Assembly (NCBI GenBank): GCA_963594675.1
Contig: CAVBGA010000187.1
Coordinates: 19 to 64,018, forward strand
DNA: 64,000 nucleotides
DNA from: Lachnospiraceae bacterium
GTDB taxonomy: Bacteria > Bacillota > Clostridia > Lachnospirales > Lachnospiraceae
Direction: 5' to 3'
In this document: in pieces, positions 1 to 64,000 of the stretch
Layout of the letters: the number at the start of each line of letters is the position of its first letter
Numbering within the stretch: position 1 is the first letter of the stretch
Made by a program: the position numbers and the translations under genes
The notes under the pieces: model-generated
Seen by the model: only the letters and a program-made list of their open reading frames with translations
Told to the model about the DNA's origin: nothing
The model's database searches: none

Positions 1-43
1 TAGTATCAAACTTTAGCATTAACTGGAAGGAGAAATTTTTAAA

Positions 44-1579
44 ATGAAACTCATTATTCTCATTATTTATTTTATGATAATGATCGGAATCGGCTTGCAT
101 TGCCGAAAACATGCAACAGATGTTAATGGATTTGTTCTGGGAGGGCGTTCCGTAGGCCCATGGTTGACCGCTTTTGCCTTTGGAACCTCCTATTTTTCAG
201 CAGTTGTTTTTGTAGGTTATGCCGGCCAGTTTGGATGGAAATATGGCATCGCCGCCACTTGGGCAGGCATTGGTAATGCTATTATCGGCTCACTTCTGGC
301 CTGGGTGGTTCTGGGAAGAAGAACCCGTATTATGAGCCAGCATCTGAATTCCGCCACCATGCCTCAGTTTTTCGGGAAGAGATTTGACAGTGACAAGTTA
401 AAGATTGGTGCTTCAGTTATTGTCTTTATTTTCCTGATTCCCTATACGGCATCCTTGTATAATGGGCTTTCCCGCCTTTTTGGAATGGCTTTTAATATAG
501 ATTATTCCTGGTGTATTTTGATCATGTCTGTCTTAACGGCTATCTATGTAATTGCCGGCGGCTATATGGCAACAGCGATTAATGATTTTATTCAGGGAAT
601 TATCATGCTTTTTGGAATCACGGCGATTATTGCAGCGGTTCTTTTAAGTAAGGGGGGCTTTATGGAGGCTCTGGACGGACTGGCTAGAGTTACGGATGAA
701 ACGGTATCCACTACACCGGGTGTATTTGCTTCCATGTTTGGTCCGGATCCCTTGAATCTGCTTTTTGTGGTAATTTTGACTTCTCTGGGCACCTGGGGAT
801 TGCCCCAGATGGTAACTAAGTTTTATGCCATTACGGATGAACATGCGGTAAAGAAGGGCACTATTATTTCAACCTTGTTTGCCCTGGTGGTATCTGGCGG
901 TTGTTATTTTCTGGGAGGATTTGGTCGACTTTTTTCAGATCAGATTGATGTGGAGGCCAATGGATTTGACTCTATCATCCCTACCATGTTATCCAATCTG
1001 TCCCCACTTTTGATCGCTTTGACAGTTATCTTGGTATTGTCTGCTTCCATGTCCACCCTGTCTTCCTTAGTGTTGACATCTTCCTCTACTCTGACCATAG
1101 ATCTTTTGAAAGGTCATATAGTAAAGGATATGGATGAGAAGAAGCAGCTTTTGATCATTCGTATTTTCGTGGTGGTATTTATTGCGATTTCCGCAATTCT
1201 TGCCCTGGTACAATATAAGAGTGCTATCACCTTCATTGCCCAGATGATGGGCGTATCCTGGGGGGCACTGGCTGGATCTTTCCTGGCACCTTTTATGTAT
1301 TCCCTTTATGGAAAATGGGTGTCCAAGGCTTCCTGCTGGGTATGCTTTATTTTTAGTTCCGTTATTATGGTGGTAAATATTTTCTGCAGAGATTCTTTCC
1401 CTGCTATCATCCAGTCTCCTATTAATCTGGGGGCCGTAACCATGCTTCTTGGCTTTATTATTGTGCCGGTAGTATCGGCATTTACGCCAAAGCCGGATAA
1501 GAAGCTTGTTGATGGATGCTTTGAGTGCTACAATAGGAAAATGGTCGTTGACCAAAAAACAGCACTTGGAGACAAATAA
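44..1579 (+). CDS. sodium:solute symporter (SSF) family transporter
   Basis: 511-aa ORF with many hydrophobic segments. The N-terminal region GGRSVGPWLTAFAFGTSYFSA is typical of SSF (PutP/PanF-like) carriers. Confidence 0.85.
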   Translation: MKLIILIIYFMIMIGIGLHCRKHATDVNGFVLGGRSVGPWLTAFAFGTSYFSAVVFVGYAGQFGWKYGIAATWAGIGNAIIGSLLAWVVLGRRTRIMSQHLNSATMPQFFGKRFDSDKLKIGASVIVFIFLIPYTASLYNGLSRLFGMAFNIDYSWCILIMSVLTAIYVIAGGYMATAINDFIQGIIMLFGITAIIAAVLLSKGGFMEALDGLARVTDETVSTTPGVFASMFGPDPLNLLFVVILTSLGTWGLPQMVTKFYAITDEHAVKKGTIISTLFALVVSGGCYFLGGFGRLFSDQIDVEANGFDSIIPTMLSNLSPLLIALTVILVLSASMSTLSSLVLTSSSTLTIDLLKGHIVKDMDEKKQLLIIRIFVVVFIAISAILALVQYKSAITFIAQMMGVSWGALAGSFLAPFMYSLYGKWVSKASCWVCFIFSSVIMVVNIFCRDSFPAIIQSPINLGAVTMLLGFIIVPVVSAFTPKPDKKLVDGCFECYNRKMVVDQKTALGDK

Positions 1580-1582
1580 GAA

Positions 1583-2443
1583 ATGATCATAGATTTCCAC
1601 ACACATACATTTCCAGAAAAAATTGCGGCTAAAGCTTTAGGAAAGCTGGCCGGTTTGGGAGATACGACACCATTTACTAATGGTATGCTTCCAGGCCTTC
1701 AATCCAGTATGAAAGACAACGGTGTAGACCTAGCAGTCCTTATGCCAGTGGCAACAGCTCCGAAGCAGCATGAAACCATCAATAGAGTCGCCATTGCCAC
1801 TAATGAAAAATGGCAGGAGACAGGAATCATGTCCTTCGGTGGTATTCACCCGGAAAATGACAATTATAAGGAAATAATCAACAATCTGGCAAATCATGGA
1901 ATTAAGGGAATTAAATTACACCCGGTTTTCCAGAATATAGACATTGATGATGAGAAATTTTTGAGAATTATATCCTATGCCTGCGAAAAAGGCCTTTATG
2001 TAATGACACATGCCGGCTATGACATTAGTTATCCCGGCATTACCCATGCGTCAGTAAAGAAAATAAAACATATGTTGGATCAGGTAGCTCCTGACAAGAT
2101 GATCTTGGCTCATATGGGAGGCTGGTCAGAATGGGATGAGGTAGAAGAACTGCTGACAGAATATCCTATTTGGATGGACACAGCTACTTGTCTCACCACC
2201 ATTGTTCACAGAGAAAAGGATTTAAGTAAACGCAAATTTAGCCCGGAAGAGGAACAGATGGAAAATGATAGATTCCTTCGTATTGTTCACAAGCTGGGGG
2301 CGGAACGGTTTCTGATGGGCAGTGACAGCCCTTGGACCCCCCAGGGGGAATCTATTGCCGTAATCCGAGACAATGATGGACTTACAGATAAGGAAAAAGA
2401 GATGATTTTGGGTGGAAATGCAAAATCGATACTGGGTTTGTGA
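1583..2443 (+). CDS. amidohydrolase-2 family metal-dependent (TIM-barrel) hydrolase
   Basis: 286-aa ORF starting MIIDFHTHTFPEKI (HxH metal motif). It starts 4 nt after the symporter stop, so the two are probably co-transcribed. Confidence 0.7.
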   Translation: MIIDFHTHTFPEKIAAKALGKLAGLGDTTPFTNGMLPGLQSSMKDNGVDLAVLMPVATAPKQHETINRVAIATNEKWQETGIMSFGGIHPENDNYKEIINNLANHGIKGIKLHPVFQNIDIDDEKFLRIISYACEKGLYVMTHAGYDISYPGITHASVKKIKHMLDQVAPDKMILAHMGGWSEWDEVEELLTEYPIWMDTATCLTTIVHREKDLSKRKFSPEEEQMENDRFLRIVHKLGAERFLMGSDSPWTPQGESIAVIRDNDGLTDKEKEMILGGNAKSILGL

Positions 2444-2466
2444 TCCAGTCATGATCAATGACGTTC

Positions 2467-2634
2467 AATGAGACACCTCTCTAAAAGCCCGCTATGTTTC
2501 TTGCGTCTTGCAGGCGCCTATTTGCAAGAACAAGCATCGATTCGCTGCTGCGCAGCTCAGATACTTATTCTTGCAGCTAGCCTGCTGCGCCTTAAGAAAC
2601 ATGACGCAATAGGCTTTTAGAGAGGTGTCTCATT
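2467..2634. repeat. 168-bp imperfect palindrome (long hairpin)
   Basis: Outer arms AATGAGACACCTCTCTAAAAGCC / GGCTTTTAGAGAGGTGTCTCATT form a perfect 23-bp inverted repeat. Inner paired blocks are ATGTTTCTT/AAGAAACAT, GCAGGC/GCCTGC and TTGCAAGAA/TTCTTGCA. The apex hairpin is GCTGC-TGC-GCAGC. Confidence 0.85.
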
Positions 2635-3139
2635 TACATTATTCGCAACCGAAAGATAATAGTGTCCATTCTAGACAAATATCTCTGTTAGAACAGAAGA
2701 CGGAAGGATCTTAATTCTTGTAAAAAACGTTATGGCAAGGAAACTTCTGCCTGTTTCTAGATTCGGATTCTGAGGCATATATCCAGTTACTACGAAGTGG
2801 CGGCCGGAGTTATAAATAATATATTAGTTGTTTAAATGGTTCTCTGAACCCTTTTTTGATTGCAATATTGTAGCAGTTCTTTTTCATGCCATCAAGGGCA
2901 TGGCCGCTTTGCGGTGGCTGGGATAATACCTCTGGCTCTGAATCTTAGAACAGTTAGCGGCTTCGCCGCATTATTAAATTGAGGACAAGTATAGTCAATA
3001 TTAATTTTGAATGTTATAGAGAGTCTTTGTTTTGTGAGTGGAGCTTTATAGCTAGATATAACAAATAAACTTAACACGTTAAGTAAAAGAAATGCTAAGA
3101 AATTTTTTTGAAAATGTAAAAATGAGAAGGGGAACAGGG

Positions 3140-3172
3140 GGCAAGGTCGAGGGAGACTCCCTCGACCTTGCC
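3140..3172. repeat. perfect 15-bp GC-rich inverted repeat with a 3-nt loop
   Basis: GGCAAGGTCGAGGGA-GAC-TCCCTCGACCTTGCC. There is no adjacent T-run on either strand, so it is not a canonical terminator. It lies about 70 nt past the acyl-CoA synthetase stop. Confidence 0.8.
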
Positions 3173-3242
3173 TCCGTTCGGTTCGACATACAATGCTTAC
3201 AAGTCTGAATTCATTCGGTTCGAAATGCAATATCCTAAAAAT

Positions 3243-4886
3243 TTATTTCTTCGGCACTTCATTCTCAGATGCCACAAGATTCTCAGCTCCATGTCTCTTT
3301 CTAAGAACCGGTTTTTCAATCTTTCCGGTAGCATTTCTTGGAATTTCCTCAAAGAAGATAACCTTAGGTCTCTTATAGCGGGCCAATTTATTACAGAATT
3401 CGTTGATTTCCTCTTCTGAACATGTCATGCCGTCTTTGACTTCGATAATAGCTGCAGTTTTCTCACCTAAACGGGGATCGGGAACACCGATGACAGCTAC
3501 ATCTTTGATTTTATCGTACTGGCGCAGGAAATCTTCGATCTGTACAGGATAAATATTTTCGCCACCGGAGATGATGACATCTTTTTTACGGTCTACGAGA
3601 TAATAAAAACCGTCTTCGTCTTGCATAGCCATATCACCGGTGAAAAGCCAACCATCCTTGAGGGTTTCCGCAGTGGCTTCCTCATTATTATAATAGCAGG
3701 TCATGACACCGGGACCTTTGACACAAAGTTCACCTACTTCGCCTTGTTTTACTTCCTGGTCATGTTCGTCTACAATCTTACATTCCCAGCGATATCCAGG
3801 TACACCGATGGCGCCTACCTTATGAATGTTCTCTACACCTAAATGCACGCAGCCTGGTCCGGTGGATTCCGACAGACCGTAGTTGGTGTCATATTGATGG
3901 TTGGGGAAATATTCTTTCCAGTGTTTGATTAATGAAGGGGGAACCGGCTGGGCTCCTACATGCATAAGTCTCCACTGGGAAAGATGGTAATCTTCAGGAT
4001 GTAAATCGCCTCTGTCAAAGCTGTCCAGAATATCCTGTACCCAGGGTACCAGAAGCCAGACAATGGTACATCTCTCATTGGATACGGCTTCCAGAATTTC
4101 TTTTGGCTTTGTTCCTTTAAGAAGAACTGCTTTACTTCCAGCAATTAGGGAGCCCATCCAGTGGAATTTGGCTCCGGTATGATAAAGAGGCGGAATACAG
4201 AGGAAATTGTCCTCGCGGCTGGTTCCATGGTGCATTTGTTCCATCTCAGCTGCCTGAATCAGGCTGCGATGTTTATGCAGGATTGCCTTAGGAAATCCTG
4301 TAGTTCCTGATGAGAAATAGATGGCTCCAAAATCATCTTCCGTAAGGTCGATATTTGGGGATTCTGAGGAACAATCAGCAACCAATTCCCGATAGCTTTC
4401 TGCCCAGTTGGGGACATAATCGCCTACAAAGATCAGGAGACGTCCTTTGGAAAGTTCATCAGCGATGGGCTCCATACGTCCAATAAATTCCGGACCGAAG
4501 ACGATAACATCGATTTCAGCCAGATTGACACAGTAAAGAATTTCATCGGAGTCATAGCGGAAATTAAAGGGTACTGCAATGGCACCGGATTTTAGGATTC
4601 CCATATAGATAGGAAGCCATTCCAAACAGTTATACATGATAATGGCTACTTTATCGCCTTTTTTTACGCCGCGGCTTAAGAGCATATTAGCCATGCGGTT
4701 GGCTTTTTCGTCAAATACACCCCAGGTAATTTCACGACGATAGGGCTGAAAACGGTTGGACTCGATCAGTCCGTAGTCCTTCCATGTAATTCTTCTTGTG
4801 TCTGATTCCTGTGGATTTAGTTCTACCAGAGCTATTTCATTTTTATACTTGCTGGCATTTCTTTCCAAGTATTCGGTTACAACCAT
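3243..4886 (-). CDS. AMP-dependent acyl-CoA synthetase/ligase
   Basis: 547 aa. AMP-binding motif YFSSGTTGFPKA, plus GDMAMQDEDGFYYLVDRKKDVIISGGENIYP and a C-terminal lysine region (ATGKIEK). Confidence 0.9.
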   Translation of the reverse strand: MVVTEYLERNASKYKNEIALVELNPQESDTRRITWKDYGLIESNRFQPYRREITWGVFDEKANRMANMLLSRGVKKGDKVAIIMYNCLEWLPIYMGILKSGAIAVPFNFRYDSDEILYCVNLAEIDVIVFGPEFIGRMEPIADELSKGRLLIFVGDYVPNWAESYRELVADCSSESPNIDLTEDDFGAIYFSSGTTGFPKAILHKHRSLIQAAEMEQMHHGTSREDNFLCIPPLYHTGAKFHWMGSLIAGSKAVLLKGTKPKEILEAVSNERCTIVWLLVPWVQDILDSFDRGDLHPEDYHLSQWRLMHVGAQPVPPSLIKHWKEYFPNHQYDTNYGLSESTGPGCVHLGVENIHKVGAIGVPGYRWECKIVDEHDQEVKQGEVGELCVKGPGVMTCYYNNEEATAETLKDGWLFTGDMAMQDEDGFYYLVDRKKDVIISGGENIYPVQIEDFLRQYDKIKDVAVIGVPDPRLGEKTAAIIEVKDGMTCSEEEINEFCNKLARYKRPKVIFFEEIPRNATGKIEKPVLRKRHGAENLVASENEVPKK

Positions 4887-5208
4887 TCTCCCAATCTCCT
4901 TACATATTTCTTATAGATCGCTTTATGTTTACATAATGTTAAATGCATTTGCAAGTTACTATAACACAAATTATATATTCAAAGTGCTTTCATTTAGTAA
5001 ACTAATAAATTACTAACGCGCATTAACGCGTTAAAGTACTACACTATATTAGCTTACCACAGGATTGTCAGTGACGCAAGTGAGAATTTCGTATATAATG
5101 AAGCCATATGATATTGCGGTTTATTATTCATGGATATAAGTTATGTCGAAGCTTATGAGCCATAGCTAGTACATGAGTAAATTTATAGAACAGTAGGAGA
5201 ATTCAACT

Positions 5209-6186
5209 ATGCAGCAATCGATTTATGGGAAAATCTGCTCCCGTTTACATGATGGAATATTGCCGGAGGATTTTTATATTGAAAATCCTAGAGATCAGGG
5301 AAGTCATCATCTTCCAGGGGCTTTGGACGGCTTATCCGTTTATCTTATGGGGTTTTCTCATCCGGATGCTTCCGGCCAAAAACTCATTGCAAGAGCTGTG
5401 GCAAAAGCATCGGAAGGTGATGTGGATCAGGTGATCGCATATTTACAGGAACTTTGCAAAAAATATCGTGCAGTGGATGCAGTGGACGAGTTGCAAAATT
5501 ACATTAGAAATCATGTTCGAAAGTTGAATATGAGAAATATCTATCACTCTGCTGTATACATACTTTTAAACTCCAGAGAAATTGAAGTTGTGAAGCTGGG
5601 TATGGAAATTCTGGAAATTTTTGTGGAAGTGGACGATCATAGTAAGGAGACTCTTCGGAGACTGGCTCTTTATGAAGAGTTTACCCTGCCTGCGGTTTGG
5701 AATATGAGAAAATGGGAAAATGCAAATGAAGAATTATTTGCCTTAGCGAAAAAAGTCCGAGGTTGGGGACGGATTCATGTCCTGGAATATCTGGATGCAA
5801 ATTGTGGTGAGATAAAAGATTGGCTGGTCACAGAGGGGGGCAATAATCTGGTAGATCGCAATTATACGGCTATGATTTGCTGGCAGCAGGGAGAGATTGA
5901 AGATCGGTTGAAAGGAAAAATTTCCCGAGAGGAATATAAGGGAATTTCCTATATAATAGAAGGATTGCTGAAGGATGAGCCAGCACCGGGGATTTCTGCC
6001 CTGCAAATAGACTATCCAGAATTAAGTTTGCGGCGATATTTACGGCAGTCAGAAGATTTTTCGCTGACAGAAGAAGAGTATGATGTGATTCTTTCTATTA
6101 AAAAGTGGGCAGAAAGCCAGGAAACCCCTTCGCTTTCATTGATCGAGGATTGCGACAGGATTTTAGCTGCTAGGGAGGTAGAATGA
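5209..6186 (+). CDS. hypothetical protein (predicted all-helical; no family recognised)
   Basis: 325-aa ORF with RBS AGGAGA upstream. Its stop overlaps the next start (ATGA at 6183-6186). Confidence 0.6.
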   Translation: MQQSIYGKICSRLHDGILPEDFYIENPRDQGSHHLPGALDGLSVYLMGFSHPDASGQKLIARAVAKASEGDVDQVIAYLQELCKKYRAVDAVDELQNYIRNHVRKLNMRNIYHSAVYILLNSREIEVVKLGMEILEIFVEVDDHSKETLRRLALYEEFTLPAVWNMRKWENANEELFALAKKVRGWGRIHVLEYLDANCGEIKDWLVTEGGNNLVDRNYTAMICWQQGEIEDRLKGKISREEYKGISYIIEGLLKDEPAPGISALQIDYPELSLRRYLRQSEDFSLTEEEYDVILSIKKWAESQETPSLSLIEDCDRILAAREVE

Positions 6187-7775
6187 TGAAGGATATGATG
6201 CCGCTGGCTCAGATTGCTTTGACTTCGGAGCAGATGAGAGAATTGGCTCGATATGAATTTACTTTTAAGGATATTATTGCGGCCAATGAATATGGTGATG
6301 GAGAAGTGGTATTTCCAGAGCCTTATACGTTTCAGCTGGAGGATTTGCTTTACACCCTGCAGAATCTGCAGAGGGCCAATCCTACAGTTTATGATTTCGG
6401 GGAATATTGGTATTGTCCCATTGACAGTTCCAGGGAGGATTTTGACTTGGATACTGCCATGGGTTATGGGGAAAATGTGGAAAACACCCAGGATACAAAG
6501 GAACTTTGTGGATATCCCTTTACCGACAGCATGATGTTTAATGAAATTTGGGATCAGTTGGAAGCAGCCTGGAGAGATCATGAAGATGAGGAGCTGATGG
6601 GAGATATTCTGGATCTGGATGCCATGATCTATGCTCTTCGGATTCATTTTGAAAATAAGAAAAATTCTGTAGATAAGTGGGTTTTTACATCGGATATGAA
6701 AGCTCGCTACATCCGTAGATTTGAGGAGAGTAGTGAACTTGAGATGGCTAGGGATGATGAAATCAGCATGGCCAGAAAGTTCACAGAGGAATTGTGCAAG
6801 GAAGAGAATCTTTTTGCTCTTTATCTTAAGGGCTATGCCTGCTATGGGGGCAATCGTCTCTATGAATGCGATTGGGAGGCTTCCCGAGATTGTATTAGCA
6901 AGCTTTATGAAAAAACAGAAGATGCCCAGTATGCAAATACGCTAGGTTACATCTATTATTATGGACGTTGCAATGGAGGACAGCCGGAATATGAGAAGGC
7001 TTTGCCCTGTTTTGAACTGGCAGCAGCCGGAGGTTTTTATGAAGGATTGTATAAGCTGGCAGATATGTATTGCCATGGCTATGGCTGCAGACAAAGCAAA
7101 AAGGCAGCAGGCAGTTTATATCGCATGGTATATGAGGATTGCATGAAGCAATTTCTGGAAGGCAGGAATTCCAATTTTGCTGATGCAGCCCTTCGTATGG
7201 GTAATGTTTTTGCGGAAGGAATTGGTGTGGAAGTGGATCCAACCCAGGCCTATTACTACTATCTGCAGGCAAGCTATGCGGCTGAGTTAAGGGCCAAAGA
7301 TTCGAATTTCTTTGGAAATAAAAAGGTGCTTGAAAATTGTCGAAAGGCCTTGGCAAAAACCAGAGAAAAATTAGAAGAGGGCTATCTCAAAGAGGAAGCT
7401 TTACAGACGGATTTCTTCTATCTGCGTCTGTTGGCGTCGGAGAATTATCCATGCGAGATAAATTTTGAAAAGCAGGGGGATTCTTTACTTATCACGGCAA
7501 GTCGTATGCCAACTCGGTCTGTGCCAAAGCCTAAGCTACTTTTCGTAACATTCCCAGAAATTAGCTATTGCAGCAGGACAGATAAGATAACTTTTCGCTT
7601 ATCAAAAGATTGCCAGGTAAGTGTAAAAGACCATTTTGTTTTTGATGCTTGTGAATGGAATCATTTGGAACAGCGGTATGATTTCTATAAGAATTACGAA
7701 ATAGTGAATTGGATTAGAAGCGAAAGCTATGAATTCGTAGAGTCAGAAAATCGAATCGATGATAAAGAAAGATAG
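6183..7775 (+). CDS. Sel1-like repeat (SLR/TPR-type) protein
   Basis: 530 aa. It carries at least three SLR-like units (LGYIYYYGRCNGGQPEYEKALPCFELAAAGG; GLYKLADMYCHGYGCRQSKKAAGSLY; ALRMGNVFAEGIGVEVDPTQAYYYYLQAS). It is translationally coupled to the upstream ORF. Confidence 0.75.
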   Translation: MMKDMMPLAQIALTSEQMRELARYEFTFKDIIAANEYGDGEVVFPEPYTFQLEDLLYTLQNLQRANPTVYDFGEYWYCPIDSSREDFDLDTAMGYGENVENTQDTKELCGYPFTDSMMFNEIWDQLEAAWRDHEDEELMGDILDLDAMIYALRIHFENKKNSVDKWVFTSDMKARYIRRFEESSELEMARDDEISMARKFTEELCKEENLFALYLKGYACYGGNRLYECDWEASRDCISKLYEKTEDAQYANTLGYIYYYGRCNGGQPEYEKALPCFELAAAGGFYEGLYKLADMYCHGYGCRQSKKAAGSLYRMVYEDCMKQFLEGRNSNFADAALRMGNVFAEGIGVEVDPTQAYYYYLQASYAAELRAKDSNFFGNKKVLENCRKALAKTREKLEEGYLKEEALQTDFFYLRLLASENYPCEINFEKQGDSLLITASRMPTRSVPKPKLLFVTFPEISYCSRTDKITFRLSKDCQVSVKDHFVFDACEWNHLEQRYDFYKNYEIVNWIRSESYEFVESENRIDDKER

Positions 7776-7783
7776 AATAGAAG

Positions 7784-7830
7784 ATGTGTTGTGAGAGCGG
7801 AGCTAGCTCTTGCGACACATTTTTCATTTT
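7784..7830 (+). terminator. intrinsic terminator after the Sel1-repeat gene
   Basis: 15-bp stem ATGTGTTGTGAGAGC / GCTCTTGCGACACAT (includes G-U pairs) followed by TTTTCATTTT. Confidence 0.75.
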
Positions 7831-7838
7831 GGTATAAT
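7830..7838 (+). promoter_or_regulatory. extended -10 promoter element TGGTATAAT
   Basis: Perfect TGnTATAAT immediately after the terminator, about 120 nt upstream of the ATPase start codon. Confidence 0.5.
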
Positions 7839-7945
7839 AAATAAAGATAAACAAGAATAAATAAGAATAAACATATCAAAAATAAATAAATAAGAATAAA
7901 TATAAATAAACATGTATAAACATGTATAAACAAATCAGAACTGCA
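7839..7945 (+). repeat. A-rich low-complexity repetitive leader (AATAAA / ATAAACA units)
   Basis: Reiterated AAGAATAAAT/AAGAATAAAC units and tandem CATGTATAAA CATGTATAAA, ending at RBS AAGGAGGTGG before the ATG at 7960. Confidence 0.6.
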
Positions 7946-7959
7946 AAGGAGGTGGATTT

Positions 7960-9000
7960 ATGAAAAGGGAAAATCCTTTTACTTTAACTTTTGGGCAAAA
8001 GCCAATAGAATTTATCTCTCGTAACGAGCAGATTAGCGGAATCATTCATAGTTTTGATATGGAAATGCCATCTAATAGAGTATATATGATTGCTGGAGTC
8101 AGGGGATCCGGGAAAACCGTGTCCCTTGCAGAAATTACGGAATATTATTCATCTAAGGAAGAATGGCTGGTTTTGCGGTTAAGTTCCGATACAGATTTAA
8201 TTGCTGGTGCAGTTTCGGAACTTCGTCGTATTGCCGGATTGCATCAATGGGATCTTGGTTTGAATATTTCCTTAGGACCAGCAGAATTGGCTTTAGGAAA
8301 AAATCAGAATGCCATAGAAAAAGATGCGGAATTACGCAACTTGCTGGAATTACTTCAGAAGCAGAAAAAGAGGGTTTTGTTTGTTATAGATGAAATCATG
8401 AATAATCCTTATGTTAAAATTTTTGCCAGTTGCTTTCAAATTTACATTACCAATAATTATCCGGTATATCTTGTCATGGCGGGATTGTACGATAATATTC
8501 GAAATCTTCAAAATGAAAAAAGCTTAACTTTTTTGTACCGTGCTCCTAAAATATTTCTGGAGCCATTGAGCATACCAGCTATGACGACCAGTTATCGCAC
8601 TGTGTTCAATTTACCAGCATCAGAGGCGGCAGCTATGGCCAAATTAACAAAAGGCTATCCTTTTGCATTTCAAATTCTAGGTTATTTGAAATGGGAAGAA
8701 GATATACCGATAGAACAATTATTGCCTAAATTCGATGAACAAATGACAGTTTATGTATATGAAAAGTTGTGGAGTGAATTATCGGAGTTGGATCAGAAGG
8801 TGGTTTATGTTATTTCTAATGGTATAACGAAGACAGGGGAAATACGTGAAAAATTATCGATTTCTCCGCAATTGCTTAATACTTATCGAAAACGTTTAAC
8901 AGAACGTGGCTTAGTAAATGGGACGCGACGGGGGGAAATGACACTTGCTCTGCCTCGGTTTGAGGAATACGTACATACATATTGCGATGTGACGATATGA
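7960..9000 (+). CDS. P-loop ATPase (AAA/Arch_ATPase-like) with C-terminal winged-helix domain
   Basis: 346 aa. Walker A GVRGSGKT and Walker B-like VLFVIDEI. The C-terminus (ISNGITKTGEIREKLSISPQLLNTYRKRLTERGLV) looks like an HTH/wHTH. Confidence 0.8.
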   Translation: MKRENPFTLTFGQKPIEFISRNEQISGIIHSFDMEMPSNRVYMIAGVRGSGKTVSLAEITEYYSSKEEWLVLRLSSDTDLIAGAVSELRRIAGLHQWDLGLNISLGPAELALGKNQNAIEKDAELRNLLELLQKQKKRVLFVIDEIMNNPYVKIFASCFQIYITNNYPVYLVMAGLYDNIRNLQNEKSLTFLYRAPKIFLEPLSIPAMTTSYRTVFNLPASEAAAMAKLTKGYPFAFQILGYLKWEEDIPIEQLLPKFDEQMTVYVYEKLWSELSELDQKVVYVISNGITKTGEIREKLSISPQLLNTYRKRLTERGLVNGTRRGEMTLALPRFEEYVHTYCDVTI

Positions 9001-9084
9001 TATTAAGAGCAAAAGGGAAGGACCGCTCTGCCATCTGGCGGATGCGGCCCCTGTATGAAAAAGGAATTGTCGTGTTAGCTATAT

Positions 9085-9339
9085 TTATTTCAGATAACCT
9101 GCGATTACATAACCGGTAAGGTTAAGGGTTGGGGAATATACCTTTGTATAGGTATATCCGTTTTTGTGGATACCTTTTTGAAGAACTTTTACATAATCTC
9201 CATTATGCAGTCTGGCAATTTCCTGACTCCTTGAATAGATCGGATTCTTTCTAAGAGCCAGATAATTTCTAGTGCCGGATACAATTGCTCCGCCGATTAC
9301 CATTTCCAGTGCCTTGTCATTAATCATTGTTCTCATCAT
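9085..9339 (-). CDS. double-glycine-leader peptide with SH3b-like domain (paralog 1)
   Basis: 84 aa. Leader MMRTMINDKALEMVIGG. The mature part follows an SH3b-like pattern (LALR..P..EIARLHNGDYVKVL..NGYTYTKVY..TGYVIAGYLK). RBS is AAAGGAGAA. By my hand alignment it is identical to ORF 54999-55250 at 55 of 83 positions. Confidence 0.75.
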   Translation of the reverse strand: MMRTMINDKALEMVIGGAIVSGTRNYLALRKNPIYSRSQEIARLHNGDYVKVLQKGIHKNGYTYTKVYSPTLNLTGYVIAGYLK

Positions 9340-9392
9340 AATATTTTCTCCTTTAATGTTTTTCTAAATGTTTTTTGTGTGTGTTTCATTTG

Positions 9393-9452
9393 ATGAGTCT
9401 ATATTAACAAGGGAATCTGAACACAAAAACAGAAAAACCATAAGGAATCCTT
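9393..9452 (-). promoter_or_regulatory. hairpin/T-run plus extended -10 promoter module (copy A)
   Basis: Minus strand reads ATAAGGATTCCTTATGGTTTTTCTGTTTTTGTGTTCAGATTCCCTTGTTAATATAGACTC. The extended -10 TGTTAATAT lies at 9401-9409. The segment is homologous to 54874-54930 and 53395-53450. Confidence 0.5.
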
Positions 9453-9656
9453 ATTTAAGCTTAAGGTAAACTAAATCCTAATAAGTATTTTTTTTCTGAT
9501 TTTCATAAATTTACCTCCATGAAGACAAAATTTATCATATAATCAATGCAAAATCAATATATTGAAGTGAGAGTGCAGGAGTTAAATGTTTCGTGAGTAG
9601 TTTTTGGTGTGTAATTGTGTGTGGATTAACTTATAAAATACTATAGTGAAGACATG

Positions 9657-9823
9657 AAAAAACTCCGGTTGGCATTCCGGAGTAAGTTTCATAAAGGAAG
9701 GAGTGAATCGCTCACTGCCTGGCACTGCAGGAGCGATTCGGTATGAAAAAGAAAATGGTTTTTTTGGATGTTTTCCTTCATCCGATGGTTATACTATACT
9801 GTGAAAATGTGACCACTTTGTGT
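9657..9823 (-). ncRNA. candidate small RNA / cis-regulatory element, copy 1 of 2 (strand tentative)
   Basis: Near-identical copy at 19652-19815, including a 46-nt identical core. On the minus strand it has a -10-like TATAGT, hairpin GGATG-AAGGAAAA-CATCC, a 13-bp hairpin GAATCGCTCCTGC..GCAGTGAGCGATTC, the stretch CACTCCTTCCTT, then terminator ACTCCGG..CCGGAGT plus a T-run. No ORF is conserved between the copies. Confidence 0.45.
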
Positions 9824-9846
9824 TCAAGTCTTCAAGAAAGTGTGAA

Positions 9847-10476
9847 TTAAAAAATCACATTTCCTTCAAAGATTAGACTTTCCACCTGAGTTGTGGAAAG
9901 TTGCTCGATACTTGTCTCAAAAACATTCTGGTTCAAAACAAGATAATTTGCCATATTTCCCTTTTCTGAAGATCCGATGGAGTTCTCCATACCCATACAT
10001 TTGGCTCCTTCTATGGTATAGCCAAACATCATATCTCTGACAGAAAGACATTCGGATTCCAGTTGCCTTTTCTCAAAACAGGAAAGGGGATCCTGGCGGC
10101 TGGCACCGATTTGCATAGCTATAAAGGGATTGGCCCGGTCGATTTCTTCCATACTGACAATATCAGAACTGCAGCTTAGGGAAGCTTTGCATTTAATAAA
10201 ATCATTGAAGGAATAGAAGGTATCAAATCGTTCCTGGCCCAGAAGCTTTAGTGCTTCATCCCCAAAGATGCCGCCGTTCCAGTGAGGGGTGCAGTTGATG
10301 GAAATGCCCAAATCCGCAGCTCTTTTGCGATCAGCCGGTTTGGTGAGCTCACAGTGAAGGAGTTCTACCCTTGTGGTAAAGGCAATACCAGATTCATTTC
10401 TCCTATACCTTTTTTGCATATTCTTTAGGCAAAAAAAGAAGCACCAGAGATTGCTCTCCAGCACTTCTTTGTACAC
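9847..10476 (-). pseudogene. C-terminal fragment of a YtcJ-like amidohydrolase (amidohydrolase_3)
   Basis: Only the last about 175 aa resemble the C-terminal third of about 540-aa amidohydrolases (..GISINCTPHW.., ..YTIEGAKCMGMENSIGSSEKGNMANYLVL..FEGNVIF). The N-terminal about 35 aa are non-homologous read-through. There is no room for the missing N-terminal part before the LOG gene. Confidence 0.6.
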
Positions 10477-10548
10477 CTAATCTTTCGCACAGGATATACC
10501 CTGGTATTATACAAGAGTCAAGTGTTTATTATTCATTTATCCTTCAAT

Positions 10549-11079
10549 TTATTGTAATAGCTGTTGGATCTCTTCAAGATTATTTGCAAAATAGACACCC
10601 TTCAGTTTGTCCGGATTTGCCAATCCGCATGCTACCATATGATCCAGTAAATTTTTGAGATGATCATAATATCCATTCAGATTGTAGAGAATGCAGGGAC
10701 TTGTGGTAAGTCCCAGGGTAACCCGGGAAATAATTTCGCTGATTTCTTCCAGTGTACCGGTGCCACCTGGGAAGGCGATAAAGGCATCACCAAGTTCAAT
10801 CATTTTTGCCTTTCTCTCGGACATATCTTTGGTTACAATTAGCTGAGTCAGTCCTTCGTGCTGGACCACAGCGTCAATAAAAAACTGAGGCTCCACACCG
10901 ATGACCTTGGCTCCAGCGGAAAGTGCACTGTCTGCCAGTTCCCCCATAAGTCCGGATTTGGAACCACCATAGACCAGCGTGTTTCCACTTTGCCCAATCC
11001 ATTTGCCCAGTTCCTGGATGGCTCCCTTTAAGGAAGGAGAATTTCCTTCCATAGCGCCCAGATAGACAGTAATGTTCAT
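10549..11079 (-). CDS. LOG family protein (TIGR00730; nucleotide 5'-monophosphate nucleosidase-like)
   Basis: 176 aa with motifs VYGGSKSGLMG and PGGTGTLEE. Confidence 0.9.
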   Translation of the reverse strand: MNITVYLGAMEGNSPSLKGAIQELGKWIGQSGNTLVYGGSKSGLMGELADSALSAGAKVIGVEPQFFIDAVVQHEGLTQLIVTKDMSERKAKMIELGDAFIAFPGGTGTLEEISEIISRVTLGLTTSPCILYNLNGYYDHLKNLLDHMVACGLANPDKLKGVYFANNLEEIQQLLQ

Positions 11080-11154
11080 AAAGTTACCTCCTGATTGGGG
11101 ATGAAAATCCCTATTTTATGTTCTGTGTTGTTTTTTGCATTTTAACTATTGTAG

Positions 11155-11997
11155 CTATTTTGTTTCTTCGTAAAATTCATTGAAGACATAGTCTTTTATT
11201 TGGGAGAGACGCTGTTGATCCTTTCCACCGACGGGAACACCGTCAATCTTATCAGCAAAAGTGCAAATATTGCTGGAGCTGGAAGTAAGAATTTCATCAG
11301 CACCCATCAGTTCCTCTCTGGTGAAGGGATGTTCATCCACAGGAATATTTAAGGCATGGCAGGCCTTGATCAAATGCGCTCTGGCAATACCGGGAAGAAT
11401 CAGATTGTCTGTGGGGGCAGTGCGGAAGACACCATCCTTTAAAATGTGAACATTGCTATGTGCACATTCGGTAACTCTATTATCCGGACGAATAAATACA
11501 GATTCAAAACAGCCAGCTTCTTTGGCTTTTTGTGCTGCCATAACCGACGGAATCAGGTTCAGGGTTTTAATGTTACAGTGGAAGAAACGAGTGTCTTCTG
11601 TAGTAATTAATTGCACAGGATCCTTGCAAGGATTTAAGACGCTGGGACGCAGCATAATGCTAAGGTTGGCAGGTGTGTTTTCCGGGAAAGCATGATTTCT
11701 ATCGGCAGTACCACGGGATACTTGATAATAGACGAAAATATCTCCGCTATCCAGTTTGTGTACCATTTCATTTAAAAGATCGGCAAAATTAGCCTTCTCC
11801 ATAGGAATTTCAATTTTCAGCATGGAGGCACTGCGATAAAAGCGGTCAATATGCTCCTGAAGAGCAAAAATATGATAGTTATGACATGGACCGGCATCAT
11901 AGACTCCATCACCGAAATAGTTGGTTCGGTCATTCATGGGAATGGTCATGTTGTCAATCTCATCGTATTTTCCATTATAATAGCCAAGAGTTTTCAT
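11155..11997 (-). CDS. dat: D-amino-acid (D-alanine) aminotransferase, class IV
   Basis: Strong resemblance to Bacillus Dat: FGDGVYD, EHIDRFYRSA, RNHAFP, CNIKTLNL, ECAHSNV. I chose the start at the second ATG (MKTLGYY), which has RBS AGAGGA. The ORF extends to 12015. Confidence 0.85.
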   Translation of the reverse strand: MKTLGYYNGKYDEIDNMTIPMNDRTNYFGDGVYDAGPCHNYHIFALQEHIDRFYRSASMLKIEIPMEKANFADLLNEMVHKLDSGDIFVYYQVSRGTADRNHAFPENTPANLSIMLRPSVLNPCKDPVQLITTEDTRFFHCNIKTLNLIPSVMAAQKAKEAGCFESVFIRPDNRVTECAHSNVHILKDGVFRTAPTDNLILPGIARAHLIKACHALNIPVDEHPFTREELMGADEILTSSSSNICTFADKIDGVPVGGKDQQRLSQIKDYVFNEFYEETK

Positions 11998-12120
11998 AAT
12001 AATTCCTCTTTTCATATATTTTCTTATATTTTAACACAGAAGGAAAATTTTTCTAGATGATTTGTTGGAGGAATTCCTTTATACTGAAATAGACTTTAAC
12101 ATTTTATAGGAGAGAATTTT

Positions 12121-12870
12121 ATGAGGATACAAATTCTGGCCTGTAGGGTTTTGACAAGAGAATTGTCCGCCCTAGTGCCCCAATGTAAAAATAATATTGA
12201 TATTACCTGGTTGCCCAAGGGACTCCACGACACCCCGGTGATTTTAAATAATTTTATCAATGAACAACTGGAAGCTATGTATGATCTGATTCATCGGAAG
12301 ATACAAAGAAGGGTTCCGGATTATATTTGTCTGGGCTATGGCTTGTGTTCAAAAGCCATAGTGGGACTTGAAGCAAAAGAAATTCCCTTGGTGATTCCTC
12401 GGGTGGAGGATTGCATCGCCTTATTTTTAGGATCCCAGGATAGATATCTGGAATATTTTAAAAAATATCAAGGTACTTTGTGGCTGAATAGCCGTTGGGT
12501 AGAGGATACGCCGGATATTGATGAAGACTATGATGATAAGCTGCGGGCTCAATACATGGAAGAGTATGATGAGGACGAAGATACAGTAGATTACCTTATG
12601 GAGATGCATCGGGATCATTTGGCGAATTATGAAAATGTAGGATATATCAGCACGGATACTTTTGATGAAAGAGCACAGAAGGCGGTGGCTCAGTCCTATG
12701 CCAAACGATACCAATTAAATTTCTTGGATTTTGAAGGAGACAATAGCATATTAAGGAAAATGGTCAATGGAGATTTTGATGAAAAGAATTTTCTAATTGT
12801 ACCACCAGGATATCAAGTGGAATATACAAACGGCACAGAACGTATTATTGCGGTAAAAAGTCGGGATTGA
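12121..12870 (+). CDS. DUF1638-like protein
   Basis: 249 aa with MRIQILACRVLTREL.., LPKGLHD and GYGLCSKAIVGL..LVIPRVEDCIALFLGS, matching my recollection of the DUF1638 family pattern. Confidence 0.6.
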   Translation: MRIQILACRVLTRELSALVPQCKNNIDITWLPKGLHDTPVILNNFINEQLEAMYDLIHRKIQRRVPDYICLGYGLCSKAIVGLEAKEIPLVIPRVEDCIALFLGSQDRYLEYFKKYQGTLWLNSRWVEDTPDIDEDYDDKLRAQYMEEYDEDEDTVDYLMEMHRDHLANYENVGYISTDTFDERAQKAVAQSYAKRYQLNFLDFEGDNSILRKMVNGDFDEKNFLIVPPGYQVEYTNGTERIIAVKSRD

Positions 12871-12937
12871 CTTGTAAAAGGCTTTGCTATATAAAGGATA
12901 TAAAGCATTGTTAAATAAAAGAAAAGGAGCATGAACA

Positions 12938-13522
12938 ATGAAAGTTGTATTAATGAATGGAAGTAGAAGAGAAAAAGGTTGTACTTATACAGCGATGACC
13001 CTTGTAGCAGAAGAGCTGAATAAAGCAGGAATCGATACAGAAATTTTGCATGTAGGCGGTGCAGATTCTATGAATGGCAATATCAATAAGCTGGTAGATT
13101 CTTTGGCTGAGAAGGTAAAAGAGGCAGATGGTATCGTAATCGGTTCACCAGTATATTATGCATCACCATCAGGCGAGATCCTGGCTGTTCTGGACAGACT
13201 GTTCGGCAAGGCTGAGAACGATTTGAGATATAAACCCTGTGCTGTTCTGGCATCTGCAAGAAGAGCAGGAACTACGGCAACTCTTGATGTATTAAATAAA
13301 TATGCAAGCTATTGTGAGATGCCTTTGGTAACTTCTCGTTACTGGAATATGGTGCATGGTTCTAAGCCGGAAGACGTACTTCAGGATAAAGAGGGTGTGC
13401 AGATCATGCAGGTTCTGGGAAAGAACATGGCATGGATGCTTAAGAGTATTGAGGCAGGAAAGAAAGCAGGCGTAGAGCAGCCGCAGCCAGTAGAAAAAGA
13501 AATGACAAACTTTATCAGATAA
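12938..13522 (+). CDS. flavodoxin-like NAD(P)H-dependent FMN reductase family protein
   Basis: 194 aa with MKVVLMNGSRREKGCTY.. and GIVIGSPVYYASPSG, typical of the flavodoxin-fold FMN reductase/iron-sulfur flavoprotein family. Confidence 0.7.
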   Translation: MKVVLMNGSRREKGCTYTAMTLVAEELNKAGIDTEILHVGGADSMNGNINKLVDSLAEKVKEADGIVIGSPVYYASPSGEILAVLDRLFGKAENDLRYKPCAVLASARRAGTTATLDVLNKYASYCEMPLVTSRYWNMVHGSKPEDVLQDKEGVQIMQVLGKNMAWMLKSIEAGKKAGVEQPQPVEKEMTNFIR

Positions 13523-13536
13523 TGTAAGGTGCAGAA

Positions 13537-14157
13537 ATGAAAAATAGAAAAAAATACAGTTTGTTGTTGATTTTGGCACTGTGTCTGTCTATGGTGATGG
13601 CAGAGCCAGCTTTGGCAGCAACCAAACAGTTATCTACTCCAAAACTGTCAACCTTTAAGAAATCAGGGAAAAAGATTAGCTTAAAGGATTATAGTTTCTG
13701 TTTTGGCAAGTTTACAGATAATGGGCAAAATACAGGCAGCGCCTATGCTAATTATTATTATACCTTCACTGCAACGAAGACAGGAAAATATACCTTCCGT
13801 TTTGTGGGGGAAAGCTTCTGTGATCATAAAAGTTCAGAAGCTTGTAATCTGTCCACGGTATGCATTTATAAAAAAGTGGGAAATAGCCTTGTAGCCAGAA
13901 GGGCAACCACACAGGGTGGAGCAAGCTCAACGATTTATGTAAATGAAAGAGCAGGCAAGAGCAAAACGGCATCCAGTATAGCGAAGCCACTTCACTATCG
14001 TTATGCTCGTATGAATCTGAAAAAGGGAGATACCATTTATTTCAAGGTTCAGCCGGGACAAAATGCGAGAATCCTGTTTGACGTATTCCAGGGAACCAAA
14101 GCTCCGAAAACAGGAAATAATGCCTATTTTACAAAGTATTTTGTGAATAGCTACTAA
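13537..14157 (+). CDS. secreted hypothetical protein (signal peptide; PPC-like beta-sandwich?)
   Basis: 206 aa. N-terminal signal MKNRKKYSLLLILALCLSMVMAEPALA. The YYYTFTATKTGKYTFRF pattern resembles pre-peptidase C-terminal domains. Confidence 0.6.
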   Translation: MKNRKKYSLLLILALCLSMVMAEPALAATKQLSTPKLSTFKKSGKKISLKDYSFCFGKFTDNGQNTGSAYANYYYTFTATKTGKYTFRFVGESFCDHKSSEACNLSTVCIYKKVGNSLVARRATTQGGASSTIYVNERAGKSKTASSIAKPLHYRYARMNLKKGDTIYFKVQPGQNARILFDVFQGTKAPKTGNNAYFTKYFVNSY

Positions 14158-14165
14158 GTAGTAAA

Positions 14166-14230
14166 ATAAAAAAAGACAGCTGTCAAGGTTTGATTAACCG
14201 ATTTCGGTATCCTTGGCAGCTGTTTGTTTT
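14166..14230. terminator. bidirectional intrinsic terminator
   Basis: A-run, stem AGACAGCTGTCAAGG / CCTTGGCAGCTGTT, then a T-rich tail. It sits between convergent genes. Confidence 0.7.
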
Positions 14231-14305
14231 ATTCAGCGATTATTTATCGTGTGTTCTAACATAGGAAATCTTAACAAAATTTCCTTCCTATACAGGAGAA
14301 ATGAA

Positions 14306-16048
14306 TTAGATGCGCTCCTGTACCTTTTCATTGATCTCAGCATAGAGGGAATCCATCAGTTTATTGATCTCACTGATAATATCTTCTTTTTTCACCCGGG
14401 TATTGACACGTTTGTCGCGGGTGGAGAGCTCAACTTCTCCTTCTTTCAGGGCTTTAGGACCAACGGTGACTCTTACCGGAACACCTAACAGGTCTGCGTC
14501 ATTGAACATGAAGCCGGCACGGACATCTCTGTCATCGTAGATAACTTCAACGCCCTGGTTCTGAAGTTCATTGTAGATATAGTCAGCCATTTCCTTGCAG
14601 TCTGTATTGTCTACACGCATGCAGCAAAGGTGTACCTGCCAAGGAGCTACAGTGATAGGCCAGATAGGACCTTTGTCATCATGAAGGGCTTCACAGATGC
14701 AGGCAGCCATACGACCGATACCGATACCATAGCAACCCATGATCGGATATTTGGAATTGCCTTCCTCATCGATATACGTCATATCCATGCTCTCTGTATA
14801 TTTGGTTCCCAGCTGGAAGATATTGCCGGCCTCGATACCACGGCTGATACGGATTGTCTTTTTACCGCAGCATGGGCAGATGCCGCCTTCTTTGATCTTG
14901 CTGACATCGACATATTCTACGTCTCCAATATCGCGTTTGATATTCAGACCAACATAGTGGTAGTCTATTTCATTGGCACCACAGCAGAGATTTTCAATGC
15001 CTTCCAGGGATTTATCATAAATGATTTTGCAGTTTGCTTCCTGTTTATAAGGTCCGCAGAAACCAGCAACCAGTCCGCTTTCCGGAGTAACTTCAGCAGG
15101 ATGTACTTTTTCTCCAAGAAGATTGGTAAGTTTGGTCTCATTTACCTCATAATCACCACGGAGATAAACAACAACATATTCATCGGTAGCATTCAGCTGG
15201 TACATAACAGCTTTGCAGGACTCCTCTACCTTACTCTTCAGGAAGCTACATACCTCCTCGATGGTCTTGCAATTTGGTGTATGGATTTTCTGAAGCTCAG
15301 CAGCGGCAGAGCTTCCGCTATTATCAACGGTGGTGTCAGCAGCTTCCATATTTGCAGTATAACCACACTCGTCACAGATAACGATGGTATCCTCACCGGC
15401 ATCTGCCAACAGCATATACTCATGGGAAACGCTTCCGCCGATCATTCCAGAGTCAGATTTAACGGAGATAACATCCGGGATACCAGCTCTCTGGAAAATT
15501 CTATAGTAGGCATTTGCCATTTTCTCGTAGTAAGCTTCCAGGTCTTCCTGGGAAGTATGGAAGGAGTAAGCATCCTTCATGGTAAACTCTCTAACACGGA
15601 TCAGGCCGGCACGGGGTCTTGCTTCGTCACGGTATTTAGTCTGAATCTGATAAATAGAGAAAGGATAGTTAGCATAAGTGCGTCCATAATCTCTAGCCAA
15701 ATGAACAGCAGCTTCTTCATGGGTCATACCCAACACCATAGGAGTGTCATTACGATCCTTGAATCTCAGTAATTCATCCCCAACGCTTGTATATCTTCCG
15801 GATTCCTCCCAAAGAGATGCTGGCATTACCACTGGAAACTGAACCTCCTGAGAGTCTACAGCGTCCATTTCCTCACGGATGATGCGCTCGATATTTTTGG
15901 TGATTTTCTTCATGGGTGCATACAGGGAAAAGATACCGTTGGAAACATGCTTGATATATCCGCCTCTGATGCTGAATGTATGGCTGTCAATGACACAGTC
16001 AGCCGGTTTTTCTTTAAATCTTACGCCTACAAGTTTACTGAGTTTCAT
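14306..16048 (-). CDS. proS: proline--tRNA ligase (bacterial type with editing insertion)
   Basis: About 580 aa. MKLSKLVGVRFKEKPADCVIDSHTFSIRGGYI.. is a classic ProRS N-terminus. I chose the start at M13 of the ORF, which has RBS AAGGAG. Confidence 0.95.
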   Translation of the reverse strand: MKLSKLVGVRFKEKPADCVIDSHTFSIRGGYIKHVSNGIFSLYAPMKKITKNIERIIREEMDAVDSQEVQFPVVMPASLWEESGRYTSVGDELLRFKDRNDTPMVLGMTHEEAAVHLARDYGRTYANYPFSIYQIQTKYRDEARPRAGLIRVREFTMKDAYSFHTSQEDLEAYYEKMANAYYRIFQRAGIPDVISVKSDSGMIGGSVSHEYMLLADAGEDTIVICDECGYTANMEAADTTVDNSGSSAAAELQKIHTPNCKTIEEVCSFLKSKVEESCKAVMYQLNATDEYVVVYLRGDYEVNETKLTNLLGEKVHPAEVTPESGLVAGFCGPYKQEANCKIIYDKSLEGIENLCCGANEIDYHYVGLNIKRDIGDVEYVDVSKIKEGGICPCCGKKTIRISRGIEAGNIFQLGTKYTESMDMTYIDEEGNSKYPIMGCYGIGIGRMAACICEALHDDKGPIWPITVAPWQVHLCCMRVDNTDCKEMADYIYNELQNQGVEVIYDDRDVRAGFMFNDADLLGVPVRVTVGPKALKEGEVELSTRDKRVNTRVKKEDIISEINKLMDSLYAEINEKVQERI

Positions 16049-16063
16049 GAAGTCTCCTTTCTT

Positions 16064-16220
16064 AAATAAAAAAATCCTAAGCATACCATGCGTATATGCT
16101 TAGGACGAATAAAATCTGCATAAATCTGCGTTACCACCTAAAAAATGAATTAAAATAATTCCATTCAACGCATTTATAATAAAGTACCACTTCGAACCTT
16201 AAAAGTCAATCAAATAGACA
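16064..16220 (-). promoter_or_regulatory. possible T-box-like leader (antiterminator/terminator) upstream of proS
   Basis: Minus strand contains TTAGGTGGTAACGCAG, close to the T-box consensus AGGGTGGTACCGCG. Next comes terminator CCTAAGCATA..TATGCTTAGG plus a T-run. TTAGG can alternatively pair with CCTAA. I could not identify Stem I or the specifier. Confidence 0.4.
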
Positions 16221-16223
16221 AGC

Positions 16224-16958
16224 TTAATTCCTGTCGTCCGCTGGATTACTGTTCAAATCAATCAAATGATTTCCTTCCTGGGCATCTCCGCAGATGGTCA
16301 CAGACAGAGCCAGTCCCAGAGGAATAACGGTTAACCAAATGGATTTTACGGATAAGAAGGGCACCATAACTGTCAAAAGAATAACACCTAGCATAAAACA
16401 AGCTAACATACGAAGATGTTTGAGGCAGTTTCTTTTGGCTTGGTGGTTGCCATTTTTTACATAGTCTACAAACCAGGTACCAATCTGGCGGATATGGTTG
16501 GTGGCAAAGGTAGTACTCATACCCAGATGCTCGGATTTTCGGAAGGCAGAAAACTGCATAGAGGCAATAAAATTAACCATAACCTGAGCAACCTGATCCG
16601 GAACACTTTTGGGAACCAAACCCACTACAAAAAGCAGGATGATTTCTAAACCGATAACGAAGCGTTCACTATGAAGACCAAATTTTTTCTCCAGATCCGG
16701 GAGAAACCACATAGTACAGATGGCACCTCCCAGATATGCGGAGATTGGTATAATGAAGTAGAGGGCGGACATGATATTGCCTTGACCTATATTGATGGCC
16801 AGCATTACCACATTCAAGGTCTGTGCATTGCAAAAGACCTCACCCCGCAGAAGATAGGTATAAGCGCCCATCATTCCTGCAACGACAATAAGAATTTCGA
16901 AGAGGAAATGGCGGTCGCAGAATAATTGAAAGGTATTGTTTTCGTTTGCTGTATTCAT
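16224..16958 (-). CDS. DUF1275 (YoaK-like) family membrane protein
   Basis: Multi-pass membrane ORF. I chose the start at MNTANEN, which has RBS GGGGAG. The ORF extends to 17021. Confidence 0.7.
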   Translation of the reverse strand: MNTANENNTFQLFCDRHFLFEILIVVAGMMGAYTYLLRGEVFCNAQTLNVVMLAINIGQGNIMSALYFIIPISAYLGGAICTMWFLPDLEKKFGLHSERFVIGLEIILLFVVGLVPKSVPDQVAQVMVNFIASMQFSAFRKSEHLGMSTTFATNHIRQIGTWFVDYVKNGNHQAKRNCLKHLRMLACFMLGVILLTVMVPFLSVKSIWLTVIPLGLALSVTICGDAQEGNHLIDLNSNPADDRN

Positions 16959-17201
16959 CAGCATCACTCCCCATAAAATACCGATATTAATTATACATAC
17001 ATTTTTGGTTACAGAGTTCATAGCAACTCTAATTTACCTCGTTAGAGTATAGTATGGCATAATACTGTTTTCAAACTGTTTTATTTTGTTTATAATGAAG
17101 TAAAAATACTGTAATTTATGATTTCAGAACATTTATCAGCGAGGAAAATCTGATATTTTGTAAAAATAAACAGATGAAATTTCTAAATATGGAGAAATAT
17201 T

Positions 17202-18116
17202 ATGAATTTTTCAAGTTTGACCTATTTTATGGCCGTGGAAGAAGAGAGAAATTTTACAAGGGCTGCAGAAAAATTGCATATTACCCAACAGACCTTGGGG
17301 GCTCATATTGCTGCGACGGAGAAGGAATTGGGCTGTCCTCTATTTATACGGCATAAGCCCCTGGAGCTGACAGAAGGAGGACGGATTTTTAAAGAATATG
17401 CTATGATTTTAAATCAGACCTATGAGTCTATGCTTCGTGAAATCGATGATCTTAGCAATCAGAAAAGTGGCGTGGTCCGTATAGGTGTGTCTGTCACCAG
17501 GGGCCGTACCCTAATGCCAGATCTTATTGCCCACTTTGCAGAACAATATCCCGGTTATGAAGTGCAGATTATCGAGGGGTCCAATAGCCAGCTACAGGAG
17601 CATCTGTTAAACAATGTGATTGATCTGGTTATCGCCAATTTTTCGGGAGATATTCCCGGTATTCGTCAATATCCCTTTTATGAGGAAGAGGTGGTAATGG
17701 TGGTAGCGGAAGAACTTTTAGAGAAATTACATGTAAGAAATATTCGTGAGATAGATTATGCTTCTATGAAGGACTGGCCTTTTATTATGGGGAAACCGGA
17801 TGATATGGCCGGGCAGGTGGGCCGGCAATTTTTCCGTATGCAAAACATCCGGCCTAGGGTGAAAGCCCAGGCCGGAAGTATGGAGACGATATTGCGTCTT
17901 TGTATGAGAGGTATCGGTGCTGCCTTCTGTCAAAGGAATCTTTTGCAGGATGCCATGGAATGGGAAGGAATTCGCAATCTTCGGGTGATTTCTCTTCCTG
18001 AAAATGCCAGATACCAGATTTGCTTTGGCTTGGCAGAGAAAAACAGAAATTGGAAAATCCTGATGGATCTAATGGATATCGCCCGCGAAAATCGTCAAGA
18101 CTCCAAGGAGGTCTGA
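17202..18116 (+). CDS. LysR family transcriptional regulator
   Basis: 304 aa with N-terminal HTH LTYFMAVEEERNFTRAAEKLHITQQTLGAHIAATEKELGCPLF. Confidence 0.9.
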   Translation: MNFSSLTYFMAVEEERNFTRAAEKLHITQQTLGAHIAATEKELGCPLFIRHKPLELTEGGRIFKEYAMILNQTYESMLREIDDLSNQKSGVVRIGVSVTRGRTLMPDLIAHFAEQYPGYEVQIIEGSNSQLQEHLLNNVIDLVIANFSGDIPGIRQYPFYEEEVVMVVAEELLEKLHVRNIREIDYASMKDWPFIMGKPDDMAGQVGRQFFRMQNIRPRVKAQAGSMETILRLCMRGIGAAFCQRNLLQDAMEWEGIRNLRVISLPENARYQICFGLAEKNRNWKILMDLMDIARENRQDSKEV

Positions 18117-19507
18117 CGCTGCTTTTCTAATTTTTCCAGGCGATGCATGTCTTTAAATTCAATTCGCACCATAAGAAGGGCCACGATGGCAGCCAGGGCA
18201 TCGGCAATGGGACCGGCAAAGAGGATGCCATTAATTTCCATAAACAAAGGCAAAATCAAGATCAAGGGGATCAAGAAAATAATCTGCCTGGTTAAAGAGA
18301 TAAACATACCCCTTAAGGGCTTGCCTACAGAGGCAAAAAATTGTGAGGTGGCCGGCTGAATACAGTTGGCCCAGGTACAAAAAAGGTAGATTCGGAAAAA
18401 GCGGACTCCGAAAGTGAAATACTTTTCATTTCCACTGCCAAAGAGGGCCAGCAGTTTGTCTGGAATCGTCTGAAAGAGAATCCAGGCAAGTACCGACACC
18501 ACAAAGGCAGATTTGATGGTAATCAGATAGGTTTCCCTTACCCTTTGATAACGGCGGGCACCATAGTTAAAGCTTTCAATGGGCTGAGAGCCCTGAGCAA
18601 GACCGATAACTATGGAGAAGAAAACCTGAAATACTTTTGTTACAATACCGGCGCAGGCGATGGGAATAGATGCACCATAAATAGAAAGGGCACCGTAGTA
18701 TTTCAGGGAATTATTTAGGATAATCTGCATAACCATCATAGCCAATTGGTTGACGCAGGAAGCCAATCCTAAAGAAGCCGTTTGGATAACAATGGCCGGA
18801 TCAGGGATGAAATGTTTCTTCTTTAAGGGAAGGGTTTTGAATCCTTTCATATAATAGAAGACCAGACATCCGGAAAATACCTGCCCAATCACTGTGGCCA
18901 AAGCGGCTCCGGACATACCCCAGTCAAAAACAATGACAAAGAGAGCATCCAGAACAGTATTAATGATGGCTCCGGACAGGGAGCAGATCATGGTCATGTT
19001 GGGGCTTCCGTCGGCTCGGATCAGGTGGCCGCCTCCGGTGGTTACGATAAGGAAGGGAAAGCCGATGGCAGTGATGCGAACGTAGGGGATGGCATAAGGT
19101 AAAACATTTTCCGGTGAACCGAAAAAGACCAACATAGGCTTTAGGATCAATTCTACATCCAAGCATAGGAAAATACCCAAAAGGAAGAGCATAAAAAGAG
19201 CGTTGCCTATAAAATAGGGGGCCTTCTCATATTCTTTACGTCCCATATGCAGGTTGAAATTGGCGGCGCCACCGATACCAAAGAGCAGACCGATGGCTGT
19301 ACAGGACATAGCCAGGGGAAAGGCGATATTGGTAGCGGCATTTCCAAGAGTACCTACATATCTTCCAATAAATATTTGATCTACTATATTATATAGAGCA
19401 CTTACCAGCATGGCGATGATGCTGGGAACTGCAAATTTAATCATGAGAGATCGGATGGGACCTTGTCCCAAAAGTTCTTCTCGGGAAGAGATAGCTGATG
19501 AATCCAT
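18095..19507 (-). CDS. MATE family efflux transporter
   Basis: 470 aa, about 12 TM segments, N-terminal VPSIIAMLVSALYNIVDQIFIGR motif. Its 3' end overlaps the convergent LysR gene by 22 bp. Confidence 0.9.
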   Translation of the reverse strand: MDSSAISSREELLGQGPIRSLMIKFAVPSIIAMLVSALYNIVDQIFIGRYVGTLGNAATNIAFPLAMSCTAIGLLFGIGGAANFNLHMGRKEYEKAPYFIGNALFMLFLLGIFLCLDVELILKPMLVFFGSPENVLPYAIPYVRITAIGFPFLIVTTGGGHLIRADGSPNMTMICSLSGAIINTVLDALFVIVFDWGMSGAALATVIGQVFSGCLVFYYMKGFKTLPLKKKHFIPDPAIVIQTASLGLASCVNQLAMMVMQIILNNSLKYYGALSIYGASIPIACAGIVTKVFQVFFSIVIGLAQGSQPIESFNYGARRYQRVRETYLITIKSAFVVSVLAWILFQTIPDKLLALFGSGNEKYFTFGVRFFRIYLFCTWANCIQPATSQFFASVGKPLRGMFISLTRQIIFLIPLILILPLFMEINGILFAGPIADALAAIVALLMVRIEFKDMHRLEKLEKQRQTSLES

Positions 19508-19651
19508 GATAATTTCTCCTTTTGAATATCTGAATATTTGTAACTTCTATAATTCTATAATAAGTAAAGAATAAGCGAAGATGTTTTGTCGGGGTTTATT
19601 CTACTCTAATAGGGGAAGGAAAGCAAATTGTGTATGGCTCTGAATAGTTAC

Positions 19652-19815
19652 AAAAAAACTCCGGGTTGAGAATCCGGAGTTAAAAAAGGAAGGAGTGAAT
19701 CGCTCACTGCCTGGCACTGCAGGAGCGATTCTGTATGAAAAAGAAATTGGTTTTTTAAAGATGTTTTCCTTCATCGATGGGTATACTATAACCCTTAAAT
19801 GTGACCACTTTGTGT
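19652..19815 (-). ncRNA. candidate small RNA / cis-regulatory element, copy 2 of 2 (strand tentative)
   Basis: Same architecture as 9657-9823. It lies in the divergent intergenic region between the MATE gene (start 19507, minus strand) and the LysR gene (start 19995, plus strand). Confidence 0.45.
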
Positions 19816-19994
19816 AGAAATTCTCAATAAATTATAAACTAAAACTTCCCATACCCAAAATGGGATTCGTACCTTGAAAATTCAACACACCTTATCGGTG
19901 TGGGAAGTTTAAGCTACGTATGACAATCGATTCTTGCGAATCAGGTGTGTCTGAAGTACAATTAACAAAAGCGATGCATAAATGGAGAAAAAAT

Positions 19995-20885
19995 ATGCGC
20001 TACATTGAATACAGTAACATACGTTTTCAACAGATTCAGATTTTTTTGTGTGCTGCAGAATATGGTAACTTTACAGCGGCCGCGGAACGGATGCATGTAA
20101 CCCAGCCGATGATCAGCAAAACCATACAGACTCTGGAACAGGAGACAGGAATTATCCTTTTTCGCAAAATGCATGGAAAGCCATGCCTGACACCGGCTGG
20201 CAGAGAACTCCAGACGTACTGGTCCAATATTCTGGATTTATTTGAGACGTCAATTTACAATGCTCAAACGATCCAGGAAGTGAGAGACCTGCCGGTAAGG
20301 TTTGGACTTGGAATGTCCAGCCAGAGAAAAGAGGTAAAACAGATGTTGTCCGAAATTCGTACAAAGTATCCGGACATAGATATGCATCTGGAATGCGGTG
20401 ATATGCTAGGACAGTTGTACCGTCTCTATCGGAGTGAACTTGATTTGACCGTATGTTCTGGTCATCTTCTTTCCAACATAAAGAGTCTTAGACTTTCTTG
20501 CAAAAAAGTCAGTGACACGTCACTTGCGATTTATATACCCAAAAGCAATCCTTTATCGGAAAAGGAAGAACTTGATTTTTCGGACTTGAAAAAGGAAGAA
20601 TTTATTACGTTTTCACCAGAGTCTGATCCTATATATTGGAATTTGTTAAATGAGATGGCAATGAAAGCCGGTTTTCGTCCGAAAGTGGCATGTTACGTGA
20701 AAGATGAGCTGTCCTTTCAGATAAATCTGGAATGGGGAAAGGGTGTTGTGCTAGCAGACAGCAACACTTTAGACTTGGATTACGTAAAAAAAGTTGTCCT
20801 GAAGGATACAGAATGTGATTTGCTGCTTGTGTGGAAAGAAGAAAACGGTAATCCGGAGGTAAAAAAGATCGTAGGGCTACTATAA
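19995..20885 (+). CDS. LysR family transcriptional regulator
   Basis: HTH FLCAAEYGNFTAAAERMHVTQPMISKTIQTLEQETGIILF. I chose the start at M26 of the ORF (RBS GGAG). The ORF extends to 19920. Confidence 0.85.
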   Translation: MRYIEYSNIRFQQIQIFLCAAEYGNFTAAAERMHVTQPMISKTIQTLEQETGIILFRKMHGKPCLTPAGRELQTYWSNILDLFETSIYNAQTIQEVRDLPVRFGLGMSSQRKEVKQMLSEIRTKYPDIDMHLECGDMLGQLYRLYRSELDLTVCSGHLLSNIKSLRLSCKKVSDTSLAIYIPKSNPLSEKEELDFSDLKKEEFITFSPESDPIYWNLLNEMAMKAGFRPKVACYVKDELSFQINLEWGKGVVLADSNTLDLDYVKKVVLKDTECDLLLVWKEENGNPEVKKIVGLL

Positions 20886-20897
20886 GTATTCTAATCA

Positions 20898-20923
20898 GTT
20901 ATGCAGGCAAATAACAGGTTATT
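20898..20923. promoter_or_regulatory. candidate LysR-type operator (GTTAT/ATAAC half-sites)
   Basis: GTTAT-N8-ATAAC-AG-GTTAT, including the 14-bp palindrome AATAACAGGTTATT. It sits between the LysR gene and the URO-D-like gene. Confidence 0.35.
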
Positions 20924-20993
20924 TCAATTCTGAAAAGCGAATTGGTAAAATAGAAGAAAAGCAAGATCGATTAGAAATAAAGGAGGAATTGAA

Positions 20994-21977
20994 ATGACAG
21001 AGAAAGAAAACCTGCGAATTGCGCTAGAAGCAGGAATACCGGAGCATACTCCGCTATTCTGGGCTGGCGGGCAGATGATGATCAGTACTGTTATTGGAAA
21101 TATGCCAATACCAGGATCAAAAGAAGGATATGATTGGTGGGGCGTTCACTGGACAGCCTGTGAAGAGGCAGGGGGCGCGTTTGCTCCAACTGCAGGACGC
21201 AAACCGATACTTACGGATATTGAGAACTGGAGAGAAGAGGTAAAATTCCCGGATATTTCTGGAATAGACTGGGAAGCTGCAGCCGCGAGGGATACAGCGT
21301 ATCTGGATCCGAATAAGCTGACTAATTTTTACGGACTGGCAAACGGTGTATTTGAAAGAATCCATTTTCTGATGGGATTTGAAGAAACGATGGTTGCGTT
21401 GGTTACCAATCCGGAGGATGTGGCAGATTTGGCCAATGCAATTGCAGATTTGTATTGTGAGATCATAAGAAAAGTCGGTCAGTACTATAAGCCGGATTAC
21501 TTTACACTGTTGGACGACTACACGCATCAGCATGGTGCCTTTATGTCTTCTGCCACTTTTCAACAGTGTTTTGCACCGGCGCTTACAAAGATCAGAAACA
21601 CAGTTGAAGAGAGTGGGATGAAATTCATTTTGCATTGTTGCGGAAGGTCTGAAAAAATGCTGGATGATTTTTATGCCTGCGGAATCAGACGCCTTGAGCC
21701 TTGCCAACCAGTGAATGATATAAATGCCATGAAAGAAAAATATCCAGATATGGCATTTATGGGTGGTCTGGATCTGCAGGGAGTTATAGATAATGCAGAT
21801 GCAACAGAAGAAGACTTACGTGCAGAGGTAAGAAGATGTATGGATGCCTATTCCGAAGGAGGAAGATACATTGTTTTTGGAGTGACTTTGTCTATGCATG
21901 ATCCGTCTGCCTACGCACCCGGAAAGAAAATGGCCATTTTGATAGACGAGGCAATGAAGTATACAACAAAATTATGA
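20994..21977 (+). CDS. uroporphyrinogen decarboxylase (URO-D) family protein, MtaA/CmuA-like
   Basis: 327 aa. Overall resemblance to URO-D-family methyltransferase-like proteins common in Clostridia. Specificity unknown. Confidence 0.6.
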   Translation: MTEKENLRIALEAGIPEHTPLFWAGGQMMISTVIGNMPIPGSKEGYDWWGVHWTACEEAGGAFAPTAGRKPILTDIENWREEVKFPDISGIDWEAAAARDTAYLDPNKLTNFYGLANGVFERIHFLMGFEETMVALVTNPEDVADLANAIADLYCEIIRKVGQYYKPDYFTLLDDYTHQHGAFMSSATFQQCFAPALTKIRNTVEESGMKFILHCCGRSEKMLDDFYACGIRRLEPCQPVNDINAMKEKYPDMAFMGGLDLQGVIDNADATEEDLRAEVRRCMDAYSEGGRYIVFGVTLSMHDPSAYAPGKKMAILIDEAMKYTTKL

Positions 21978-21988
21978 TTTAAAATTAA

Positions 21989-22030
21989 GCAAAGTCGCAA
22001 TCTTGGTGTTAAGCCGGATTGCGACTTTGC
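21989..22030 (+). terminator. terminator-like hairpin
   Basis: 14-bp stem GCAAAGTCGCAATC / GATTGCGACTTTGC. The T-tail is weak. Confidence 0.55.
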
Positions 22031-22214
22031 TGTCTGTAGATGTAAATGTATAACAGGTGGTCATATAGTCAAAGGAGTGAAACTTTGGGCTTGTTTTTTT
22101 AGAACGTAAGATTTCCAAATAATGGCTTTCTGTCGTTCCCATTCCTCTTTCTTCTGTCGGTTCTGTTTTTCTCTTAAAGCCACACCTGCTTTAATTTTTC
22201 CCAACAATTTTTAG

Positions 22215-22442
22215 TTATAAATTGAAAGTAAATTTCGACTTTATATTTTTGACGGAATTGTGTACGTTATCTAAAAGATCGGAACCGTGATTGCTGTTGC
22301 CTGATTTTTGGCAGCTGACAAGAGCGCTTTTTCCGGCTGTATGGTTATGGATGGCAGAACTTCCTGCTACGGAGGGAATGCCTCCTGCCAGACTTCCTGC
22401 GATCATAAGGATTGCTGCTTTTTTTAACGCTTTGTTTACCAT
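22215..22442 (-). CDS. small secreted His-containing peptide (hypothetical)
   Basis: 75 aa from MVNKALKKAAILMIAGSLAGG.. (signal-like), with strong RBS AAGGAGGG. The mature part contains HNH, NHGS and VHN. Confidence 0.4.
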   Translation of the reverse strand: MVNKALKKAAILMIAGSLAGGIPSVAGSSAIHNHTAGKSALVSCQKSGNSNHGSDLLDNVHNSVKNIKSKFTFNL

Positions 22443-22466
22443 AGTTTTTCCCTCCTTCAAGTGATT

Positions 22467-22506
22467 TGTATCCGTAAGAATCTGCCAGTGGCAGGTCCTG
22501 TAGGTA
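22467..22506. repeat. 40-nt repeat, copy 1 (TGTATCCG-N13-GTGGCAGGTCCTGTAGGTA)
   Basis: Identical to 30818-30857 at 33 of 40 positions by hand count, including 8-nt and 13-nt perfect blocks. Confidence 0.7.
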
Positions 22507-22741
22507 TATTAAGTAAGTACGAATCATTTATTTGATAGCGTTAGTATAGACTATAAATCTGAATGGAGAGGCTAAGAAACCTTAACTTAAACTAAAATAT
22601 GTGGGAGGTATTCCTATTTTGAATGGAAGAATAGGGTGATATAGTTGGCCAGCCATTGATTTTATGAAGAAATTTATATTATGATGTGATTAGTTAGTTG
22701 CGGTTACATGAAACAAACGAGGAGATAGGAAAAGAGGTAGA

Positions 22742-23716
22742 ATGAAAGAGAATCTGATTATCGGTGGAATTACCGTTGCACCGGGGGAAAAGTGTCAGCA
22801 TACATTTACAGTTCCGGGAACAGAAAATTATACATTTCCCGCTGTGATCATTAATGGTAAGAGAGATGGAAAAGTATTTCTGGCAACAGCAGGGGTACAT
22901 GGTGCAGAATATCCTGGCATTCAGGCATGTATTGACCTGGCAGAAGAGATTGCCCCGGAAACGGTAAGTGGAGCAGTATTGCTTATTCCTGTTGTGAATA
23001 CACCAGCTTTTTATGGAAGAAGAGCTTTTGTATGCCCTGCAGATGAGGAAAATAAGAACTTTAACAAGGTATTTCCGGGCTCTGCAGAGGGAACTACTGC
23101 AGATAAGGTAGCTTACTATATTACAGAAGAATTTATTAAGAAATGCAATTTCCATGTGGATTTGCACAGTGGAGACATAGTGGAAGCTTTGGAAGAGCTG
23201 TGTGCAGTGGCAAATACTCCGGACCTGGAGCTGAAGGCTTTTATTACCGAGGCAGCCAAGCATACCTCTTTTACCCACAGAATCAATTCAGGTGGAAGCA
23301 CAGAGGTTTATAATAGGACAGCTATTGATCTGGGAATTCCCGCTCTGCTTTTTGAGCGAGGCGGGGAAGGCTTGCTTATCCAGGATGAGATTGACAGAAA
23401 TAAGGCGGATATGATCAGTTTAATGCAATTTTTGGAGATTCTTCCGGGAGAGGCAATGGACAATTCTCAAGGACAGATTTTCTATCCTCGTCACCATTGG
23501 GGAGAAGCCGGAGCCAGTGGTTGCTTTTACAAGTATGTAGATGTAGGGGATGAAATTAAAGAAGGCCAGGTAATTGGTGAGATCAAGGATGTCTTTGGAA
23601 ATGTGTTGGAGGCCATCACAGCCAAATTTGATGGGCGAATTAAGATTGCAAACAACACTTTAGGTATAACAAAAGGTGATGACACTTTCATGTATGGAAG
23701 TGCCAGAGAAGAATAA
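22742..23716 (+). CDS. succinylglutamate desuccinylase/aspartoacylase (AstE/AspA, M14-like) family protein
   Basis: 324 aa with ATAGVHGAEYPG and DLHSGD motifs typical of this Zn-hydrolase family. Confidence 0.8.
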   Translation: MKENLIIGGITVAPGEKCQHTFTVPGTENYTFPAVIINGKRDGKVFLATAGVHGAEYPGIQACIDLAEEIAPETVSGAVLLIPVVNTPAFYGRRAFVCPADEENKNFNKVFPGSAEGTTADKVAYYITEEFIKKCNFHVDLHSGDIVEALEELCAVANTPDLELKAFITEAAKHTSFTHRINSGGSTEVYNRTAIDLGIPALLFERGGEGLLIQDEIDRNKADMISLMQFLEILPGEAMDNSQGQIFYPRHHWGEAGASGCFYKYVDVGDEIKEGQVIGEIKDVFGNVLEAITAKFDGRIKIANNTLGITKGDDTFMYGSAREE

Positions 23717-23791
23717 TTTGGGAAAATATTCAGAGATTGAGAAGAATATTTCAAACATCTGAAACCCTTTACAGGATGAATCGGAATTAGT

Positions 23792-24364
23792 CTAGAGATT
23801 CGGAAAATCAAATAGAGTCCGAATATCTGAGGGAATAACATTTACTAAATTAAAAAGTAATTGCTCCAAGGAGAGATTTACAGGAGTATCCGACTCTTTG
23901 ATCACCCAATTGATGGAGCAAAGAGCGGTGCTCATGATGTAATAGCGGAGACTAAAGTCTTCTTGGGGACTTAAAATTTCCTTATGATTTAACTGGAGAA
24001 GCTTTTCTTTAATTAGGGGAAGGATGTGATTTTCAATGGTGAAAACATAGAGGTCATGTCCTTCCTTGTAGTTAAAAAGGCTTAAATATAAGGCTTTTTC
24101 TTCTAATATGGAGAGAATACGTACATTAAGAAAATCCTCCCAGTTGCAGATGCTTCCGAGGCCGTTTAAGGCCGGGCGGATGACATCAATCTGATGCCAG
24201 ATGATTAAATCTGATTTGTCTACAAAATGGCGATAAAAGGTCATGGTGCTCATACCGCAATTTTTCATGATAGACTGGACGGTGATTTTTTGAAGTTCCT
24301 GGCTTCGCAAAAGGTCTAAGAGCGAAGCATAAATAAGTTGATTCGTTGTTTTTTTTACAATCAT
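23792..24364 (-). CDS. TetR/AcrR family transcriptional regulator
   Basis: 190 aa with N-terminal HTH ITVQSIMKNCGMSTMTFYRHFVDKSDL. Confidence 0.85.
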   Translation of the reverse strand: MIVKKTTNQLIYASLLDLLRSQELQKITVQSIMKNCGMSTMTFYRHFVDKSDLIIWHQIDVIRPALNGLGSICNWEDFLNVRILSILEEKALYLSLFNYKEGHDLYVFTIENHILPLIKEKLLQLNHKEILSPQEDFSLRYYIMSTALCSINWVIKESDTPVNLSLEQLLFNLVNVIPSDIRTLFDFPNL

Positions 24365-24529
24365 AATAGGTATTCCTAATTGGCATGTTATAAACTGGTT
24401 AAATTATAACATAGCGTTAGAAAATCTTCAATCGATAACTTGTTATCAATAGCTAATTCTGTAAAATAAATATCGTGTTGTGCATGTTTTATTTACTATT
24501 ATGCACAAATATAATAATTCCATAACGAA

Positions 24530-24712
24530 CAGCAAGATATGTTTTGCCTAGAGTAAATTAAATGGGAAATCGGTGTGAGTCCGATACGATCCCGTCACTG
24601 TGATAGCGAGTGAACAGCAATATGTCACTGGAATCGAGTTAGAGAGAGCTTTTCTGGGAAGGCGCTGTTTACTAGGACCTTAAGTCAGGAGACCAGCTTA
24701 TCTTGTTATAGC
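24530..24712 (+). promoter_or_regulatory. cobalamin (AdoCbl/B12) riboswitch
   Basis: Conserved elements AATGGGAAATCGGTGTGAGTCCGATAC, CCCGTCACTGT, GTCACTGG, GGGAAGGCG and the B12 box AGTCAGGAGACCAGC. P1 pairs CAAGATA with TATCTTG. Terminator-like hairpins at 24748-24835 lie downstream. Confidence 0.9.
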
Positions 24713-24938
24713 AGTTTCATACGGTGTATATGAACACTATAGAAAAAGAGACAGACGATGCAAAAGTCACCTGTCTATTTCTATGTGTCAAAGACCCCTG
24801 CATTTATAAAAGCATGAGGTCTTTCTTTATGTTTGTTGCAGCCGGAAGGAGGTTGATTACTATTTTTGTAATTAATTTCGGCAGCAGGTTCGTTGGGGAT
24901 TAAAAAAGGAAGTATTATTTTAAAAGGAGAAGAAACGA

Positions 24939-26537
24939 ATGAAAATGAAAAAAGCACTTGCACTCGGTCTTGCAGCAGTTATGGCAACCGGTATGCTGGC
25001 AGGCTGCGGCGGAAGCTCCGATTCATCCGCATCATCCAGCTCATCCAGTTCATCTGACGAGAAGGTTCTTAATTTTGGATGCCAGATGTATGGTGACGGT
25101 TTGATCGATCCTACCAACCAGATCAACGCAGCATGGAATGTTATGCGTTATGGTATCGGTGAGGCGCTTTTCAAATTTAATGACAACATGGAGACAGAAC
25201 CATGGCTGGCAGAGTCTGCTGAGACAGAGGATTATATTACATGGACAATCAAACTGAAAGAGGGCGTTAAGTTCTCCGATGGTTGTGACATGACAGCTAC
25301 TAAGGTAGCAGAGTCTCTGCAGCGTATGCTGGATGAGGGACCAAACGGATCCTCCACACCAGAGAAGTATCTTCCTTATGAGTCAACAATTACAGCTGAT
25401 GATGATGCAAACACCATCACGATTGTTCTTCCGGAAGCAAATACCAACCTGGAAGGTAACCTGGCTTACCCAGTATGTGCAATTGTCGATGTTGCTGATA
25501 CAGAAGATTGGAACAACGGTGTTATCGGAACTGGCCCGTATGCAGTAGAGTCCTTCGAGGATCAGGTAGGTTACACAATGGTTGCCAATGAAAACTATTA
25601 CGAGGATGTTCCTTATGATAAGGTAAATATCAAGTTCCTTGGCGACAATACAGCTAAGACTATGGCTCTTCAGAGTGGAGAGATCGATCTTGCTGAGAAT
25701 ATCACCAGCGTATCTGATATTCAGACTATGCAGGAGGATGAAAACTTCACTGTTGATATCGCAACAGGTGTTCGTACAGGATTTGAGTGGATGAACATGA
25801 ATGAGGGCAAGGCTCTCAGCAATGAGACTCTTCGTAAAGCAGTCCTGATGGCAATTGATTATGACAGCATTTGCGAGTCCAATACCATCGGTGGTCTTTA
25901 TACAGCTGGTTTCTCAGTACTTCCTTCAACTCTGTCCTATGGATATGATCAGCTGACAAATCCATATGCATATGATCCGGAAGGTGCAAAAGAGCTTCTT
26001 GATGAGGCTGGTATCGTAGATACGGACGGAGATGGATGGAGAGAGTTAGATGGCGAGAACATCAACCTTGTTTGTGTATCCTATGAGAACCGACTTCTGA
26101 ATGATTTCTCTGATGCATTTACTCAGTATCTTGCAGAGATTGGTATTCAGGTTACTGCAGATTATGGCAGTTCTGATGATCAGTGGAGCAAGCTGGTATC
26201 CGGTGAGTATGATTTCAACAACAATAACTGGACAACTGTAGGTAACGGTGATCCTACAGAGTATATGGCAAACTGGTACAGCAAGGCAGAGGCAAACTAC
26301 TGCGGATATAAGAATGATGAGTATGATTCTCTCTATGAGCAGTTCATGGCTGAGACAGATTCTGACAAACGTACAGAGCTTTTGACTCAGATGCAGCAGA
26401 TCCTTGTTGATGATGCAGTTGCTGTTATCGATGGTTACTACAACAGTTCTATGATTTATTCTAAGAATGTAGGATATGCTCATATTCATACAGCTGACTA
26501 TTACTGGCTGACAACAGAGATCACTCCGGCTGAGTAA
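24939..26537 (+). CDS. ABC transporter substrate-binding lipoprotein, family 5 (Opp/Dpp/Nik type)
   Basis: 532 aa with lipobox MLAGCGG and a Ser-rich linker. Family-5 SBP-like sequence throughout. Confidence 0.9.
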   Translation: MKMKKALALGLAAVMATGMLAGCGGSSDSSASSSSSSSSDEKVLNFGCQMYGDGLIDPTNQINAAWNVMRYGIGEALFKFNDNMETEPWLAESAETEDYITWTIKLKEGVKFSDGCDMTATKVAESLQRMLDEGPNGSSTPEKYLPYESTITADDDANTITIVLPEANTNLEGNLAYPVCAIVDVADTEDWNNGVIGTGPYAVESFEDQVGYTMVANENYYEDVPYDKVNIKFLGDNTAKTMALQSGEIDLAENITSVSDIQTMQEDENFTVDIATGVRTGFEWMNMNEGKALSNETLRKAVLMAIDYDSICESNTIGGLYTAGFSVLPSTLSYGYDQLTNPYAYDPEGAKELLDEAGIVDTDGDGWRELDGENINLVCVSYENRLLNDFSDAFTQYLAEIGIQVTADYGSSDDQWSKLVSGEYDFNNNNWTTVGNGDPTEYMANWYSKAEANYCGYKNDEYDSLYEQFMAETDSDKRTELLTQMQQILVDDAVAVIDGYYNSSMIYSKNVGYAHIHTADYYWLTTEITPAE

Positions 26538-26565
26538 TCGTCAAAAAGATAGATTAAGTTAGACA

Positions 26566-26638
26566 GTTCACAGGATGTATAAGACCTGTGAACAAGTCTT
26601 GGCTAGAAAGGGGATACAATGAATATGGCATTGTATCC
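26566..26638 (+). promoter_or_regulatory. two intercistronic hairpins after the SBP gene
   Basis: GTTCACAGG/CCTGTGAAC (9 bp) and GGATACAATG/CATTGTATCC (10 bp). Likely partial terminator or mRNA-stabilising structures. Confidence 0.5.
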
Positions 26639-26726
26639 TCTTATCGCCTAGTGCTATCATATAAGATGTTAGGTAACTAAAAACGGATTGGAAATAAAAG
26701 CGAAATCCCTGAAGGGAGGAAAGAAA

Positions 26727-27665
26727 ATGAGCAAGAAAAAAATTATTTCCAGAATTATACAGATAGTGATCGTTTTGTTTGGAATCAGTTTTCTGACCTT
26801 CCTATTGACCTATCTGGCACCGGGAGACCCGGCACAGATTATGCTGACTTCCTCTGGTGTAATGCCTACCGAGAGTGCAGTACAGCAGCTGCGAGAACAA
26901 ATGGGTTATAATGATCCATTCTTCACCCAGTATTTCCGTTGGTTGGGAAATGCTTTGCATGGTGATTTCGGTACTTCATTTTCCTTGAATAAGCCGGTAA
27001 CCACCCTGTTGCTTGCCAGATTGTGGCCCACATTGAAGTTGACGATTGTCGCTATGGTAATGATGCTGATTGTATCCATTCCTTTGGGTATGCTTTCTGC
27101 AGTTTATAAGGATACATGGGTGGACAATATTATCAGAGCCATCACCTTCTTTGGTGTGTCTATGCCCAACTTCTGGGTAGGACTCCTTCTGATGCTGATT
27201 TTCTGTGTGAAGATGAATATCTTCCCAGTTTTGTCATCCAGTGGAGATTTAAAAAGTCTTTTCCTACCTGCGGCGACTTTGGCTTTTGCCATGTCTTCCA
27301 AGTACACCAGGCAGGTCCGTACAGCGATTCTCGAAGAGTTAAGTTCGGATTATGTAGTTGGTGCCAGAGCCAGAGGAATAAAGGAATGGAGAATTCTTTG
27401 GACAAATGTATTCCCCAACTCATTGCTTCCTTTGATTACCATGTTGGGACTTTCTGTAGGATCACTTCTTGGTGGTACTTCTGTAGTGGAAGTTATTTTC
27501 ACGTATCCGGGTCTTGGAAATTTGGCGGTATCCGCGATCACTTCCAATGACTATAACCTGATTCAGGGCTATGTGCTTTGGATCGCGCTGATCTATATGG
27601 TGATCAACTTTGTGGTGGATATTTCCTATAACTTTATTGATCCCCGTATGAGACTGAAGAGGTGA
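26727..27665 (+). CDS. ABC transporter permease (DppB/NikB-like)
   Basis: Start at MSKKKIISR with RBS GGGAGGA. About 6 TM segments and a binding-protein-dependent transport permease pattern. Confidence 0.9.
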   Translation: MSKKKIISRIIQIVIVLFGISFLTFLLTYLAPGDPAQIMLTSSGVMPTESAVQQLREQMGYNDPFFTQYFRWLGNALHGDFGTSFSLNKPVTTLLLARLWPTLKLTIVAMVMMLIVSIPLGMLSAVYKDTWVDNIIRAITFFGVSMPNFWVGLLLMLIFCVKMNIFPVLSSSGDLKSLFLPAATLAFAMSSKYTRQVRTAILEELSSDYVVGARARGIKEWRILWTNVFPNSLLPLITMLGLSVGSLLGGTSVVEVIFTYPGLGNLAVSAITSNDYNLIQGYVLWIALIYMVINFVVDISYNFIDPRMRLKR

Positions 27666-27669
27666 TGCC

Positions 27670-28509
27670 ATGAATACGAAAAAGAAAAATTTCTTTCTGA
27701 GATATAAAACATTTACTATTTTCGGAATTCTGGCCATTCTTATTATTTTAGCGGCTATTTTTGCACCTATCGTGTCCGGAGGAATTGATCCTACGGCGGG
27801 TAATCTGCAGGATGCCGTGTTAGCGCCCAGCTCTGAGCACATCTTTGGTACAGATAAGATGGGCCGTGATATTTTTGCCCGTGTAATTTACGGAGCAAGA
27901 GTATCTCTGGTAGCAGCATTTTCTGTTGTACTTTTATCATTTGCCATTGGTGCTGTTCTTGGTGTATTGGCTGGCTATTTTGGTAAATTGGTGGATGCAG
28001 TCATCATGCGTATTGCAGATATGATGGTATCCTTCCCAGGTCTGGTGCTTGCTATGGCGGTGGCAGGTATTTTGGGTGCTAGTATTCGTAATGCGGTTTT
28101 GGCTATTGCGGTAGTAACTTGGCCAAAATATGCCCGACTTGCCAGATCTTTGGTAATGAAGATTAGAGACAGAGAATATGTGGCGGCAGCAATCGTAACT
28201 GGTTCCAAAACCCCTTACATGCTGATTCACTATATGCTTCCCAATGCCCTTCCTACCTTGGTAGTTACGGCAGCGACAGATATTGGTTCCCTTATGTTGG
28301 AACTGGCAGGTCTGTCCTTCCTGGGCTTCGGTGCAGTATCACCTACGCCGGAATGGGGACTTATGCTGAGTGAAGGCCGTGCTTATATGCAGACAGCGCC
28401 CTGGCTTATGGTATTCCCAGGTCTTGCAATCTTTATCACTGTTGTTGTATTTAACATGCTCGGAGATGGTCTGCGAGATATCTTAGACCCAAAGAGCAAT
28501 GAAGACTAG
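27670..28509 (+). CDS. ABC transporter permease (DppC/NikC-like)
   Basis: 279 aa membrane protein immediately following the first permease. Confidence 0.9.
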   Translation: MNTKKKNFFLRYKTFTIFGILAILIILAAIFAPIVSGGIDPTAGNLQDAVLAPSSEHIFGTDKMGRDIFARVIYGARVSLVAAFSVVLLSFAIGAVLGVLAGYFGKLVDAVIMRIADMMVSFPGLVLAMAVAGILGASIRNAVLAIAVVTWPKYARLARSLVMKIRDREYVAAAIVTGSKTPYMLIHYMLPNALPTLVVTAATDIGSLMLELAGLSFLGFGAVSPTPEWGLMLSEGRAYMQTAPWLMVFPGLAIFITVVVFNMLGDGLRDILDPKSNED

Positions 28510-28521
28510 GAGGTAAGTAAT

Positions 28522-29310
28522 ATGGCAATGCTTGAAGTGAAAAATATTACCATCTCCTACGGAAACCAGCCAACCGTTAAAAACTTTTCCATGACCTTGG
28601 AAAAGGGAGAAATCTGTTCCTTGGTTGGAGAATCCGGAAGCGGTAAGACTACGGTGATTCGTGCAATTTTCGGTCTCTTGGCCGGAGGCGGCAAGGTGAC
28701 AGAAGGAGATATTATCTTTGAAGGCGAATCCCTGCTTTCTTATTCTAAAAACAAATGGAGAGAACTCAGAGGGACACAGATTTCAATGATCTTCCAGGAT
28801 TCCGGTGCTATGATGAATCCTACCAAGAAGATTGGCTCTGTATTTACAGAATATATTCGTACTCATGAAAAAATTTCTAAAAAGGATGCCTGGGCTAAGG
28901 GCATAGATATGCTGGAGCGTATGCGTCTTCCTTCCGGAGACAATATTATGCGCAGCTATCCTTTCCAGTTGTCCGGTGGTATGCGGCAGAGAGTGGGTAT
29001 TGCTATGGGAATGACATATCAGCCCAAACTTCTGTTGGCAGACGAGCCTACTTCTGCTCTTGATGTGACTACACAGGCACAGATTGTCCGTCAGATGATG
29101 GAATTGAGAGAAGAATATGGCACCAGTATTATCGTCGTTACTCATAACCTGGGTGTGGCTTCCTATATGGCAGATCAATTGATCGTCATGAAGGATGGTC
29201 TGATCGAGGATGAGGGTGACAGAAATTATATACTGAAGGAATCTCAGAACGCATATACAAAGAAACTTCTTGATGCGGTTCCGTCTATAGGAGGTGCGCG
29301 TTATGTCTGA
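28522..29310 (+). CDS. ABC transporter ATP-binding protein (DppD/NikD-like)
   Basis: Walker A GESGSGKT, signature LSGGMRQR, Walker B LLLADEPTSALD. Confidence 0.9.
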   Translation: MAMLEVKNITISYGNQPTVKNFSMTLEKGEICSLVGESGSGKTTVIRAIFGLLAGGGKVTEGDIIFEGESLLSYSKNKWRELRGTQISMIFQDSGAMMNPTKKIGSVFTEYIRTHEKISKKDAWAKGIDMLERMRLPSGDNIMRSYPFQLSGGMRQRVGIAMGMTYQPKLLLADEPTSALDVTTQAQIVRQMMELREEYGTSIIVVTHNLGVASYMADQLIVMKDGLIEDEGDRNYILKESQNAYTKKLLDAVPSIGGARYV

Positions 29311-30274
29311 TGAAAAAGAGCTGATCCTTGAGGCGAAACATATTACAAGAAAATTCCCGGCAGCAGGAGGTAAGACTCTGACTGCTTGTAATGATATCAA
29401 CCTTAAGTTTTACAAGGGTAAGACCTTGGGCCTGGTTGGAGAATCCGGTTGCGGTAAATCCACTTTTATGAGATTTTTAGTTTCTTTGGATACTCCCACA
29501 GAAGGTCAGATTATTTTTAAAGGGGAAGATATTACAAAATTAAAAGGAGAGAAGCTGAGACAAAATCGTCAGCATATTCAGATGGTTTTTCAGGATCCCA
29601 GTTCTTCCTTTAATCCCAAAATGAAGATCAGGGACATCATCTGCGAGCCCCTGATGAACTTTAAAAGAATTAAGGCTTCTGAAAAGGATGCGGCCGCCAG
29701 AAAACTTCTGGAGATGGTAGAACTTCCGGGAGATATGGCAGATCGTTATCCCCATAATATGTCCGGTGGTCAGCGTCAGCGTGTAGCTATTGCAAGAGCT
29801 TTGGCTTTGGAGCCGGAAGTAATCGTTATGGATGAGGCGACCAGTGCTTTGGACGTATCGGTACAGAAGACGATTATTGAATTGATCACAAGGCTGCAGA
29901 GAGAAAGAAATATTACCATCGGCTTTATTTGTCATGATATTGGTCTGGTACAGTCTTTTGCTCATGAGATTGCAGTTATGTATCTTGGCAATATTGTAGA
30001 GACTATGCCGGGAGAGGATATTGGCGAGCATGCGATGCACCCCTATACCCAGGCTCTTTTGGGATCTGTCTTTGATATCAAGATGGATTTTTCCAAGAAA
30101 ATCGAGAGCATCGAAAGTGAGGCTCCAAGTCCCTTAGACATGCCTCAGGGATGTCCTTTCTGTGATCGTTGTGACCGCTGTATGGATATTTGCAAAAGTG
30201 AGAAACCTAAATTGGTGGAAGTTGCCAAGGACCATGAGGTAGCTTGTCATCTTTACTCCCAGGGGAAAAATTAA
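29303..30274 (+). CDS. ABC transporter ATP-binding protein (DppF/NikE-like) with Cys-rich C-terminal extension
   Basis: Walker A GESGCGKS, signature MSGGQRQR. C-terminal CPFCDRCDRCMDIC. The start overlaps the upstream stop. Confidence 0.9.
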   Translation: MSDEKELILEAKHITRKFPAAGGKTLTACNDINLKFYKGKTLGLVGESGCGKSTFMRFLVSLDTPTEGQIIFKGEDITKLKGEKLRQNRQHIQMVFQDPSSSFNPKMKIRDIICEPLMNFKRIKASEKDAAARKLLEMVELPGDMADRYPHNMSGGQRQRVAIARALALEPEVIVMDEATSALDVSVQKTIIELITRLQRERNITIGFICHDIGLVQSFAHEIAVMYLGNIVETMPGEDIGEHAMHPYTQALLGSVFDIKMDFSKKIESIESEAPSPLDMPQGCPFCDRCDRCMDICKSEKPKLVEVAKDHEVACHLYSQGKN

Positions 30275-30347
30275 AGAAAAATAGTCTTTACTAAGTGCAA
30301 ATGTAAAGTCAAGAGAAGAGATATAGCATTTTGGAAGTCAAAAAAAC

Positions 30348-30376
30348 TTGCACTTTGCTAAAAAAAGGAATATATA
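30348..30376 (+). promoter_or_regulatory. sigma-A-type promoter TTGCAC-17 nt-TATATA
   Basis: Good -35/-10 match with 17-nt spacing, about 135 nt upstream of the HMA-domain gene. Confidence 0.5.
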
Positions 30377-30511
30377 TATTGTTGGGTGGTCGGTTAGTTA
30401 AGACAAAACGACAGGACAATCTCCACCGGACATAGGGTATATCTTAGAAAGAAATGTACGCAAGAGCGTTCATTATAAAACAAAAATTAATCAAAGAAAG
30501 GGTTAACAATT

Positions 30512-30730
30512 ATGAAAAAAACTTACAAAATCGACGTTGATTGCGCAGCTTGTGCAGAGAAGATGGAAGTAGCAGCTAAAGGCACAGAGGGTGTTAAAGA
30601 CGCAACTGTAAGCTTTATGACACTGAAAATGAAAGTTGAATTCGACGAAGGTGCAGATGTTGAAACTGTTATGCAGAATGTTCGCACAAACTGCAAAAAA
30701 GTTGAGGACGACTGTGAAGTATTTATCTAA
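30512..30730 (+). CDS. heavy-metal-associated (HMA) domain metallochaperone-like protein
   Basis: 72 aa with CxxC motif (DCAACAEKME) in a ferredoxin-like HMA pattern. Confidence 0.85.
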   Translation: MKKTYKIDVDCAACAEKMEVAAKGTEGVKDATVSFMTLKMKVEFDEGADVETVMQNVRTNCKKVEDDCEVFI

Positions 30731-30767
30731 TATCTGATTGTTCGTAAAGAATAAACACTGCTGAAGG

Positions 30768-30810
30768 CGGCTGCAGGAAGGTGAAAAAGCCTGCCTGCAG
30801 CCGTTTTTCT
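30768..30810 (+). terminator. intra-operon terminator/attenuator hairpin
   Basis: GGCGGCTGCAGG .. CCTGCAGCCG followed by TTTTT, between the HMA gene and the ATPase gene. Confidence 0.6.
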
Positions 30811-30817
30811 GTTGCCA

Positions 30818-30857
30818 TGTATCCGGAGGGAGCTACCGGTGGCAGGTCCTGCAGGTA
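30818..30857. repeat. 40-nt repeat, copy 2 (TGTATCCG-N13-GTGGCAGGTCCTGCAGGTA)
   Basis: See 22467-22506. It ends 29 nt before the ATPase start codon. Confidence 0.7.
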
Positions 30858-30885
30858 ACTGTATTTCGTAATTGAAGGAGTAGTT

Positions 30886-32796
30886 ATGAATAAAAAACAA
30901 AAACGTCTATTGATTCGCATCATAATTGCGGCAATTTTCTTTGTGCCTTTATATCTGATTTCAGAAGGAATTGTTGATGTGAACATGCCTAAGCCGGCAT
31001 TGATCATTCTTTTCTTGATTCCTTATCTGACAGTAGGATATGACATATTAAGAAAAGCCTTTTTGGGTATTAAGAATAAGCAGGTATTTGACGAGTCTTT
31101 CCTTATGACAGTAGCAACTGTCGGCGCCATTGTACTTGGTGAGTATGGTGAGGGTGTTGCCGTTATGTTGCTTTTCCAGGTAGGAGAATTGTTCCAGTCT
31201 TATGCCGTAGGAAAGAGCCGTCGCAATATTTCTGACCTGATGGATATCCGTCCGGATTATGCTAATATTGAGGTGGACGGTCAGTTAGAACAGGTAGACC
31301 CTGATGAAGTAGAAGTGGGAAGCATTATTGTGGTACAGCCTGGTGAGAAAATTCCTCTTGATGGTGTGATTAAAGAAGGTAGTTCCGCGCTGAATACCAG
31401 TGCTCTGACAGGTGAAAGTAAACCTGTTGATGTGGCGCCAGGACAGACGGTTCTTAGTGGAAGCATCAATATGACAGGTGTTCTTAAGATAGAGACCACC
31501 ACAGAATTTGATGAATCTACAGCTTCTAAGATTCTGGACCTTGTAGAGAATGCAGCTTCCAGAAAATCAAAATCTGAGAACTTTATTTCCAAATTTGCCC
31601 GTGTGTACACACCTATTGTGTGTTATGCAGCTTTGGCTCTTGCTATTCTTCCGCCTCTTTTCATTATGCTTACAGGAATTGGTGGAGCTGGCTATGCGAG
31701 TACAGGAGCCATCTGGAGTGACTGGGTGCTTCGTGCTTGTACTTTCTTGGTAATTAGCTGTCCTTGTGCAGTAGTAATCAGTATCCCATTGAGTTTCTTC
31801 GCAGGAATTGGTGGAGCCAGCAGTCAGGGTGTTCTGGTGAAGGGTTCCAACTATTTGGAAACTCTTTCTGAGGTATCTGTTATTGCCTTTGATAAAACAG
31901 GAACGATTACTAAGGGTAATTTTGAGGTAACAGCCATTCATCACAACCCTATGGATGACAAGAAGCTTCTGGAGTATGCGGCACTTGCAGAGTGTCATTC
32001 CTCCCATCCTATCAGCCTTAGTCTTCAGAAGGCTTATGCTGGTAAACTTGACCAGTCCAGAGTAACAGATCTTCAGGAGATCAGTGGCCATGGTATTATG
32101 GCTAAGGTAGATGGCAAGAATGTTGCTATCGGTAATGAAAAAATGATGAAAAAAGTGGGCGTGGAAGCACACACATGCCACCATACAGGAACGATTATTC
32201 ATATAGCTATTGATGGAGAGTATTGTGGACATATCGTTATTTCTGACGAGTTGAAACCTACTTCTAAAGAAGCTATGGCAGAGCTGAAGCATGCAGGCGT
32301 AGAAAAGACGGTTATGCTGACAGGAGATGCTGAGGCAGTTGCAAAGAAGGTTGCTGCAGAGGTTGGACTTACCGATTACAGAGCAGAGCTTCTTCCGGCT
32401 GATAAAGTAACTGCTGTAGAAGAGCTTTTGGCTGAGTGTAAGGGAGGAAAGAGACTGGCCTTTGTTGGTGATGGTATTAATGATGCACCAGTTCTGTCTC
32501 GTGCTGACATCGGTATTGCTATGGGTGCTCTTGGATCAGATGCTGCCATTGAGGCAGCTGACATCGTTCTGATGGATGATGATCCTCTTAAGATTGCTAA
32601 GGCAATTAAGATTTCCAGAAAGTGTCTGGGAATTGTGAAACAGAACATCATCTTCGCTCTTGGCGTTAAAATCCTTTGTCTGATACTTGCAGCCTTTGGT
32701 ATCGCCAATATGTGGGTAGCAATCATTGCCGATGTAGGTGTTATGATTCTGGCCGTATTGAATGCTATCCGTTGTCTCTTTGTGAAGAACTTATGA
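30886..32796 (+). CDS. heavy-metal translocating P1B-type ATPase (Zn/Cd/Pb-type signature), lacking an N-terminal HMA domain
   Basis: 636 aa with TGES, CPCAVVISIP (CPCx4SxP), DKTGT, GDGINDAP, N-x7-K (NIIFALGVK) and DVG in the last TM. Confidence 0.9.
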   Translation: MNKKQKRLLIRIIIAAIFFVPLYLISEGIVDVNMPKPALIILFLIPYLTVGYDILRKAFLGIKNKQVFDESFLMTVATVGAIVLGEYGEGVAVMLLFQVGELFQSYAVGKSRRNISDLMDIRPDYANIEVDGQLEQVDPDEVEVGSIIVVQPGEKIPLDGVIKEGSSALNTSALTGESKPVDVAPGQTVLSGSINMTGVLKIETTTEFDESTASKILDLVENAASRKSKSENFISKFARVYTPIVCYAALALAILPPLFIMLTGIGGAGYASTGAIWSDWVLRACTFLVISCPCAVVISIPLSFFAGIGGASSQGVLVKGSNYLETLSEVSVIAFDKTGTITKGNFEVTAIHHNPMDDKKLLEYAALAECHSSHPISLSLQKAYAGKLDQSRVTDLQEISGHGIMAKVDGKNVAIGNEKMMKKVGVEAHTCHHTGTIIHIAIDGEYCGHIVISDELKPTSKEAMAELKHAGVEKTVMLTGDAEAVAKKVAAEVGLTDYRAELLPADKVTAVEELLAECKGGKRLAFVGDGINDAPVLSRADIGIAMGALGSDAAIEAADIVLMDDDPLKIAKAIKISRKCLGIVKQNIIFALGVKILCLILAAFGIANMWVAIIADVGVMILAVLNAIRCLFVKNL

Positions 32797-34145
32797 AAAA
32801 ATCAACAAAAGACCTGACAGTGGGAACTCCTTGGAAGGCGATTATTATGTTTGCCCTGCCTTTGCTTGGCAGTTCCCTAATCCAGCAAATGTATGGAACG
32901 GTGGATCTGTTTTTTGTCAGCAGATATCTAGGTACCAATGCAGCCTCTGCTGTAGGAGCCAGTGATCTTCTGGTTACATGTCTGGTAGGACTTTTTACAG
33001 GAATTTCCGTAGGTTCCAATGTGGTTGCTGCACAAGCCTTTGGCGCAAAGGATAAAGAGCGACTTCATGAACTGATTCAGACCATGGTAACCTTTGGTGT
33101 GATTGGTGCTCTTGTTTTATTGGCAATTGGTGAGCTTTTCGCGCCCACCTTCTTGCAATGGCTGAACACGCCGGAAAGCATTCAGCCCTTGGCGGTAACT
33201 TATTTAAGAATTTATTTCTTATGTATTTTCAGCATTGTTTTATATAATCTCTGCTCTGGAGTTGTGAGAGCTTTGGGAGACTCTGCTGCGGCCATGCGCT
33301 TCCAGATTTATGGTGGCTTAGCCAACGTGGTAATGGATTTTCTTATGATTGTATTCTTGAAATGGGGCGTTGCCGGTGCAGCTTTGGCTACATTCCTGTC
33401 TCAGACTACGGCAGCTTTCTTTACCATCCGTTATCTGATGCGTTTGGAAAGGGAAATTCGCTTGGATCTTAAGCAGCCCATGATCAATGGCTATCTGTTA
33501 AAGAAGGTACTGGCGGTAGGAATTCCCTCAGGTGTTCAATCTATGATCGTCACTTTTGCCAATCTTTTGGTGCAGGCGGTGATCAATGGTTTTGGTGTTG
33601 CGGTTATCGCAGCCTTTGTGGTGTATTTCAAGGTGGAACTTTTCATTTGGTATCCCCTGGTGGCCATTGGTCAGGCCCTGGTTACTTATACAGCTCAGAA
33701 TATCGGGGCAGGACGCAAGGATCGTGTCAAGAGTGGAGCCGTTACAGGGGTTATTCTTGGGGTTGTAGTGTGTCTGGTACTTGGCAATCTCCTTCGCTTT
33801 TTCGCACCTCAGATTTTCGGACTTTTCAATCCGGATACCGAGGTGATCGAGGCAGGAGTTTCCATTGTATCCGTAACCTTCCCATTGTATTTCCTTTGCT
33901 GTTTTCAGGATGCTTTTGGAAGTGTCTTGAAAGGTTTCGGCAACGGAACCTGGCCTATGGTGGTTAGTGTATGCTTTCTTTGCATATTCCGAGTTGTTAT
34001 ACTTTATGCTTTTAATGCAAAATGGCATACCATTGCAACGGTAGCAGCGGTATATCCTATCACCTGGGCGGCGGCAGGCCTTTTTATGTTCCTGGCCTTG
34101 CTTATCTTTATGAGAAAATATAATCAGGGAATGAATAGAAAATAA
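32793..34145 (+). CDS. MATE family efflux transporter
   Basis: Start MKKSTKDL overlaps the ATPase stop (ATGA). About 12 TM segments. The upstream extension of the ORF (from 32676) lies inside the ATPase gene. Confidence 0.85.
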   Translation: MKKSTKDLTVGTPWKAIIMFALPLLGSSLIQQMYGTVDLFFVSRYLGTNAASAVGASDLLVTCLVGLFTGISVGSNVVAAQAFGAKDKERLHELIQTMVTFGVIGALVLLAIGELFAPTFLQWLNTPESIQPLAVTYLRIYFLCIFSIVLYNLCSGVVRALGDSAAAMRFQIYGGLANVVMDFLMIVFLKWGVAGAALATFLSQTTAAFFTIRYLMRLEREIRLDLKQPMINGYLLKKVLAVGIPSGVQSMIVTFANLLVQAVINGFGVAVIAAFVVYFKVELFIWYPLVAIGQALVTYTAQNIGAGRKDRVKSGAVTGVILGVVVCLVLGNLLRFFAPQIFGLFNPDTEVIEAGVSIVSVTFPLYFLCCFQDAFGSVLKGFGNGTWPMVVSVCFLCIFRVVILYAFNAKWHTIATVAAVYPITWAAAGLFMFLALLIFMRKYNQGMNRK

Positions 34146-34237
34146 TGTACGAATCCACAATCTCGCTATATAATCTGATATAGCGAGATTGTTTTATGCA
34201 AAAATCAGAAAGTCCTATCTGACGGAAAGGGGTATTT

Positions 34238-35152
34238 ATGGATTTGAAACAGCTAGAATATTTTGTAACCTGTGCAAAGCTTTCTTCGCTGACAAAAGCG
34301 GCGGATGCCTTATACACCACCCAGCCCCATGTCAGTATGGTAATCCGATCCTTGGAAAAAGAATTAAATATGTCTCTTTTTAAGAGACAATCAAAAGGTG
34401 TTGTTCTGACAGATGAAGGTATGCAGATTTATGGATATGCGGAAAAAACCTTGAAAGATGCAGATATGGTGCGGCAGGCCAGTCGGGAAAAAGGCGGCAG
34501 TTGGCTTCGCATTGCCTCCAATCCCAGCAGCTATATGGCTTCAGTTTTAGCCAATTATTATGGGCGCCTTCAGGAGAAGGGAATCACCCTTTGCTTCACA
34601 GAATGCGGAATCGAGGAAATGCTGGATCGTATGGCTACAGAACAGTACGATCTGGGATTTGTCTTTGCTCCTATGGATCGAAAATATGCCTTGGATCTAA
34701 TGGCAAGAAAACGCCGTCTGGAATATGTAGAACTTTTCCGTTCCGGGCTGGTGGTACATGCAGGAGAAAAACATCCCTGCTTTCATCGCAACTCCATTCG
34801 GCCATCAGAACTGGCGGATTTTTCTTATATTCAGGCGGATGATGATTATTTTACAGTTCAGGAATGGCTGGGAGAACATAAAAAAAATGATCCGGATTCT
34901 TATCGGTTGACTCGTGTTATTTCCACAAATAGTGATCATATGATGATCCGGATGCTGCAGCAGGGAACGGTCTGTAATCTGGGAAGCTACTGGATTCGGG
35001 AGAAATTTAAGGAATATAATTTCCGCATGATCCCTGTGGAAGGATATGAAGACAGGATCTCTTTCGGATATCTGAAGGCGGAGAATGAGCCTTTGAGGGA
35101 CGCTGCCTGGGAGTTTATGGAGTATCTTCAGGATGAGATATTGAGTAGGTAG
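34238..35152 (+). CDS. LysR family transcriptional regulator
   Basis: 304 aa with HTH LEYFVTCAKLSSLTKAADALYTTQPHVSMVIRSLEKELNMSLF. Confidence 0.9.
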   Translation: MDLKQLEYFVTCAKLSSLTKAADALYTTQPHVSMVIRSLEKELNMSLFKRQSKGVVLTDEGMQIYGYAEKTLKDADMVRQASREKGGSWLRIASNPSSYMASVLANYYGRLQEKGITLCFTECGIEEMLDRMATEQYDLGFVFAPMDRKYALDLMARKRRLEYVELFRSGLVVHAGEKHPCFHRNSIRPSELADFSYIQADDDYFTVQEWLGEHKKNDPDSYRLTRVISTNSDHMMIRMLQQGTVCNLGSYWIREKFKEYNFRMIPVEGYEDRISFGYLKAENEPLRDAAWEFMEYLQDEILSR

Positions 35153-35216
35153 AATAGCGTTCTTTTTAGGGGCGTTTAATCGGATGTTATTTAAGTAACA
35201 AATTCTAATCACGGTA

Positions 35217-36590
35217 ATGAAAGGTAAAAAAATGACATTCTTTTCGAAGAATCACACATTCTACAAGCGTTTATTCACCATATTGCTGACAGTATCCTTG
35301 CAAAATATTGTCGCTTACAGCGTCAATATGGCGGATAATCTGATGCTGGGCAGTTATTCCCAGGTGACTCTTTCCGGAGCAGCAACGGTAAATCAGATAT
35401 TTTTTATCATTCAGCAGCTTTCGGTTGCCATCTGTGATGCGGTGGTCATAATCGGATCTCAGTATTGGGGAAAAAGAAATGTAGCGTCCTTGCGGAAGGT
35501 TGGGGGCTGTGGACTGAAGCTGTCTATTGGAGGCGGAATTCTTACCTGGTTGATTTGTTTTATGTTTCCGGGGCAGTTGATTGCTTTATTTACTCCGGAT
35601 GAGGCGATTGCCTCCGAGGGCATGGCCTATATGTCCTTGATTAAATATACTTTTATCTTGTTTTTGATTACACAGACCATCCTTGCTACGTTGCGCTGCG
35701 CGGATACGGTGCGTATTGCTTTTATCGTATCCTGTATTTCTCTTTTGATAAATGTGGGAGCGAACTATTGTCTGATCTTTGGTAAGTTCGGGGCACCGGA
35801 GTTAGGTATTCGAGGGGCTGCCATAGGTACTTTAATTGCCAGAATCGTAGAGCTTCTTACTGTTCTTTTTTATGCCATAAAGATAGATCGCAAGATACAG
35901 ATTTTTCGTGGTAATCCATTTAAAAAAGATAAGAACATCAGTCATGATTTTTATGTTTTGGCAAGCCGGGTTCTTATGCAGGATCTTTTGTGGGCTCTTT
36001 CTATTCCTCTGCAGAGTGCGATTCTGGGACATTTAAGTTCGGATGCCATTGCAGCTAATTCCATTGCTACGACCTTTTATCAATATTTGAAGGTGATTGT
36101 TCGTGCCATGGCGTCGGCTTCTACAGTAATGATTGGAACGGCTATTGGTCGAGGCAATATGGGAGAGGTAAAAGCGGAAGCCCGCACCTTGAGTTTATTA
36201 GATTTGTTACTGGGCCTCGTGTTAGGATTGGCTCTGTATTTGCTGCACAAGCCTTTGCTTAGTCTTTATTCTTTGACAGATTCGGCATATGTTATGGCAG
36301 ATCAGCTTTTGATTCTTATGGCGGTTCTTATGGTCTTTATGAGCTATATGATGCCGGTAATGAATGGAATTCTTCGAGGTGGCGGAGATGCAAATTTTAC
36401 CCTTTTGTTAAATATGATCAGTACTTGGGCTGTGGTGGTTCCCCTGTCCTTCATCAGTGCTTTTGTGTGGAAACTTCCCGTAGTTTGGGTGGTGTTCTTT
36501 TCCCAGTGTGACCAGATTTATAAGGCACCTATTGTATTTTGGCGTTTTTGCGGTTATAAATGGATGAAGCAGTTGACCAGAGATAATTAA
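35217..36590 (+). CDS. MATE family efflux transporter
   Basis: 457 aa, 12-TM pattern. The start is ambiguous (35217 or 35232). Confidence 0.85.
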   Translation: MKGKKMTFFSKNHTFYKRLFTILLTVSLQNIVAYSVNMADNLMLGSYSQVTLSGAATVNQIFFIIQQLSVAICDAVVIIGSQYWGKRNVASLRKVGGCGLKLSIGGGILTWLICFMFPGQLIALFTPDEAIASEGMAYMSLIKYTFILFLITQTILATLRCADTVRIAFIVSCISLLINVGANYCLIFGKFGAPELGIRGAAIGTLIARIVELLTVLFYAIKIDRKIQIFRGNPFKKDKNISHDFYVLASRVLMQDLLWALSIPLQSAILGHLSSDAIAANSIATTFYQYLKVIVRAMASASTVMIGTAIGRGNMGEVKAEARTLSLLDLLLGLVLGLALYLLHKPLLSLYSLTDSAYVMADQLLILMAVLMVFMSYMMPVMNGILRGGGDANFTLLLNMISTWAVVVPLSFISAFVWKLPVVWVVFFSQCDQIYKAPIVFWRFCGYKWMKQLTRDN

Positions 36591-36603
36591 AAGAAAAAAA
36601 TAT

Positions 36604-36658
36604 AAAAAAGAAGTGCTACAGTAAGAAAGATGATTCCTACGGCGGCACTTCTTTTTTA
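36604..36658. terminator. bidirectional terminator hairpin
   Basis: A-run, AAGAAGTGC .. GCACTTCTT, then a T-run, between convergent genes. Confidence 0.6.
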
Positions 36659-36687
36659 GGTTCTGCAGTTAAAATATAGGCAGATAC

Positions 36688-37713
36688 TTAGTTGTCAAAT
36701 GTATGAACCGATTCGTTATTAGCTTCTGTTGTCTGCCATGCATTGATCGTTTCTGCGCTGCTTTCCGAGCTAAGGCAGGGGTCCTCTTTTAATGATTTAA
36801 CAGGTTTGGGACTTTTATCAATTTCGCTAGCGTCGCCGATGCCCAAGGCTTCTCCAATGGCACCTACGGAAGATAGGGTGTTTGCCAGATCAGAGGGAAG
36901 AAAAATCTTGGTAGCTCTTCCATCTGCTACGTCCTTCAATGCCTCGATACTCTTTAAACGAAGGATATTTTCTGATGGGGCTGCCTCGGTAAGCATGCGA
37001 AGACCCTCTGCTTCTGCCTTATATACCAGCTCAATAGATTTGGCACGTCCTTCGGCAAGGGCGATTTGAGCTTCCTTCTCTGCCTCAGCAGCAAGAATTT
37101 TCGCCTTTTTATCACCTTCAGCACGTGCTTCTACAGATTCCTGATGGGCATGGGCTTCCAGGACTGTCTGTCTTCTTTCACGTTCTGCCTTCATCTGTTT
37201 TAACATGGTTTGTTCTACCTCATCGGGAGGAAGAATATTTTTTAATTCTACACGAGTGACCTTGATGCCCCAAGGATCAGTAGCTTCATCCAGAACATGT
37301 TCCATTTTTTTGTTAATGGTATCTCTTCCCGTCAGAGTCTGGTCCAGTTCCATCTCTCCGATAATATTACGAAGGGTGGTTGCGGCCAGATTTTGCAGAC
37401 CCATAATGGGATTCTCCACACCGTAGGTGTATTTCTGGGGATCAAATACCCGACAGAAAACTACGGAATCTACCTGCATGGTTACATTATCTTTGGTGAT
37501 AACAGGCTGCGGAGGGAAATCCAATACCTGCTCTTTGAGAGATACAACGCTTGCAATTCGCTCAAGGAAGGGAATCTTAACATGAAGACCAGCCTCCCAG
37601 GTGGTTTTGTACCTTCCCAGGGATTCGATGACGTAAGTCTTTCCCTGTGGAACGATTCGTACATTTTTTAAGACAACTGCAATGATTAAAATAAGTAAAA
37701 TAAGTAGTGCCAT
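36688..37713 (-). CDS. SPFH/band 7 (stomatin-like) family protein
   Basis: 341 aa with an N-terminal TM, an SPFH core (VPQGKTYVIESLGRY..VTRVELKNI) and a coiled-coil AEAEKEAQIALAEGRA. Confidence 0.9.
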   Translation of the reverse strand: MALLILLILIIAVVLKNVRIVPQGKTYVIESLGRYKTTWEAGLHVKIPFLERIASVVSLKEQVLDFPPQPVITKDNVTMQVDSVVFCRVFDPQKYTYGVENPIMGLQNLAATTLRNIIGEMELDQTLTGRDTINKKMEHVLDEATDPWGIKVTRVELKNILPPDEVEQTMLKQMKAERERRQTVLEAHAHQESVEARAEGDKKAKILAAEAEKEAQIALAEGRAKSIELVYKAEAEGLRMLTEAAPSENILRLKSIEALKDVADGRATKIFLPSDLANTLSSVGAIGEALGIGDASEIDKSPKPVKSLKEDPCLSSESSAETINAWQTTEANNESVHTFDN

Positions 37714-37805
37714 AAATTGCCTCCTTCCAAGGATGAAATATTCACCTTGATTTTATCATAGGCATACATGTATTGTGAATGTTTACTATGTGAAAGAAAG
37801 AAGAA

Positions 37806-38561
37806 TTATTTGAAAAATTTCAGCAGTTCCCAGCGAGCGGAAATACCAAGCTTGCGATAAATATGCTGCATGTGTTTTTTTAAGGTAGAGACAGTGATTT
37901 TGAGATCTTCAGCAATGGCGGTCTCTGCTTTTCCTGTCAAAAGATATACAAGTATCTCATGTTCCCGGCTGGTGAGACCATATTGTTCTGTTAAATTTCC
38001 CACAACACTATCATTAACAGAAGATGTTTTGTCTGTGTCTGGAAGAAGAATGCGATAAAAAAGGCGATTTAAGTGATAACCGATCATACGCATAAAATAG
38101 GTTTCGTCATCAGTAAAGGCCCCATCCTGGCGGGTGCGGTATAAGGTCAGGACGCCTAAAAACTTATTATTGTAGGTGATATTAAGCTGCAGGGAATCAT
38201 AGATATTATAGTGACTGTAACATTCCAGATAGATAGGAGTGTTTAGGCGTTTATGATCCGGGAGCATCTTACTTTCACAGATTAAGGTAGAGTATCCGCT
38301 GTCTATGGTCCATAGGGAGTGATCTTTTTGAGAAATCTGAATGTACTTCTCCTCGGCACTTTTAAATTCTTTAGGATCGCAGACCGGATCTGTGAACTTA
38401 GGCTGCACGGGATCCAGATTAGAGAGAAGGACGCTGCCATAGGAGTAGGGAATCAAAGAGCGCAGATGACGCAGGAGATTCTGGCGGATAAAGAGAAGGT
38501 TGTCCGTCTCATAAAGCTGATAGATGAGGTTGTTAAGCATCATAATGTCGTTTCTTTCCAT
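37806..38561 (-). CDS. LuxR family transcriptional regulator with N-terminal GAF-like sensor domain
   Basis: C-terminal HTH LTSREHEILVYLLTGKAETAIAEDLKITVSTLKKHMQHIYRKLG. It is divergent from the putrescine operon. Confidence 0.8.
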   Translation of the reverse strand: MERNDIMMLNNLIYQLYETDNLLFIRQNLLRHLRSLIPYSYGSVLLSNLDPVQPKFTDPVCDPKEFKSAEEKYIQISQKDHSLWTIDSGYSTLICESKMLPDHKRLNTPIYLECYSHYNIYDSLQLNITYNNKFLGVLTLYRTRQDGAFTDDETYFMRMIGYHLNRLFYRILLPDTDKTSSVNDSVVGNLTEQYGLTSREHEILVYLLTGKAETAIAEDLKITVSTLKKHMQHIYRKLGISARWELLKFFK

Positions 38562-38606
38562 AAAAGTCCCTTCCTGTTAGTTAGTCTTTACTATATAGTA
38601 CTCCTA

Positions 38607-38660
38607 AAAGAGTATTTTATCAACTGCAAAGAGTATTTTGTAAGTGAAAAAGAGTAGACT
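38607..38660. promoter_or_regulatory. three direct repeats AAAGAGTA(TTTT) phased at exactly 21 bp
   Basis: Repeat starts at 38607, 38628 and 38649, in the divergent LuxR/patA intergenic region. Confidence 0.5.
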
Positions 38661-38872
38661 TTTACGGAAGATACAATAAAATAAGTATTTGCAGATGAAA
38701 GAAAGCTTGTTACTATACAGCTAACAGTTAAAGAAATTTTGACAGAACATTGCTAGGAGACAAATGATTATTTCAAGTGAAGACCATCAGGTGAAATACA
38801 AAGGTGTATGAATTTAGATTTAAGTTCATGCATTTTTTTTACGCGAAATAACCAGAAAGAGAGGTAATTATT

Positions 38873-40240
38873 ATGGCAGACAGCAAAAAAGTAATCAGTG
38901 ATCTTGATCGAGTAATCGGACTTATTAAGACCGATACCAAGGATATTTCAGCAGAAGAGAAAAAGAAAATGGTTGCTGAGACCCTGGATCATTTTGACAA
39001 TTTTGTAAGTCCAGGCTGGCTTAAATATCGTAAATCTGTTTCTTCTGACTCAGAAGGAGGAGCGGTTCTTGAGTGGCAGGATGAGGGTGCTTACTGCTAT
39101 GGCCTGAACGGTGAGAAATTCATCGACTGTCTTGGTGGTTTCGGAATTTATACTTGTGGACATCGTAATCCGGAGATTTTGGATGTAGTAAAGGCACAGC
39201 TTGATCATCAGGCTCTTCATTCACAGGAACTTTTGGATCCTCTTCGTGGATATCTTGCAAAAGCTCTGGCAGATATTACACCGGGTGATCTGCAATATTG
39301 CTTCTTTACCAATGGTGGTGCTGAGGCAGTTGAGATGGCACTTAAGCTTGCTCGTATTGCAACTGGCGGACGTTGGTATATTTCTACCGTAGGTGCCTTC
39401 CACGGCAAATCTATGGGTGCTATTTCCATGGGTGGTAAATCTACCTATCGTGTGCCCTACACACCTATGGTACAGCAGGTACAGCACGTAGAATATGGTA
39501 ATGCTGAGGATATGCGCAAGGCCATCAGAAATCTGACTGCTGTAGGTGAGAAGGTGGCAGCAGTGATTCTTGAGCCAATTCAGGGTGAAGCTGGTGTTAT
39601 CATTCCTCCTAAGGGATATCTGAAAGAGGTAAGAGAAATCTGTGATGAGTATGGTGTGGCTCTTATTTTTGATGAGATTCAGACAGGTATGGGTCGTACC
39701 GGCACAATGTGGAGATGTGAGGCAGAAGGTGTTACTCCGGATATCATGACCTATGGTAAAGCTTTTGGTGGCGGTATTCTTCCTATTACAGGTATCATTT
39801 GTAAGCCTTCCATGTGGGTAGATCAGCTGGTTGAGAATCCATGGCTTCTTGGATCTCCTACTTTTGGAGGAAACCCACTTTGCTGTGCAGCAGCCATTGC
39901 CACCATCAAATATATGCTGGAGAATGACATTCCTGGCGTTTGCAAGGCAAAAGGAGAAGTTCTTAAGGCTGGCTTGGATTCTCTTGCAGCTAAGTATCCG
40001 GAAATCATTCAGGAGGTTCGTGGTACCGGACTTATGCTGGCTGTAGAATTCCATACATGTGATCTTGGATATGAAACATCCAAGGGACTGTTTGCAAGAC
40101 GTGTCATGACAGCTGGTACATTGGTTAATGCAAAGACCATTCGTTTTGAGCCGACAGCTGTTATTTCAGAGCAGGATATCAAGGATGTAATTTCTAGATT
40201 TGATGAGGCTCTGGCAGATGTCAAGGCAACATTAAAATAA
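38873..40240 (+). CDS. patA: putrescine aminotransferase (class III PLP aminotransferase, YgjG/PatA-like)
   Basis: 455 aa. Long blocks match my recollection of E. coli YgjG (FIDCLGGFGI..GHRNP, HSQELLDPLR, AVILEPIQGE, FDEIQTGMGRTG, NAKTIRFEP). Confidence 0.85.
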   Translation: MADSKKVISDLDRVIGLIKTDTKDISAEEKKKMVAETLDHFDNFVSPGWLKYRKSVSSDSEGGAVLEWQDEGAYCYGLNGEKFIDCLGGFGIYTCGHRNPEILDVVKAQLDHQALHSQELLDPLRGYLAKALADITPGDLQYCFFTNGGAEAVEMALKLARIATGGRWYISTVGAFHGKSMGAISMGGKSTYRVPYTPMVQQVQHVEYGNAEDMRKAIRNLTAVGEKVAAVILEPIQGEAGVIIPPKGYLKEVREICDEYGVALIFDEIQTGMGRTGTMWRCEAEGVTPDIMTYGKAFGGGILPITGIICKPSMWVDQLVENPWLLGSPTFGGNPLCCAAAIATIKYMLENDIPGVCKAKGEVLKAGLDSLAAKYPEIIQEVRGTGLMLAVEFHTCDLGYETSKGLFARRVMTAGTLVNAKTIRFEPTAVISEQDIKDVISRFDEALADVKATLK

Positions 40241-40311
40241 AAAAAGATATAACTGTGAATACATAGGGAGATAAGACAGTTACAAATAACAGCATAGATA
40301 TTATATGCAAA

Positions 40312-40350
40312 GAGGCATACTCCATAAAATGGGGTGTGCCTCATTTTTTT
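40312..40350 (+). terminator. intrinsic terminator-like hairpin after patA
   Basis: GAGGCA..TGCCTC stem followed by ATTTTTTT. Confidence 0.6.
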
Positions 40351-40370
40351 AGAAAAAGCGAGGGTAAGAT

Positions 40371-41723
40371 ATGAATCTTGGGCTTGTAGCGATACTTATC
40401 ACACTGTTCATTATTGTAGGTGCAGTTGTTACAAGAAGATGTGTAGAGTGCATGATTGCCGGTTCTATGGTAGCAGCAATATTTTTATTTGGTAGTGGCT
40501 TTATGTCAGGCTGGAGTCAGGCCTTACAGGATCAGTTGGCGGATAATGTATGGGTGATGCTGGTGTGTCTCCTGTTTGGTGGCTTGATCAGTCTTTTGAC
40601 AGATTCCAAAGGTAGTTTTGGCTTTGCAAAATATATTTCAAGGATATGCAATAGCCAGAAAAAAACCATGATGACGACTTTTATCATGGGAATATTGATC
40701 TTTGTGGATGACTATCTGAATGTATTGTCTATCGGAGCTTGTATGAAGAAGATTAGCGATAAACAGAAGCTTCCCAGAGAGACTTTGGCGTATTTGTTGG
40801 ATTCCACAGGGGCTCCTGTATGTGTGCTGCTTCCTTTTTCTACATGGGCTGTTTTTTATGCCAGTCTTTTTTATGAGCAGGACAGTGTGAAGGCTTTGGG
40901 AGTAGCATCTGCCATGCAGGCTTATATGAAGGCAATTCCCTTCCTTTTTTATCCTATCATTACCTTGATTATTGTATTTCTCTTTGTTATGGGTTGGATA
41001 CCTAAACTAGGTCCAATGAAAAAGGCCTTTCAGCGTGTGGAAGAGACAGGAAAAGTATATTCCGATGCCAGCCGTAAATACAATCACGATGATCCTGCCA
41101 TGGATGAAGATGGAAATATCTGGTATTTTCTTATTCCCATGGGGGTTTTGGTGGGAATTACAGTGGCAACCAGCGATATTTTAAATGCAGTTGTTTGGGC
41201 GCTGATTGTATGCTTTGTTATGTATGTGCCAAGGAAAATACTTTCTGTGGATGAATTTCTAAGCAGTATGATACGAGGATTCGGGGACATGCTTCCCACT
41301 CTGACGATGCTTCTTGTTACCTTTGTTCTCAAGGATCTGTCGGGACAGATGGGAATGACAGAGTACATTATTCAGATAGCGGAGCCCTTTCTTTTTGCGG
41401 CAGTATTTCCGGCGATGGTCTTTATCTTAGGCGCTGTGCTTGCCTTTACCACAGGATCTGACTGGGGCATGAGTTCTGTAATCACACCTATCGTATTTCC
41501 CTTAGGGGCGGCATTGGGAGCCAATCCGGTTCTTATTATGGCGGCAGTTATTTCCGGTGGTACTTTTGGCAGTCATGCCTGCTTTTATGCAGATGCCACT
41601 TTGCTGGCCTCTCAATCCGCAGGAGTTGATAATATGGAGCATGCCTTGACACAGATTCCCTATGTCATTATAGCCAGTGTACTATCTATTATATGTTTCT
41701 TTATTGCCGGATTTGTCTTATAG
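40371..41723 (+). CDS. NhaC-family (Na+/H+ antiporter-like) transporter
   Basis: 450 aa polytopic protein. FVDDYLNVLSIG and YLLDSTGAPVCVLLP are typical of the NhaC family. Confidence 0.8.
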   Translation: MNLGLVAILITLFIIVGAVVTRRCVECMIAGSMVAAIFLFGSGFMSGWSQALQDQLADNVWVMLVCLLFGGLISLLTDSKGSFGFAKYISRICNSQKKTMMTTFIMGILIFVDDYLNVLSIGACMKKISDKQKLPRETLAYLLDSTGAPVCVLLPFSTWAVFYASLFYEQDSVKALGVASAMQAYMKAIPFLFYPIITLIIVFLFVMGWIPKLGPMKKAFQRVEETGKVYSDASRKYNHDDPAMDEDGNIWYFLIPMGVLVGITVATSDILNAVVWALIVCFVMYVPRKILSVDEFLSSMIRGFGDMLPTLTMLLVTFVLKDLSGQMGMTEYIIQIAEPFLFAAVFPAMVFILGAVLAFTTGSDWGMSSVITPIVFPLGAALGANPVLIMAAVISGGTFGSHACFYADATLLASQSAGVDNMEHALTQIPYVIIASVLSIICFFIAGFVL

Positions 41724-41752
41724 AGTAGGTGCAAACAGGAGGAAATTTTTAT

Positions 41753-42376
41753 ATGAGAAAGAAGCATTACGTAGTAACAATCACAAGACAGTTTGGCAGC
41801 TTGGGCCGTCCGATTGCGAAAAAAATGAGTGAACTTTTAGGTGTTGAATTTTATGACAGGGATATTGTGGACCAGGCAGCACAAAAACTAAGACTTCCTG
41901 TATCCCTTGTTAATCAGGAGGAAGAGAAGGCTGCGAAACAGACAGTTAATCCCTTTTCTCGCATGATGTTTCCTTTGGGAAAGGGCACCAATACCACCCA
42001 GGACGATATTTTTGAAGCGCAGAAAAATATTATTGAATTTTTAGCAGAGAAGGATAGCTGTATTATCGTTGGCCGATGTGCAGATTTTATCCTGAGCGAG
42101 ATGGAAAACAGCATTCATATATATATTTATGCATCTTATGAAGCCAGATTGGAGCATTGTATTCAGGATTTAGGCTTGGATGAGAGCGAGGCTCGAAAAA
42201 TGATCAAATCTGTGGATGAGGCTAGGGATTCCTATCATATGCAATATGCAGGATATAAACCGGACGATAAGCGCTACAAGCAAATATTGGTAGATAGCAG
42301 CCTCTTTGGTGTAGATGGAACGGCAGAATTCCTGGCGGAAGCAGTGAAAAGAAAATTTAAGGAACTGGAACTATAG
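41753..42376 (+). CDS. cytidylate kinase-like family protein
   Basis: The N-terminus VVTITRQFGSLGRPIAKKMSELLGVEFYDRDIV is typical of the CMK-like (non-canonical P-loop) family. RBS AGGAGG. Confidence 0.75.
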   Translation: MRKKHYVVTITRQFGSLGRPIAKKMSELLGVEFYDRDIVDQAAQKLRLPVSLVNQEEEKAAKQTVNPFSRMMFPLGKGTNTTQDDIFEAQKNIIEFLAEKDSCIIVGRCADFILSEMENSIHIYIYASYEARLEHCIQDLGLDESEARKMIKSVDEARDSYHMQYAGYKPDDKRYKQILVDSSLFGVDGTAEFLAEAVKRKFKELEL

Positions 42377-42405
42377 AAAAAGCTTGAAGAAAGGACATGT
42401 GTCAT

Positions 42406-43887
42406 ATGGAAATTCAAAAATTATACATTGATGGTGAATGGGTAGAAGGCAGTGAAGGTAAGACTTTTCAATCCATTAATCCTGCCACAGGAGAGGTTTT
42501 GGCAGAAGTTGCTGAAGCATCGATAGAGGATGCCAGACGTGCTATTGCAGCGGCTAAGAAATCCTTTTACGAAACTAGAGAATGGAGAGACATGGATTCC
42601 CAGGCAAGAGGTGACATTATTCTTAAAATCGCTGATGCCATTGAAGCCAGAAGCGAAGAACTGGCTCGCTTGGATTGTATGGATATGGGAAAACCTCTTA
42701 GAGAAGCGGAAGCGGATGTAGATGATGCTGTACATTGTTTCAGATACTATGCAAGTTTGATTAAAACGCCCCATGGAGGCTGTTATGATGTTAACACCGG
42801 TTTTGGTGAAATGCACAGCTACACAGTTCATGAGCCGGTAGGTGTTTGTGCGGAGATTACACCTTGGAATTATCCTCTCCTTATGGGGGTATGGAAGCTG
42901 GCTCCATCTATAGCAGCAGGAAATAGTGTGGTTTTTAAGCCGGCAACAGTTTGTGTTCTTTCCTGCATTAAATTATTCGAAATTTTTGAGGAGTGTGGAC
43001 TTCCTAAGGGAGTTGTCAATCTGGTTATGGGTCCCGGCTCCAGTATTGGAAATGAGCTGGCTGGCAACAAGGACGTAGATATGGTTACCTTTACCGGCAG
43101 TACAGAAGTAGGACAAAGCATTATGCGTCAGGCAGCCAATAATGTGAAAAAGGTTGGTTTGGAATTGGGAGGAAAATCTCCTAATGTGATATTTGCAGAT
43201 GCAGATTTGGATGGTGCGGTAGAATGGGCCATGATTGGTATTTTCCTCAATCAGGGAGAAGTATGCTCTGCCGGAAGTCGTATCATTATTGAAGAAAGCA
43301 TTAAGGATGAGTTTGTCCGTCGCCTAGTAAAAAAAGCAAATGCTGTCACCATAGGCAATCCTATGGACAATCCGGATATGGGTGCTATGGTTTCAGAATC
43401 TCATATGAACAAAGTGCTTGCTTACATCGAAAAAGGTAAGGCAGAGGGAGCAAAACTTATGTGCGGTGGTGAGCGCTATACAGAAGGGGAATGTGCGAAA
43501 GGCTGTTTTATTCGCCCTACCGTCTTTGACGAATGTACAGATGATATGACAATCGTTAAAGAAGAAATCTTTGGACCGGTGGTTACGGTACAGACCTTCA
43601 AAACAGAGCAGGAAGCGATAGATATGGCCAATAATACGCCTTATGGATTGGCAGGCGCTGTCTTTACCTCTGATATTTCCAGAGCCATGCATGTGATCAA
43701 GGAAATTCGTGCAGGTATTACCTGGATCAACTGTTACAATCCTACCTTCAATGAAGCTCCCTGGGGAGGCTATAAGATGAGTGGCATCGGCAGAGAGCTG
43801 GGTGTTCATGGCCTGGAGGAATATCAGGAAATCAAGCAGATAAATATTAATATGCATCCAGGAATTGTGGGATGGTATGAGCATTAG
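42406..43887 (+). CDS. NAD(P)-dependent aldehyde dehydrogenase (aminobutyraldehyde/betaine-aldehyde DH-like)
   Basis: ELGGKSP and catalytic-Cys motif GEVCSAGSR. Start at MEIQKLYIDGEW. Confidence 0.9.
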   Translation: MEIQKLYIDGEWVEGSEGKTFQSINPATGEVLAEVAEASIEDARRAIAAAKKSFYETREWRDMDSQARGDIILKIADAIEARSEELARLDCMDMGKPLREAEADVDDAVHCFRYYASLIKTPHGGCYDVNTGFGEMHSYTVHEPVGVCAEITPWNYPLLMGVWKLAPSIAAGNSVVFKPATVCVLSCIKLFEIFEECGLPKGVVNLVMGPGSSIGNELAGNKDVDMVTFTGSTEVGQSIMRQAANNVKKVGLELGGKSPNVIFADADLDGAVEWAMIGIFLNQGEVCSAGSRIIIEESIKDEFVRRLVKKANAVTIGNPMDNPDMGAMVSESHMNKVLAYIEKGKAEGAKLMCGGERYTEGECAKGCFIRPTVFDECTDDMTIVKEEIFGPVVTVQTFKTEQEAIDMANNTPYGLAGAVFTSDISRAMHVIKEIRAGITWINCYNPTFNEAPWGGYKMSGIGRELGVHGLEEYQEIKQININMHPGIVGWYEH

Positions 43888-43962
43888 CAAAAACTGCGTA
43901 GCTGCGATTTTGTGAATTAGTTACCTATATAATTATCATAATGAAAATAGCGCCTCTTTTAG

Positions 43963-45342
43963 TTAAGAAGCGCTATTTTTATGACTTTTTGCCAGAGCTT
44001 TTTTAAAGCGAAAGCTGAATAGTACAATGGTAAAAGATACTGCCAGAAAATCGGCAATGGGTTCTGCAGCATATACAGCCAGAGTCTGGTAGGAAGACCA
44101 GATATGAGGCATGATATAAATTAAAGGCAACAGCAGAATAAATTTACGGGCAACTGCCACAATAATGGATTCTTTTGCACATCCGATGGAGGTAAAAGCC
44201 ATCTGGCAGGCGGTCTGGATGCCCATCATAAATACACATCCCAAGTAAATGCGAAGGGCTGTTTTGGTAAAAGTGATTAAGGTGGCATCCGTTGTAAAGA
44301 TGCCTGCAAAAATCTGTGGGAATATCATGACCAAAAGCCAGATGATAGCAGCGTAGGCGAAGTCGATTTTTAATAAAAGAAAATAGGTTTCCTTCACGCG
44401 ATCCGTCTGACCAGCTCCATAATTAAAGCTCATAATAGGCTGGGCTCCCTGGCCGATTCCCTGGAGAGGAAGCATGGCAAACTGCATGACTGTGGATAGG
44501 ATTGTCATAGCACCGACAGCCACATCCCCACCGTATACCAAAAGCGAAGAATTAAAGCAGATATTGATAATGCTTTCACTGGCCTGCATAACAAAGGTAG
44601 CAGTACCAAGGGCGATGCAGGGGAGGATAATTTCTCCGGAAAGTTTCATATTTTTAAACTTTAGCTGTAACTTGCTTTCCTTACCCAGAAGAAAATGAAT
44701 AATCCAGATGCAGGAAGCTGCCTGGGAAATGACGGTAGCAAGAGCAGCACCTTTTACTCCCATATGGAATCCGAAAATAAAAATAGGATCCAAGATGATA
44801 TTGAAAATAGCGCCAATAAGTACAGATAACATACCCGTCTTTGCAAAACCCTGGGTTGTGATAAACATATTCATGCCCAGAGTCATTTGCACAAAAATGG
44901 TTCCTACAGAATAGATATTCATGTAATCTACGGCATAGCCAATGGTATTTTTACTGGCGCCAAAGGCCAAAAGCAGGGGCTTGTTAAAAAGCAATAAAAG
45001 TATGGTCAGAGCAAGGGAGATAATAATCTGCAGGGCAAAACAATTTCCCAGAATTTTTTCTGCTGTATCATAGTCTTTCTTTCCCATACAGATAGAGGCT
45101 CTTGGAGCACCGCCGCTTCCCACCAGGGCTGCAAAGGCGGAGACAATAAGGATGATGGGCATACAAACCCCAAGACCGGTAAGAGCTAAAGAACCTACCT
45201 TAGAAATATGTCCAATATACACCCGGTCTACAATGTTATACAACATATTGATAAGCTGGGCAGTGACGGTGGGAATGGCCAGACTAAAGAGAAGATTCTT
45301 AATAGGAGCTTTTCCCAGATAATCTTTGTCTTTTTGATTCAT
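43963..45342 (-). CDS. MATE family efflux transporter
   Basis: 459 aa with N-terminal IPTVTAQLINMLYNIVDRVYIGH, the same subfamily as 18095-19507. Confidence 0.9.
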   Translation of the reverse strand: MNQKDKDYLGKAPIKNLLFSLAIPTVTAQLINMLYNIVDRVYIGHISKVGSLALTGLGVCMPIILIVSAFAALVGSGGAPRASICMGKKDYDTAEKILGNCFALQIIISLALTILLLLFNKPLLLAFGASKNTIGYAVDYMNIYSVGTIFVQMTLGMNMFITTQGFAKTGMLSVLIGAIFNIILDPIFIFGFHMGVKGAALATVISQAASCIWIIHFLLGKESKLQLKFKNMKLSGEIILPCIALGTATFVMQASESIINICFNSSLLVYGGDVAVGAMTILSTVMQFAMLPLQGIGQGAQPIMSFNYGAGQTDRVKETYFLLLKIDFAYAAIIWLLVMIFPQIFAGIFTTDATLITFTKTALRIYLGCVFMMGIQTACQMAFTSIGCAKESIIVAVARKFILLLPLIYIMPHIWSSYQTLAVYAAEPIADFLAVSFTIVLFSFRFKKALAKSHKNSAS

Positions 45343-45517
45343 ATCTTTCCCTTCTTTTTTCGCATAAGATGTTACATAGTTGCTTTTTCATAATCGAATT
45401 GTTTTATAATTTTCTTATTAAAGCATATTTTAAAACATTATGCAATTAGTTACAAAGGGATTGTGATACTAATTTTTAGCACCCCAATCCCTTGTAGATG
45501 AATTACTTAATTCAGTT

Positions 45518-45772
45518 TTGACAATTCTTGTACTAGCATATCCAACCAAGCTTGATCAATATAAGGACCAATCAGAACAATTTCTCCACCAGACCTTGGA
45601 AACATTTCTATTTTGTAAAATGAGCCGCACGGAAACTGCCAAACAGCTTCATATTCACCTGAATACCCTGAAATATCGTCTGAATCGTATTCAAGAACTC
45701 TGTGATGTGGATTTGGAATCACCATCAACTCTCTTCTACCTGCAGTTGTCCTTTGCAGTAAGAAAACGGTAA
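45518..45772 (+). pseudogene. C-terminal HTH fragment of a PucR/CdaR-family regulator
   Basis: MSRTETAKQLHIHLNTLKYRLNRIQELCDVDL is a near-consensus PucR C-terminal HTH. The N-terminal about 300 aa expected for the family are absent. Confidence 0.6.
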
Positions 45773-45775
45773 TCC

Positions 45776-46210
45776 CTATTCCAGAAACAATTCAAAGCCG
45801 TAGCAACTTTTCTCAAATCCATAAGCTTCATAGAATTTGTGAGCGGAGTTTCGGGGAATTCCAGAATCTAGGATAATAGCTTTGCATCCTTCTTCCTGGG
45901 CCATTTTTTTCGCATGATCTATCATCTGTTTTCCATATCCTTTTCCACGATATTTTTCTTTTGTAATAATGCTTGCAAGATAGCAGGTGGTGCCGGACAT
46001 CCAGAAGGTAGAGAAAAAGCTGCCGTGGCAAAAACCGCAGTATTCTCCCTTTTCATTTAAAAGAAAAAACACAAAGCTATTAGGGTCGGCAAGGATTTTT
46101 TCGTATACCTTTTTGGTTTCTTCCCTATCATATGTGTTGTAATCCCACAGGTCTTCGATAAAAGAAAATGCGTAGTCGAAATCTTCCGGCATTGCAGATT
46201 TTATTTCCAT
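45776..46210 (-). CDS. GNAT family N-acetyltransferase
   Basis: 144 aa with acetyl-CoA binding motif YRGKGYGKQMIDHAKKMA. Confidence 0.85.
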   Translation of the reverse strand: MEIKSAMPEDFDYAFSFIEDLWDYNTYDREETKKVYEKILADPNSFVFFLLNEKGEYCGFCHGSFFSTFWMSGTTCYLASIITKEKYRGKGYGKQMIDHAKKMAQEEGCKAIILDSGIPRNSAHKFYEAYGFEKSCYGFELFLE

Positions 46211-46527
46211 TATATTTCCTCCTAAATCTTCAAAATTGTTAATATTAATAGTATAAGAAGAATTCTGCTTACCAAAAAAGGTGTCAGAGCAATCGCTCTA
46301 ACACCTTCGTTATACGGAAAAGTTTACATCTGATATTAGAAAATTGTCAATAGCTATTGCGGCAATGCTTGCAAATGACAGATGAACATAAAAAAGTTGC
46401 ATAGCATAAGAAATCCTTATGGTAGGTATATAAATATTAGATAATATCGTGTATAAATATTGGCTGATATAATGAAATATGGATAAAACAAAAAAATAAT
46501 CGTTTCAATTTTATCAGGAGAGATGTT

Positions 46528-47895
46528 ATGAGCCGTGTTCTATCATCGAAGCAATCGATGAAAAGCAGAGAGATTCATTTTGAAAAAGGTCCCATCGTAG
46601 GGGCCTTGTTAAGCTACACAGCACCGATTTTACTGTCTCAGCTTTTGCAGCAGGTTTATAACATTACGGACTGCGTGATTGTGGGGCGTTTTTGTGGCTC
46701 CTATGGTCTGGCGGCAGCAGGATTGGGTGGCTTGATTCTTTCTGTCTTGATTAATTTCTTTATTGGTTTTTCTACGGGAGCCGGAATTCTGGTTTCCCAG
46801 CAGTTTGGGGCTTATCGTTATGAAAAATTGAGGAAGACTATTTCTACCATCGTGCATCTTGGCATGCTCTTAGGCCTGCTTCTTACGGGTGCAGGGCTTG
46901 TTAGTTCTTGTTTACTTTTGAAAATGATTAGCTGTCCGGAAGATATGTTCAGCGTCAGCAATACCTATCTTATGATTTGTTTTCTGGGACTTCTGCCTCA
47001 ATTAGTATACAATATTGGAAATGCAATCCTTGAGGCCTTGGGAGATACAAAATCTCCTTTGCATTATCTATTTTTTTCCTGCCTGATCAATTTAGGGTTA
47101 GATGCCCTTTTTGTTATAGGATTTGATTTTGGCTTGGCCGGTGCGGCAGCGGCAACAGTGATTGCCCAATGGATTCTTTTCTTAATGATGATGGGAAGAC
47201 TGTATATGCTGGATCCGGCTTACGCCTATCGCATGAATTCAGAAATGCTATCCCTAAAAGAATTGGGAGAAATGATTGCTCTTAGCCTTCCCTCTGGAAT
47301 GCAGGCAGTATTTATGAGTATTTCCTCTCTGGTCTTGCAGGTAACCATCAATAGTTTTGGAGCAGCAGCTGTGGCGGGCATGACGGTTTATGCAAAGTTG
47401 GAAGGATTTCTATATTATCCAGCTTTTTCTTATGGCATTGCCCTGACAGGATTTGTGGGACAAAATTATGGGGCTCGCTGTATGGATCGTGTGAAACAGT
47501 CCGTTAGGGTAAGTCTTGGGGTCTGTACAGCAATTATTTTGCCTTTGAGTTTATTTTTAGTGGCAATTTCTCATCATGTCTTAGGGATTTTTACGACGGA
47601 TGCCGATGTGATTTATAATGGCTGTCAGGCCATATTATATAATTTTCCATTTTATTTCCTCTATATGATCAATCAGATTTATCTGGGATCTTTGAAAGGA
47701 TTGGGCAAGACAACGTATCCAATGATCTGTACTATGGTTTGTTATTGCTTTTTCAGAGTTTTTTGGTGTTGGCTTTGGATTCCACATTTTCACAGCATGA
47801 TCGTGGTCTATACTAGTTATGATGCCAGCTGGATTGTGATGATTCTGATGTTGATTCCTTATTTTAGGAAGACCTTGAAAGAAAAATCCGCTTGA
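46528..47895 (+). CDS. MATE family efflux transporter
   Basis: 455 aa, 12-TM pattern, with APILLSQLLQQVYNITDCVIVGR. Confidence 0.85.
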   Translation: MSRVLSSKQSMKSREIHFEKGPIVGALLSYTAPILLSQLLQQVYNITDCVIVGRFCGSYGLAAAGLGGLILSVLINFFIGFSTGAGILVSQQFGAYRYEKLRKTISTIVHLGMLLGLLLTGAGLVSSCLLLKMISCPEDMFSVSNTYLMICFLGLLPQLVYNIGNAILEALGDTKSPLHYLFFSCLINLGLDALFVIGFDFGLAGAAAATVIAQWILFLMMMGRLYMLDPAYAYRMNSEMLSLKELGEMIALSLPSGMQAVFMSISSLVLQVTINSFGAAAVAGMTVYAKLEGFLYYPAFSYGIALTGFVGQNYGARCMDRVKQSVRVSLGVCTAIILPLSLFLVAISHHVLGIFTTDADVIYNGCQAILYNFPFYFLYMINQIYLGSLKGLGKTTYPMICTMVCYCFFRVFWCWLWIPHFHSMIVVYTSYDASWIVMILMLIPYFRKTLKEKSA

Positions 47896-47941
47896 AAGAG
47901 AAGGGGTAAAATAGTATACTATACAAGTGCAGATTGCATGT

Positions 47942-48015
47942 GTCTTCGTAGCTCAGCTGGATAGAGCACTCGCCTCCTAAGCGAGGGGTCAGAGGTTCAA
48001 ATCCTCCCGGGGACG
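47942..48015 (+). tRNA. tRNA-Arg (anticodon CCU)
   Basis: Manual cloverleaf: acceptor GTCTTCG/CGGGGAC (two G-U pairs), D-arm GCTC..GAGC, anticodon stem CTCGC/GCGAG with loop CTCCTAA, and a T-loop TTCAAAT. CCA is not encoded. Confidence 0.85.
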
Positions 48016-48027
48016 CTATAATACATA

Positions 48028-48075
48028 AAAGTGGAGATGGATAACAAGTACAGCTTGTCCATCTCCACTTTTTTC
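48028..48075. terminator. strong bidirectional terminator
   Basis: AGTGGAGATGGA .. TCCATCTCCACT followed by TTTTTT, with an A-run on the other side. It lies between the tRNA and the convergent hcp gene. Confidence 0.8.
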
Positions 48076-48120
48076 ATCGTGTAGGAAACTTTGTTCCTAT
48101 GCATCCGCAGATAGGTGTCA

Positions 48121-49716
48121 TTATTTGAGGAGCTGCTTCAGATCTTCCTCCGGCGTAGTGATAGGGGCAATACCGAAGTTCTCTACGAGATAATTCAGCA
48201 CATTGGGTGAAATGAACGCTGGCAGTGTGGGGCCAAGTCGGATATTCTTGATACCCAGATGCAGCAGTGTCAGCAGGATACACACAGCCTTCTGCTCATA
48301 CCAGGAGAGCACCATAGACAGTGGAAGATCGTTCACTCCGCAGCTGAAAGCGTCAGCAAGAGCAAGGGCAATCTGGATAGCACTGTAAGCGTCATTGCAC
48401 TGTCCGACATCCATCAAACGGGGCAGTCCACCTATGGTTCCAAGGTCAAGGTCGTTGAAGCGGTATTTGCCGCAGGCCAGGGTCAGAACGACGGTATCGG
48501 CAGGCGTCTGTTTAACAAAGTCTGTATAGTAGTTGCGGCCGGGACGTGCGCCGTCGCAGCCAGCAACCAAGAAGAAGTGTTTGATTGCACCGGATTTGAC
48601 AGCCTCGATAACTTGATCTGCTACGCCAAGCACTGTGCCGCGGGCAAAGCCAGTCATAACTGTGCTGCCGCCGTTGATGCCGGTGAAAGGTTTGTCCTCG
48701 GAGTAACCGGCCAGTTCCAAAGCTTTTTCGATAACCGGGGTGAAGTCCTTATCCTCTCCGATATGCGCTATCTCGGGGTAAGACACCACCGCTGTGGTGA
48801 AGACACGGTCGGCATAGCTTGCTTTTGGTGGCATCAGACAGTTGGTGGTAAACAGCACCGGAGCGGGAAGTTCCGCAAATTCTTTCTGTTGGTTCTGCCA
48901 TGCTGTACCGAAATTGCCTTTGAGATGGGAATACTTTTTCAGTTCAGGATAAGCGTGAGCAGGGAGCATTTCACCATGGGTGTAGATGTTGATCCCCTTG
49001 CCTTCGGTCTGCTCCAGCAACAGCTTCAGGTCGTGAAGATCATGGCCGGAGATGACGATGAAGGGTCCTTTTTCTACAGTCAGAGGTACGGTAACAGGAG
49101 TAGGCGTTCCATAACTCTCGGTGTTGGCTTTGTCTAGAAGTGCCATGCACGTGAGGTTTTTCTCACCGACTTCCATCACGATAGGCAGCAGCTCGTCCAT
49201 GCCCCAATCCTCACCAATGGCAAAGAGTGCCTTAGCAAAAAAGCGATTTACCTCCTCATCGGTATAGCCCAATACCATGGCGTGATGTGCATAAGCAGCC
49301 ATACCACGTATACCAAAAAGTATGAGGGATTTGAGACTGCGGATGTCTTCCTGGGCATTCCATACATCTTCCATATGATAATCATCTGTGCGTCCGCACT
49401 CAGAAGTACAGGCGGAACAATCGGGAACAAGACGAGACTTTTCTGCGTGAACCTGATCAATCAGTTGGCGGATAGTTTTTTCATTAAAATTCACATTTGT
49501 TATAGTGGTGAACAGGCCTTCAATGATCAGGCGCCAGGTGTCTTCGTTTACATCCAGGGCATCACATGCCGCACGGGACAGCCCAACCAGAGCGCCGGTC
49601 AATTCGTCCTGAAGTTTCGCTACATCGGCGGTCTTACCACAGACACCGGTTTTTCCTGTGCAGCCGGTGCAGCCAGCTGTCTGCTCACACTGAAAACAAA
49701 ACATTTTTCGATCCAT
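48121..49716 (-). CDS. hcp: hydroxylamine reductase / hybrid-cluster protein
   Basis: 531 aa with N-terminal MFCFQCEQTAGCTGCT Cys cluster and full-length Hcp-like sequence. Confidence 0.95.
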   Translation of the reverse strand: MDRKMFCFQCEQTAGCTGCTGKTGVCGKTADVAKLQDELTGALVGLSRAACDALDVNEDTWRLIIEGLFTTITNVNFNEKTIRQLIDQVHAEKSRLVPDCSACTSECGRTDDYHMEDVWNAQEDIRSLKSLILFGIRGMAAYAHHAMVLGYTDEEVNRFFAKALFAIGEDWGMDELLPIVMEVGEKNLTCMALLDKANTESYGTPTPVTVPLTVEKGPFIVISGHDLHDLKLLLEQTEGKGINIYTHGEMLPAHAYPELKKYSHLKGNFGTAWQNQQKEFAELPAPVLFTTNCLMPPKASYADRVFTTAVVSYPEIAHIGEDKDFTPVIEKALELAGYSEDKPFTGINGGSTVMTGFARGTVLGVADQVIEAVKSGAIKHFFLVAGCDGARPGRNYYTDFVKQTPADTVVLTLACGKYRFNDLDLGTIGGLPRLMDVGQCNDAYSAIQIALALADAFSCGVNDLPLSMVLSWYEQKAVCILLTLLHLGIKNIRLGPTLPAFISPNVLNYLVENFGIAPITTPEEDLKQLLK

Positions 49717-49982
49717 ATTGAAATCCTCACTTTCTTTAATTAAGTTATTAGGAGACCTCTTTGCTTTTGTGACTCGATTATAATACGATCAAATCAACAA
49801 ATCAGTTGAATTTTCAACGGAATGGGAGGATGTGAAAAAATAATGCGATTTTAGTGAAGATAAATTTAGTAACATCATTATTATCCGGATTCACTTGACG
49901 AATAATTGCAATATAAGGTGTATGAAAATAAAATAATTGTTATAATCTAAGTACAAATGTGACAGAAAGGTTGGTAGTACTT

Positions 49983-50201
49983 ATGTGTGAGAAAAAAGAA
50001 CTGAGTTTTTCAATATTCATGTTATACAGTCTTGCAGATAAATGGAAGATGTCTCCTGCTAAAGTGTATAAAATACTGAATTCAACCGGAATTTTAGATA
50101 ATTATATTATTAAATGCTATGACGTCCTTCATACGCAGGGGAAAGAGTATTTAGTAGAAGATATTACAGACTACGTGAGAGAAAAAGGGATTAATGTATG
50201 A
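49983..50201 (+). CDS. DUF3791-like small protein
   Basis: 72 aa from MCEKKE. Its pattern and its ATGA overlap with a following MIVYHGS.. ORF match the usual DUF3791/DUF3990 gene pair. Confidence 0.6.
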   Translation: MCEKKELSFSIFMLYSLADKWKMSPAKVYKILNSTGILDNYIIKCYDVLHTQGKEYLVEDITDYVREKGINV

Positions 50202-50272
50202 TTGTATATCATGGATCAACAGCAATTATTCGTTTATTCAGCTTAAATAGTGAAAATCTTTGTTCTTGTTGA
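50198..50272 (+). pseudogene. remnant of a DUF3990-like gene (N-terminal 24 codons, then stop)
   Basis: MIVYHGSTAII.. is the typical DUF3990 N-terminus, but the ORF stops after 24 codons. A possible C-terminal relic (..FRRESALECKGSPI..) sits in another frame near 50283-50345. Confidence 0.4.
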
Positions 50273-50415
50273 TGTCAATGTTCAGACGAGAATCAGCGCT
50301 TGAATGCAAGGGAAGTCCAATAAAACGGACAGGAAATATGAGATAATTAATTAAACGATTACGTGGAATGTTTTGAATGAGTATTCCAGATTATTAATAA
50401 AGGAGAATTGGTAAA

Positions 50416-50718
50416 ATGAGCAAGACTTATATAACACTTACAGGAACACAGTATTATCATGGCAAAGATTTTCTGAAGCCGGGAATGCGTGTACAGCTTG
50501 TAAAGGAGCCGGATAACAAATATGATAAGGAGGCCATTGTTGTTCGATTGGAAGGTCTCGGAGATATTGGTCATGTGGCAAACAGTGCACATACTGTTAT
50601 CGGTGAGAGTATTAGCGCTGGACGGCTGTATGATCGAATTGGTAAGAAAGCATACGCTAAGGTTGTGTATGTGCTGCCAACTGGGGTGATTTGCAAGGTT
50701 TCAAAAAGGGATTTGTAG
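50416..50718 (+). CDS. stand-alone HIRAN domain protein
   Basis: 100 aa. LTGTQYYHGKDFLKPGMRVQLVKEPDNKYDKEAIVVRLEGLGDIGHV matches the HIRAN signature (G.xYY.G...G..V.L.REPdN.yD.nAI.V....iGhv). Confidence 0.8.
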   Translation: MSKTYITLTGTQYYHGKDFLKPGMRVQLVKEPDNKYDKEAIVVRLEGLGDIGHVANSAHTVIGESISAGRLYDRIGKKAYAKVVYVLPTGVICKVSKRDL

Positions 50719-50905
50719 CAGATGTTTGCAGTCATATTATCAATGATGACACTGCTGGATACATGACAAAGCCGATGAAATAATGTTAGCTTCCCAGAGT
50801 GATAAGGATTGCGTGTGACTGAAAAAAATGCGGATGCCGCAAAAAAATCAGATAGAGAGTATAGGTGGGGGACCTTTTTGTTTTATATGGAAGGAAAATC
50901 AAATT

Positions 50906-51718
50906 ATGTCAACAGTAGTAATTACAGGCTCAAGCAGAGGATTTGGCTTTGAGCAGGCGAAACAATTCAGAAAAGCTGGATATAATGTGGTATTGTCCGG
51001 AGTCAATAAGAAAAATCTTGATAGGGCCTTAGAAGCGATGAGGGCGCTTTATCCGAAAAAGACGGAAGGAGTACAAGCTGTTTTATGTGATGTCCGGAAG
51101 CAGGAAGAGATACAAAATTTGTGGAAAACGGCGAAAAATACCTTTGGCAGTGTGGATATCTGGATTAACAATGCAGGAGTAAATCAAGCGGATAAACCAA
51201 TATATGAATTAACAGCAGAAGAGATAGAATTTATGCTGGATACGGATTTAAAAGGTACTATCCTTGGCTCCAAGATTGCTTTTTCGGAGATGAAAAAACA
51301 GGGATATGGCCAAATATTTAATGTGGAGGGATACGGTTCCAATGATGCCATGATGACGGGACTTTCCATTTATGGAACCACGAAACGTGCGGTTACTTAT
51401 TTTACCCAGGCTTTGGCGAAAGAGAGTGAAGAAATCACGAAAGGAGCTGTAAAAGTAGGAAGATTGGCTCCGGGAATTATGATTACGGATTTTCTGAAAA
51501 CAGCAAATGGTGGCAGTACGCAGATTGAATTACCGGAAAAAACCAAAAAGGTATATCGTATTCTTGGCGATTATCCAGAAACGATTGCCCGGTATATTGT
51601 TCCAAGAATGATCAGAAATCAGAAAAATAATACAAGAATTATTTGGTTGACTAACAGGAGGGCGTTTGTTCGATTTTTAACTGCTGGATTTCATAAGCGG
51701 AAAGGTATTGATTTATAA
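50906..51718 (+). CDS. SDR family oxidoreductase
   Basis: TGSSRGFG (TGxxxGxG), NNAG and YGTTK (YxxxK). I chose the start at MSTVVITG. Confidence 0.85.
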   Translation: MSTVVITGSSRGFGFEQAKQFRKAGYNVVLSGVNKKNLDRALEAMRALYPKKTEGVQAVLCDVRKQEEIQNLWKTAKNTFGSVDIWINNAGVNQADKPIYELTAEEIEFMLDTDLKGTILGSKIAFSEMKKQGYGQIFNVEGYGSNDAMMTGLSIYGTTKRAVTYFTQALAKESEEITKGAVKVGRLAPGIMITDFLKTANGGSTQIELPEKTKKVYRILGDYPETIARYIVPRMIRNQKNNTRIIWLTNRRAFVRFLTAGFHKRKGIDL

Positions 51719-51863
51719 GTTGGTAAAGTCTTGGGGGCTGTAACCCTTGCATTTTCTTAAATTTTGCAGTACACTTCTCTTCGTTTTATTAGTTTTTTAT
51801 CTGCCGGGCATTTTCTACAGAATTTTCTGGCATTTAACACTCAAATAGGAAAGGAGAGGCTGC

Positions 51864-52904
51864 ATGACTTTTTATCAAGAATTGCAATTAAGTTCTGTCG
51901 GTTCGAAACAATTAATTCGCAACACGACAGATAAGAAAGAAAAACAACGCCATATCCTGATATATAATTTTAAGGTATATCTGGTTATGGTGTTTTGTGT
52001 TGCTGTGGTAACCCTTTACAATAAATGGACAGGGAATGACAATAGCGTGGTAGGTGTAACGGTTTTGTTGGCCCTCTTGGTTTTGCGCCAGGCCGATTTC
52101 GGAATTAAGACCACCCATGGCTTACTTTCCATTATGGGTATATTTGCCATTCTTATGGCGGGACCACGTCTGGCAAATATTTTATCTCCAATAGGAGCCT
52201 TTTTCGTCAATGTGATAAGTATTTTTCTTTTGATGATTTTGGGATGTCATAATGTGATTATGCACAATCATTCCACTTTTGTTTTGGGATATTTACTTTT
52301 GTATGGGTATGATGTGACGGGACATGCTTATAAGATGCGACTTATCGGTTTACTGGTGGGAATGTTGGTCTGTATGGGGGTTTTTTATAAAAATCAAAAG
52401 AATCGTCCCTATCGAAGAAGATTTCTGGATCTCTTTCGGGAGTTTGACATTCATTCAGCCAGAAATCGGTGGTATGTGAAATTAACCTTTATCGTATCCG
52501 GTGCTATGCTTATTGTCAGTTTACTGGGTTTGCCCCGAGCTATGTGGGCAGGAATTGCCTGTATGTCGGTATGTCTGCCATTTACAGAGGATGGTGTGCC
52601 CAGGGCTAAGGACAGAGGTATGTTCAATGTTGTAGGATGTGCCCTTTTCATTGTTCTTTATTTGCTTTTACCCAAGTCTATGCATAGCCTGATTGGTATC
52701 ATCGGTGGAATCGGTGTGGGCTATTCTGCTGGCTATAGATGGCAGACCGCCTTTAATACCTTTGGAGCGCTGGCGATTGCCTCCTCATTGTTTGGTATGT
52801 GGACGGCGGTGGCCTTGCGTGTAGGAATCAATGTGTTGGCATCCATCTATACGGTATTCCTTAATCGAATGGCGGATAAAATATATATAGGAAAAGCAAT
52901 ATAA
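51864..52904 (+). CDS. integral membrane protein (possibly FUSC/ArAE-like)
   Basis: 346 aa with multiple TM segments. The family assignment is tentative. Confidence 0.45.
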   Translation: MTFYQELQLSSVGSKQLIRNTTDKKEKQRHILIYNFKVYLVMVFCVAVVTLYNKWTGNDNSVVGVTVLLALLVLRQADFGIKTTHGLLSIMGIFAILMAGPRLANILSPIGAFFVNVISIFLLMILGCHNVIMHNHSTFVLGYLLLYGYDVTGHAYKMRLIGLLVGMLVCMGVFYKNQKNRPYRRRFLDLFREFDIHSARNRWYVKLTFIVSGAMLIVSLLGLPRAMWAGIACMSVCLPFTEDGVPRAKDRGMFNVVGCALFIVLYLLLPKSMHSLIGIIGGIGVGYSAGYRWQTAFNTFGALAIASSLFGMWTAVALRVGINVLASIYTVFLNRMADKIYIGKAI

Positions 52905-52907
52905 TAT

Positions 52908-53180
52908 TCAGCTAGTCTCGGGTGCGTCTGCCTGAGAGAGAAGTAAGGCCGGAAGGGAATGATGAAGAATCAGGGAAAAATACTGATACAATCGTTCCCT
53001 GTCCGGCTGAATTTTTTGTTGGAAAAGATCCACAATCATGCCGGCTCCGGCTTCTGTATAGAAGCAAACAATAAAATTGCGAAAATCATCATCTAAATCC
53101 ACGTGTAATTCATTTTCTAAATCTCGGATCATTTTCTCTACCAGACCAATAAAGTCCTTACAGAGAAATCTCTTTAACAT
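52908..53180 (-). pseudogene. possible C-terminal (ligand-domain) fragment of a TetR-family regulator
   Basis: 90-aa ORF lacking any HTH. The helical pattern FIVCFYTEAGAGMIVDLF resembles TetR_C domains. This is weak evidence. Confidence 0.3.
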
Positions 53181-53394
53181 ATATAGATGATATGTTATCG
53201 GATCTTACAGGTGGAGACAATGAGACGGTATCCTTTGTCTCAGAAAAAAATGGAACTATTGATTCTGTGCAATTCGTTATAAAAACGGATGCAATTGAAA
53301 AGGAAGAGGAGGAAACAAGCACAGATACAGAAGAGACCAAGACAAGCTTGATTGATAAAATTCGAGATCTATTTTAAGTTGGCTTAAGAAAAAA

Positions 53395-53450
53395 GGCAGA
53401 AATACTTATGGTATTTCTGCCTTTTCCTTTAGATTCATTTGCTATTATAG
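53395..53450 (+). promoter_or_regulatory. terminator hairpin plus extended -10 promoter module (copy C)
   Basis: GGCAGAAATA-CTTATGG-TATTTCTGCC, then TTTTCCTTTAGATTCATT, then TGCTATTAT (53440-53448). It lies upstream of the MATE gene at 53497. Confidence 0.55.
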
Positions 53451-53496
53451 CTCGGTAAAAAGGAAAAACACAAACTGAGAAGGGAAAAAATGACAA

Positions 53497-54843
53497 ATGA
53501 GCCAACCACTTTATTCGAAAAAGGACCTAAAAAAATTAATTCTTCCACTCCTGGCTGAGCAGGCGTTAACCTTGACGGTAGGAATGGCAGATACCATGAT
53601 GATTGCTTCTGCTGGAGAAGCTGCCGTTTCCGGTGTTTCCTTGGTGGATATGTTGAACACACTTATTATCAGCGTTTTGGGTGCCTTGGCTACCGGAGGA
53701 GCTGTGGTTACTTCTCAATTTTTGGGGGCAGGTAACCGAAAAGATGCATGCAAATCCGCCCGTCAGCTGACGGTTTCCTCTATTTGCATCACCATGGTAA
53801 TCTCAATACTCATTATGATATTTCACAATGGGATCATATCCCTTTTCTTTGGAAAGATAGAAGCAGATGTATTTAGAAATTGTGTGATCTATCTCTTATT
53901 TTCTGCGGTATCCTTTCCTTTTTTAGCTTTATATAACTCCTGTGCGGCAATATTTCGCTCCATGGGCAATTCACAAATCACTTTAAAAGTGTCCGTAATA
54001 GAAAATATTATCAATATCGGGGGAAATGCCTTAGGTATGTATGTTTTCCATGCAGGAGTGGCTGGCGTTGCCATTCCTTCATTGATTTCCCGCGCAGTAG
54101 CCGGATTCATACTTTATGTACTTCTTAAGAATACAAAAAATGAAGTATATTTTTCCCGTGATAAATTCTCTTTTGACTGGCTTATGATCAAAAGAATTCT
54201 GTCCCTGGGAATCCCCAGTGGTATAGAAAATGGAATCTTCCAGCTGGGTCGCGTCATCGTTGTCAGCATTATTGCAAGCTTTGGTACGGTTCAGATTGCA
54301 GCAAATGGTGTTTCCAATGGATTGGACAGTATGGGCTGTATTGTAGGACAGGCGATGAACCTTGCCATGATCACAGTAATTGGCCGTTGTGTAGGTACAG
54401 GTCAGGAAAAACTGGTGCGCCATTATACCAAAAAATTGATGATCATCACCTACAGCTATACCTTTTGCCTTAACCTTCTTATTATCCTGGGACTTCCCTG
54501 GATCCTTAAGCTGTATGGGCTAAATGACGACACAACGCATTTATCTTACATATTGGTAATGATTCATAACTCAGCAGCTATATTGCTGTGGCCGCTTTCC
54601 TTTACCTTCCCCAATATGTTGAGAGCATGCAATGATGTACGCTTCCCAATGATTATATCCATTTTGTCTATGTTTACTTTCCGTATATTCTTCAGCCTTT
54701 TCCTGGGTGTTTATATGGGATACGGAGCCATAGGCGTTTGGATTGCCATGATTCTGGACTGGCTTTTCAGGATTACCTGCTTTATCATACGCTACTTGTC
54801 AGGCCATTGGAAAAAAACGGCGAAACTGCAGGCAGCTGCCTAA
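53497..54843 (+). CDS. MATE family efflux transporter
   Basis: 448 aa, 12-TM pattern, with LLAEQALTLTVGMADTMMIA. Confidence 0.9.
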   Translation: MSQPLYSKKDLKKLILPLLAEQALTLTVGMADTMMIASAGEAAVSGVSLVDMLNTLIISVLGALATGGAVVTSQFLGAGNRKDACKSARQLTVSSICITMVISILIMIFHNGIISLFFGKIEADVFRNCVIYLLFSAVSFPFLALYNSCAAIFRSMGNSQITLKVSVIENIINIGGNALGMYVFHAGVAGVAIPSLISRAVAGFILYVLLKNTKNEVYFSRDKFSFDWLMIKRILSLGIPSGIENGIFQLGRVIVVSIIASFGTVQIAANGVSNGLDSMGCIVGQAMNLAMITVIGRCVGTGQEKLVRHYTKKLMIITYSYTFCLNLLIILGLPWILKLYGLNDDTTHLSYILVMIHNSAAILLWPLSFTFPNMLRACNDVRFPMIISILSMFTFRIFFSLFLGVYMGYGAIGVWIAMILDWLFRITCFIIRYLSGHWKKTAKLQAAA

Positions 54844-54873
54844 CTCAGCTATTTAGCTTAGCTTAAGGTATTC

Positions 54874-54930
54874 TGCAGAAACCCTTATGGTACTTCTGTT
54901 TTTTTCTTCAGATTCGATTGGTATTATAGA
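54874..54930 (+). promoter_or_regulatory. hairpin/T-run plus extended -10 promoter module (copy B)
   Basis: GCAGAAACC-CTTATGG-TACTTCTGTTTTTTTCTTCAGATTCGAT, then TGGTATTAT (54919-54927). CTTATGG is 38 nt from the -10, the same spacing as in copies A and C. Confidence 0.5.
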
Positions 54931-54998
54931 CTCATCAAAAGGAACAAGAAAAAAACACACAAAACAAAAAACAAAACATAAGAAAAGGAGAAAACGAA

Positions 54999-55250
54999 AT
55001 GAGAACAATGATTAACGAGAAAGAACTGGAAATGGTAACTGGTGGAGCAAGAGTACGTGGTACAAAAAATTATCTGGCCTTGAGAAGTAGAACCGTATAC
55101 TCAAGAAAAACAGAAATTGGTCGTCTCTACAATGGAGAGTATGTGCAGATCCTGAAAAAAGGCTTCCAGAATAATGGATATAGATATACCCTGGTATATT
55201 CACCAAGACTGAACCGCACGGGTTATGTAGTAGCCGCTTATGTAAAATAA
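54999..55250 (+). CDS. double-glycine-leader peptide with SH3b-like domain (paralog 2)
   Basis: 83 aa. The leader MRTMINEKELEMVTGG fits the I(-12) E(-8) L(-7) V(-4) G(-2) G(-1) consensus. RBS AAAGGAGAA. The mature part is SH3b-like. Confidence 0.75.
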   Translation: MRTMINEKELEMVTGGARVRGTKNYLALRSRTVYSRKTEIGRLYNGEYVQILKKGFQNNGYRYTLVYSPRLNRTGYVVAAYVK

Positions 55251-55340
55251 TATCAGCAAAGACAGCAAGAAAACAAAAGAGATAAGGATAAGAAAAAACA
55301 AGAAATAAAGGAAAAGATATAAGAAAAGGAGAATAACATT

Positions 55341-55754
55341 ATGACAGCAACAGTAGTATCAGTAATTGTAACAATTTTGGTAATCGCAGCAAAATGGAGA
55401 ATTTTCGACAAGATGGGCGTGGCAGGATGGAAAGCTCTGATCCCTATCTATAGTGGATATATCATTTTTGACAAGATTTGGTCCGGAAAGATGTATCTGG
55501 CAACCCTTGCATTTACATTTGGAAGCATGTTTGCATCAGATATGGCAACCCAGATCGGTGGAAATGCACTTCTTCCCCTGAACCTGTTAGCACTTGCATG
55601 TGGTATCGCAACCCTTGTACTTGCAGTAAAATTCTCAGCTAAACTTTCTAAAGCATTTGGTCACGGAAATGGATTTGCATGTGGCATCCTTTTCCTGAAC
55701 GCCATCTTCATGATGATCCTTGGATTTGGTAAATCCAGCTTCAAAGCAGCATAA
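55341..55754 (+). CDS. small 4-TM membrane protein, DUF5684-like
   Basis: 137 aa. AAKWRIFDKMGVAGWKALIPIYSGYIIF resembles the DUF5684 signature as I recall it. RBS AAAGGAGAA. It is in the same operon as the GG-leader peptide. Confidence 0.65.
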   Translation: MTATVVSVIVTILVIAAKWRIFDKMGVAGWKALIPIYSGYIIFDKIWSGKMYLATLAFTFGSMFASDMATQIGGNALLPLNLLALACGIATLVLAVKFSAKLSKAFGHGNGFACGILFLNAIFMMILGFGKSSFKAA

Positions 55755-55800
55755 GAAACATAAGAGAATATAGAATATATAAGAAAAAGAAATTAAAAAG

Positions 55801-55838
55801 GGATTGCATAGTAGATGAGTACTATGCAGTCCTTTTTG
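55801..55838 (+). terminator. intrinsic terminator
   Basis: GGATTGCATAGTA .. TACTATGCAGTCC followed by TTTTT. Confidence 0.75.
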
Positions 55839-55897
55839 GTTTGCGTCAAGACTTGCTTGCGAGTCTTTCGCGACGGATGGTTACAGTTTTACCAAGC

Positions 55898-57046
55898 TTA
55901 TCTTCGCCTGCCATGCCTTCTGGGCTTATCCTGGTCCTTTACCAAAAGAATGAGTACATAGAGGGGAAGGAGTAAAATAAAGAATACAATCTCATACCAA
56001 TGAAATAATTTGCCAGGGGGTGAGGTTGTAAAATTTATAAGTGTAGCAAGACCGGTAGTTATTAATGCGATAAAGTATATAAAAACAGCAAGCGTGGTAG
56101 CGTCGGTATCTTTATAAAGCATAAATGCTGATACTGCTATAATCATAACAAACAAAAATATTACAAAATAGCCCAATGACTTATACATGCTTGCGTTTGT
56201 TTTGTAGCTACTTTGGGATTTAGCACGGTAGGCTTTAGGAATGCCTTTATAAAAATTATCATCAGGACAAAGTTGCTGTTTAAAACGCTCTACCTGTGAA
56301 TAATACCAAATGTAATAACATACGAGTGCAATGAGAATCAATACCATAATTATCACACAAATCAAAATTATAGTATCTTTGTTTATGGAGCCAATATCTT
56401 TGTTTATGGAGTCAAGTAAATGAGACTGTAAATTGTTTATGGAGGCAGCTAACTTACTATTCTTCAAAAATGGTAGTGCTAATATCACGAGCAAAAATGC
56501 AATTAAAATTCCCCAGAAAATCCTAAAATGCCATATGAAATTTTTAAAAGAAAGTAAATATGGGGGGCAAGGTTCGTGTATGCCTTTTTTGGCCTTTCGG
56601 TAAGATCTTGTTTTATAATTCGAAAGAGCGCAATAATAAGATATTACTATCATAAAATACACAAAAATTATTAAATAAGCATCTAAACTTATAATATTTA
56701 AAGTGTCCTCGCTCATACAAAATGGGTCATCTATTACGAGGGCTAAAAGCACCACTGCTATCAGCAACATAATACCCACAATTAGAAGCCGCGAAGACAG
56801 AGATAGCGAGGCTTTCTCTTGTGAAGAATCGGGTTGAGAAACCTCAGCTTGTACAGGCTCGGGTTGAGAAATATTCTCTTGTACTATTTTAGGGGGAGAT
56901 TCACAAATAGGCTGAGGATGGGCTGGTTGCTTGTTTTTGCTTTTGAAAATATATTTTCTGGCACAACAAATGATTAGTACCATCACAGTTATAAGTAAGA
57001 ATACAGCCCATATCAAAACTACTGTATCAGTGACCTCATCATACAT
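55898..57046 (-). CDS. polytopic membrane protein, hypothetical (AT-rich gene)
   Basis: About 382 aa from MYDEV (RBS AAAGAGG). It has one TM segment, a Pro/Gln-rich linker, then about 7 TM segments. It contains the internal repeat DSINKDIGSINKD. Confidence 0.6.
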   Translation of the reverse strand: MYDEVTDTVVLIWAVFLLITVMVLIICCARKYIFKSKNKQPAHPQPICESPPKIVQENISQPEPVQAEVSQPDSSQEKASLSLSSRLLIVGIMLLIAVVLLALVIDDPFCMSEDTLNIISLDAYLIIFVYFMIVISYYCALSNYKTRSYRKAKKGIHEPCPPYLLSFKNFIWHFRIFWGILIAFLLVILALPFLKNSKLAASINNLQSHLLDSINKDIGSINKDTIILICVIIMVLILIALVCYYIWYYSQVERFKQQLCPDDNFYKGIPKAYRAKSQSSYKTNASMYKSLGYFVIFLFVMIIAVSAFMLYKDTDATTLAVFIYFIALITTGLATLINFTTSPPGKLFHWYEIVFFILLLPLYVLILLVKDQDKPRRHGRRR

Positions 57047-57201
57047 AAAGACCTCTTTTCTTATAACAATATTTAGCGATGTTTTTTCCATTATATTGCC
57101 AGGCGTATTAGTTTTTCAAGGGGGAAACGTGGGTTCGTATGTTATAATAAGATGATCAATTATTGTACACAGAAATTATATAGAAAGTAAGAGAAAATGC
57201 T

Positions 57202-57690
57202 ATGACAAAAGATACAATACCAGAGGGATTTACGGTTCCCATGGCAATTATGGATATGATTCCGGTGATTTTTTTCGGCTTATCAGCTGTGCGGGTGGGA
57301 AGTCTGCTTCACAGCAACATGTTTATGCTGGGGGCCTGGATCTGCCTGTTGGCTGGTGGTGTTAAAGTGCTTTGGAAATTAATTGCAGCTTTATGGAAAA
57401 AGAATATTTGGCCTATGTTTGTACAGATGCGCATATTTATGCCTTTGGGATTTCTGCTTTTAGTGCTGGCCTTGTTTATTAATGGGGGAAAGCTTAGCTT
57501 ATCGGCGATTTTGGCGGGCTTTTTCAGTTTTCCTGCCTTTATATTTTTCTGCATCGGTATTTTGGGAATGATCCTTATGATTTTCTTTGCAGTTTTTATG
57601 GATTCCTCTAATCCCAAGGTGAACTGGCTGGAACAAGGAGTGAATGGCTTGGCTCAGATTTGCATTTTTGTAGGGTTATTGCTGGTGTAA
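57202..57690 (+). CDS. small membrane protein, hypothetical
   Basis: 162 aa with 4-5 TM segments. No family recognised. Confidence 0.55.
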   Translation: MTKDTIPEGFTVPMAIMDMIPVIFFGLSAVRVGSLLHSNMFMLGAWICLLAGGVKVLWKLIAALWKKNIWPMFVQMRIFMPLGFLLLVLALFINGGKLSLSAILAGFFSFPAFIFFCIGILGMILMIFFAVFMDSSNPKVNWLEQGVNGLAQICIFVGLLLV

Positions 57691-57712
57691 ATCAGGTGTA
57701 GATGGGGGAAAT

Positions 57713-60145
57713 ATGCGGGAAGAAATTGTATTTCAGATTTATCATAATCAGGAGCTGGAATTTCGTGTAGAAGAGGGCCTCTCTCTACTTTTTGGGCTAA
57801 ACGGATGTAATCAGATTTCTACAGGAATTGAAAATTACGAGTTGGAGCGTGCGGGACTTCTTTTGATTAATCCCATGGGTATTTATCAGTTGACTTGCCC
57901 AGAAAATAGCGCACTTTTGCATTTACATATGGGGCGTTCTGTGTTACAGACTGTAGGTTGGGATCGGAATAAGCATTGCTATTGTTATGCGCAAAATAAT
58001 AATGGTGAAGAAGAATCTTACCGCAGGATAAGGCAATATCTTGCGGAAATATTTCAGGAATATTTGCAAAATCATAGTTTGTCTCTGGACTACCACAGCC
58101 CATTGCTAAAAATGCTTCGCTGTCTTCAAAGAGATTTTTCAGGCAATTACGGCATGCAGTTGCAAAGAGAGCAAACAGTGCAAAGGATGAAGCATATTCT
58201 GGACTATATACATGAGCACTGGTGGGAGGACCTTTCTTTGTCCGGAGTAGCGGAGCAGGAATATTTGTCCAGCAGTTATCTATCCCGGTTTTTTCAGAAG
58301 AATCTAAATGTAAGCTTTTCCCAATATATTAAGAGATTACGGTTAATCCATGCGTCCCGAATGCTGATACAGACGGAGGAATCTGTTACAAGGATTGCCT
58401 ATGATTGTGGTTTTAAAACACCTAGTGCCTTTATTGAGGCCTTTAAGCAGCTGTATCAAAAGACACCCAAGCAATTTCGGGATGTAAGGCATCAATTGCA
58501 GAGAGAGCAGACGGTAGGTCTTCCTCAAGAGAGGATGCGAAGTGATGTGTCGGCTCTATTAGAGTATTCTCCTAAGAAATCACATGAGCCAAGTATGCGA
58601 GAAATCTCCTTACAACTTGATTGTACTCAGGGAAAGGGAAGAAAAATCAAATGGCGACGAATGTTAAATATTGGTTATGCCAGAGATGGGTTGTTAGCTC
58701 CAGTGCAGGAACAAATTCGCCGGGCCCAGGAAGAAATTGGCTATGAATATATCCGTTTTCATGGAATTTTAGATAGTGATATGCATGTATACTGGGAAGA
58801 TGAAAATGGAAAGCCCTATTTTCATTTTACTTATGTAAATATGCTCTTCGATTTTATTTTGTCCTTGGGATTAAAACCTTATGTGGAACTTAGCTTTATG
58901 CCGTCACAGCTAGCTAGGGAGCAAACCCGAATTTTTGACCGTTCTTCAGTCTTTTCTGGCTGCATTGCCTTGGATAAATGGAGGAATTTAATTCGTGCTG
59001 TTGTACAGAATTTTATAGATCGATATGGCAGAGAAGAAGTTTTACAGTGGAGATTTACGACCATTAGCCGTAGTTATATGCATTTGGGCTGTATTCTTCC
59101 GGAGGATTATGATGCACTTTATGAGAACTGTTATCGAGGGGTTAAATCTGTAGATTCTGAACTTAGTTTTGGGGGTCCGGGATGTTTTGCCTATTTAATT
59201 CAGGAAGCAAATGGTTTTTCACAGTTTTTTGATTTGGCAAGAGAGCGGGATTGCATCCCAGACTTTATCACGATGCAGTGTCATCCCCATGATCAGTCGG
59301 CGGAGGATGGGCTTTTTATGAGTTATACTTATAATCAGCAGTCGGCTCCAGCGGTGCTTTCGGATGATGATGATTTCCTTTTACATTCCATGCAGAAGCT
59401 GAAAGCCTTGTTGAAAGAATATGGGATGGAAGATAAGGAAATTTTTATCGAAGAATGTACGTCGACTCTGTGGCAGCGGGATTTGTCAGGAGACACCTGC
59501 TATAAGGCTTCCTGGTTGGCAAAAAATGTTTGTGATAACGAAGATATGGCGGTATTTGGTTATTGGCTGTTGACGGATTTTATGGAGGAAAGAGCTCGAT
59601 TGGAAAGTGTGTATCATGGCGGTTACGGCATGTTTACTTACAATGGAATTCCCAAGGCCAGTTATTATTCTATGGTGTTGCTGGGACAGCTGGGCAATGA
59701 AATTGTAGCAAAAGGGGAAAACTGGATGCTCACCAGAAAAGGGGAGGAGTATCAAATGATTCTCTTTAATTGCAGTCGCTATAGTAGTATTTATCGCTAT
59801 CGTTACCAACGCTTGGAAAATCCAGAGGATGCCTATTCTGTATTTGAACAGGGAGAGAAGCTGCATTTTCGCTTTTGTCTGGAGCATCTTCCTGAGGGCA
59901 ATTATCTGATAGAACAGACAAAAATTTCTCGAGAACAAGGTTCTTCTTTTGATCAATGGTTAGAGTTGGGAGCGCCTCCTTGCCCAGATGTAAAATCTGT
60001 AGCCTATCTAAAGAAATACAGTCATCCTATGAATACTGTGAAACGTCGAGAGGCTCAAAATGGTTTGCACTTTTCCTTGGAAATGGCACCTATGGATACG
60101 ATGCTTATTAAAATTAGTCCGGAAAAACAGGGAAATATTAGATAG
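57713..60145 (+). CDS. AraC-family regulator fused to a GH39-like (beta-xylosidase-like) domain
   Basis: 810 aa. The AraC HTH is around residues 170-260 (YLSRFFQKNLNVSFSQYIKRLRLIHASRML..AYDCGFKTPSAFIEAFK). The C-terminal about 500 aa align with my recollection of Thermoanaerobacterium XynB (YIRFHG, PYVELSFMP, RYGREEVLQW, HGGYGMF). Confidence 0.85.
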   Translation: MREEIVFQIYHNQELEFRVEEGLSLLFGLNGCNQISTGIENYELERAGLLLINPMGIYQLTCPENSALLHLHMGRSVLQTVGWDRNKHCYCYAQNNNGEEESYRRIRQYLAEIFQEYLQNHSLSLDYHSPLLKMLRCLQRDFSGNYGMQLQREQTVQRMKHILDYIHEHWWEDLSLSGVAEQEYLSSSYLSRFFQKNLNVSFSQYIKRLRLIHASRMLIQTEESVTRIAYDCGFKTPSAFIEAFKQLYQKTPKQFRDVRHQLQREQTVGLPQERMRSDVSALLEYSPKKSHEPSMREISLQLDCTQGKGRKIKWRRMLNIGYARDGLLAPVQEQIRRAQEEIGYEYIRFHGILDSDMHVYWEDENGKPYFHFTYVNMLFDFILSLGLKPYVELSFMPSQLAREQTRIFDRSSVFSGCIALDKWRNLIRAVVQNFIDRYGREEVLQWRFTTISRSYMHLGCILPEDYDALYENCYRGVKSVDSELSFGGPGCFAYLIQEANGFSQFFDLARERDCIPDFITMQCHPHDQSAEDGLFMSYTYNQQSAPAVLSDDDDFLLHSMQKLKALLKEYGMEDKEIFIEECTSTLWQRDLSGDTCYKASWLAKNVCDNEDMAVFGYWLLTDFMEERARLESVYHGGYGMFTYNGIPKASYYSMVLLGQLGNEIVAKGENWMLTRKGEEYQMILFNCSRYSSIYRYRYQRLENPEDAYSVFEQGEKLHFRFCLEHLPEGNYLIEQTKISREQGSSFDQWLELGAPPCPDVKSVAYLKKYSHPMNTVKRREAQNGLHFSLEMAPMDTMLIKISPEKQGNIR

Positions 60146-60384
60146 CTTCGGTTAAAGAGGAAAAATTTTCTTGAAAAACGTAATGTAGAAAATACGATGA
60201 TATTTTTATATCGAATATATGACCTTTTTCTTAGGGCACGAGAGTAATCCTGTGCCCTAAAATGGTAAAAGGGAAATAAAAAGTGGAAAGGATCCTTCTA
60301 TTTCTTGTGTATTTTTAGAGATACAATATTTGCATAAAAGGAAAAACCTGCGCAGGTGTTTTGGAGAGAAAGGAGAATCCCTAT

Positions 60385-61755
60385 ATGGAATCTACAAAGA
60401 AAACAGGAGGTCGAGAAATCCTTCGCACCTCAATTATAGAAAAACTGGCATATGGTATGGGCGATGTTGCCTGCAATGTGGTATTTGCCATTACCTCCAG
60501 CCTGTTAGTATATTTTTACACAAATGTGGTGGGTATATCTGCAGCTTTAGTGGGTACTATCCTCTTGGTATCCCGTATCTTTGACGGTGTATCTGATTTG
60601 GCAATGGCTCAGATCATGGACAAGGTAAATTCAAAACGTGGAAAATATCGTTCCTGGGTACTATGGATGGCAATTCCTTATGGATTAAGTGCTATTTTGT
60701 TAGTGTGTGTTCCGGGCCATGCCACGACAGCTGTGCAGGCGGCATACATTTTTATTACCTATAATCTCTGCACAACGGTATGCTATACAGCATTGAATCT
60801 GCCCTATTCTTCCTTGGCACCTACCATGACAAACGATGATCAGGACCTGGCAAAACTGAACCTTTTCCGTATGTCCATGTCCCCCATCGGAAATTTGATC
60901 ATTACCGCATTGACACTTCCCTTTATCAATAAACTGGGAGGAGATCGTCGTGCATGGATTATCGTTACTACGATTTATGCAATCATTGCTTTCTTTATGT
61001 TGCTTTGGACCTATTGTGGCTGTAAAGAGCGTTTTCATCCTCAGGCAGCAAAAGAAGCAGAGGGTCTGCCTCTTTTGACCCGCTTAGGTGCAGCTATGAG
61101 AAATAAATATTTCATTATGCTGACCCTGACCATGATTGCGGTATCTCTTTATCAGAATGTAAATGGAACATGTACTACTTACTATGCGCAGTATGTGTTG
61201 GGTAATGCTGAAGTTATGGGAATTCTCCAGACCGCAGAGAAGATTCCCTGGATTATCGGTGTTATTATTCTGGCACCTTTTATCAAAAGATTTGGTAAAC
61301 GTAACTTGGTTATGGCAGGAGCTCTTTTGAATGTAGTAGCAATGATTTTGGTACAATTTGCTCCCACAAGTTATCCGATTCTTATTGGCTCAGCAATTTT
61401 AAGAGGTGCTGGAGAAGCTCCCTTCTATGGCTGTATCTTTACTATGATTGCCGATGCTATCGAGTTTGGACATTGGAAAACAGGTATTCGTGTCCATGCC
61501 CTTCTTTTCTCAGCATTTACGGTAGGACAGAAGTTAGGCGGCGGTATTGCAGCTTGGGCCATTGGTCAGTTGATGGAGATGTCAGGATTTACCGGTTTGG
61601 AAGTAGAAATTCCTTCCGCAGTAGCTATGGTACAAAATCTCTATATCTGGGGTTCTGTTGTGGCATGGGGTGCCGTTGTTGTGATTATGCTCTTCTATCA
61701 TTTGGATAAGGAATATGACGGTATCATTGCGGATTTGGCAGAACGGGAAGTGTAA
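60385..61755 (+). CDS. GPH-family (glycoside-pentoside-hexuronide:cation) MFS symporter
   Basis: Start MESTKK with RBS AAAGGAGAA. EKLAYGMGDVACNVVF and the RIFDGVSDL motif are typical of MelB/XylP/UidB-like carriers. Confidence 0.85.
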   Translation: MESTKKTGGREILRTSIIEKLAYGMGDVACNVVFAITSSLLVYFYTNVVGISAALVGTILLVSRIFDGVSDLAMAQIMDKVNSKRGKYRSWVLWMAIPYGLSAILLVCVPGHATTAVQAAYIFITYNLCTTVCYTALNLPYSSLAPTMTNDDQDLAKLNLFRMSMSPIGNLIITALTLPFINKLGGDRRAWIIVTTIYAIIAFFMLLWTYCGCKERFHPQAAKEAEGLPLLTRLGAAMRNKYFIMLTLTMIAVSLYQNVNGTCTTYYAQYVLGNAEVMGILQTAEKIPWIIGVIILAPFIKRFGKRNLVMAGALLNVVAMILVQFAPTSYPILIGSAILRGAGEAPFYGCIFTMIADAIEFGHWKTGIRVHALLFSAFTVGQKLGGGIAAWAIGQLMEMSGFTGLEVEIPSAVAMVQNLYIWGSVVAWGAVVVIMLFYHLDKEYDGIIADLAEREV

Positions 61756-61758
61756 ATT

Positions 61759-63627
61759 ATGAAATATGAGAAATTAAAAAAGGATTCAATTTATACATAC
61801 TCAAAAATTGACCAGATTGATCCTCTCCATCCCTATCGCCCAGAGTATCATGGGACTTTTGAATTGGAATGGAAGGTTGGCGGTGAGAATGGTAAAAGTC
61901 GTCGCATGCTGGCTTATGTTCCAGAAGATGTGAGAGATTCCACGGCTGGACTTATGGTGCTGGGACCCGATGGGGTTTCAGCGGATGAGCTGCTAGAAGA
62001 AAGTGGCTGGAGGGAAATCGCGGATAGCGAGGAATGCAAGGAAAAACTGATTGTTTTCTTCTTGGAGGCAGAGCGTAGGAGCGATAATCCTCTTACTGAC
62101 AGTGTCGGCAGCTGGTGTGTAGATGAGACTTACGGAAAAGTAGATGGCGACGTAGCTTATATAAATGAAGCAGCCCTGACAGCAGCAGAAAGATTTCTTT
62201 TCTGTGTCCATGAATCTAAATTTTATCTTGTAGGCTATGAGGCTGGTGGCACTATGGCGCATATGGCAGTGGCCTGGAATCCAGCATTTTATGCGGGGCT
62301 TGTTACCGTGGCGGCTCCTGAAGTGTCAGAAAAATATTTGAAAGCGGCAGGAGAGGACTATTGCCTGAATCTGGATGGATATGAGGATCCTAAGCATCGT
62401 AAAGGAATCAAAAAAGGGGATATTCCCATGCCGGTTTGGATTATTGATGATTCCAATGTCCCCACGGAAGCTGCTTTGAATTACTGGAAAAAAGCTTGTG
62501 GTACGGAGAAAAAACCAAGACAGTTGCGATTTGACCAGCTGGAATTTTATCGAGAGGCTGAGACAAAGTATCCTATGAATCAGGAAAAAGAAGCCTATCG
62601 TGTCTGCTATAGCAATGTTCCTGGAGCGTCAAAGAATTATGCTAAGAATTTGCAGCGAAGAATTTGGAAGGATTTCCTATATAGACAGCGCAGATGGATG
62701 GGTTGTCCAGGAGGAGAGCTGCGAGTGACCAAGGATCCAGTGAAAGATCTAGGGATGGAATACCACTATGAACTTTTTGATGGTTGGATGCGGGAATGGT
62801 ATGTCTATGTTCCTGAGAGTGTGAAAGAAAAGTTGGCGCAGAGCAAAGCAGCAGATAAAACCTCAAATATAAGGTTTCCCTTGGTTTTGGCAATGCATGG
62901 CTATACCTGTTCTGGTGAAATTTATGCAGGAAATAGTGGATGGACAAAGGTTGCCGACAAATATGGATTTATTGTAATTTTCCCTTCGGCTTTACATGGA
63001 AGAGTGGTTATGCCGGAAAATGGCTTGGATGAAAACTGGACATCTTTGGCAGCTTGGAATGTCTTTGAAGAAGATGATCGGCCAGATGAATTGCGATTTT
63101 TTGAACATATGCTGGATCAAACCATGGTAAACTATCCCATTGACAAATCAGCGGTATTTGCCACAGGTCATTCCTGGGGTTCCTTAATGACAGAAATGTT
63201 GGCTTTAGGATTGACAGACCGCTTTACAGCGGTTGCCCCCTGCTCTGGAGCTTTCTTCGGAGGATCTTATGAAAGAATGACGCAAAATCCCAAATTAAAT
63301 CCCTATAATGGAAAGGAACTTCCGTTGTGGATGTTTTGGGGAACTGAGGAAGAATGGCTGATTCCTGCAGAACCGACTCATGACAATGAAAGTGGGAAAA
63401 CTTTGGAAATGTGGTTAAAGAAAAATCACAAGGAAGAGCAAATACCAGAGGCTTGGTCGGAATGTAAAGGTAATGTATGTGGACGATTTATTGACCATGA
63501 ATTCGTTAAGGAAGGAACCGCAGATGTGCGGTTTACCCAGGTGGATTATATGCCACATGCCACCATGCCGGAAATGAGCTTCCGGATATGGGAGGAGTTT
63601 TTTGCGCAGTATGTTACTGTGAAATGA
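61759..63627 (+). CDS. tandem alpha/beta-hydrolase: esterase of the PHB-depolymerase/feruloyl-esterase (LpqC-like) family
   Basis: 622 aa. The C-terminal half has PLVLAMHGYT.., FIVIFPSAL and the nucleophile elbow GHSWG. The N-terminal half is a diverged copy with GYEAGG in the equivalent place. Confidence 0.75.
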   Translation: MKYEKLKKDSIYTYSKIDQIDPLHPYRPEYHGTFELEWKVGGENGKSRRMLAYVPEDVRDSTAGLMVLGPDGVSADELLEESGWREIADSEECKEKLIVFFLEAERRSDNPLTDSVGSWCVDETYGKVDGDVAYINEAALTAAERFLFCVHESKFYLVGYEAGGTMAHMAVAWNPAFYAGLVTVAAPEVSEKYLKAAGEDYCLNLDGYEDPKHRKGIKKGDIPMPVWIIDDSNVPTEAALNYWKKACGTEKKPRQLRFDQLEFYREAETKYPMNQEKEAYRVCYSNVPGASKNYAKNLQRRIWKDFLYRQRRWMGCPGGELRVTKDPVKDLGMEYHYELFDGWMREWYVYVPESVKEKLAQSKAADKTSNIRFPLVLAMHGYTCSGEIYAGNSGWTKVADKYGFIVIFPSALHGRVVMPENGLDENWTSLAAWNVFEEDDRPDELRFFEHMLDQTMVNYPIDKSAVFATGHSWGSLMTEMLALGLTDRFTAVAPCSGAFFGGSYERMTQNPKLNPYNGKELPLWMFWGTEEEWLIPAEPTHDNESGKTLEMWLKKNHKEEQIPEAWSECKGNVCGRFIDHEFVKEGTADVRFTQVDYMPHATMPEMSFRIWEEFFAQYVTVK

Positions 63628-63654
63628 GTTGAAAGTGTAAATTTATAGAATATA

Positions 63655-63698
63655 GAACCCTCTGTCGCAGAGAATGTGGCAGGGGGTTCTGTTTGCTT
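63655..63698 (+). terminator. intrinsic terminator
   Basis: GAACCCTCTGTC .. GGCAGGGGGTTC (with G-U pairs) followed by TGTTTGCTT. Confidence 0.7.
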
Positions 63699-64000
63699 AC
63701 GTTAATTTCCACTCCCATTAATGATTTTTTGGGATAGGGTATTGTTTAAGTGCAATAGAATGCAGGTATGACCTGATTGGATGATTATAGGATCATAGGG
63801 TTGTTCGCTTACATATATATTTTTTCTATGCCAGTCGCAACGGCATCAACATCCATATTCCATAGGGACTCTAATTATTTGCGAGATGCTTCTACGGATT
63901 CAATTACACCAGGCCAGCTCATCGTACGAATTGCATTCACGTACTCTTGAGCTACTTCTTTATTAGGGATGCTTACCAACCCTTTAAATTTCAGAATTTA

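Follow-up and report, generated by a model that had tools for sequence, protein, structure and literature searches.

To our knowledge, the cargoes of the C39-peptidase ABC exporters (PCATs) are short peptides that serve as bacteriocins, pheromones, or RiPP precursors. Structurally, the exporter studied in most detail is PCAT1 from Clostridium thermocellum; its cargo, CtA, contains 66 residues and has no role described for it (PMC6959990). The double-glycine (GG) leaders of PCAT substrates follow the published consensus L(-12)xxxE(-8)L(-7)xxxxG(-2)G(-1), the leaders bound to PCAT1 and LahT form a helix at positions -10 to -5, and the transmembrane domains of PCATs bind no specific cargo (PMC6959990). 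The Lachnospiraceae C39 domain LahT150 likewise tolerates highly divergent cargo (PMC6363468). Two other groups of described proteins are relevant to the locus reported here. The SH3b wall-binding domains (e.g., those of the phiSM101 endolysin Psm and of lysostaphin-type enzymes) share its predicted fold and extracytoplasmic location, and small folded bacteriocins and class II bacteriocin/immunity pairs share with it a small (~7-8 kDa), basic, beta-rich product that is followed by a polytopic membrane gene in the same unit.

We analyzed a 64,000-nucleotide stretch of the genome of a Lachnospiraceae bacterium (contig CAVBGA010000187.1; 'the window'). Near 55 kb, it encodes an 83-residue protein in which a GG leader precedes a cargo of 67 residues (vs 66 in CtA); the features of this locus, and of two related regions in the window, are collected in Table 1.

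Table 1. Features of the GG-leader SH3b loci in the window (positions count from the first nucleotide of the window).
Feature	Position	Strand	Basis
Second GG-leader SH3b paralogue, 84 aa, MMRTMINDKALEMVIGG + SH3b	9085..9339	-	tblastn, ORF list
Module A upstream of the second paralogue, with A/C-rich leader	9340..9480	-	exact core-pattern match at 9397-9421, alignments
Module A before the MATE transporter gene 53497-54843	53370..53465	+	core pattern at 53428-53452, 3 mismatches
Promoter module A (TTAGCTTAAG ... CCTTATGGT ... TGTTTTT ... TTCAGATTCnnTTGnTATTATAGACTCATCAAA)	54851..54941	+	upstream-region alignments, core-pattern count
Extended -10 TGGTATTAT, hexamer TATTAT at 54922-54927	54919..54927	+	sequence reading
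Predicted 65-nt A/C-rich 5' leader; RBS AAGGAG at 54985-54990	54934..54998	+	predicted transcription start
GG-leader SH3b gene, 83 aa, starts MRTMINEKELEMVTGG	54999-55250	+	ORF list
Double-glycine leader, 16 codons, MRTMINEKELEMVTGG	54999..55046	+	consensus, homologue alignment
SH3b (SH3_3-type) cargo, 67 aa + stop codon (predicted fold)	55047..55250	+	AF2, Foldseek
Intergenic purine-rich 90-nt spacer, RBS AAAGGAG, without terminator	55251..55340	+	folding, composition
DUF5684 membrane protein gene, 137 aa, small polytopic	55341..55754	+	Pfam PF18936
Bidirectional intrinsic terminator, 13-bp stem, 6-nt loop, T-run	55800..55837	.	folding, scan

The leader fits the published consensus, with I replacing L at -12 (I-12, E-8, L-7, V-4, G-2, and G-1, the last two being G15 and G16); in both length and consensus, it resembles the leaders of PCAT/AMS substrates (CtA, class II bacteriocins, ComC/BlpC, and LahA). 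All 77 aligned homologues (36-88% identity to the 83-residue protein) have the GG, whose loss among homologues had been named beforehand as a possible refutation of the leader assignment. The 93 distinct leaders taken from ~100 short homologues likewise all have GG; in them, the residues between the consensus positions vary, and the five consensus positions are conserved: V, I, M, or L occurs at -12 in 90 (97%), E at -8 in 77 (83%), L at -7 in 84 (90%), and I, V, A, or L at -4 in 87 (94%). AF2 places a short helix at residues 7-12 (-10 to -5), like that of PCAT substrates, with low confidence (mean pLDDT of 48 over residues 1-10 and of 77 over residues 11-20); also as in PCAT substrates, conservation among the paralogues is higher in the leader than in the cargo (81-94% in the four close paralogues). 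With the GG invariant across homologues this divergent and the consensus positions conserved, the alignments show that the 83-residue protein carries a genuine GG leader and that the resemblance exceeds chance. The curated leader models (TIGR01847-type) to which the initial annotation had looked for confirmation gave none: a scan of both proteins of the gene pair against NCBIfam yields no match at E <= 10 (short-motif models are easily lost to HMMER filters), and the Pfam bacteriocin-leader families do not match the 83-residue protein, for which a weak SH3_3 match is the only one listed. PCAT substrates also differ in this respect, as they do in lacking several dispersed paralogues per genome.

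The AF2 model of the 83-residue protein is confident (pLDDT 87.8 overall and >90 over residues 17-83), and the top Foldseek matches are exclusively SH3 domains. The domains that superpose best are those in 4krt and 6biq (rmsd 2.2-2.9 A; TMq 0.6 over the whole 83 residues), namely, SH3_3 domains from the phiSM101 endolysin and SH3b from NlpC2 (NlpC/P60), together with endolysin SH3b domains in BFVD. By sequence, the protein itself matches Pfam SH3_3 (PF08239) weakly (15.6 bits, cut-off 27, E = 0.019); the link is made through its homologues, many of which (found with phmmer) carry PF08239, and the match is strong for larger relatives (604.8 bits for P0026). A PDB sequence search with the 83-residue protein returns nothing at E <= 10, so it is unrelated by sequence to CtA or to any solved chain. 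The predicted structure thus agrees with the SH3b fold that the initial annotation had proposed for the 67-residue cargo. The length proposed for the mature product (~67 residues) also stands; its description as not being a short cationic bacteriocin calls for a correction, in that the domain (estimated at ~7.8 kDa from its 67 residues) is strongly cationic, with a net charge of +12 and a pI of 10.5. The cargo contains no Cys and no Cys-, Ser-, or Thr-rich core, and neither Pfam nor the model detects a catalytic peptidoglycan hydrolase domain in it. Unlike the domains of endolysins and autolysins, then, it stands alone and in the 55-kb copy is unusually cationic, and its putative export is by a GG leader instead of by Sec or holin-dependent release; class III bacteriolysins (lysostaphin and enterolysin type) combine a hydrolase with SH3b, whereas here SH3b is alone. 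In the subfamily of 83-residue proteins, the first beta-strand begins directly at the GG (residues 15-19 are a strand in the AF2 model), so cleavage would have to precede folding.

The family of ~100 short GG-leader SH3b homologues comes from ruminant-gut Lachnospiraceae and allied MAGs; among the GTDB representative genomes, no high-identity match to the source species occurs, the best hit being 55%. On inspection, other relatives (P0005, P0006, P0008, and others) carry Sec signal peptides or N-terminal membrane anchors before the same domain, which is also found in tandem repeats; in Pfam, relatives combine SH3_3 with Glucosaminidase, Pkinase (Ser/Thr kinase), or zinc ribbon domains. These signals and anchors, the tandem repeats, and the glucosaminidase and kinase fusions identify the domain as extracytoplasmic and, most likely, wall-binding. 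We infer the binding of peptidoglycan or wall by analogy, from the relatives that are fused to glucosaminidase and from the likeness to the wall-binding domains of endolysins. This cargo differs from those of the PCAT substrates described above in that the same recognizable folded domain follows GG leaders in some proteins and Sec signals in others and is also part of multidomain wall enzymes. The searchable literature yielded no description of a GG-leader SH3b cargo, in agreement with the claim in the initial annotation that a GG-exported, stand-alone SH3b domain is undescribed. In one locus (L008), a response-regulator gene lies beside a Sec-type relative; its product contains a receiver domain alone, with no recognized DNA-binding domain.

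The species has at least five GG-SH3b paralogues. The second copy in the window (9085-9339) is 66% identical to the 55-kb copy, has a net charge of +8, and matches Pfam SH3_3 weakly (17.2 bits). Outside the window, a 101,847-bp contig holds the window gene together with P0002, and the MAG GCA_964580605.1 holds the window gene together with P0003 and P0048. The window GG-SH3b locus and locus L001 lie ~68 kb apart on one 101,847-bp contig; we considered and rejected the possibility that the window and L001 form one contiguous similar region, as blastn similarity is confined to the GG-SH3b cassette. The paralogues are under purifying selection (dN/dS 0.13-0.26 for informative pairs, including 0.20 for the 9085-9339 copy vs the 55-kb copy).

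Four of the five paralogues share a ~90-nt promoter module, module A, that is degenerate in the fifth. The 55-kb module aligns with the regions upstream of the 9085-9339 copy, L001, and L005 and with the promoter of the MATE gene, and is degenerate at L011. The core pattern occurs three times in the window vs 0 expected by chance; the copy before the MATE gene (MatE by Pfam), which is adjacent to the 55-kb GG-SH3b gene, aligns over ~90 nt and matches the pattern with 3 mismatches, where 0 matches are expected. The second paralogue, the total of at least five copies in the species, the shared promoter module, and the cargo charge do not appear in the initial annotation.

The initial annotation described the 55-kb locus as a two-gene transcription unit with an extended -10 promoter, an almost purely A/C leader of 65 nt, a purine-rich spacer, a gene for a small DUF5684-like membrane protein, and a strong terminator, and its layout is borne out by the ORFs, Pfam, and the lack of a terminator between the genes. 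The extended -10 TGGTATTAT is present at 54919-54927, and TGnTAxxAT is kept at equal spacing in the aligned promoters of the paralogues; no -35 match accompanies it, so a simple sigma-70 scan leaves the element uncalled. The 5' leader (46 A, 9 C, 8 G, and 2 T) is predicted to be unstructured (MFE 0 kcal/mol), and A-rich 5' leaders recur among the paralogues as well as across the wider family. The spacer, 81% purine (56 A + 17 G of 90), is also unstructured (MFE -0.4 kcal/mol), and the P0002 locus has a conserved homologue of it, with blastn identity that extends up to the start of the DUF5684 gene; the SH3b and DUF5684 genes are probably co-transcribed. The hairpin (55800-55832) with its T-run folds at -25.8 kcal/mol; the terminator scan called the minus strand. 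Because the hairpin has an A-run upstream and a T-run downstream, the terminator can also serve the convergent gene 55898-57091. The 137-residue protein passes the Pfam gathering score for DUF5684 (PF18936; 41.5 bits, cut-off 27.4) and contains both motifs of the family (WKIFxKAGxxGWKALIPIY and KLSKAFGHGxGF...LILGFG). Its AF2 model is all-helical (pLDDT 92.6) and finds no meaningful match in a PDB fold search (E above 2). PADLOC defence models match none of five local proteins, and Rfam identifies in the whole window a cobalamin riboswitch and a tRNA alone, both away from the GG-SH3b loci; at both loci, even with a permissive E-value, no Rfam family matches the A-rich leaders or a repeated element B.

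To locate the exporter, we scanned the window and 93 loci (~0.9 Mb) with a regex for the C39 motif and the ABC signature and consulted precomputed Pfam lists. By this crude motif scan and Pfam, no PCAT is encoded in the window, as the initial annotation had noted (no ABC signature occurs with a C39 motif, and the ten long window ORFs are unrelated enzymes and transporters by Pfam), and none is encoded within 10 kb at the 93 loci. The single large ABC protein, at L028, was considered and rejected, as it has no C39 domain by Pfam. With no such exporter this close to any of the loci, the PCAT proposed for the GG-SH3b proteins is putative. The loci examined also differ from those of PCAT substrates in lacking adjacent immunity, accessory, and regulator genes.

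The reading that we favor, and that we consider moderately probable as a whole, is that the precursor consists of a GG leader and a basic SH3b domain, is exported by a PCAT, and binds the wall, and that its copies are co-regulated. A C39-peptidase ABC exporter encoded elsewhere in the genome would bind the leader via I-12, L-7, and V-4 and cleave after G16, thereby releasing the unfolded cargo, the size of which would be on par with that of CtA. Outside the cell, the cargo would fold and bind anionic polymers of the wall, such as peptidoglycan. It would probably act there as a non-catalytic wall-binding protein that could occupy or shield the sites of SH3b-targeted lytic enzymes or affect the turnover of the wall in some other way. 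A regulator recognizing module A would switch on all of the copies together. The high charge and the membrane genes that follow three of the five paralogues count against this reading, in that they are also features of toxins.

The initial annotation interpreted the layout as a bacteriocin plus immunity pair; in such a reading, an unmodified, cationic SH3b domain would kill or inhibit competitors (e.g., by binding peptidoglycan or lipid II), and a DUF5684 protein would protect the producer. The GG leader is the classic export signal of class II bacteriocins, the mature domain is small and very basic, and folded beta-rich bacteriocins of similar size exist (e.g., lactococcin 972, which is Sec-exported and differs in fold from the SH3b cargo). 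Small polytopic membrane genes are found 71-96 nt past three of the five paralogues with no terminator between; the DUF5684 partner is beside two of the at least five paralogues of the species (the partner of P0002 scores 45.5 bits on PF18936), and an unrelated 71-residue hydrophobic ORF is downstream of the third. However, the same-genome paralogues 9085-9339 and P0003 have no downstream membrane gene, and across the family such a gene follows 3 of ~35 distinct GG-SH3b genes, all three from this species, whereas ~30 genes of more distant GG-SH3b proteins are monocistronic. The DUF5684 family is general and has no overall association with GG leaders or SH3b: in other genomes, its members are located in housekeeping contexts (for instance, flanked by rpmF and plsX) and have no GG-SH3b gene next to them. 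The two DUF5684 partners are 39% identical vs 88% for their SH3b partners, which implies that the pairs have not co-diverged. Selection on the paralogues is purifying instead of diversifying, no dedicated transporter or accessory gene and no regulator gene accompanies any locus examined, and most family members are neutral or acidic (median charge 0). We regard the bacteriocin-plus-immunity reading as weak and improbable; the DUF5684 protein is probably a general small membrane protein that this sub-lineage acquired.

The protein might also remain in the cytoplasm as a small basic SH3-like protein (e.g., a nucleic-acid binder), with a resemblance to GG leaders that has no export function. Some SH3-like barrels that are small and very basic bind nucleic acids, and both the lack of an exporter adjoining any locus and the failure of the curated leader HMMs to match are consistent with this reading. 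It is difficult to reconcile with the conservation of five leader positions over 93 distinct leaders in which the intervening residues vary, with the presence of the same domain in wall hydrolases and in proteins that start with a Sec signal or membrane anchor, with the predominance of family members that are not basic, and with a predicted structure that is closest to wall-binding SH3b domains; we consider it very doubtful. GG leaders also serve lanthipeptides and pheromones, and the module A common to the paralogues could reflect autoinduction, so the gene could encode a RiPP precursor, with the leader guiding modification enzymes, or a peptide pheromone, that is, a two-component quorum signal. 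The cargo, however, is a confidently folded domain of 67 residues with no Cys and no Cys-, Ser-, or Thr-rich core, and neither modification enzymes nor histidine kinases or response regulators are encoded near any GG-type locus. Without Cys-rich cores or modification enzymes, we reject the RiPP reading; this explanation, including the pheromone variant, is extremely improbable.

A broader proposal extends the favored reading, export by a PCAT followed by wall binding, from this locus to the family, and we offer it tentatively, as on balance unlikely in its entirety. The GG-leader SH3b proteins would be an unrecognized class of PCAT cargo, that is, folded wall-targeting effectors (antimicrobial or wall-shielding) that form a multi-copy regulon in rumen Lachnospiraceae and are Sec-exported in relatives; the regulon would include the MATE transporter in the window species and, in the wider family, would be controlled through a response-regulator-type direct repeat (TGTGAC-N5-TGTGAC).

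If PCATs export them, ~100 proteins that combine a GG leader with a folded domain would widen the range of PCAT cargoes. The use of a GG leader for the same cargo in some relatives and of Sec in others would provide a natural test of how the export route is chosen. A free, secreted SH3b domain has no obvious enzymatic role and may shield the wall, compete with lysins, or kill; its function would bear on the cell-wall ecology of the rumen microbiome and on resistance to phages or bacteriocins there. From the shared promoter modules, one could trace the regulator and the remaining members of the regulon.

Each element of the locus described in the initial annotation, that is, both ORFs, the extended −10 element, the leader, the spacer, and the terminator, is present in the sequence (table). 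The −10 element has no −35 partner, so it is missed by a simple promoter scan; the predicted 65-nt 5′ leader (46 A, 9 C, 8 G, and 2 T) has no predicted structure. The first gene encodes a double-glycine (GG) leader joined to an SH3b cargo (GG-SH3b). The 90-nt spacer that follows is 81% purine and contains no terminator; this unstructured spacer, a strong ribosome-binding site, and the single terminator after the second gene argue for co-transcription of the pair. An A-run lies upstream of the terminator hairpin, so the convergent gene 55898-57091 could also be terminated there. Pfam places the 137-aa protein above the gathering score of DUF5684; NCBIfam gave no match for either protein, and the curated leader models do not detect the 83-aa protein.

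Coordinates of the genes, regulatory elements, and related sites (L-numbers are related loci outside the window)
Feature	Location	Strand	Remark
GG-SH3b gene (window gene)	54999-55250	+	83 aa; MRTMINEKELEMVTGG followed by ARVRGTKNYLALRS...YVK
DUF5684 membrane protein gene	55341-55754	+	137 aa
Extended −10 element	54919-54927	+	TGGTATTAT; no −35
Terminator hairpin and T-run	55800-55837		−25.8 kcal/mol
Second GG-SH3b gene	9085-9339	-	84 aa; MMRTMINDKALEMVIGG...; 66% identical; by tblastn
Third module A copy	53370-53465	+	pattern match 53428-53452; before MATE gene 53497-54843
MATE gene	18095-19507	-
MATE gene	32676-34145	+
MATE gene	43963-45342	-
MATE gene	46528-47895	+
MATE gene	53497-54843	+
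Hydrophobic ORF after P0048	L011 10324-10539	+	71 aa; extremely hydrophobic; no Pfam match; position held by DUF5684 in the other two loci
TGTGAC repeat sites (examples)	L050 3229 and 5727; L051 9906; L053 2002; L061 7566; L067 2623; L069 9850
TGTGAC repeat, Sec-type relatives	L008 6559 and 9868

Counted back from the cleavage site, the window protein has I at −12, E at −8, L at −7, V at −4, and G at −2 and −1. This fits the substrate consensus of C39-peptidase ABC exporters (PCATs), L(-12)xxxE(-8)L(-7)xxxxG(-2)G(-1), with I replacing L at −12; in these substrates, the residues at −7 and −12 join the peptidase domain in a hydrophobic knot, and specificity is determined by −4 (PMC6959990). Relatives numbered 189 in an exhaustive phmmer search of 1.84 billion cluster representatives and 241 in a profile search of a 5.8-billion-sequence set. 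The approximately 100 short relatives (83–125 aa) are all organized as leader-GG-single domain and have 93 distinct leaders, in which −7 is L (84/93), −8 is E (77/93), −12 is V/I/M/L (90/93), −4 is I/V/A/L (87/93), and −15 is mostly F/L/M/Y/I (75/93); the residues between these positions are variable. As the initial annotation would lead one to expect, the GG is invariant across 77 aligned sequences that share 36–88% identity with the window protein. Residues 7–12 (−10 to −5) form a short helix in the AF2 prediction, at the site where PCAT-bound leaders are helical (PMC6959990). Judged by this pattern of conservation, the motif is a genuine GG leader, not a chance GG.

The AF2 model, built from the 77-sequence alignment, has a mean pLDDT of 87.8 and exceeds 90 over residues 17–83, which form six strands. 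Foldseek against the PDB returned only SH3 domains, in agreement with the fold proposed from the sequence; the best superpositions (TM-score 0.6, normalized to all 83 residues; rmsd 2.2–2.9 Å) are with 4krt, the SH3_3 wall-binding domains of the Clostridium perfringens phage phiSM101 endolysin, and 6biq, the bacterial-type SH3 of Trichomonas NlpC2. Among predicted viral structures, the top matches are endolysin SH3b modules (PlyB-like, CHAP, and amidase types). In Pfam, the window protein alone gives a weak SH3_3 hit below the threshold (15.6 bits; cut-off, 27), and its longer relatives score strongly. Most of the relatives are of this longer type and repeat the domain in tandem, two to five or more times, behind what appear by inspection to be Sec signal peptides or N-terminal membrane anchors; some add a glucosaminidase, a Ser/Thr kinase, or a zinc ribbon with a predicted membrane span. 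In P0005 (L008 10001-10411), a homologous protein, a Sec signal peptide and an acidic linker precede TVRGTKNYLALRSRPSYSD..., that is, the same single domain; our strongest argument that the GG-type version is also exported is that the same cargo is Sec-exported elsewhere. From the model and these relatives, the predicted cargo is an SH3b domain that acts outside the cell. The linker between signal peptide and domain in P0005 and P0144, both Sec-type single-SH3b relatives, is highly acidic and D/Y/W-rich (DDDYDDYDGYDDY...).

A scan of the 64-kb window found no C39-peptidase ABC transporter, as noted initially, and none occurs within 10 kb of 93 loci (~0.9 Mb in total). In streptococci, remote exporters serve dispersed GG genes. 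The cargo of PCAT1 is 66 residues long and stays unfolded in a cavity without binding specificity for any one cargo (PMC6959990), and a Lachnospiraceae C39 domain accepts very different cargo sequences (PMC6363468); in light of these two findings, PCAT export of the SH3b cargo is plausible. In the 83-aa subfamily the GG lies right against the first β-strand, and cleavage would therefore have to precede folding.

The window gene and the gene for P0002 (88% identical) are located ~68 kb apart on one 101,847-bp metagenomic contig, and the window gene, P0003 (76%), and P0048 (41%) are spread over three contigs of MAG GCA_964580605.1; the copies were tied to the same organism by exact-sequence look-ups. 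With the second copy in the window counted, this gives the species at least five paralogues, all in unrelated housekeeping neighborhoods. Pairwise dN/dS is 0.13–0.26 for the informative pairs. In the four close paralogues the leaders are 81–94% identical and the whole proteins 66–88%, as expected if a single exporter must accept all copies. Beside the second locus, the Amidohydro_3 match of ORF 9847-10476 (−) is confined to the C-terminal third of the profile (302–472 of 472), and the ORF is probably a truncated gene remnant.

The main rival explanation, to which the initial annotation had likened the layout, is an unmodified bacteriocin, the exported SH3b domain, paired with a DUF5684 immunity protein. 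We retain it because the mature window domain is cationic (net charge +12, pI 10.5), as are three paralogues (+8 to +11), and because a small membrane-protein gene lies downstream of three of the five paralogues; however, the median charge of the family is 0, and DUF5684 partners are restricted to the window gene and P0002, whereas the downstream gene of P0048 is unrelated and the 9085-9339 copy and P0003 have none. Approximately 30 more distant GG-SH3b genes are monocistronic. Nucleotide similarity continues through the spacer into the start of DUF5684, so the pair was duplicated as a unit, after which the membrane gene diverged much faster: the two partners are only 39% identical, their SH3b genes 88%. 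The proposed co-occurrence also breaks down in other genomes, in which DUF5684 homologues are found without an SH3b gene (e.g., between rpmF and plsX). AF2 models the 137-aa DUF5684 protein confidently (pLDDT 92.6) as an all-helical membrane bundle, which no PDB structure matches, and the literature searched contains no mention of the family. The comparative evidence thus argues against a dedicated immunity function, and we regard a bacteriocin/immunity pair as unlikely; a GG-exported SH3b protein is the likely reading.

The window gene, the 9085-9339 copy, P0002, and P0003 share a ~90-nt upstream alignment, module A (TTAGCTTAAG ... CCTTATG(G/A)T ... TGTTTTT ... TTCAGATTCnnTTGnTATTATAGACTCATCAAA), that is degenerate at P0048. 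The window contains three matches to its core pattern; none would be expected by chance. The MATE gene directly upstream of the window locus has a promoter similar over the whole module, so this gene and the paralogues probably form one regulon; the third copy suggests that a MATE exporter is regulated together with the SH3b genes. The window contains five MATE-family transporter paralogues in all (table). A ~190-nt element occurs twice: at 9655-9860 (−), where the second GG-SH3b gene lies ~300 nt downstream, and at 19647-19850 (−), upstream of MATE gene 18095-19507. Its 35-nt core is identical in the two copies, both of which also contain a promoter-like TATAGTATA, a long hairpin (GAAUCGCUCCUGC...GCAGUGAGCGAUUC), a tract of CUCCUUCC, and an intrinsic terminator. 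The folding z-scores are −4.4 and −4.8, and Rfam has no match; the element could be an uncharacterized cis-regulatory leader or a small RNA. A cobalamin riboswitch (RF00174, 101 bits) at 24522-24715 (+) precedes an SBP_bac_5/oligopeptide-type ABC transporter operon (24939 onward).

In the wider family, 11 nt separate a direct repeat, TGTGAC-N5-TGTGAC, from a downstream extended −10 (TGnTATACT) that is followed by TCATCAAATAAAA; the repeat precedes ~100-aa GG-SH3b genes in 16 of 36 distinct upstream regions and is also found before Sec-type single-SH3b genes. The boxes of OmpR/PhoB/WalR-type response regulators have a similar geometry (WalR consensus, TGTWAH-N5-TGTWAH), pointing to a two-component regulon that comprises small secreted SH3b proteins. 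Of this architecture, the window genes have the −10 spacing and the TCATCAAA start region but no other part. At L008, genes at 5068-6365 (−) for a 269-aa response-regulator receiver protein with no recognized output domain and a 163-aa protein without a Pfam match run divergently from a TGTGAC-bearing Sec-type SH3b gene; both are candidate regulators. Many ~100-aa GG-SH3b genes (L053-L060, L069-L072) have long A-rich 5′ leaders in which a small hairpin, CCGCA-N4-6-TGCGG, is conserved.

The window protein resembles PCAT substrates in its leader and SH3b wall-binding modules in its cargo. The absence of a catalytic domain sets it apart from bacteriolysins, and the locus lacks the genetic hallmarks of class II bacteriocins. 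In organism-named records the domain family belongs to ruminant-gut Lachnospiraceae and allied MAGs; only one such locus (L017, Eubacterium sp.) is GG-type, and two GG-type members are from a Eubacteriales MAG. All members in the databases are unnamed or 'hypothetical', and the full-text literature searched on double-glycine/PCAT cargo, SH3b, rumen/Lachnospiraceae bacteriocins, and genome mining contains no description of GG-exported SH3b proteins. What appears to be new is the attachment of a GG-type export signal to a folded SH3b cargo, in a sizeable family.
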